A stretch of 43,926 nucleotides of DNA from NCBI GenBank assembly GCA_001642005.1, contig LWCA01000176.1:1-43926 (forward strand), read 5' to 3'. Source of the stretch: Intoshia linei (lineage: Eukaryota; Animalia; Orthonectida). Shown one piece after another: positions 1-43,926 of this stretch. Under the pieces are notes generated by a model. That model was given only the letters and a program-made list of their open reading frames with translations. It had not been told where the DNA came from and did not search any database. The position numbers were made by a program, and so were the translations under genes. How positions within the stretch are numbered: position 1 is the stretch's first letter; each line of letters starts with the position of its first letter.

Positions 1-470
1 CGGACCGTTAATTATTTCACATTTTTTGTTTTAATAAAATATATCGGAAAAAAAGTATATGAAAACTAAAATGCTTTTTTCATCATGAAGGCGTCACTTA
101 TTCAGATTGAAATTTTTTGTGTGTGTTAACAGGATACAACTGTACTACCTGTAAATTTTTTGAAATTCTAGGGCTGTTTTCATAAAAAAAGAAGGGTAAT
201 TATTAAAAAAATAAAAGTAATTTGTGGTTTTGGCCCTGAAGATATAATTTTTTTAAATTCTCTAACTTATTTGATTTTCAAAAAAAAACACAATTAGGGT
301 TTTTGACCCGTAAGATGTTAGTTTGGGAGGTTGAAATTTATCTTATTATTACCCCGGAAAAAACTGTAATTGAAATATGGACTTTATAAAATTCTAAGAC
401 TGGTGGTTATTTACATAAAGTGGAACACACACACAAACAAATATGGCGTAGCATATTATATAAGTAAGGA
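1..470 (-). mobile_element. Non-autonomous Helitron-like repeat, 5' part
   Basis: A|TCCTTACTTATATAAT 5' end followed by a (TG)n tract. Body is shared with the copies at 27635 and 43325. Confidence 0.7.
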
Positions 471-696
471 TAAAAAATAAATAAAAAAGATTAAAGTTTT
501 TTTATAATTTTAAAATATATGTTTTAGTCATGAATAGTACAAAATATTTCGCGATCCCTGAAAAGTTATACAGATCCCAGTTTAAGAAAAACTGACATAG
601 ATGATATGCACACCACGTTATGGCGAATAGTAGAGAATACTGCATATTTAAAATTTTAAATATGTTATATTATGCATAGACTGAAATAATTGAAAC

Positions 697-2484
697 CTCT
701 TTCCCAAAAAATTTGATATAAAGTTTTCAGTAGCTTGTAAAATTCTATCAGGTCTAATAGCTCTGATTAAAATAAGTCGCTGAAAAGCGTCCATGTGTCT
801 ATCTAATCTATCAGGCAAGGGTATATTTTCAGGGTGTTCACTTTCACACATATATTTCCATTGCGTTTCTTTACCGTCACGCAAAATACGATCAAACGTA
901 TCTTTGAACCAATCAAAGTGAATTGCTAGAGTCTGTAAGTTATAAAACTGTTCATCAGTCATCCATTCAAAGCCTTTTCTAAGCAAAGAATATTTTGACT
1001 CTGTAGAATTCAGTTCAGTCATTACAGTTGCCGATAATGTAGGAGATACTAAATATTCTCGAAGTCCAGTTTGTATTTTATAAATAGTTGCAAAAATCTA
1101 TGGAATAAAAAAATTTAGTAAAATTTCAGACTCTAAAAAGTTTTTAGTAAAAACCTCTACTGCCAATAAAGTAACAAAAATAAATTTGTCTTTGGATTTG
1201 AGTAAAAGATTCATATTGAAAAAAGTTGTGTATGTAATTTTTTCTAAAACAGCCTTTTGAGAAGATCGTTCCGCGTATTTGGTAGAAATGTCCAAAATTT
1301 TAAAAAATTGATTTAAATTTATCTTGTACATTTCATCAATATTTTCCATGCTTTTGCAAACCCTATAGCACACGATAATTCGATCAATTAACATTGAATG
1401 GGATTCTTTAGATTTTTCCAATAATTTTATGCTATTTTTATTTTCTTCCAAACTAAAACAAATTTATACTCATCAAACTTGAAATTACGATGAGTTGATT
1501 TCATCGTATTGGTTTTTTGTAGATATAAGCATTTTTGACACACGTTTATCGTATAAAATTAAATCTTGATTCATCAACTCTTCAAGCATTTTGATTTCTA
1601 ATGATTTTAAAGATTCCCACATTGTTTTAGATTTCTAATTGATAAATTTACAATTAAAAATAATAATATTTTTTACTTGATGTAGCAATCCTTGCTCTTC
1701 AAATAGATGTAATTTTTCGTTTTTTATATATTTTCCAAAAAATAAAATGCGTAAATCACCTGAAGTCAAATTTATGCAAATTATATTCAACTGATGGACA
1801 AAGGAAGACGGCATGTCCATTTTAGATTCACAGGAATGTAAAATCAATCTAAATTGTGGAGAACAAACAATTTCACCATTGCTCGTCTAAAAATTTGATT
1901 TATATTAACTATTTTTATAATTTGTCATAAATTTACCGTTAATTTAAATTTCTGCTTATTTATTTTAAATTTATATTCATTATTCAAAATACATTGCAAC
2001 AAATCATTTTGGAGTAAATTATTCAGTTTTACATTATTAACTATCAGAATAAGTCCATCGCATAAGCACTTTTCCAAATTTTCATCAAAATCCTATACAA
2101 TGGTTTAATATAATAATTATAAATTAAAGTATTTGGATATATAAAAAATACATAGTAGTCAATGTAAATTGTTTCATGTGATTCCTTTAGTGATTCTGCC
2201 ACCCAATCTATAATTTTCAAATCTGAGTCAAATATTATAGGCCAATCTGTTAGTTCAATCGACAATTTGACCAGTTCAAAAGTTTCAACATAGACTGGGG
2301 GTATTTTATGATTAGAAAAATATTTACAATTAGATATCTAAATTATCATTATATTTTTTTACAAAATTAAATTACCGAAGTTAAAAAGTAACACAAACTA
2401 ATATCTTTAAATAAAAGTTTATTTGTATGAGGTATTTTTGAATCATTCAAAATTTCTGTAAATTCGTCGATTAAATTCTTTTTT
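697..2484 (-). CDS. Dynein AAA5 and following helical exons
   Basis: DWPIIFDSD; LEKCLCDGLILIVNNV; PQFRLILHS; EMYKINLNQF; FEWMTDEQFYNL; FQRLILIRAIRPDRI. Confidence 0.88.
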
Positions 2485-5400
2485 CTAAATTTTTTATTTA
2501 GATTGAAAAACTAGATTTATTTTTTAACATTTCATTCATATTCACTGTATAATTTGGTGAAAAACTCAGTTCAGATCAGTCTATTTTTAATTAAAAAAAA
2601 TCATCAACTTTAATAAATTAATACACCATTTCATAAGTAATACATTAACTTTATACAATGTGTGAACTAGGACCAACAGTCTCAATTATCATAGCTAAAT
2701 TGATAATTATATCAATTTCTGTCATCTTTTGGTCAATTTTTGGTGACCCAGTGTGAACCCATTTACAATACTTTCCACAAAAGTAATTAGAATAGTTTAA
2801 AACTCCAACCAAGTTATGAATCAACTTTTTTATAGGATAATTTTTAATATTTAATAAAGAGGTAACAGATGTTGGAATTTTATCCCAAACCTAGACGACC
2901 GCTACATTATTTTTTCAAAAATCTAATTTTTTATCCAAGAAAAAATAAATTTAATAAAAAATACAATTTCAAACCCTCATAAAAATATACGATTTTACCA
3001 AAACGTTTGAGAAACGTCTACTTAAATTAAAAATCCAATTTTACCAATGTTTAAGGGAAATATCCTCTTTTTTCAATATTATTTTTTGTGACAATCCGAT
3101 TTTACCAAATCTTATGAGTAACAACTTAATAATCCAAAACCCAAAATAAAAAATTAAATTTTACCAACGCTTAAGGGAAATATCCTCTTTTTTCAATATT
3201 ATTTTTTGTGAAAATCCGATTTACAAAATTTTATCAGTAACAACTTCTTAATCTCAAACCCAAAATAAAAAATTAAATTTTACATACGGTTAATAGAAAT
3301 ATCCTCTTTTTCTAATATTTGTTTCAAAAACACGATTTTACCAAAGCTTAAGGGAAATATCCTATTTTTTCAATATTTTTATTGTGATAATCCGATTTTA
3401 TCAAATTTTATAAGTAAAAACTTCTAAATCCAAACCCAAAATAAAAAATTAAATTTTACCAACTCTTAAGGAAAAATCTCCTTTTTCCAATATTTTTTTC
3501 AAAAAACACGATTTAACAACTTATAAGAAAAAACCGTTAATTTTTTCATAATAGTTTTATATTTTATGTTTCCTTTGAGACAAAAACATAATTATTTCGA
3601 AATGAGGGTCCGTACACTATTTGAATCGGGAACCACTGATTTAGAGACTGCAACGCTTTGATAATGTTTAAACATTTTCGTAGTGAGAATACAAACATTC
3701 GACTTTTTCATCAACTACTACAAAGACAGCGAAATTTTTAAGAATTATTTTATAATTCCTATATCTGAGAAAATATCCCAAAATATCTCGCGCCAACTAA
3801 ACTTATATTAAAGAAAAACTAAACAACTACATTAGCATTTTTAAGGGTCTGAAAGATTAATTGATTAAGTAAATTCTACCACACTATACATTAGTTTAAT
3901 TTTTTAATATTGAAATTACAAATTGTCTCGACAGCTAACAGCGAAAGTAATGTAAGCTGCTGCTAAGATGCAGTTATAGATCAAGATTTCGTTGCTATCA
4001 TACACTTCAATATATGCAGACCATTCTGCTTTTAAATTGGAAAATCTAAATGATAATAATAAATTTAGGATTCTTCAATTACAAAAATATACAAAAATCA
4101 TCCATTACTACTGTAGTTAAATGTATTTTTAGTCACTCTCTTGGTACAACACATTCATTATGCCATTATATATTTATATAATATAACTAGGACAATATAA
4201 TAAACTCTACAATAGTTAAGAAATAAAAAAAATTAATACTAAACTGCTTTTTTGACCAGGATGGTGTCATTTTGTGAAATTGAAAAGTTTTTCTATTTTA
4301 ACTGGAAATAACTATTACCATTTTAAAGCTATTGAGATATTTTAACAAGTTTTGATACCAGTTTATTTAAAGATACTGGGTATTCACAAAATACTTTAAA
4401 AATAATTAAATATAAATAGGAACAGTTTTCTGAAATACCGACACATATATGTTAAAAATGACCCTTTAATGTTTCAACTTTAAAAAAATTAAAAATATAA
4501 AATATTATCAAGTTAACCTTTGAAGCAAATCATTCAAGGTATTTAAACGAGTGCGTAAATCTTTTATTTTACTTCTCATTCCATCATTATCCTCTACACA
4601 AGAATCAAATTTATTTTGGAAATTTTCCATATCAGTAGAAAGAATTTGGTACGCATCTTGATCAAAAGAATTACTATCATCAATTTCAAAAATGCTATCT
4701 TTTTCATTCTATATTTTTTGATATTATGAAAATTCAATTGATCAAAAACCTGTTCATTTATCATTGTTTCATTCCCTTCTTCAATTTCCCAACTAAGTTC
4801 ATTTATACGATTTTTGATCATATCTATTTCAAGCTTTTCATGAGAATAATCTACCAAACTAATAATATATTCGAGAATTATTAATGCGTCTTCACTGGCA
4901 TGTTTTGCTTTTTCTACACTTAAAAAATGTTTATTTTCAATTGTAGGAGTGTGATGTCCTTCATTATTTGAGAAACAATCGGGAGAAATGTACATTTTAA
5001 CACCTATATCATTTCAATAAATATTAAAAAAATAAATACAGTCTTGGACCTAGAATCTAGGTCTTGTTAAATGATTAAATGATTGATATATTTTTTTATA
5101 AGAGCGAGACCATTTTATTATATTTAATAGAAAAACTACACCTTTTTATGGATTTATAGTTATTTTACTAATTTGAACGTTGCAAAAATTCCATTAATAA
5201 AACTTACATTTTATGATATCAGTTGATAAACCGTCCACCCAAGATATATTATACAACATGTCAACAAAGCGTGTCGAGTCACATACTATATTTTGTATAT
5301 TTGACCACTCCGTAAATAAATGAGCTGTATCTTTTCCAATTGAATCTGGTAGGTAAGTTGATTTTGAAGCTAACAATTAAAATTTAAATAATATTCTAAT

Positions 5401-8400
5401 TAGACTAATTAGTTAATATGAATAATTTACTAATTCTTGATGTCACTGAAGGTGAACCATCACTATATTTGGATGGCTGAGTAGGAGATGTAATTTTTTC
5501 AACAACAATTAAAGCTAGTTCCATAATTGAATGAACGACAGAAGGTGGAAATTGCAAATTTCTTAAATTTTCCACACATTGCCTGTTTATTTTGTTTAAA
5601 TTGTGTAATACCTATAACATTAATAATAATAATTGTCAAAATAATATAACCTTTTCTTTAAAATTTTCTAGTTGTTTATTACTTAAATCGATCGTCAATT
5701 TTTCATATTCCTCTGATAATTTTTTAATTCTCTTATCTTCCATACTCTTGTGAACACGATTAAATTCATCATCATATTCATCCATTTCATCTAATTTAAT
5801 TGATCCGGTAAAATGAAATTAAAATAAAATGTACCGTTTTCCGCTAAAAGAGAATCCGATTCTGCATCACTTCCAAGATCTTCCATTTTCAGAAAATCAT
5901 ATAAAGTATCATTGTCATCATTTAGTGCTTTCATATTTTCAATTTCTGAGCATTTATCGACCAATAATCTAAAACAATCCTCATTGTTGTTCAAAGATGT
6001 TTCGTATTTGTTATTAACTTGCTCCAATTCAATTTCCACTTTTTTAGATAGTTCAGACATATCATTAAGAGTACATATTGCTTTTTTAAAATTGTTATAC
6101 TTTGATTCTCTTTGTAAGCACATTTTTTCGTATAAATGTTTAAATATAATCATAAATCTTTTATTGTGAACTGAACAAACTGATAACGGTTTATAAATTT
6201 TGGCATTCTCATTTTTGTAAAATTTGTTTCTAAATTTAAATTTTTTTTAGTTTAAATTTTTTAAATATTACAAAATTTCTTCATTTAAAATTTTCTTTGA
6301 AAAGGGACCAGAATCGTTTCTATCATTTTTACTCTTTTCCAAGTCTTTATCATTATTAGTGTCAGTCATGAAAGATTTGTATAAAGATTTTTTATAAATA
6401 CATGAAGAAATATTTACAAAAACATCAATAACAAGTGATCTAAATTTTTTTTAAATTCACAAATTGTTAATTAAAATTATATTATACATTTTGTTTCACC
6501 CAATTTTTCCCCATATCAATAAAATCGATAAATCTATAAAATTGGATCAAAAAAACTGGCCTTAACACCCTACCGAATCTTAATCTAAAATTATCTTCAA
6601 AATCTTTAAAAATATTTAAAAATTGATTGAAAAAATCCCTTAAAACTCTACCACAGTTTATCTTTTTTTGATTGTTTAAAGTCAAAAAATAAATCATACT
6701 TTTATCAAATTTTTAAGAAAATATGCATTTTCGCCAAACCCTAAAGAAATGAATTAAATTTTATTATTAGTATGGTAAATCATTTTTGTTCAAATACATG
6801 TGTATTGAGAAAAAATTAATTTATGTTACAATATTGATTGTGATTTCCCGGGAAATGACAAAAGTCGAAAATCAGGAAAATAAAAATTAAATTTTCCGGG
6901 AAAAATAAAAAATTTTTATTCATATATAATATAAAAGCATTAAAAATATTAGAGACCTTAATTAATTTTAGCAACAAAAAGAAATTTTATTTGATTACTA
7001 GATTGAAATTTACAAATTTAATTAGAAAAAAATTTATTTATTTTAGATTGTTGAAAAAGTAAAAGAAAAATCGTTAGTAATTTGTGGTTGGAATAAGAGG
7101 TTTTTAAAAAGAATATTGGAAAAAGAATATTTTTCCATTAAGGGCTGAAAAATTAGATTTTTTTATTTGTGGTTTCATGAAGTGGATTTTAGAAAAAAAT
7201 ATCGGTGTAAGTCAATTTTTCCATGAGAGCTTGAAATGGTATTTTTGATTAAATTTTATTAGTGGTGGGATTTTTGAAATGGTAAATTTTAAATATTATA
7301 ATATAATCATATTTTCATAGTAGTAACAAACATAAATCAAATACAGGTATGTCTTATTTTTTTTCGGAAAATCCCGGGAATTTTGTCTCGATTTTTTCCC
7401 CGGCACAATCACTATGTTACAAAATTTAAAAATAAAAAATGTATATAAATTGAAAGATATTTTTAATTGTTAAGATTATTTTAGATTAGATCGTTTTTTA
7501 AGTCTTAGATCAGTGTTATAAAAATCAATTAATATTAATTATTACGCAGTTTCTTTTGATATCAAATTAGAATCATCGACAAGTTCATTTAGATTAATTT
7601 CATAAATAAATCTATTTTTATTAATATTCCAATCATCTATCCAAATACATTGACAATTTTCGACCAATGCAACGTAATTGCTGAAATTAATGAATTTTGA
7701 TAAATGGTATATAATTGAAAATACAAAATGTACCTGCATAAATTTTTTAATCCATCGCCAGAAATATTGACACTAAAGACCAAATGCAAATTTTTTAAAA
7801 CTCTAGTGATAAAAACACTTTTTAGTGTCTCTCCATTAAAGTCATTATGATTTAAATTAATAGAATGCGATAATTCCTAAAAATACAATCAAAAAAAATG
7901 TTATCATTTCTAAATTGAATGATTGAAATTGTATAATTACATCAAACAAACTTTTTAGTTCTTCTTTACTGAAGAGTTGATAATGATAACCATTACGAAT
8001 AATACAAGTAATCATGTCCCAAACACGCCAATCTGTAATTGAATCAGCCTGCAAAAATATATTAAAATTAAATTGTATTTTATAATTACAGATAAATAAA
8101 TTCCCAACGGAACTCCTTCAATACCACAAATTCTAATTGCTCTTCGAAATATGTCTTGCATACCTGTAAAATTCGTCGAAGTTAGGCATTTATCCCGTAT
8201 TCCTAATATTGCAAAAGAAATTCTGACAATTTCGGCAATATTTGAACCAGCATTACACATGAGCAACAAATTTCCACTAAAAGTTTTATACATGTAGTTT
8301 TATGAATGTACCTTCTTTCATAACTCAGTGTTCTAGTAATTTTTAAAATGTCTTCAAGAAAAACATTATTAAACTCGACATTTATTTCAACATTTCGAGG

Positions 8401-11400
8401 TAATTGATTGTATTGTTTCACAAATTCTCTAATAAAATTCAATTTAATAAAAATTGAAATAATGTTACATTATTGTACTCATCATTTCATCAGGTTCATC
8501 TACCATTTTCATTTGAGGCTAATTGTATAATATTAATCAATAAATAACAAAATGATGCAATTACTTTAAGTTTCTTTTCTCCATCCAGTATTAATTCATT
8601 TTTTATATTTTCTGTAGATAAAATTGAGAAATATTTATCTGTCATCAATTCAAGATTAGGAAAATTAGAGTAAATAATATGATTCAGTTTTTCATCAAAC
8701 CATTTATAATCCACCCATTGGCAAATTGACTAAATTTTAAATTATAGATATATTTTCCGTAATTGCCAAAATCGTGCCCATTTTCCTAATTTTTATAAAT
8801 GGATTTTCGTTACTAAGCATTTTATCAGTATAATCAAGTATACATATATATATATACAATAAGTATACAAGTATATAATATAACATACATAACTAGCTTG
8901 GATGTTTTGTACTTCGTACAAAGAGCACCAAGCTCTGCCCAGGGCGGCTTTTTTAATTTTACCAAAAAAATAAAATCTTAAAATAAAAATGCTACTATTC
9001 ACTATTACCAGTGTGTTAAATTAATAACTTCAAACGTGAAGATAATTTTTTATTTTTAAACTATAAGACGATTAATTATATCAAAATTTTTGTTTTAATG
9101 AAATAAGTAAAAAAGGTAAAAAGTAAATTGATTCCCTTAAAACCGTTTTTAAAATAGGGTAAAAAAACTACCTAAAATCCCTTGAAAATATGGTAAAAAA
9201 ATTTTTTGAATGCATAATTTTTTTAAAATTCTGAGACTACAGTGAGACTTGTTAATAATGAACCCTAAATGTCAGATTTTTGACAGATTCACTATTAAAC
9301 ATTTCTGTGATATAAATTAATATTTTAAGAAATTTTTAAATAATAAAGTTAATTTTATCTTATTAAATAAATTGGTACAATAGTAATTATAAAAATCGTT
9401 ATACCCATAATTTTTTAAATTGTTTTCATCCAATTTTTTAAAGATTTTAAAGACCCTTAAAATGTTAAAATTATTCCCTTAAATTCCCTAAAATTCCCTT
9501 AAAAATTCTACAAAATTTTGGACCCAAAATTATGTTTAAAATCTTTAAAAATTAAATGAAAAAATTTTCTCTTAAAGTTACACCCAAAAATTTAGTCAAA
9601 AAATTAATAAAATCAAAATTAAAAACAATTTTTTCTAAATTCATTATATTATGAATTTGAACAATTTGAATAAAATAACGAACTTCCATAATCTTTACAA
9701 AGGCGTATTTACAATCTTACAAAAAATCATTAACTATAGAAAATATGCATTATTGAGAGTGTTCATTATTGACGAGTCTGACTTTCATTTTCATTTTTTG
9801 AACAAATGGTAATCTGTGGTTTTGGCTCTAAAGATATTACCTTTTGAAATTTAAATTTTTTTAAACAATAGGATTTGTTTGATTTCCAAAAACAAGAATA
9901 ATTTTTGTTTTTGACCGGAAAAAATTCTAATAGAAATGTGGAATTTTTAAAATTAAAAAAATAAACGATGACAGCCAGACTAACAAAAATTTTTATATAA
10001 GTTAGTGCATTTGTACATTAGGCCTTATGCATTGAATGCAGATAAAATACATTAATATTATTAATGATTTTTGAAAAATTACATCTCTATAGACTCTATC
10101 CAATTCATGTTTCCATAAAGAAATGATAAATTCTTCGTTTTCCCACATTTCATTATTGATAAGAGACAAAGCCTAAAAAATGTTAATAAAATTTTAAAAT
10201 AAGCGTACATATATAACATGAGAAATTTGATGCAATGAAATGCTCATATATTGATATCGACCAGTTATATACATGGGTTTAAGCGTATCATTGACAGACT
10301 TGTAAATTTCAAATGTTGCATTTATAATTGTATTTAAAATATTGGGTACTACAAAATTTACAGATTTTTCGTTTGAAAAATAAATCTAAAATTAATTTAT
10401 TTAAAAAAATAAATTAAACTTAATTAACCGATTTAACTAATTTTTAAAATTATATAATAAAATATTATTTACTAGACTTTTTCCAAATATTATATTTAAT
10501 ATATCGTCGTCAGATAACTCTTTCATATATAAAACAATAAATTTGCGCTAAAATGATATTAAAATATATATTGTTTATTAATATACTAGCAATCTACTGG
10601 ATAATCGTTTTTTAATGGAATCTTTATTATATTGACTAAAAGTGGCACAACAGAAAAAGTTGATATCCTGTAATTTAATCATTTCAAACCTTTCATCATA
10701 CTGATACAAAAAATTATCACAAACTACTTGACGAATCAGCTAAAAATAAAAATTATATTCAGTTTACTGAAATCAGAGTCAAACCTACCATACCCTAGGC
10801 CTCGACTAAATTTTTGTAAGGTGGCCTTATTTTTTCAAATTCAACATTAAAATAATTATATTCCTGAATATATAAGTATTTTGTGTGGTAACTTTAAAAT
10901 TTCAAGTCAAAACGTTGCCTCAAAATCCTTAGAGAAGCGTTTAGTGGTTATCAGACACTATGTATCGTTTTAAAAAAAAATTTTAGGGTCCCATTTTTCA
11001 TTTTTGGTGACCTCCAGATTGATGGGTTCGGCTCTGACTAAAATAATTGAAACAGTGAAATTTAATTTTACTTCGAAAGGTGAATTTGAATTATTCATTG
11101 GCAAATGAAAATCGTCTATGAACATTGTTAAACGTTTTCCTTCTTTAGCTCCATAAATAAATCCTTTTCTGTGAACAAGTCCATTCAGAATATTTTGCTG
11201 AACTTGACGTGGGGTTATGAATTTTGAAAAATTTACATGTTTTGTAGCGTAATACATTTCATCTAATCAGAATCAGAATTTATAAGTTATTATTATTATT
11301 AATGAAATTAAATTTATATATTTGGAAATTTACAATAAATTTCATAAATTAATATACCAAAATTATTAATAATTTCATTGAGTAAATATGATTTTCCTTG

Positions 11401-14400
11401 AGCATTACTTCCAATAATAAAAACATTTGAACCAACATTATTAGCATATTCAGCTAGTGTTTTAATACACAACTAAATTATTCAAATTATTAACAGGGTG
11501 GACAACGCGCTCTTGATTTTCGGAAATATTTTAACTAGATTTAACTTTAATCATATTCTTGGAAGCAGTCAAAAATTACGCAGACCGGCAGTGGATAAAC
11601 GTTATACTAAATGGATTTGAATCTTAACCAGAGTATCAAATGCATACTATGCACAGTATTTTCATATAACTAGATACAGTGGTTTCTGTACAATATGAAT
11701 GTCAAGGGACCGGATATCTAGAATATTCATAACAGAGTTGGTTGTACAATATAAATATGAATTAAGAATCAAGTGAATAATAACACAAATGTATAAGTAT
11801 TTATTTTTGCAATAAAAAAAATAGTTTCTAATTCTGTTGCTATTTTCAATTTTTTCTTTTAAAAGATCTTTCTTTTATAATATCTGGTTTCATCACAGTT
11901 AAATATGTTATTAATTCTATATTTTTCTACAGCTTCAGAAAATAATTCTTTCCATTCTTTTATTTTAGACTCGCTTATTAATTTTGATTCTCCTACTATT
12001 TTTTTTTAAAAAAATTTAAACAACCAGTAGAGGCTTTAAAATCGTTCAAATTCAAAAGACTGGCAATTTCCAGCGCCTTTTCTTTCAATTTATTGCCACT
12101 TATACTTATATTTAATGTTGTTGACGTTGAAACTACTGATTCAATTTTCATACATTTCCTTAGGCGGTTGTCTCTTCTAATTCAAATTTAAATTATTACA
12201 ATTAAGAATTTCTTCACGATTTTTTAACAACTTATTTATCAAACCTACTGAAATTGAGTGTTTGGTGGCTAAATATTTTTGAGATCGATTTGAATATTCG
12301 TCAAACAGTTTAATCAATTTTATTTTATCATTTATCGAAAAATCTTTTTCTCTTCAAATTCAAATTCAAATTCATATTAAATGGTTACTTTTCTGAAATT
12401 TATAAGTCACGTGATAAAAAATTAATACAAATTTATGTTTATTTACACAAATTCATATTCACAGTTCACATTGAATGAAATTCATATTAAAAATTTTTTC
12501 TCATAATAAATACTATACAAATCTAACTTTTATTTTGATGAAATTCATATAAGCGTGAATTCATATTATACAGTATTCATATTAAACAGAAACCACTGTA
12601 TATCATTAAAAGGTAGAAAAAATATACAGATTTAATGAAGCGGGCCATTACGATGTTCCAAAAAATTTTCGTCTCATGTCACCCGAGTATTATTTTTATT
12701 CAAAATTGGAACACCTCAATTTACGATTGAACCAAATAATTTTCAAATTACCGTCTGGCTAGTTTCAATGAAATGAGAATTGGTGTTTCTTGAAGAAAAC
12801 GTGACTCCATTTTTACATTCTTCTAATTTTGATATCCAGGGATCCCACTCTCCTGTTTCGTCTACATAATAGTCATATATAGATATGTCGTGATCATAGT
12901 CTGGAAATCTAAAAAAGTTATTTTGTATAAATATATTATAGTAATACCGTATTCTCTCTAATACTCATCATTCTGGGGATTTAGAAAAAAATTTATAAAT
13001 ATAGAAAAAGTAGATAAAACCTTTAAATTCAAAGCTAATTTACAATAAAATTTAAATTGTAATACAAATTAATTAAATTCTATTTTATTAAAAATCCATT
13101 TTTAAAACTGAAATTAATTAATTAATTTTTTAATTAATAATTATTTTTTTAATTCATAAATATTTTCTAAAAATTATATTTGAATAAAGAAATTAATTTA
13201 CTCTATATTAAATCAGTAAATAGAATTCAATATAAGGACAATTTTTTGTTAGCATAATATCATATTCCTCTTTTTTAAATAAATTTATTATCAATCTGCC
13301 TTATTAAGCCTTTGTTTTTTTTTGCATTAATTAATTTATTTGAAACTTATATAAAATCGTAACTAATTTTGAAAAATGGTTTTAAAACTTTTAGTTTTAT
13401 ATTTTAAATCAATGGCGATCGAGATAATTGGCGAGTTATAGAGTTGGCTAGTTGTAGAGAGAATGTTGTAGTTAAGTTATAGATGCCCGACAGGGTCTCC
13501 CCAAAATTGTACACTGTATATTTAACCATTTATTATATTATATTCATTAGTTTAAAATAAACTAAAATCAAATTAATAATGATGAAAAATACTTTTAAAA
13601 TACCATATTTATTATTATTTAAAAAAAATTTTGAATAAAATTACACACTAGAAACTTTGGATAGTAAAACGTTGAACTTGACTTGATCAGTAGTTTCTAA
13701 CACAGCCGAATAAGTCCACAAAAGACAAAACAAAAATAATCTTTTCACATGTAAATCACCACCAAATTCTTTATTTTCTTTTAAAATGGATTGAAGCAAT
13801 TGGAGAAGTGAATCCATTAGTCCAATTTCGCATAAATGTATTCTTAATCTATTTGATATTAATACATGGTTTATAAATAAATTAACTGGCAATCTTCAAA
13901 AAGAAATTTGTTCACTTGAGGAATTATATTGTAAAATTCAACGGATAATATCTAAATAAAAATTTTATTTATTTTCCAACAAATTTTTCTCAAAGTGTCC
14001 CACGTGACCATATGGTACGATATGAAATTGTATGTATTCGAATATTACATACAATATAATGGACGAATTCTTTAATTAAAAAAAAAATTTCAAATACAAA
14101 AAAATGAATACTAAAGTGCTTTTTTGCTAAAGACCCTGAAGGCGTCACTTTGTCAGATTTAAATTTTTAGTGTGTGTTAACTGGATATAGCTGTTTCAAC
14201 TGCAATATTTTAAAAAATTCTAAAAATGTAGGACTATTTTAATTTTTTTAAATAAAGTAATATGGGGTTTTGATCGTGAACATCCACTTTTTTAAAGTTA
14301 TCATTTATAATAATGGTTATGGTTTTAAAAAATATTCCAGAATTTATGTTTTATAAAATTTTTGGGTGCATTGTGCTAATGTAAGGTAATTTGTGGTTTT

Positions 14401-17400
14401 GACCATGAAGGTGGCGTTTCTGAGGTGAGATGTACGACAACGTTAATGATTTTAAAAGGCGTCCAAGAATGTATGTTTTATTACATTTTTCGGCCGATTT
14501 TATTTTTAAACAAAAGGTCAAATTGGGTGTTTGACCCTGATGGACTGAAATTCGAAAAACCGAAAAAAAGATACCAACATCCCCGGTGCAAAACTTTACT
14601 AAAAATTAGTGTGTTTTAAATTCTACAACAGTTGTAGTTAATTACAAGTTACTGTTAATTTTTTAAAGAGAATATTCTTAAACATACCATTTTTACTAAA
14701 ATTCAAATATTTTGACTTAAATCTAACCATTTTTACTTAAATCCAATTATTTTTATTAAAATTCCAGTTTTACCAACCTTTAAGGGAAAAATCCACTTTT
14801 ATAAACCTCTAAGGAAAATTCCCAATTTTTTATTATAAAATTATAGTAAAAATAGTTAGATTTAAGTAGAAACCCAAGGATGTTATTGATTTGCCATTGA
14901 AAATACTTAGAAAAAGAGGAAGACCAATAAAATCATCTAATAAAGCAAATACAAAATATTTCAAAGACATAAAAATGCATAATGAATAAATTTTTATTTA
15001 TTTCGTTTTAAAAAGTTTTCTTTGTTTCATCATCAGTTTAAGTAATCATTAAAGCGTTTATAACTTGTTTATCACTAATCTTTCTATTTGAGAACTTCAT
15101 TTTGTTTTTTTTTGATATTGAGTTGTTATGGGATATTCCGCAATTCTGTAAAACTGGATTTTTCCCTTAAAGGTTGGTAAAACTAGAATTTTCCTTTAAA
15201 GATTGTTAAAACTGAATCTTCCTTTTAGTGTTGGTAAATTTTAATTTTTAGTAGACACCGTTTTTTAAATATAGCATAACGCACACACACAGACATTCAA
15301 GTTTATAAAAGTAAAGGATTTATCAGTTCCGCCGATAAATTTCTAATTTTATTAACAAAATACATACAATACATTGGATGAAAATGTTCAAAACTAAGTC
15401 ATCTCGTTGTGACTGAGATTAACTTAATAAAACTCGAATAACTGTTGATAACTCTGTCACTTCTTTGGCAGCTAAGATTTATTTTAAAAGTACAGTGAAT
15501 TCTTTATAACTCTATCAAACGCTGTGGAACACAATTGTCACAAATCACAATCGAATTTAATGAATATACTTAACGTTTTTAACAATATATATAATTTAAT
15601 TAAATATACGTGCATTTAATATTAATTTAATATATTATTTATATAATTTAATAAATGATCACCACCTGCATATTTATTGAAAAATGGCTCTTAAACGTGT
15701 ACCAGTAGAACAATTCTTTGGAAGACTTAAAAAATCCTTCAAGATATTATTTTTTTTATTTTTAAAACTCACTTAATTCAGCTTTTTTTCCATTGGGTGA
15801 CAATTTAAATTTTTCAACGATAGCCACAATTTTAGGTAAACTTTGTTCTGAATCTTATATATTTTCGAATAGTAAAATTTTTATCTTTTTGTTGGATTGT
15901 TAGACGTTTTTATCAAACAAAGATTTAGATCAAAATTCTTTCATTTTTCTGAGCCCTGAACAATTTTATGTACTATATTGTTTAGTTTTTTAGTGTAAAA
16001 ATTATAATTTATTCACTGGTGCGTATAAATAGAGTAACTAGATTATGCTATGTTTATTTTTTATTTTAGATATTATCTGGTGTTTACACATACGACAGAA
16101 TTCACTTTGACATTGATTTCGATATATGTGTACTATTAACAAATGAATTAATATCAAGAAACGCCTTAAATGAAATGGATCATACGTATGAAATCTTACT
16201 CATGTCTATCAGAAGAGATCGAGAACGAGAAAAAACGTTGAAGCGTAAACAATCTGCTGATCGTTACCGGGAAAGATCTTCTATGAGAAATGAATTGGAT
16301 AATTCATTATCCAGTCAATATAGTGACATTATGTATTAAATTTTATTGTGAACCATTATTATTGTATTGCATTCTTCGTATATTTTAAAAAAGTTTCACT
16401 GCATCTATAAAATCTGTGGTCATTTTATATATTTATATCACATAGTCTTCCTCTAAAAATGTACGGTTTACTGTCCTATTAAATACATTTTTGATCTAGT
16501 TTTGACACAATTTCGTTAAACTCTATTTTCAATTAGATCTGCTTTTTGATTTGTTGATTTTTTTCTTTTTAAATTATCAAATTATGGAGCTTTTTTTCTG
16601 TTGACCTCTCATACCCCCATAGATTATAAAATGTATATTTTAAAACAAATTTTATGTTGTGTATATTTTAAAAAAAAATTTTGTTTTGGTTTACAAAAAT
16701 GTATGATTAAAATGTTAATATCTATTGTCTGACTGTATAACATTTTGTTATTATGATAAAGATAATTTCCAAACAGTACATCTTAGTTGCCAAAAAAGTG
16801 ACAGAGTTATAAACAGTGAAAATTTGTAATTGTCAACTTAACTATGGTTTCAAAAGTTTCATCCATTAAATATTATTAGTACAATATTATTGTAATTTAT
16901 AAAAAATACTGACTGTACTTGAAGAATTTGCTACATTGCTAAATTGACCGAAAATAAAAACATTTCCTTTATATTTTGATTAAAAATTAAAAATTCCAAT
17001 TACGATGAATTAAAATGTATTACGTTTCGTATGTAGTTGGTTTGTTTCTTCAACCATGAGTATGCCAAAGAACTCCAACCATTTATAGAACCATCAAAGT
17101 AAATTATTCCCTATTTAATAATTATTAAAAATATTGTATTATAGATTATTACCAAGTTGCATTTTGGTGATAAATTATCCAAATTATCCGTTTCATACAC
17201 AATCCTTATTGAATTTGAAATATTTAAATATTCTCCATTTTTAAACATAATTTTCTAAATTACAATAAAAAAAAGTAAAATTATTAATTCAGATTGTTAA
17301 AAATTTAAATAGAATTACACAATTTTTTTCAAAAATATTATTTAAAAAATCTAGACTTTGATTTGTCATATCGCCATCAATAGAAAGCCATGAAATAATT

Positions 17401-20400
17401 TTATTCTGTAAAAATGAAATAATAAGTATTAATAAAATATAAATAAACCTTTTTAAGTTTACGAATAACGGTATTAACAAATCCATCGATATATTTTCCA
17501 TTTTTATTAATATACCCGTACATTTTATCTTCCGAATCCCATGACCGAGAATATACACTAATTAACCGATGATGGTTTCTATTTGTGTCGTTTTTATTAA
17601 GATTTGTTAATGCACTGGTAACCGCTTTTAAACATGTTGATTTTCCTGTTCCAGCTCTACCCAATAAAATAATACCTAGAAAAAGCATAAGTTCAGAAAT
17701 ACACTATGATATACCATGATATATATTGGACAATTCATTGATTTGATTGCATTTTTCTAACCAAGCGTCAGTACTTTGCAAGTTTTGATTACGGGTATAT
17801 TGCTTTAAAAACGATTCAAAAATAGAGACGTCACTTTTGTTCAAATCAACTACACTTTTTACAGATACATTGGATCGTTTGAACGTTGAAACTTCATTAA
17901 ATATCTCATCCACAATGGATAAATATAATTTCTTGTTCTAATATTTTTTATAATGTATATTATGAATAATTTAACCAATTCAGATAGCTTTGTCGTTATA
18001 ATGGAATTGAAAAACGTTTTTACAATAACCAATTCCTGTTTTATAGTGAAGTAACCAGTCTCAAGCATTGCTTCCGTGTTGCTAACAATTGAATAACGAG
18101 GATCAGTCGTTTTATACTTTTTAAGATTTTTACTTTTAGATTTCACAGAAATGATTTGATTTAATAATTCTTTAATTGAATATGCAACAAAATGAACCAT
18201 ATCTTTAGGAAAAATATTTTTGGGCCTAAAAAATATAAATTTAGAAATTCAAATGTATTACATCAGTTGTTGGCAAATATTAAACAAGTTAATCAGTTTT
18301 GAAGCGATAATTAGAGAATTTCTGAAACCGGCCTTACATATAATTAATCTAACTAACATAAATGGTTCATGTTTTAATAAAGATATCCTTCTATAACTTT
18401 CATTTTTCAGACCAACAACGTCCTTTTTTATAGATGATGGAGTCATAAAAAAAAACGCGACATTAGAATTCTAAAATTATATTTTATGCAAGTAAGCTTT
18501 AGAAATACCATAGTCAAATTATCGCTTTCTTTGTCAAAATTCATTACAGATACAATCGTCATTGGTACAGTACTAGAGTTTTTAGAGTCTGATATGCAGG
18601 AATTTGATTTTTGTAATTCCAAATTGAAATTAGTAATGTTATGTATAACGCAAGTTAATGTGTTGAACAATATTTTGCTATATTCTTGATCGTATTTGAC
18701 TATATTTTTAAATAATAGCCAATCACCTCGCTATTTAATTAAAAAAATAAAATAATCAAATAAAAAAATTAAAATAGATTAAAATACATTATAACAAAAA
18801 ATCAAAAAAATAAAAAAGAATTACTATTGTAGCACCATGAATTATGTCCTTGACAAATTTTATAGTCGGATTTATAACTAAATCGCAAATTACTAATGGT
18901 TGTCCAAAAATGTATGCCAGTGTCTAAAATTATCAAAATTTTTAAAATTAAAAACGTTTAACACTATGCGTATGATAACATTTGAAATTTGTTAGCATTT
19001 TTATATTTTCCAACTATATGAAGTACATAACACGCATAGTGATTTTAAATTATTTAAAATTTTTAAAATGTCTAATAAATGTTGAACCTTGATAGTTTCT
19101 TGTTTATATGCCATTTGTGAACCAGAAACTATTAGGGCTGGGCAATGAGAAATGGATTGGTAAATAGCAAATGTGCTGGACTCAAATTGTGACCCAAAGG
19201 CCATTCCTGTATCAAATCCATAAAATTCATAACCATAGTTGAATTTGCGGTCAATGCATTCTATATCTATTGTACCTAGAGCTAATTAAAATAAATAATA
19301 CTATAAAGTCGATTTAAATACCGTCATTATGGTAAATTCTAATATTTCGTTTCCATTCAAAATCACTTATATCTTTTATTTTTTTAATTGGTAAACTGTC
19401 CATCATATCGCGGTAATAATAGGAAATCTAAGTAATAAGTCATTATACTAAAAATAGACTTTTATTGAGATTTATTCATAGGTCGAACATTCATCGGAAA
19501 ATAGCAGGGTCTACATTTTACAGCGTATACCTGAAATGAATGTCAAAATTTTTATATATTCTAGCCTTTCTAAATATCAACTGGTCATCCTTTACATAAT
19601 CATTAGGATAAGTTTTGTCAATAACATAAATTCTTTTCAATGTACAACTGAATTTCAATGTTCATTGTAGAATACACGAATGTGAGTTTAAAAAATATTT
19701 TAGTCAATTTTAGACAATTTCTATTTGACGTAATTTAAAACCTCATATAACGTCGATTTTCAACCCCCACAAAAGGCTTTTGGTGCACGGTAAGTTCGGC
19801 TCATGGGAAAAATTTTCGATAAATAAATTTGTACAAATGTATCCATTGGAATTTATCTGTAATCCTATAAAAACTTTTATTTTGTCAAATGTTTAATACA
19901 GAAGTGATATTTCAAAATACGTTTTTATACATTCTCACAGAAAAACAAAAAAAACATGTGAATGTTAGTAAAAATAGCATAGTAGAAAACTTTAATTTAT
20001 TTATTCATAAGTTCAAAAAAAATATGTCTAATAATTATTAAATTAAATTATAATTTAATTTTATAAAATTACAGCAATCAAATTATTTAGCCGACGTAGC
20101 TCGTATATAGATGACAGTGTATTTTCATTTTTTGTTATTTCAGCCATATGTGATAGGGTATTAATCATTTTATTTATATAACCATTGAATTTTCGAGAGG
20201 CATATAATAAAGCTTTTCGTTCATTTTTTAATTCATTAATTCCATTTTCAGCTTCTTTTGTCCATAAATTAATTAATCCAAAAATACACACTTGGCATAT
20301 CCACTAATATAAATTAATCAATAATTTTAAATGTGTCTGAAATATATATGGGAATTTCAAGGGGGAAAACAAGGGGGAATTTTACTGTTTGAAGGGGGAA

Positions 20401-23400
20401 ATTGAAAATTTAGAAATTAATACATTAAAAAATAAATTAATGATTCGAGAGGGAAAGATGTATAAGCTGAAGAATCAATAACAAAATTTTAATCAAATAC
20501 GTGTAATTCATACCCTATACTCGAAGAAAAAACTATTAAATTTTCTGTTACTTTTCGCATCAACTTACCTATGTGAATGTGGATTTTCTATTTTATTAGA
20601 CAAGGGATGCACAACGTGCGGCCGTGTGCAATCAATCTGATCATAATGAAATATATCATTTAACTTTAAATTGAAAATTTTAAATCGGATTTTAACATAA
20701 TATAATAAATTCAAAGTCTATTTAAAATATTTTAATCAAAAAGTTACATTCTTGACTTTGCCTCAGTTTCTCAAATTTTAGCGAAGGACACACAAAATAA
20801 AGGCAGTCACTAATATCTTTTTTATGTCATTATTAATATTTACATATTAATTTTTATTTTTTTATGTCTTCCACTCTAATGTATCAAAAAATCGGTTTGT
20901 AATGGAACTTTCTTTTTTTTCTGTTGTCCAATTATTATTAATTATTTACCAAAAAATTAATAATTAATGTTTTTTTAAAAAAATATTAGTAACAGGAGAT
21001 TTTTCAAATTTTTTTAAAATCAGGTTTTTCTTAGGGAATCAGATATGTAGTTTTTATTCTAAAACTTTGGTAAAAATCGATTTTTCAAAAAAATATTGGT
21101 AAAAAGTGATTTTTTCCTTAAGGGTTGGTAAAATTTTGGTTTTTTCTCATAAGATTTTATTAAATTGGATGATTCAATAAAATATGCTGAAAATTTTAGA
21201 TTCGCCTATAATCATCTAAAAGTTTCGTATTCACTTCTTGGGTTGACCAGTCACCCCATGAGAAGCACTGCATTAATCCTACCATTGCTATTTATTCCGA
21301 TTCAGATAAATGAAAAATGTGGTGTTAATTTATATGAGTGAATTAAGGATTAAATTTAATTGATAATTATTAATTAAAACTTGCTGATATTAAAATTTAA
21401 TTTTATTTATTTTATTAGACTTAAAATGTATGTCCAGAGTAAACTTTCTCAATGTCAAAGTAAATTTTGTGTGCCGTAGTATCAATGAGAAAAGTAGCAT
21501 TTGTGCATTGTAGCACTGAATTAGTGGAAAGGTTGTGCACCCCTGTATTAGACATAAAAATCAAAAATGAAGCAAATTAAATGTTGAAAACGATTTAATT
21601 TGTGCTTTTTTTTATACTCAACTTCGTATTTTAGAATAAAAAAATAAATTTACTCAAAATTATCATTAATCGTTGTTGTAGAGCAGTGGTTCTAAACGGT
21701 CGGCGAATCGCGCCCTTGGGGCAATTTTTATATTTTGTGAAACAAAATACATGATTTAAATTTTTTTTGTTAAGATTAAAATATTATTTATAAATAAATT
21801 AATTAATTATGTTACAATAATTTTTTTCAATTTTTTAGCTAAAACAACATATTGATACAAAAATATTTCATTTTTTAAGAGAAATATTGGTTCTATGGGT
21901 AAATTCTTGAAAAAATTTGAGAAAGACTCAATATAGAAAAATATGTCATTTTTATATTGAATTATAATTCATTATTATATACCGCGGGCCAAAAGTGGAC
22001 TGCAGAATAATTTTGGTGGCCTCTTGAGTAAATATGTAAATTATTTATTTTTCAACTTATAAACACCGTTTTAACCGTATAATCATTTTAATAATGAATT
22101 TTAATAGTGAACCGTTTCTCTAAATAGTTAAAATTGAAATGTGTCATGTGTAAAGTTTCATAAACGGGACCCGTATAATTTATATAATTAATATAATTTC
22201 GTAGTGTACAAAAAAAATTGCCCACGAGATGTAAAAGGTTACTGAACCTGTTATAAGATTTAGAGAGAGTTTAAAAATATATACAGTGCAGGTAAAAAGT
22301 CTTAGATCCCCCCCCTCCCCAGAATGATACATTTTGTTAGATAGCACAAAAACTAATCATGTATATGTGAATTTTTGGTTTAGGAAGGCGATTGTAAAAA
22401 AGGCTGAGAACCACTGTTGCAGATACTATTCTAATTTTAATATGTTTTTAATACAATAGGAGTGCTTGAAAAAATATACTAGCTCAAGGGGGAATAATAA
22501 AAAATTAGTTCAGAACCATGCTCAAAAGAGTAGATATAATGCTCTCCGCTTGAAGCCTTAATGTGAAGAATTTTGTTTTATATAATGTAGTTAGAATCAA
22601 GTGAAAAATTATAGTTTTATATGCTAAATCTTATCTTAATAATCCATTTTATCTACCTTAATTTTTATTTTTATTTTTACCAGATACTTAATTAAAAAGC
22701 TGTGAAAAATCCACTGTTAGTGTCATTTAGATTAATTTTTTCCCTTTGATGGTTTGTCTCTAATTAATATTAATCTAAACATTTCAACTAAATGTATTCG
22801 ATTGAATCAGCCATATATTTATCAAAATTATAAATAAATATTTTTAATGAATTATTAATGTACAATAAATATAACTGACCTGTTTATGCCAAGTTTCAAT
22901 AGAAATTTCATTACTATTTGATTTAAAAATTTCATTCAATTGTTCTTGCATTGATTCTTTAATTTCCATTTCTATATTTTTGACAAAATATTCCACGTTT
23001 ACATCAAAGGTCACCTAAATATACAATAAAATAGTGGTTCATAATGCCTTGCAGCTGTCAACCGAATAACACTTCACTAGTAAAAAACATAAATTTTACA
23101 ATAATAAATATTGTATGTTTAATATCATTTTTTTGTATATTAAAATAATCAAATTATAATTACAACCTAAAAAATCGTCGTAAAAAACATGAATCCCAGA
23201 AAAATCAAATTTTAAATACCTATATTATATAGTTTTTTCCATCAAGCATATCGATGAAAGAGTGGTTCCCAAATGTTTCACCAAGGACCGATTGTCAAAA
23301 AGGGAACTTTTTTGGTATTTTTATTTATGATAATGCTTATGATTTTAAAAACTATCACAGAATTTATGTTTTATAACATTTTAGGACTTTTTTAATTTAA

Positions 23401-26400
23401 AAAAAAATTCATTTGGGGGTTTGAATATGAAGATGTAAGTTTCTGAAGCTGAGATTTACGCCAATAGTAATATATGGATAGATTCGTCTTTTAAATGCGT
23501 TCTACGTTCTGTAACGAAATTAGAAGCAGTAGAGAAATTTCTTTCATTTTGTGTTGACGTAGGTTGAACGGACATAAGGGCTTCCTTTAATTTTAACAAT
23601 CTTGATGATAGCGTTCTAGTTCGTAACGATTCATAATATTTTTCAAAATAATATTGCAAAAAAAGGATAGTTCCTTTAAGCGTTAGTAATTTGTGATTAA
23701 AATTCATATTCCAACTTTGAATAATAGGTTTTTAAAAAAAGTATTGGAAAAAAAATATTTTTCCATTAAGGGCTGGAAAATTAGATTTTTTATTTGTGGT
23801 TTGATGAAGTGGATTTTTTTCATAAGATTTCGTATAATCGGATTTTTGAAAAGAATATCGGTGTAAGTCAATTTTTCCATGATGGCTTGAAATGGTATTT
23901 TTGAGTAAATTTTATTACTGGTGGGATTTTTGAAATAGTAAATTTTAAATATTATAATATAATCATATTTTCATAGTAATAACAAACATGAATCAAATAC
24001 AAATATGTCTCAATTTTTTTCGGGAAATCTCAGGAAATCGTAAAAATCCCGGGGAATTTTGTCCCGGTTTTTTCTTCGGCACAATCACTACTTATTATAT
24101 GTATTTAGTAATATTTTTGATGAAGAAATACTCAGAATCACAATTAATAGGATTATCATCACAAAGAAATGTATACCTTGTTTAAGAACAGCAATTCTTC
24201 TTTGTCTAAGCTTATAATACTATCGAAACTAACAGTTTCAGTTTCGCTATTTACATGTCTCTAAAAGAATAGTTTGTTATAATCAAAGTATATTTTTATA
24301 TATAAAAATAATACCGTTATATTTGGACGGTTAGCCTAAATAAAATAGTTTAAAATTGAATACTTAAAATTTAAAACATGCCCTATACAATAAACTTTAA
24401 TGTTACGGGGCATAATTTAAATATAAAATTAAGCATAAATTAAAAGCAAACCTTGCGATAATTAAATAAAAGCTAAAAATATATTTTAGATAAAGCAAAA
24501 GAAGCATAATGATATATTAATGAATAAATAAACAAACCCCTAAATCGAATACAGTAGTTTTGTTTTCAATCGCCATTATTGAAGCTTTGTGTGTATTTTC
24601 CACAGTTTTAGTTGAAAATGTATCCAAATTTGGAAATATAATTCTTTAATAAACAGAATAAGATTAATAAATCACTTAATTTCACATACAAATGTAAAAA
24701 TTAACTAGTTATGAAAATTAAATTATAATGTAAAATTATAAAATTGGTTAGAATTTGGAATATTCATAAAATATGCAACGGAAAATTTCAAAGCTTAAAT
24801 ATTTCTTTCTTCTTATTTGAATTAAAATTTGATTCAGATTTGAACACTCATTTCAAAAATGGACTATTAATTTAAATTAAATTTTAAATACCTTAGATAA
24901 GTTATAATTTTTTCTAATTTTTTTTCTGCACTCAAAATAATTAATAAGGTTTTATTATTAACATAATAAAATCTAGGCTGTATCAGTCTTTTTGAGTTTA
25001 TATACTCTGATAAACTCACAGCACACAAATTTAATTTTTCTTTGATGTTGTTCAGCAATGTAGATTGTTTAATATCTCCATCAATGCAACACTAGAATAT
25101 TTTTAAAAAATACACCATCAATTTATAATTTATAATATTATTTTTTCAATTAAAATTACATGTAAAACATTATTGTTTTCCAATGCTTTCAACATGATCC
25201 ATCTCCATTTATTATCAGCAAATTCCAATATTTTGAAAAATGTTTCAAGTTTCTAAATATAAAAGGTATATAAATTTGTTATTATAATAATTTATTCAGA
25301 TATTGTAATATAACAATAACAGTAATATAAAAATTGGAAAATTTACGTTGGAATCATATTTCGTTATAGAAGAATTTAATTGAAGTGACCTAATAGGATC
25401 GAAACTCTTCCATAGAGTTTGAACCTCTAACCATAATTCTATTATGTATCCAACATCTTTCAACTTTTCAATCCACACGGATGCCTGGTTTGCCAATATT
25501 CCACCGTGTACAGGAGATATGATTGAGTACAATTGTGATTTAGATTCTTCAATTTGTTGTAATATAGATTCAGTGCATTCAATGTTCAATAAATGAATTT
25601 TGTTTGCATCTTTTTCTATTATAAATATCTAAACGGCTCATTATATTATATAATAAATATAAACTTGTTCAGTCCACAATTCTTCTGTAGAGTGTATGCA
25701 TAATTCAAATTCTAATTCTATTTTGGCTTTATGGCATATTTTTAAAATTCCGTTCTTATTTCTAAATTTTTTTTAACAAAAGTTATACATGTATCATTAA
25801 AACTATTTCTGGATAGTTTTTAAATTGGGACTGGATTTTTTTTAAAATATTAAAATATTTTTAATATTTTTATCATTTTTATAGTTAATCACCAATAATA
25901 AAGATATTTAATCTCAGTAATGATTTAAAAACAGTTTTAATGCAAATTAAATCATTTGGTAGTTATTAAGGTCTGTACCGGCGGGTATGAACCGGAATAT
26001 ATCAACCCGTATAGAACTGTAAAAGGCTAAGTCAAATTTTACATGCATTATAAATATTCTTAATTTTGAAATTACACTTCAAATTTATCAAAAACCGGAA
26101 GATGGCATCAGTAACCGAACGTATATCTGGTCCATGTAAAATTAATAAAATTATTACCGTAACGTTGGATATTATATTAATCTATAAAAATGGGAATTTA
26201 CTCTAAAATTGAAATATTTAGCAAATTTCCCAAGCAAAAGACATTTTCTTCCAACAAAAATGAAGAATTAGTTACATTCATGATTTCTAGCCATCGCTTA
26301 TTAACAATTTCCTAATATAAATTTGATTTATTGTAAGTGTTTATAAAACCTTTCTAGAGAGTCTCTCTAATATTGGCAAGATTTTTCTATACATGTCTAT

Positions 26401-29400
26401 TGATTCCTTTAAATTTTTAAACGATTTCCACTTTTTTAGTTTACTGGGTAAAGCCAAACATTGATCCCAAAAATCATCAATCTAATATTATAATTGATGT
26501 GTAAATAAAAACCAAATTTTTATTATTTTTCAACACCACGAGTTAACAATATTTATCATAATCAATCTTTTTGAATAGATCATAATTTAAATGTAATTGC
26601 TGAAAAATGTTACCTTATGGGAAGCATTTTGTAGATTAATATCTTTCCAAAGAGTGATTCTGAATATTTGATCAAAATTAATATAATTTTGATATAAATT
26701 GTAGAGACATGTAAGTAATTCAATTTCCTATATTATTAGAATAATATTAATATAATAATAATAATGTAAATAATAAATAATTTGAAATTTGTAAATTATA
26801 AGTACCTCGCCAGTTCTGTCCAATTCATGAAATGATGGATATATTTTTCCAAAAAGAAAACACACTGAAACAATCGTTTTCTTTTCATCGTTCAATTTAT
26901 TATATAATTTGGTATATTCTACTAATCTATTTACAGATTTTGTTGGGCTTATTCCTTCTTTACCAGGTCCACGAATGTCAAATGAATTTCTGAAACTAAC
27001 AATTTCTACAATGAACGACTAAGATTGTATGATTAATCAATATTGTACAATTAACCTTAATTTGTTTATCCAATAATTCTTCAAAAGATTTTCTATTATG
27101 TATTAAGAGTTCTTCTCTAACAAATTCAATTAATTTCATTAAAGATGTCCAATTTTCTCGTAAAGTATTCAACTCAGAAACGTCCACAATTGATATTTGA
27201 TTTGTTAAATGTCTATAATTTAAAATGCACTTTTTACATTGCTGTAATGTTATTTATAATAATACATTATGTAATATTATGTGTATTACTTATTATTATT
27301 ATAACATTTATATCATATAAATACCGAATTTCATTAAAATTATCTTCAATTGGTTTATATATAGAATCACAAATAATATCTCTATTTCTCAATTCTTCAA
27401 TCAATTTTAAAGTATTATTCAGTTCGAACAACGATTTTACTGGTCTTATGATTTGATCTTGACAATCTTTTCTGAAATTTACAGCCTCGTATAATAATTT
27501 CTAAATAAAACCAATTATACCACTCGGTCAAAGCATACATCATACTTTAATATTTTATGTTTAGTAATATATTTAACGTGAAATATATAAAAAAAATGTA
27601 TTATTTTTTTACTATTTTTCAAAATAATCGGTTATCCTTATTTATATAATATTCTACGTGATTTTTGTTTGTGTATGTGTGTTCCATTTTATTTAAATAA
27701 CCACCCGTCTTAGAAATTTATAAAGTCAACGTTTCAATTACAGTTTTTTCCGGGACATATAATAAGATAAATTTCAACCTCCCAATCACATCTTACGGGT
27801 CAAACACCCACATTGTCCTTTTTTTTGAAAATATAACGAGTTGGAAAATTTAAAAAAATATATACGCTGATATGGATTTTAAAATCATAAACATTATCAT
27901 AAATTTAAATTTAAAAAAATTATATTTTCAGGCCAAAACTCCAAATTACCCTTTTTTTTTTAATGAAAACAGAATTATTAAACATAAACCCTAGAATTTC
28001 AAAAATTTACAGGTGGTACAGTTGTATCCTGTTAACACACACAAAAAATTTCAAAGTACAGTTGTATCCTGTTAACACACATAAAAAATTTCAATCCGAA
28101 TAAGTGACGACCTTCACGGTAAAAAAAGCATTTAATTCATATATTTTTTTCCGAAGTATTTTATTGAATGATTAACAAAAAATGTGAAATAATTTATTTC
28201 ACATATAATTTTCATACATTTTTACAAATAATTAACGTTCCGAAAATTAAAAACAAAAGATTATTCTGATAGAGCTTATTCCAGTTGATATATCAAAAAA
28301 GTTCAACCCGAGAAATATACGCATTCCCGATGAAAAATAATTTTTAATATATTATCAAACCAATATTTTTCGATGATTAAAAATTTATGTTCCAAAAAAT
28401 TAAGATGGAATAATTCAATTTAAAGTAAAAAGTAATGTGATATGATGGTTCCACCTGAAACAAATTAACCACTCTTTTATAGGATTGATTATAGTGAATA
28501 GTATTACTATTAGTATTAGTAGTATTAGTACTTAACATTATTATGAATTTTTAAGTTAGAATTTCAACTAGAATTTATTTTTTAAGTATAATAAAAATGT
28601 GCTCTCGGCAGAGCTAGGTCCTGTTTGTACGGAGTAGATAGCAGTCAATCTAGTTCGGGTATAAACTGTGAAGATGCAAGTTTTTTTGAGTTTTAAAACA
28701 AATTTTTTTAAAACATATTTTTTTCATAATAATTTAAAGCGGGTTTTTAGGCAAATTTTTTTATCATATTTTAAAGTGGGTTTTTAAGGAAATTTTTTTA
28801 CAATATTTTAAAGAAGGGTTTTTAGGTAAATTTTTGATATCATATTTTAAAGCGGGTTTTTTAAGGAAATTTTTTTATAATATTTTAAATATGGTTTTTA
28901 GGTCAATTTTTTTAATCATATTTTAAAGTGGGTTTTTAAGGAAATTTTTTTACAATATTTTAAAGCGGGTTTTCAAAAGGGTTGGCAATTTATCGAATAA
29001 ATTTTTTTTGAAGTATCAAAACTAATTTAATCTCTATGATTCATTTAAAGGTATTTATTTTATTTTATTTTATTATTATGATCGGTTTTCATTTCTTGTC
29101 TTTCGAAAATTGATAATTCATATACTAACGTTTTTAATATTTTTTGTGTGTTATCTGTATATAACTGTATCGGCGAAGACATCAATAATATGATATAAAT
29201 TAGTAAAATCGATGATTATGTCGCTCTATGATGTATCGCTCCAACAATACATCGTTAATTTGATTTGATTTGATTTTAAATTAGTTTAATTTTAATATAT
29301 ATGCTCCTAATATTTAAAAATAAAAAGATTCAATAATTATCTAATCAAAACCTTTAAAGTATTGATAAAAGTCAAAAGTAGCATTTTTACGCATAATTTA

Positions 29401-32400
29401 ATTTTTTCGATAAAATTAAAAATATTAATTATTCCGCCCTCAGCAGAGCTAGGTCTGTTTGTAAAAAGTACAAAACAGCCAAGCTAGTATGCACCTGATA
29501 TAGTTAATAGCTCGTATATTGTATGTACCAAAGTATATAAAAAACAAAAATAAATATAGAAAAAATTATCTGTAAATCCGTTAAATTTTAGTAAATGATT
29601 TGATTGTCAGAGATGAATATAATTAGTATAACCAATTAAATAAAACTAACCCTAAAAATATCACAAAATAAAAAATACCCTCGATTGCTCATATTTCAGT
29701 CCAATATAATTTTTTTTGTAATTTGACAATAGGGTTAATATAGTATGCTGGAGTGGTTTTAGTGTTATAACATATGGTTCAACTATTATTTCATTGTCAA
29801 TCTCTAATATCTAAAATTAAAATTAAAAAATAAATACTTCATATAGCCTTATATTCATATTCAATACAATATTTTCTACCCTTCTTAATAAATAAAAATT
29901 AATATATATAAAAATTCCTTAGCAAACAGGGAAATTTGTAAAACTTTTTGGTTGATGCAGTTATACTCTAAATAAATTATATAATTTACCTGGTTTTCAT
30001 AATTTTTAATTTCAACTAATTTCTCGGAAAGCTTCTTAGACAAATTTTCATTATTTTTTGTATCATCAAATATTTGTTGTAAATTTTGTTTCCACAAAAA
30101 GTTAAAAGTGTCCGATTTTTTAATGATTTCATTTATTGACGATTCGCAAACTAAGCATGGATTATATGTAATGATTTCAATAAAAAAATATCTTTTTTAA
30201 ATATATAGATGTATTTGTATATTATCATCTTAAATTAAATTTTATATATATATATTAAACTCATCCTCAAAAATTATAGATATTACCATTTAATCTTGAT
30301 TTTATTTCTGCTTTTGTATTAATAGATGGACAAGTTTTAAATGATTTCGTGACATCTTTTACCACTGGACAAGAATTTTCAATATCTAATAATAATTAAT
30401 AATTATATAATATACACTTTCAATATATTAATATTTGTTAATATACCCAAAAATGTAGTATATATTTCATCAACAATCGAATCAAAAGTAGATAACCAAG
30501 TTGATATTAATGGATCGACTTTAATTAATGGTGGCAATAAAATTAATTTTCCAAATAATCTGAAAAAATAAGTAAAATTATAAATGAATTCTATATATGA
30601 AATTGATTACTTTATTTGAAGCGGAAATTCTGATGATTTTTTAGAATCATTTGCAACTGCTTTAGTTTTTCTGGGTAATGAACAACATAGAGATTTTTTA
30701 AAGTTATCAAAAGTACTTTCAATAATATTTTTTAATTTATTTTTGATACTAGTTTGGTAATACTCTAATTTTGTATAAGTGATATAAACAAAATTAAAAT
30801 CGTATTTACTTTTCAATTCTTTCGAAAACCTATCATTGTCTTTAGGCGTGTATAAATGATTTATAAAATTTTTAAATTTCGTTAGCTAAATTTCGAAATA
30901 ATTTAACATAAGTATTATGGATACGGGGTTTTTATTTCCATTTTCAAATATCTGCTGCAATTTTGTTAGTTCTTTGATTATAATTTCTTTATTATTTGTC
31001 ATTTGAATGTTCATATCATTTTTGAATTCATGTTCAGACTATGAGAGTTATAATTTTAAAAATAACATAATTACTTTATACGTTTGGCATTCGTCAAAAT
31101 TCATTAATGAGATATGTTCTAATTTCAAAATTGGAACTTCAATGAAAACTTTTAATGAATCTTTTATTTCTTTCACGACCTGTTGTAGTTCTTCCTTTTT
31201 TAATTGTATGCTGTTTATATAAGCATCTAAATAAATTTAATATATTTATTAACAGTAAATTAAATAATACATATATACCTATATTTAAACTGGACCATGA
31301 TAGCGTGTTTAACCCACTATTGAATACATTATTTATATGTTTTAAATAAATGGCCAAGTAATTTTTTAAAGAATCTGGTATAGTTTTAATTATTATTCTC
31401 ATTTCTTCAATGACCAGACATAATTTATCATAATTGCTAGATAAATTTTGGGTTTGTAAGAATAAAAATAAAGAAGCATCTGTCAAGTTAATTCCTTCAA
31501 TATCAGCTAATATTTTATATTCTTGAGCAATTTCAATGTATCTAAATATTTAAACTTTTCAAATATGTGATCAATACATATACCTGTTATTAAGATTAAC
31601 TTTTACACAAAACAAGTCATTGCTAGGAATTTGAATAAGAATAAAAGATTTTAAAGCCTTTTTGCACTTTTCTACCATATTTTTCCAATCTGTCATCCAC
31701 ATGCTTTCAAATGTTTTTATGCATTTTTCTATACGAATGTAAAGTGACGTTATTCTATCAAAATCATTTAAAGGTAGTTTGTTTTTATTTATTATAAATG
31801 CATGCATAGATTTTTCAATACGAAATATTAAATTTTTTGACCACAAAATTGAACCTGCCGTTCTTGTTGAATTTCTAACAAGCGTTACATTTTCCTAAAA
31901 TATTTAAAATTTATATTTTACCATCAATATTAAATTTATGTCAACGTGGAAAGGTGTGTTCACTGTAGTGTAGATCAATGGTTCTCAACGTGGGAGTTGG
32001 CGCTCCACAGAGAGGCGCTGCAACCAATATTATTAAAAATTTTGCCTTATGTATTTTGTATTATGGGGATGTGAGCCTTAAAAATGCTTTATCCATTGAT
32101 GTATTCAGAAATGTCAAGGATATTATTGTGTTTTCAACGTCTTACATGATTGAAAGTGGATTTAGTTCTGTAAACAAAATATTGAATAAAGATGGAAACA
32201 AACTTAATATATGTCAAAGAGAAAATATTTTTATCAAATTAACCAGAATAAAACCAATAATTAAGGAGTTGCCACTTAATCACCAGGCGCAAAGATTACA
32301 TGAAAATAAATAAAAATTATTTACCTTTTTTCCATTTTTATTAATTTTATAAAAATTACGGTTTATTTTATCATAGAGCAACTGATTTAAAAGTTTATGG

Positions 32401-35400
32401 ATTATGATGGAATATGGCGTTGGTTTAAAAATGTTGAGAACCCCTGGTGTAGATAATAATATTTTTATTTTATAACTTGATATAAATTTGAAAACGTCAC
32501 AATATTTCTGAACAGGACTTTGCTCGAACAAAGGCATTAGTCATCTACAAGTTTAAAGAAAAATCAAACAAATTTTTTTAACTCGATCAGACGTTTAATA
32601 TACTATATTATCTATATTATCTACGTATAATATACTACTGTAACTTTTTTAACTGTTTGAAAAAAATTTAATGTTCACCAACATTTTTATTTGATTTGGG
32701 TCAGAGGTGGGAATAGTGCGGCATTCTGAACAATTTTTGAAATATTTTTCATTTATTATATTATTTTTATATTAATTTTTGGTAAAATTATCTAAATTTT
32801 TCGTATTCACCCCCTAATAAAATTATTCATCCCTTGGGGTGACTGGTCACCCCATGAGAAGTACTGATATATTTGATTAAATTTTATTTAGAAAGGTACA
32901 ATATTTTTAAAATTTTTTGAAACCTTAGTGCGGCCTACAAAAAGTAAATGCTTCACCACCTCTGTGATGAGTTTTAAAACTTTATCTGCCCTGCTCTAAC
33001 TAAGCATGTACCATTATCGTTTGATTAAAATGTATTTTTCTTCATTTGGTGGATAAATAGATATTATCTTTGATATGATTATAAAATAACTTATAATTAC
33101 AGTCAAACCTGTTCAATATGAATACAGCTTAATTTGAACAAACTTAATAAATATTGATTTTTTTGTATAGAAACATTATGAAAAGTGTTTTGTTTTATAT
33201 GAATCTTTTCATTTTGTACACTGAATATGAGTTTATTTAAAATAAAATTATTTTCATTTCATTTTGGGCGTTATTATATTTTACTGTCACATTTATACCG
33301 ATTATATTATATTTTTTTTTTAATATGAACATTAAAAATAAAAATAACAAGCGAAAAATCAAAAAGATTTATCTCTGAATGACAAAAGAAAATTATTATA
33401 ATCATTTAAAGACGATAAAAATTATCCTCAGAGATTTTTAGCTGCCAAACATGATATTAGTCTGTAGGAACCGTACACAATATTTTAAAACATAAGGACT
33501 CTATACTAAATGACTCAATAGTAAACGTCAATCAAAAACGTAAACCTCATTTAAGGTCGGGAAGTCAAGTAGATGATATTTTGTACGAGTGGTTTCAAAT
33601 TCAACAAACATGAAATATAAGTGTTAGTGGAGAAATTTTACAACAAAAAGCGTTACAAATTTTAAAGCATCGAACGGCTGGCTAGCTTCATTTATAAAAC
33701 AACATAATATATTGTCCAAAAAAAATATAGGCGATTCCAAAACTGTAAATCAAAATATATTCAATTGCGATGAAACGGGCCGTTTTTATAAATGCTCTTT
33801 GACTCGAACGTACACAATATCAAAGGCCGATAAGGCCAGTGGAAAATTTGCCAAAAATTGCAGTTAATTTGTTAGGGGAAAAATTGAAACCACTCATAAT
33901 AGGAAAATCGAAAAACCCTAAATGTTTTAAAAAATTTGATAGACAAAAGTTTTTCTTATCTTATTATGCAAACCAAAAATCTTGGATGACATTGTATATC
34001 TTTCAAAAATGGTTACATAATATTAATAACATGATGATGATAGGAAATAGGAAAATTTTACTTTTATTGGACAATGCTCCAGCATTGTTGAGTAATGTTG
34101 AATTATTTTATTTTCCACCAAATACGACTTAATTACTGCAGCCTTTGGAATTATAAAAAATTTTAAAGATAAATACAAAACACTGTTAGCGAAATCAATG
34201 AACTTCAAATCAGAGAACACCAGTCAAGAGGAATGGTGTAAACAAATTAATATATTAATCAATAGTTTGGATTGCGAAAGCCTGGATAAGTGTCAAAAGT
34301 GAAACCATAAGTAATTGCTTTGAAAAATCTTTTGCAAAGGTTAAATTTTTTACACCTAAAAATAAGTATTATGAAGATGTGGCTTGCTTTGATAATAATC
34401 CTATTGATGATGATAACCTATTTCTTTTTTTAAGTAATTTTATCATTTTTAAGTCATTTATTTTTTATATAACTAAACTTTTAGAGGGTAATCAAGATAT
34501 CAAAACAGAAGATGAATCAAATGCGAGAAGAACCAATATTGACAAGTTTTAACGCATACAAACATGCAATGAAACTTGAAAAATTTTTTCAAAAAAATTT
34601 ACTAGACAAAATAGACGACATCTGGCAAATAATTGATCGTATAACTTATGAAAAAAGTAAAAGAAAATTAAAAATGACTGATTTCATTACGTACAAACAA
34701 ACAATTTAGATAATTCAATGTAAGAAAAAATGTAATTATATTTTAATTGTATATTAATTAATTATTAACTCATATTAAATTTATGTCATAAAATAAATTT
34801 CTAGCATATATTTTAAACAGCGATTTTCCTCATAAATTATCATAACAACATAACCTTGTTCATATTAGTTTCTAATTTGAACGGCGTCGAAAACTGGTAC
34901 ACAGCTGTTCATATTGACCAGGTTTGACTGTATTTATATTTACAGCTAACGCAATTCTCAACATTGACAATAATATATATGAAAAAAATTTATTAGAATT
35001 TACCCTATTATTGTCATAAACACGTTTGATATCAATCAAATCATTTTCAAAATTTAAAAACGTATGGCTATACATTTTCTTTAAAATTTCATTAATATTA
35101 TGGATTGTTTGAGTGGTTTGAAACCTATGTAATGTAAATTTATAAGATAAGATTAATGTCTTACTTGTTCAGAAACATTAATGCTTTTTTAACATCAATT
35201 TGTCGAATAATAAGTGTGGTTATATACTTAACCACGTAATTTTCTAAATAACAAAATTCTTCGTTATAACTTTTCATATTTTTTTTGAAATTTTCTGGTA
35301 GCTAAAATTTATTAAAATTATCATGGGACATCAAAATACAATATAAGACTCTTTTTCTTAATTTTTGATTAAGAAATCAGAATTTTATTGTTTATTTTTA

Positions 35401-38400
35401 TTTATTTTTACTAAATTTAACCTTTGACACATTATTCACATCAAACATATCAATTGTGATGGCTTGATCAACGCATTGTTTAATAACTTGAAATTGATTT
35501 GAAATTACTTGAGAGAAAAATACATTATCCCAATCTTTATTGTAATTCAGTTTATTAACATATTTTATATTTTCATCATTTGTATTATTTTTTATATGTT
35601 TTTTTGTGGTTTTATATAATATTAATGGACCAAAATCGAAGCAATCATATTGTAATCTATTTTATAAAAATTTAGTTTTATTCGTACATGTCTATAAAAA
35701 ATGATTCCTATTTATACTACATGTAACTTATATAAAACTCTTTGTCTGTCTGTCTGTCTGTGTGTTATCGTTTATTTTAATAACTAAGAGTCTTAGAATT
35801 TTAAAAATTTCATACTATATTACAGTTTTTTCCGGGTGAAAGTAAGATAAATTACAATCTCAGAAACTCTCATCTTACCGGTCAAAAAGCCCAATTATCC
35901 TTTTTTTTGAAAATGAAAAAAGTTGTATATTTTAAAAAAATATGTACTCTTATACACATTTTAAAATAGTAAATATTATCATAAATTTAAATTTAAAAAA
36001 AATATATTTTCAGGACCAAAAACCCAAATTACCTTTTTTTAAAAAAATGAAAATAGTCCTATCATTTTAAAAAAAATTATAGTTCATACAGTTATTTCCG
36101 GTTAACACACACAAGAAACACGGATTTTTTTTGTAATTTATTTTCAAAAAACGTTTTTGGAAAATTTTTTTTTCCAAATTTTAAAGATGGTTTTTAGGGA
36201 ATGTTTTTAACCATATTTTCAAGTGGTTTATTGGGAAATTTTTTAAAAAAATTAAAATAGTCCTAGAATGTAAAAAATAATCACATTTAATACTGATTTG
36301 TCCAGTTAAAATATATAAAATGTTTCAATGTTAAGTTAAGCTTTCATGTTCAAAAAAGCAATTTACTGGTTACCCTTTTTTATGGAAAATTATTTCATTA
36401 AAACATGAAATATAATAATAACATACACGATAGAATTAATGGTCATAGAATTTGAAAATAAAAAATTGTCTTGAACCGTTGTGGAAATTAATGACCATTA
36501 CTTTAAAAGATTGGTTATAGTGCAGTGATTCTTAACATTTTTTACTACATTACCCATATTATAGTACTTATTTCGATATTACCCACAATATTTTTTTTAA
36601 CTGCATATTGGATAGTCAGGTTTTTAGAATAAGAGCCATATAGATTTGTTAATAATTTAATTAAAATTTTAAAAAAACTAAAATTTTACAAAATAGTAAA
36701 ATAATTTCTTATTTTTTTGAAATGTGTAGGAAGAATATTTAATTTTTCATTTTTAAAAAACGGGAGTAAATTTTGTTTTTGCCGGTAAAAATGCAAATTT
36801 CTGAGAGTGAAATATATCCTACTCGCTGTACCAGAAATAAACTTAATTAGAATTTGGGTTTTTAACTTTCTGAAACTGTCGCGACATGTCGGCTTAAGAT
36901 AAAATAAAAAACATTTTTAATTTTTTTCACATATAATAAAATGTTACTTTTTTGATAATAATAAAATAGTTAAAAAATAAAAAAAATTAATAGTAAAATG
37001 CTTTTTTGATCGTGAAGGCTTAACTTTGTCAGATTGAAATTTTTTGTGTGTGTTAACTGGATACAGCTGTATCAACTGTAATATTTTTAAAAAAAGGGTA
37101 ATCTGGAGTTTTTATTGTGAAAATGCACTTTTTGAAGGTTGCCATTCATGATAATGCTTATGATTTTATAACTAAAATAACAAATTGGGTTTTTTTGCCA
37201 CTGAAGGATTCAATTTAGGGAAATATAACTTAGATGTAAACATCACGTGCGAAAAACTGTATTAGAAATTGGTTTTATTAAATTAAGACGTTTAGTTTTA
37301 AATAAACTGTAACACACACAGACATTCAATTTTATATATATTTTCCAGTGTGCATTAGACACAAAAAAATAAAAAAATTCCTAATTTTTATACAAATTTC
37401 GCGATTACCTATGAAAAATATCAAATAACCATTTTAAGGTAAATACTCACAGGTTGGGAATCACTGTTATAGTGAATAGTGGAATTTTTATGTAATATTT
37501 TATTTTTTAGAAGTAGAAAAGTCTTCCCTTGGCAGAGCTAGGTGTTGTTTGTACGAATTACAAAACAGCCAAGCTAGTATAATTATAAGAGTATTTTGTT
37601 ACTAAAGAAAACATATTAATTGTAATTTTTTTTTAATTTTATTAATTTTAATAAAATTTGTAATTTCTTGTAGCATAGAAAAAGATTTAAAAAAATATTT
37701 TTTTCTTCACTTTGACATTAACGGGGGACTGCCAAGGGCCGCCTTGCCTGGGTATCTGGAAAAACTTACTGGAAAATTTAAAAAACGAAATTACTTTTAA
37801 ATCGTAATAATAAAATATGATTATTACGGTTTTAAAGAACTAAATAGAACAAATAAACATTAATATATATTTTGTGGTGTTATATACCAAGGTGAATATT
37901 ATTTTAAAAATATGTTATTATTATGGAAATGAAAATAATAGTTTTGATTGTATTTTTTATACAAAAAATGTTAAAAATTTATCTTAGCATTAAAAAAATA
38001 TTATTTATAGGCTTTACAAACATGGCTAAAAATTATATAAATATATTAGCATTACTTTCTGTACATATTGATTTCATGTGAAATCTGTAATAATATCTTG
38101 ATATGATCAATAAATTTATTGATATTATCGAATATTTCTTCTTGGTCTGATATATGGATGATATTGTTTATTCCTTGTTCGATTGAATTGTGCATCGAGT
38201 TTAATCTATAAAATAATTTTGTAGTAAATAAAAAGTTTGATCAATATATTCTTAATTCATTTCGTAGAAATTTTCCCTATTATAATGTGTTAAATATGAA
38301 ATCCCATTTCTTAAACCTTAATTTCAAAATGTGAATTAAAAAAAAATCAGATTTAACTTTAAAATGCTCCTATACAACTTGTTATGAAAAATACATTTAG

Positions 38401-41400
38401 TACTCACTTTTAAATTTCTCAAGACTCAATTCAACCAGTTTAATTCGGCACGATCAGTGATTATAAATAAATTTGAGAACCACTTATTATGTTGATATAA
38501 TTTAAAGATTTAAGAAGCATACCCCGGTCTATCTGAAATATTAAAACAATTTGTCCATCGAGATTGTCCTCCAAGTCCTTCAATCAAATTTTTGAGAAAT
38601 TCTTTATATTTTTTTTCCACGTTGATCGTATCCATAATCAATGTATGCAACGTGATAGATTCATTAAACTTGACATATTTTTCGGTTCCATCTTCCTATA
38701 AAGTGAAATATTAAATTTGTAATAGAAATAAAAATATATATGAACCGATTGAAAAGTAATCTAATGCCCAAAGCTGAAACCAAGTTTGGTTGACGAGTTG
38801 TACTACTAACTAAGTAGACGTTTTGTATAAATAAATTAATTGTGAAATATTTTAACGACCAGCATTGATAACACATAAATATCATTGATTTTAAGTGATT
38901 TTATAATTAATTTTAAAAACTTTTCACCTTTCATTACAACATGTGTTACAAAATTGAATTGGATTATCTTTTACTTATATAAAAATGAATGTGTGTGTGG
39001 GTCTGTCTGTCTGTTACAATTTATTTACAAAATTGACAGTTGTAAAATTAAAAAAACCCACTTTCTAATATAGTTTTTCCAAGAACGTATTTTTATCTAT
39101 TTTTCAGTTTCAGAATTGGAGTTCTTCAGGGTTACACACCCAATTTTCCTTTAGTTTAAATAACAAAACTGCACAAAAATTTAATAAAACATACACTCTG
39201 TGACGCATGTTAAAATCATTAATATTGTCTTTAATCTCAGCCTCAGAAACGGATACCTTCATGGTCAAAACCACAAATTACTCTTTTTTTTAAAAATTAA
39301 ACATGTCCTAAAATTTTATAAAACATACATTTTAAGAGAGTATTTAAAATCATTATAATTAATGGCAACCTCAAAAAAGTGCATTTCCATGACGAAAACC
39401 CCATATTACCCTTTTTTGTTAATAAAATAGTTTTAGAACTTAAAAAAAATACAGCTGATACAGTTATATCCAGTGAACACACAAGAAAAATTTCAATCTA
39501 AAAAAGTGACGCCTTTATATTTAAAAAAACACATTATTCTGATACAGCTTATTCCAGTTAATATAAATACAAAATTTCAACCCCATAAATCTACGCATTC
39601 CAGGTGAAAAATAATTTTTAATATATATTGTCAACCAATATTTTTCAAATGTTTCAATTAAAATTAAAAAGTAAATATTTATCCTAAAATTTTGAAAAAA
39701 AAATGTTTATTGAACGTTTACACATTTCCGATAAAGAAACATGGGTGAAAATCTATATAATTGATTCCTTCCGATTTTTTTTTATTTTAAAATAAATTTT
39801 TTTTTAATTTATTAAATTGGTGATTAATCGAATTTTATTGTAATTCACGCAACTCCAAATTCACATTGTGTGACATGTTTATAATTTTTTACATCCATAG
39901 AATTATTCAAAAGCCTCAATTTAGGTTTAATAAAATCAAAATCAGCAAATCTAGTTCGAAATTCCACATCAATATTCAATCATATATTTATTTTTTATTT
40001 ACCCATTTTTACAAAACATATTACTAAAAAAGTTCGCGGACCACAAAATTTAATCTGGCGGGCCGCATGTGGTTGTGAATCTTAGTAAATGGTTTGATAT
40101 TGATATAAAAAATAGTACATTGATATATTTTATTAATTTTAATAATAAATAATTTAAATTGTAAATATTTTAAAATTACTATGATAATTGTATGATCAAT
40201 GAATGATGCAATTGAATTTTTAAATTCCGGATATGTTTTAAAATTTTGATTAATATTATTTACAAAATAATTGCTGCAACAGTTTACAATTTGATTAGTT
40301 AACTATATAATAATTAATAAAAATCAAATAAGTCAATTTTACATTACAGTAGTGTTTTTTAATTTTTTTTGTAGAATCTACCTCTTAATGGCATTTGAAT
40401 ATTAACACACCCCAATTTTATAAAAATCTTTATTTTTATGAAATTGAAACTGTTTCAAACGTTATTTATATAAAATCTAAGAACCATGGAATCTTTAAAA
40501 AAATAATTCCAAGATACAGATGTAGTTTTTCCCCCATGATGAATTTATGTTAATTTTTACTCATTTTACTCAAAAAATAATTTGAAAATTTCACAGCACC
40601 CCAAGATGAACACAACCAGTTTAAGCATCACTGTAATATACGATTAAATTTTAAAATTACACGTGAAATATAATATCCCAAAAAACCTTGACGTATCAAA
40701 TTTCTTGAAGCAGAATCATTTGACAGCATAATTTTCAATAAAGACGGAAGAAATATTTTTGTAATAAAAATTGGAGATACATGTTTTTCATATAATTTTT
40801 TTATTAAACTTTGAATAGTATCCATATATTTAACTTTATCTTTGGTATCACAATATGACTCGGTTATTCTAAAATTTTATATTGATACATAATTTAATGT
40901 TTAAATTTTAAACAATGATAATGTTTACAACATATCGGCATTTTTCCATTTTTTTAAAATTTTAGACTTTGATATAATTAAAACACTCAATACTGTTTTA
41001 TATTCTTTAGATTTTAATTGTTCCATTAAAGAATTAATGACATTCCAACGGTTTTTCCATATATTATAAATTTCTATTGGTCCACAATTTGTGGGGCAAA
41101 TTGTACAACTAGATAAAAAATATATACATTTTTCCATAATTTAAAATTTATAAAGTATAATATACGCTTCTTTGCCGTTTTCGGATAAAACTCGTTCAAT
41201 GTCCAATGTCCATTCTTCTACCAAATCTTCATAAACACTTACGATATGTTGGTCTACGTTTCCAGCTCCCTGAAGTTTGAAAATATTTGTTACGACTATG
41301 GAAGGCTTTCGAAGATACTAATATTCAATTAAAAATGTTGAACAAAAATAAATAAATTTAAAATAACCATTTTAATCTTCTTTACAGAAACGTTTAAGTC

Positions 41401-42054
41401 AAATAATTCTTCTCCAAATTTTTCCAAATTCTCAGCATTAACATTACATCTTTCTTTGACAACTTTAGTTTGCTCTAGCATACGCAGTTTTCCCTCGTTG
41501 TGTAAGATTGGTAAAGAAATTTGTTTTAACATTTCAACTAGATTTGTCATAATATTACCGCTCAGAGAACCAACCATCACATATTGCTCAATATCAGTTG
41601 AATCTGCATCCGAATCATTAAAACAACGAACAAAGTAAATTAATCGAAATTTTAATAAACTTGTATCGTCATTATTAATGTTTTTTTGTTTGAATTTACT
41701 ACTTTCCACGCTATACCTTCGCATATTAGGTGTCAGTTTGACAAATGTTCCAGAATTTGATTGGTTCATCAATTCATTTACTGTTTTTTGAGTGTTTTCC
41801 AAATCTATACTTGATTTATTAAAGTTATTCGTAATGCCTCGGATTTGGTTGACATTATCATATATTCTTAATTCTTTTTCGCTCCGTGGAACCACAAATA
41901 GACGTGATAGACCCCCAGCTCCCAAAAATTCTTCAATGTTTTGCCAATTTGATGCTTCACAAAATAAATCATCTATATAATGCGTTGAAGGGAATTTATA
42001 TGATGAAAATTCGTGTTTCAATCGATCTATCAGCCATATATGCCTTTTATCCAT
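697..42054 (-). CDS. Divergent axonemal dynein heavy chain (outer-arm gamma / DNAH5-DNAH8-like); multi-exon, 3' end outside the window
   Basis: Minus-strand ORF fragments join in frame across short GT-AG introns and follow dynein domain order: MDKRH start; DHC_N1 (AGSILWSKNLIFRIEKSM); FDIRGPGKEGISP..SVNRL (gamma-type); DHC_N2 (WLEVQTLW, SLSEYINSKRLIQPRFYYV); YGYEFYG; AAA2 GRAGTGKS; AAA3 GSNAQGKS and FIDDFHLP; stalk/MTBD; AAA5 (DWPIIFD); FQRLILIRAIRPDR. Not every exon was resolved. Confidence 0.93.
2985..3530. repeat. Tandem array of ~59-60 bp units forming ~119-bp dimers
   Basis: TTTTACCAA recurs about every 59 bp, alternating CTTAAGGGAAATATCCTC and CTTATxAGTAACAAC variants. A hAT-like end (GGGAACCACTG) lies at ~3628-3638. 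Confidence 0.8.
3920..6440 (-). CDS. Dynein stalk coiled coils and microtubule-binding domain exons
   Basis: Coiled-coil ORF 5791-6153; LRNLQFPPSVVHSIMELALIVV (MTBD H1-H2); EWSNIQ...RFVDMLY; SEDALIILEYIISLVDY; NCILAAAYITF. Confidence 0.8.
6832..7414. mobile_element. hAT MITE
   Basis: TIR TA(T/G)TGATTGTG and a perfect 8-bp TSD TGTTACAA (6824-6831, 7415-7422). The 3' half is homologous to 23710-24090. Confidence 0.85.
7545..8730 (-). CDS. Dynein AAA4 exon cluster
   Basis: ILKITRTL...GNLLLMCNAGS; ALVENCQCIWIDDW (canonical PSLVNCCTIDWF). Confidence 0.8.
8893..10004 (-). mobile_element. Non-autonomous Helitron
   Basis: Minus-strand 3' end ...CTTGG..TTTGTAC-GAA-GTACAAA..CCAAG-CTAG|T. 5' TAACTTATATAAAA + GTCTG motif near 10000. 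Confidence 0.72.
9240..9783. mobile_element. pogo/Tigger-type MITE nested in the Helitron
   Basis: TA|CAGTGAGACTTGTTAATAATGAAC versus inverted GTTCATTATTGACGAGTCTGACT; right terminus eroded. Confidence 0.65.
10082..13951 (-). CDS. Dynein AAA3 exon cluster
   Basis: LFLFCLLWTYSA; IYDYYVDETGEWDPW; IIGSNAQGKS (Walker A); YGAKEGKRLTMFIDDFHLP; LIRQ; SSRLLRKF. Confidence 0.88.
11677..12598 (-). mobile_element. Internally deleted Tigger/pogo DNA transposon
   Basis: TIRs CAGTGGTTTCTG with a TA TSD on both sides. Minus-strand CENP-B-type HTH remnant ISGNKLKEKALEIA...DFKASTG at ~12015-12110. Confidence 0.88.
12947..13468. mobile_element. Tc1/mariner-pogo-like MITE
   Basis: Imperfect TIR CCGTATTCTCTCTA / TAGAGAGAATGTTG flanked by TA. 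Confidence 0.5.
14020..15318 (-). mobile_element. Helitron-like repeat (3'-truncated) with internal inverted satellite blocks
   Basis: 5' A|TCCTTTAC..GTCTGTGTGTG at 15318 and the shared GTGTGTTAACTGGATA body. 14760-14800 is inverted relative to 15150-15190. Confidence 0.65.
15440..16818 (+). mobile_element. PIF/Harbinger-superfamily non-autonomous element with transposase C-terminal remnant
   Basis: 39-bp TIRs with 4 mismatches. The remnant KRVPVEQFFGRLKKSFKIL|SGVY...DICVLLTNELI (15684-15750 + 16077-16339) matches the DDE_Tnp_4 motif RxxVExxFGxLKxxFxIL. Confidence 0.75.
17025..17936 (-). CDS. Dynein AAA2 exons
   Basis: WLEKCNQINELSNIYHGIILLGRAGTGKSTC (Walker A); MYGY...YIDG; WLSIDGDM. Confidence 0.9.
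17977..19427 (-). CDS. Dynein AAA1 region exons (degenerate ATPase motifs)
   Basis: DFEWKRNIRIY...FNYGYEFYG...VSGSQMAYKQETIK | TLAYIFGQPLVICD...IIHGATI | RGDWLLFKNI...AFFFMTP...GFRNSLIIASKL. This is colinear with dynein AAA1. Confidence 0.85.
20602..21545. mobile_element. hAT MITE
   Basis: TIR (C/A)AGGG(A/G)TGCACAAC and a perfect 8-bp TSD TATTAGAC. Confidence 0.88.
21684..22416. mobile_element. hAT-Charlie MITE
   Basis: TIR CAGTGGTTCT; TSD TTGTAGAG/TTGCAGAT (6/8 match). Confidence 0.78.
23456..24090 (-). mobile_element. hAT element fragment with C-terminal dimerisation domain
   Basis: ALMSVQPTSTQNERNFSTASNFVTERRTHLKD matches the hATC motif. It ends in the same CACAATCACTA TIR as 6832-7414. 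Confidence 0.78.
24177..27500 (-). CDS. Dynein tail end / linker (DHC_N2) exon cluster
   Basis: SFDIRGPGKEGISPTKSVNRL; CLALPSKLKKWKSF; WLEVQTLWKSFDPI; LCAVSLSEYINSKRLIQPRFYYVNNKTLLIILS. Confidence 0.88.
27635..28653 (+). mobile_element. Full-length non-autonomous Helitron
   Basis: A|TC start, hairpin + CTAG|T end, no TSD. Internal 40-bp tandem duplication at 28016-28095. Confidence 0.78.
28654..29487 (+). mobile_element. Second Helitron segment ending in a second 3' terminus
   Basis: CAGAGCTAGG...GTACAAAACAGCCAAGCTAG|T at 29444-29487; contains the ~35-bp tandem array. Confidence 0.68.
28715..28980. repeat. ~35-bp tandem repeat
   Basis: ATATTTTAAAGYGGGTTTTTA(A)GG...TTTTT repeated about 7 times. 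Confidence 0.8.
29680..31894 (-). CDS. Dynein tail exon cluster (DHC_N1 C-terminal part)
   Basis: RNSTRTAGSILWSKNLIFRIEKSM (canonical RNxPPxAGxIxWxRQL); FNSGLNTLSWSSLNI (canonical PGLxxLxWxSLNI). Outer boundaries approximate. Confidence 0.85.
31976..32446 (+). mobile_element. hAT-Charlie deletion derivative with transposase C-terminus
   Basis: TIR CAxxGGTTCTCAAC and a perfect TSD GTGTAGAT. ORF ...FSTSYMIESGFSSV...IKPIIKEL..NHQAQRLH is the Buster/Charlie C-terminus. Confidence 0.9.
32702..32964. mobile_element. Small hAT-like MITE
   Basis: Inverted ends CAGAGGTGG / CCACCTCTG; TSD poorly preserved. Confidence 0.5.
33100..34930 (+). mobile_element. Tigger/pogo DNA transposon, near full length, inactive
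   Basis: TIRs CAGTCAAACCTGxTCAATATGAA with TA TSDs. Confidence 0.93.
33325..34709 (+). pseudogene. Frameshifted pogo/Tigger transposase (HTH CENP-B + DDE_1)
   Basis: LYEWFQ; VSGEILQQKAL; IFNCDETG; KLKPLIIGKSKNPKCFK; ANQKSWMT; LLLDNAPA; FPPNTT. Several frameshifts and stops. Confidence 0.88.
35722..37577 (+). mobile_element. Non-autonomous Helitron interrupted by a hAT MITE
   Basis: 5' TAACTTATATAAAA-(GTCT)n and 3' hairpin + CCAAGCTAG|T at 37574-37577. Confidence 0.7.
36523..37466. mobile_element. hAT MITE carrying a Helitron fragment
   Basis: TIR CAGTGATTCxxAAC and a perfect TSD TTATAGTG. Minus-strand Helitron-family sequence at ~36970-37340. Confidence 0.87.
38967..39650 (+). mobile_element. 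Helitron-like repeat, 3'-truncated
   Basis: A|TCTTTTACTTATATAAAA, (GT)n(GTCT)n and the shared family body. Confidence 0.68.
40180..41317 (-). CDS. Dynein exons 2-5 (41166-41317, 40929-41108, 40661-40868, 40180-40302), start of DHC_N1
   Basis: Spliced translation ...GPIEIYNIWKNRW...ITESYCDTKDKVKYM...LTNQIVNCC matches the DHC_N1 pattern. All junctions are GT-AG and in frame. Confidence 0.85.
41368..42054 (-). CDS. Dynein heavy chain exon 1 (N-terminal tail)
   Basis: ORF MDKRHIWLIDRL...KKIKM with an upstream in-frame stop. GT donor at 41367, 50-bp intron, then in-frame continuation YLRKPSIVV at 41317. Confidence 0.85.
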
Positions 42055-42090
42055 TTCTATGTTTATTTCTTTGAAATTTGTTATTATTAG

Positions 42091-42145
42091 GTTGCGTAGA
42101 ATTTAAATTCTTACATAAAAACCGGTGTTTAGGTTTCTACGCATT
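42091..42145. promoter_or_regulatory. Pair of inverted X-box (RFX)-like motifs upstream of the dynein ATG
   Basis: GTTGCGTAGAATT (42091-42103) and GTTTCTACGCATT (42133-42145) resemble GTTGCCTAG(C/A)AAC. Confidence 0.3.
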
Positions 42146-43324
42146 TTTAATATTTAATGTGTATGTGAAAATTTGTTATTGACTAAATTAAATTATGTTA
42201 AATTTTTAAATTTTAAGAAATTCGCATTATCACAAATTTGTAGATATTCACAGAATAAATGTTAATTAATTTTTTTTAATATTTTCAGTTTCATAGTTTT
42301 AATTTTAAATTTACATATAAATGATGTATTGGTGTATGGCCTGCCCGTCGACTGACCATTGAAAAATAGGCCAAATTAAAACATATAATTTAAACCATAT
42401 TCACGTTAATCCTTTATCATTCGTATATAACCTACAGCGTTCAACTCATAATTAAGTAATTTCATTATCTATAAACTCATCCTTTATTAGATTTTTTAAT
42501 ATTTGGACAATGACAAATTACTGTAAATTGTTTAAACATGAACTACAAAAATGATTGTAATAATTGCATAAAAAAATATAATTTCAATGAATATTATAAT
42601 ATTGTAATGCCCAATTAATTGAAGAGTTGCATTGAACACTTTATATTTTAATTTAATTGATAATATTTTATATTTTAATTCTACGATTGTCGGTTTTTTA
42701 AATAAACGGTAACACACACAGACATTAATTTTTATATAAGTTTCAAACAGATTTGCTAATTTCGAAATTAGAAACGGAGACATTTCATTTTTACATTATA
42801 TAATATATATATATGCAAGTAAATCATATCTTTTTAACTTTTTGTCATGCACGATCCCATTTTAATGATATAAAAATTTTGGTACTCCACATATCATATT
42901 TATTGCTACATTAAAAATGGGATTTCAATTAATTGAAATTTCATTCACGATTTCTCATTACAAGTATTTCAATTGCTTTTCATAAAAAATATAAGTTAAG
43001 TATTGTAAATCCTTTCCATTAAATATAAATGAATTGTGAACCAAATTCAATTTTTTTTGTTTTTGGTAAAAAACAATTCAAAAATTTTTACTATTACTCA
43101 ACAAATTTTGAATTCCCGATTTTAGCAAATAGTGGAGACTCCACTGTAATATCAGTGAAGATACAAAAAAAATTAAATTTTCATAATCATTAAATTCAAA
43201 ATTTTTAATTTTCTATTAGCCGTACAGCATAAATGAGCCAACTTGTTTAATTCAAATAATAGTTGCATATTTTATATATCTGGTAAACATATGTATTTAC
43301 TATATTTATTTAAAATATTATTTA

Positions 43325-43926
43325 TCTTTACTTATATAATGTTCTACGCAATATTTATTTGTGTGTGTGTTCCACTTTATTTCAATAACTACTAGTCTTA
43401 GAATTTTAAAAATTTCATATTTCAATTAGTTATTCCTGGGGAATATAATAAGATAAATTTAAACCTCTCAAACTCACATCTTACGGGTCAAAACCCCAAT
43501 TGTCCTTTTTTTTGATAATAAACGAATTGGAGAAATTAAAAAAATATATAAGCTGATACGGATTTTAAAATAATAAACATTATCATAAATTTAAATTTAA
43601 AAAAATTATATCTTCAGAGCCAAAACCACAATGAAACAGCCCTAAAACTTAAAAAAAATTACCAGTGGTACAGTTGTATCCTGTTAAACACACAAAAAAA
43701 TCCGAATATATGACGTTTTCACGGTCAAAAAAGCATTTTAGTATTCATATACTTTTTCCAAAGTATTTTATTAAAACAAAAAATGTAAAATAATTAACTG
43801 CCGAAAATTAAAAAAACAATTATTTTGATAGAGCTTATTCCAGTTGATATAAATACAAAATTTCACTCCCACAAATCTACGCATTCCCGGTGAAAAATAA
43901 TTTTTAATACATTATCAACCAATATT
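43325..43926 (+). mobile_element. Helitron-like repeat, runs off the window
   Basis: A|TCTTTACTTATATAAT start; colinear with 27635-28370. Confidence 0.72.

Follow-up and report, generated by a model that had tools for sequence, protein, structure and literature searches.

Gene organization and transcription

The window analyzed here, meaning the whole of contig LWCA01000176.1 of Intoshia linei (43,926 nucleotides), is occupied entirely by a dynein heavy chain gene of the DNAHX type, a family of non-motile dyneins first described in 2025 (bioRxiv 10.1101/2025.01.18.633724). At position 1 the contig ends within the gene (Table 1). Its product begins with MDKRHIWLI, and all members of the DNAHX family have a counterpart of this N-terminal signature, MDERHWWI. 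The 49 open pieces of the gene are collinear with DNAHX residues 1 to about 4553-4681, so that the incomplete model amounts to some 4,600 residues in the correct order, equivalent to residues 1-4681 of the sea urchin protein in a family of about 5,100-5,500 aa. The order of tail, linker, six-AAA ring, stalk, and MTBD is identical to that of DNAHX proteins. About 590 to 690 C-terminal residues, including the CT-cap expected to bind the PS2i insert, are missing from the contig, and a search of the assembly did not recover them; the length of the RNA contigs suggests that the full protein is about 600 residues longer.

Table 1 Features of the dynein locus, in window coordinates and in the order of the gene.
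Feature	Position	Strand	Evidence or remark
DNAHX-type dynein heavy chain gene	1..42054	-	Pfam domain order and DNAHX-matching open pieces
Start codon	42052-42054	-
First coding exon region, N-terminal tail	41332..42054	-	blastp 57 bits, Owenia DNAHX residues 1-177
Decayed pogo/Tc5-type transposase remnant, intronic	33461..34706	+	Antisense to gene; HTH_Tnp_Tc5 and DDE_1
Tail, DHC_N1 region	31142..31894	-	PF08385, E = 3e-11 and 3.5e-8
Linker, DHC_N2 region	24870..25628	-	PF08393, E = 9e-13 and 8e-7
hAT-type transposase dimerisation-domain remnant, intronic	23459..23731	-	PF05699, E = 5e-4, below curated cut-off
Late linker, AAA1, and AAA2, 12 exons	17024..20273	-	Spliced RNA contigs
Exons 1-6 of this set	20073-20273, 19322-19427, 19088-19281, 18825-18923, 18509-18730, 18261-18470	-	RNA supported
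Exons 7-12 of this set	17976-18224, 17711-17937, 17449-17671, 17319-17405, 17152-17254, 17024-17109	-	RNA supported
String GMAFGSQFESST	19172-19207	-	Quoted in the sequence-only reading
AAA1 Walker A remnant GSQMAYKQ	19100..19123	-	Canonical GPAGTGKT
AAA1 Walker B remnant WLLFKNI	18701..18721	-	Canonical WGCFDEF; acidic pair gone
Sensor I remnant FFFMTP	18438..18455	-	Asn to Thr
Sensor II remnant HFVAYSIK	18171..18194	-	Arg lost
AAA2 P-loop GRAGTGKS	17638..17661	-	Intact
AAA2 "DGD" motif	17367-17390	-
AAA2 arginine-finger region LSPKCNL(G)	17153..17173 and next exon	-	"SR" of SPATVSR deleted
Dynein AAA lid domain	13644..13895	-	PF17852, E = 2.6e-8; 78 bits to DNAHX
Decayed pogo/Tc5-type transposase remnant, intronic	11862..12353	-	HTH_Tnp_Tc5, E = 2e-6; three open pieces
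AAA3	10581..11472	-	PF12775, E = 4.5e-11 and 7.5e-5
AAA3 relaxed P-loop GSNAQGKS	11389-11412	-
AAA3 Walker B MFIDDFHLP	11099-11125	-
AAA4	7626..8299	-	Degenerate Walker A CNAGSNIAE, 8231-8257; CIWIDDWN, 7626-7649
DNAHX-specific PS2i insert, AAA4 small domain, helix GPFSKKILNEEIL	6271..6348	-	tblastn
Stalk and MTBD, DNAHX type	4597..6246	-	Alignment
MTBD H1 FPPSVVHSIMELALIVV	5501-5551	-
MTBD H3 DSTRFVDMLYNISWVDGL	5227-5280	-	DNAHX-type H3 signature
AAA5 end and AAA6 start	651..1463	-	Best-conserved exon; LILIRAIRPDRI at 741-776

Splicing, which the sequence-only reading had assumed from the letters, is borne out by long spliced contigs in three RNA runs (X2, X3, and X4), which define the 12 exons listed in Table 1; the introns between them measure 36-645 nt and have GT..AG ends, and the splice joints are absent from the DNA run X1. 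These RNA data are assembled contigs from a single study, which report presence and splicing rather than expression level or tissue, and exon boundaries are RNA-based within 17024-20273 and homology-based elsewhere. Joined together, the 12 exons form an open frame of 669 codons, in agreement with the earlier statement that the translated exons have neither stops nor frameshifts, while the other two frames contain 58 and 78 stops. At the local base composition, about 57 stops would be expected in this stretch, and the probability of finding none is 7.5e-27. The gene is expressed as correctly spliced RNA, and its frame is kept open where tested (17024-20273). With at least 42 kb, it is much larger than the canonical gamma gene (about 17 kb), and its introns hold transposon remnants, the antisense one of which has its HTH_Tnp_Tc5 and DDE_1 matches on overlapping pieces in different frames.

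Loss of the AAA1 catalytic motifs

AAA1 is the site that powers canonical dyneins. It had been claimed from the letters that every catalytic element is lost here, and all of the motif strings quoted for this were located on the minus strand, where they had been placed or close by. With motif positions set by alignment to the canonical dyneins of the genome and 33 outside references, five AAA1 elements are changed. In Walker A, the first Gly and the Lys alone survive from GPAGTGKT; WGCFDEFNR of Walker B has become WLLFKNIVK; sensor I and the AAA2 arginine finger are altered as listed; and the sensor II Arg is replaced by Lys, or by Ser in the register of the earlier reading. The claim is slightly too strong only in that the Walker A lysine remains. 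An insertion of about 28 residues follows sensor II in the AAA1 small domain. An alternative exon supplying GPAGTGKT or DEFNR did not turn up: besides the AAA2 and relaxed AAA3 P-loops, no second G-x-x-G-x-GK[ST] is present in any frame of the window, and no DEFNR-type Walker B is found near AAA1. The AAA1 profile PF12774, which detects at least 12 other dynein loci in the genome, misses this gene.

With neither the acidic pair of Walker B nor the Asn of sensor I, the Arg of sensor II, or the arginine finger left, AAA1 is, as judged from its sequence, unable to hydrolyse ATP, and, as the glycine-rich loop is destroyed, it has probably lost nucleotide binding as well. That this DNAHX has gone past the "ATP-locked" state altogether, with a nucleotide-free AAA1 in a gene still open and expressed, is a tentative reading of the motifs that we consider possible but rather doubtful.

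Other domains

The remaining domains follow the DNAHX pattern to different degrees. The N-terminal tail region is unmatched among solved structures, while the DHC_N1 region scores 78 bits against DNAHX versus 52 against gamma chains. The structural ATP site of AAA2 is preserved in sequence. The PS2i insert was found by tblastn using PS2i segments from DNAHX members, and at the sequence level it aligns including the P[YF]SKxI/LxxExI helix, whereas canonical gamma chains are gapped there. The stalk and MTBD carry an extra CC1 segment, a Ser/Thr/Pro-rich pre-H3 stretch, and in H5 a short insert (about 14 residues), insert lengths being approximate as exon boundaries here are homology-based. The stalk model PF12777 leaves the gene unmatched, the same as other DNAHX members. 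In the exon shared by AAA5 and AAA6, the protein of the annelid Owenia fusiformis (CAH1799095.1) reaches 155 bits and 53% identity versus 57 bits for the best canonical gamma chain.

Family placement

DNAHX originated in early animals by duplication of an outer-arm DNAH5/8-type chain; its AAA1 motifs are degenerate as a family norm, unlike those of motile dyneins, and Chai et al. assigned its members by reciprocal BLAST (bioRxiv 10.1101/2025.01.18.633724). An exhaustive search of 1.84 billion proteins with exon 651-1097 retrieved, as its top full-length matches, long dyneins (4856-6307 aa, 37-52% identity) from fish, caecilian, sponge, rotifer, amphioxus, and flatworm, a family that includes the DNAHX type protein XP_041462850.1; the same exon is about 31% identical to the genome's own canonical gamma chain. 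Against a mixed reference set, DNAHX outscores canonical DNAH5/8 in 47 of the 49 open pieces (summed bits, 2339 versus 1005), with the same order from residue 1, and the reverse search with the flatworm DNAHX fragment P0002 gave 111 bits for the present locus, C64, and at most 40 for the other dynein loci of the genome. Trees built without DNHD1 sequences under LG+G4 and LG+C20 PMSF agree in putting the gene within the DNAHX clade at 100% SH-aLRT, this clade being sister to the outer-arm gamma (DNAH5/8) chains, and the AU test rejects its grouping with canonical gamma (delta lnL 412, p = 5.6e-7). Of 110 diagnostic columns, 43 show the DNAHX state in this gene and 13 the gamma state.

The gene has diverged strongly. 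Overall identity is 21-47%, with AAA1 at 21% to the family consensus, and each domain keeps 49-82% of the family-invariant positions except AAA4 (31%). Its terminal branch measures 1.3-2.0 changes per site against a median of about 0.3, that is, about 5-7 times faster evolution. As the branch is very long and the amino acid composition skewed, the exact position within the DNAHX clade is unreliable.

The contig very probably holds the animal's single DNAHX orthologue, an expressed gene, open-frame where tested, that codes for a dynein with a dead AAA1 and presumably a non-motile scaffold role. It is a very degenerate, fast-evolving member of the family. The derivation from the gamma/DNAH5-8 lineage and the non-motor nature proposed in the sequence-only reading match the DNAHX account, and the canonical DNAH5/8 paralogues that it suggested looking for exist as two genes elsewhere in the genome (C1397 and C2101). 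The novelty it implied does not survive, since DNAHX is already known and the gene opens no new class; it had itself raised, as a caveat, a place in a characterized divergent class, which is the case, but this class is DNAHX and not the DNHD1-like one that it gave as an example.

Alternative explanations

The closest paralogues within the genome are the gamma-type C1397 and C2101, and DNAH5, a DNAH8-like chain, and gamma chains come nearest among solved structures, all of which would suit a recent duplicate of the animal's own DNAH5/8 that lost AAA1 independently and is unrelated to DNAHX. Such a resemblance is nevertheless expected, as DNAHX is the sister clade of gamma, and the AU test, the 47 pieces favouring DNAHX, the DNAHX-only inserts, and the N-terminal signature all make a lineage-specific duplicate very unlikely. 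It is more improbable still that the gene is orthologous to DNHD1, the other divergent "orphan" dynein, whose AAA1 is defective as well: although DNHD1 likewise lacks the Walker B catalytic residues and has insertions (bioRxiv 10.1101/2025.01.18.633724), and no sequence of it was in the trees, none of the best relatives in the protein search is so named. Instead, the relatives are DNAH5-like, DNAH8-like, or gamma-like and form a cluster with XP_041462850. Moreover, the window codes for DHC_N1 and a DNAHX N-terminus, and DNHD1 and DNAHX have no specific sequence homology (bioRxiv 10.1101/2025.01.18.633724).

The low identity of AAA1, the very long terminal branch, the bloated gene with transposon-bearing introns, and the C-terminus absent from the assembly could also point to a transcribed pseudogene, still spliced but no longer yielding a useful protein. 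We judge this improbable given the 669 codons free of stops, the ordered open pieces, the spliced contigs in three runs, the retention of family-invariant residues in every domain (lowest in AAA4), and the preservation of the AAA2 P-loop, DGD, AAA3 GKS, and PS2i helix; besides, a degenerate AAA1 is the norm in DNAHX and not a sign of decay. There is similarly little to recommend a motor that still works, with ATP hydrolysed either outside AAA1, for instance at AAA3, or by non-canonical AAA1 residues. GK[ST] P-loops are present in AAA2 and AAA3, the AAA3 Walker B has its DD, and the AAA1 Walker A lysine is kept, but all five AAA1 elements are altered, the PS2i lock and MTBD inserts argue against stepping, and we know of no dynein that moves without AAA1 hydrolysis.

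Predicted function and significance

DNAHX proteins have been proposed to carry or inhibit other dyneins, in a model that comes from one preprint: in the sea urchin protein, PS2i binds the C-terminal cap and keeps the motor locked in the pre-powerstroke state, the locked chain forms a heterodimeric dynein-X / phi particle, and insertions in the stalk and MTBD (CC1/CC2, pre-H3, H5) are thought to weaken microtubule binding (bioRxiv 10.1101/2025.01.18.633724). By extension from the family, the protein studied here would be a rigid dynein-shaped scaffold. Its probable partner is another heavy chain, the two forming an autoinhibited "phi" complex that could allow axonemal dyneins to be carried or kept inactive during the assembly of cilia or flagella. 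The role of scaffold, brake, or regulator in cilia or sperm suggested for it earlier would be compatible with such a model, in which the "ATP-locked" mechanism does not literally apply here because the P-loop is gone.

The concept of non-motile "pseudo-motor" dyneins is of very recent date, with DNHD1 linked to DNAHX by analogy. The locus adds a DNAHX member from a drastically reduced genome, with exons verified by RNA (17024-20273), in which the dismantling of AAA1 is the most complete so far, the Seison protein and P0044 excepted. The conservation of the ATP site of AAA2, the helix of PS2i, and the H3 signature of the MTBD during AAA1 decay suggests that the function resides in these features. 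The locus also corrects labels in databases, where DNAHX members go under DNAH5-like, DNAH8-like, or gamma chain-like. If AAA1 is indeed nucleotide-free, its nucleotide would be dispensable for DNAHX and the lock would be purely structural (PS2i plus CT-cap). The family has been linked to broadcast-spawning sperm (bioRxiv 10.1101/2025.01.18.633724), and a DNAHX in an orthonectid, if confirmed, would indicate a core role in ciliogenesis beyond such sperm.

Comparison with known dyneins

The DNAHX of Lytechinus variegatus described by Chai et al. (XP_041462850.1) belongs to the same clade and shares the N-terminal signature, a degenerate AAA1 without the Arg of sensor II and the NR that follows DEF (both losses are family-wide), the intact AAA2 P-loop, the AAA4S PS2i, the CC1 and MTBD insertions, and the lack of a PF12777 match. 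It differs in having a working-looking P-loop (GGTGVGKT), a Walker B with its DE, and ATP held, while in the window P-loop, DE, and arginine finger are all lost and the MTBD and H5 inserts are shorter. The best single match is the Owenia protein (5241 aa), whose Walker B likewise lacks the glutamate (DD) but which, unlike the window gene, still has its Walker A (GQTGVGKT), the Asn-Pro of sensor I, and the arginine finger. Other fast-evolving members of the clade are Seison nebaliae KAI3387039.1 (6307 aa), P0044, and Rotaria P0223, which are much longer and have other insert lengths; the LG+G4 tree groups them with the window gene, probably through long-branch attraction. The AAA1 Walker A is altered in the Rotaria protein and lost in Seison and P0044, and, as it is degenerate here too, complete loss has occurred more than once in the family.

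DNHD1 (human Q96M86 family), which by current knowledge acts in a similar way, is likewise divergent, with a defective AAA1 and disordered insertions, and is required for flagellum formation, but its evolutionary origin is different. The canonical gamma chains (human DNAH5, mouse DNAH8, C1397, and C2101) form the sister clade and share architecture and domain order; unlike the window gene, they have an AAA1 with all motifs intact, canonically GPAGTGKT, DEFNR, TMNPGYAGR, YDFGLR, and SPATVSR, a PF12777-positive stalk, and compact genes, and are devoid of PS2i and of the CC1/MTBD inserts. Their identity to the window protein is about 20-22%, compared with 27-31% for typical DNAHX members.

Gene structure and transcription

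The window takes in an entire 43.9-kb contig of a 41.6-Mb assembly with about 25% G+C. Searched piece by piece, its minus-strand open pieces gave weak Pfam matches that follow the domain order of a dynein heavy chain (see the table), so one very divergent gene of this type fills the contig. The gene starts with MDKRHIWLI... and is cut off by the contig end at position 1, close to where AAA6 begins. Its length is at least 42 kb, versus about 17 kb for the compact canonical genes on C1397 and C2101, the two contigs of this genome that carry outer-arm (gamma) chains of the DNAH5/8 type. Taken singly, the AAA1 exons matched only AAA_6 in Pfam, below threshold, which is uninformative for the class of the gene, while single-exon searches with the stalk, AAA4, and AAA5 pieces returned no Pfam match and a 257-codon N-terminal ORF had no match among solved structures.

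Features of the window, with the evidence for each
Feature	Position (nt)	Strand	Evidence or remark
Start codon	42052-42054	-	
DHC_N1	31.9-31.1 kb	-	Pfam
DHC_N2	25.6-24.9 kb	-	Pfam
AAA_6	18.4 and 17.8 kb	-	Pfam, sub-threshold
Dynein AAA lid	13.8 kb	-	Pfam
AAA_7	11.2 and 10.7 kb	-	Pfam
Twelve joined exons	20273-17024	-	Spliced RNA contigs
AAA1 stretch with extra residues after Walker B	18509-18730	-	Comparison with canonical dyneins
AAA1 stretch with extra residues after sensor II	17976-18224	-	Comparison with canonical dyneins
PS2i insert	6271-6348		Gapped in canonical chains
Best-conserved single exon	651-1097		Protein search
Pogo/Tc5 transposase remnant, decayed	33461-34706	+	HTH_Tnp_Tc5, DDE_1; within long intron
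Pogo/Tc5 transposase remnant, decayed	11862-12353	-	HTH_Tnp_Tc5; within long intron
hAT transposase remnant, decayed	23459-23731	-	Within long intron
Short interspersed repeats	43477-43590, 39113-39277, 35885-35986, 27789-27904		60-85% identical when translated

The AAA1 region is crossed by long spliced RNA contigs of 9.1, 3.1, and 8.1 kb from a single 2024 study (three runs). Each joint is bounded by GT..AG when read on the minus strand and skips 36 to 645 nt, and no such joint occurs in a DNA run. Joined locally, the 12 exons they define form one stop-free frame of 669 codons, where about 57 stops would be expected from base composition (P = 7.5e-27); the other two frames contain 58 and 78 stops. 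RNA support is confined to this segment, and exon boundaries beyond it were set by homology. The 9.1-kb contig continues for ~7.4 kb downstream of 17024, which is ~1.8 kb beyond the coding capacity of the window, and going by lengths alone this extra RNA fits the 590 to 690 C-terminal residues that are missing. No contig encoding them was found in the assembly when it was searched genome-wide with a flatworm DNAHX fragment (P0002) and PF18199. Among candidate contigs, C1347 was only weakly canonical-like and not DNAHX-like, and nothing was found in C1837.

Introns of 36 to 64 nt stand in the window gene beside long ones bearing transposase remnants; the published median for Intoshia linei is 57 bp (PMC6543705). 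All of the transposase remnants are decayed, as had been noticed in the sequence-only reading. The same short repeats as in the introns of the window are present in introns of other dynein loci (L003 and L030, both pieces of contig C2808, and C1397:24262-24374), and they appear to form a repeat family, as yet unclassified, in this genome. The two canonical genes (pieces L007, L008, and L032) have tiny introns.

Placement in the DNAHX family

DNAHX has been described as a non-motile subfamily of heavy chains that arose by duplication of an outer-arm DNAH5/8-type chain in early animals (bioRxiv 10.1101/2025.01.18.633724). The window gene is an orthologue of DNAHX, so the novelty implied by the sequence-only reading does not hold, the family having been described already in January 2025. 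Its biological interpretation, a non-motor dynein of gamma/DNAH5-8 origin, is correct and agrees with placement in the DNAHX clade.

For an exhaustive search of 1.84 billion proteins we used the best-conserved single exon as the query. The top full-length matches were long dyneins of 4856 to 6307 aa (37 to 46% identity, 79 to 107 bits) from reedfish, a caecilian, the sponge Sycon, amphioxus, a cephalopod, the rotifer Seison, and a monogenean flatworm, and a shorter protein fragment reached 51% identity. The gamma chain of the same genome gave about 31% and 56 bits in a local blastp, whose scores are only roughly comparable. With the caecilian protein as the query, a second search retrieved all of the family at more than 860 bits, with a clear gap to canonical DNAH5/8 chains at 390 bits or less. 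This family spans cnidarians, sponge, echinoderms, hemichordates, tunicates, molluscs, an annelid, nemerteans, fishes, and amphibians, and includes the DNAHX type protein of the sea urchin Lytechinus variegatus (XP_041462850.1). DNAHX was absent from the solved-structure matches of the exons tried. Database labels of its members are DNAH5-like, DNAH8-like, gamma chain-like, or "uncharacterized"; the sea urchin protein, of 5,272 aa, is annotated as "DNAH8-like" (bioRxiv 10.1101/2025.01.18.633724). PF12777 (stalk/MTBD) is missing from the precomputed Pfam lists of DNAHX members and present in every canonical DNAH5/8 match, which makes its absence a simple database marker for the family.

The best matches of the window gene are annelid, mollusc, nemertean, and flatworm proteins. 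DNAHX scored above canonical gamma chains in 47 of the 49 open pieces (summed bits, 2339 versus 1005), with the matches following one another colinearly over DNAHX residues 1 to about 4553. The pieces were added as fragments to a full-length alignment of 33 references and then merged as one row, and the resulting protein is 27 to 31% identical to typical DNAHX, 19 to 22% to gamma chains, and 17 to 18% to other classes. In an LG+G4 tree (2581 columns, 34 rows), it falls inside the DNAHX clade, which is sister to gamma, with 100% SH-aLRT; its union there with its immediate neighbours, Seison and Argonauta, is flagged as a long-branch join and is not trustworthy. With the long branches removed (LG+C20 PMSF, 19 rows by 861 columns), the window protein was still within the DNAHX clade at 100%. 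An AU test rejected its grouping with the gamma clade (delta lnL 412, p = 5.6e-7). We also compared it at 110 columns where DNAHX is invariant and gamma chains have a different, conserved state; it has the DNAHX state in 43 and the gamma state in 13.

Structural inserts point to the same family. Published features of DNAHX include insertions in the stalk and MTBD and, in AAA4S, a PS2i insert by which the motor is locked in the pre-powerstroke state (bioRxiv 10.1101/2025.01.18.633724). At this insert, the window sequence ...GPFSKKILNEEIL fits the conserved P[YF]SKxI/LxxExI helix, and its stalk/MTBD contains an extra CC1 segment, the DNAHX H3 signature (DSTRFVDMLYNISWVDGL), a Ser/Thr/Pro-rich stretch before H3, and a short H5 insert.

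Other dynein loci in the genome

A good AAA1 domain occurs at 12 or more loci of the genome; the window locus was missed by the PF12774 model. The sequence-only reading had proposed looking for a canonical DNAH5/8 paralogue, and there are two, C1397 and C2101, each scoring more than 1,200 bits against human DNAH5. The window gene is thus not the working gamma chain of the organism; aligned with C1397, it keeps the same order at only 20 to 48% identity in short blocks. The flatworm fragment gave 111 bits to the window locus and 40 bits or less to every other dynein locus, which makes the former the only DNAHX-type locus.

Contig C241 (L009:1204-3990, plus strand) carries a second dynein with an altered AAA1 (Walker A GPTATGKK, Walker B SELDR, sensor II YNFGLENL with Arg replaced by Glu, arginine finger INQCG). 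Its nearest solved structures are the inner-arm DNAH3, DNAH12, and DNAH7 (318 bits), and it is a candidate for an inner-arm heavy chain without activity. The third dynein of this kind, a very divergent fragment, lies on C3117 (L028:1642-3156, plus strand). Pfam matches it weakly to AAA_6 (E = 4e-6), its AAA2 P-loop reads GPIFTGKS, and no solved dynein scores above 40 bits against it; it could be DNHD1-like. Contig C2443, with another weak AAA_6 match, was rejected as a dynein, as it contains the gene for midasin (Rea1), with an uninterrupted frame of about 3,968 codons (C2443:42001-52000, L031).

AAA1 and AAA2 nucleotide sites

We aligned the 669-codon frame with the uninterrupted AAA1-AAA2 ORFs of the canonical dyneins of this genome and the 33 outside references. 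The motif strings quoted in the sequence-only reading all lie at the positions it gave, and the AAA1 losses it claimed are borne out in the RNA-defined frame. Its statement that every catalytic element is lost stands insofar as all five are altered, and needs tempering at Walker A, where GSQMAYKQ stands in place of GPAGTGKT and preserves only the first Gly and the Lys. Walker B has changed from WGCFDEFNR to WLLFKNIVK, the sensor I Asn to Thr, and the sensor II Arg is gone, replaced by Lys in the MAFFT register or by Ser in that of the earlier reading, and the AAA2 arginine finger has lost its "SR" by deletion. In AAA2 itself, GRAGTGKS and DGD are intact. Compared with canonical dyneins, AAA1 has ~19 extra residues after Walker B (NFNLELQKSNSCISDSKNSST...) and ~28 after sensor II, the latter in a region where other DNAHX members carry inserts too.

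An alternative exon supplying GPAGTGKT or DEFNR would have changed this picture. Scanned in six frames, the window has P-loops in AAA2 and AAA3 only, and DEFNR does not occur in the vicinity of AAA1; the site can thus not be rescued by an alternative exon. Judged from these motifs, AAA1 is predicted with confidence to be unable to hydrolyse ATP and, with its glycine loop gone, probably cannot bind it. The structural nucleotide site of AAA2 is kept.

Maintenance and possible function

The open pieces lie in the right order across ~4,600 residue equivalents and retain 49 to 82% of the family-invariant residues per domain (31% in AAA4) at an overall identity of 21 to 47%, similar to Seison. Together with the 669-codon frame and the long spliced transcripts, this order and retention are evidence for maintenance of the gene.

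By extension from the sea urchin work, the product may be a scaffold with the shape of a dynein, unable to step and held in a form like the pre-powerstroke one. It may form an autoinhibited phi particle together with a second heavy chain, which could transport axonemal dyneins or keep them inactive as cilia are built. For the window protein, the published model fails in its "ATP-locked" element, so a lock, if there is one, would need to be structural. The case is of modest interest, as DNAHX is kept and expressed in a very reduced genome with its AAA1 nucleotide site wholly lost.

AAA1 degeneration across DNAHX

The AAA1 motifs of DNAHX have been reported as poorly conserved and variable (bioRxiv 10.1101/2025.01.18.633724). 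AAA1 is the least conserved domain of the family, with 43% identity between Owenia and sea urchin versus 51 to 69% for the other domains, and also of the window protein, at 21% to the family consensus. All DNAHX members in our motif table have lost the sensor II Arg and the NR after DEF and have kept the AAA2 P-loop; Walker A, the Walker B acidic pair, the sensor I Asn, and the arginine finger vary among them. P0086, an ENA protein of normal length (4481 aa), branches at the base of the DNAHX clade with 100% support. Its Walker A (GPAGTGKS), sensor II (YDFGLR), and arginine finger are conserved, but the glutamate of Walker B is missing (FDNLH). It could represent an early branch or an intermediate form that reveals the first change in AAA1. 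The same glutamate is lost in Owenia, vertebrates, amphioxus, Sycon, and rotifers. Sea urchin DNAHX retains GGTGVGKT and DE. The window protein has lost both, and Seison and the unnamed protein P0044 resemble it in lacking all four of the variable elements named above.
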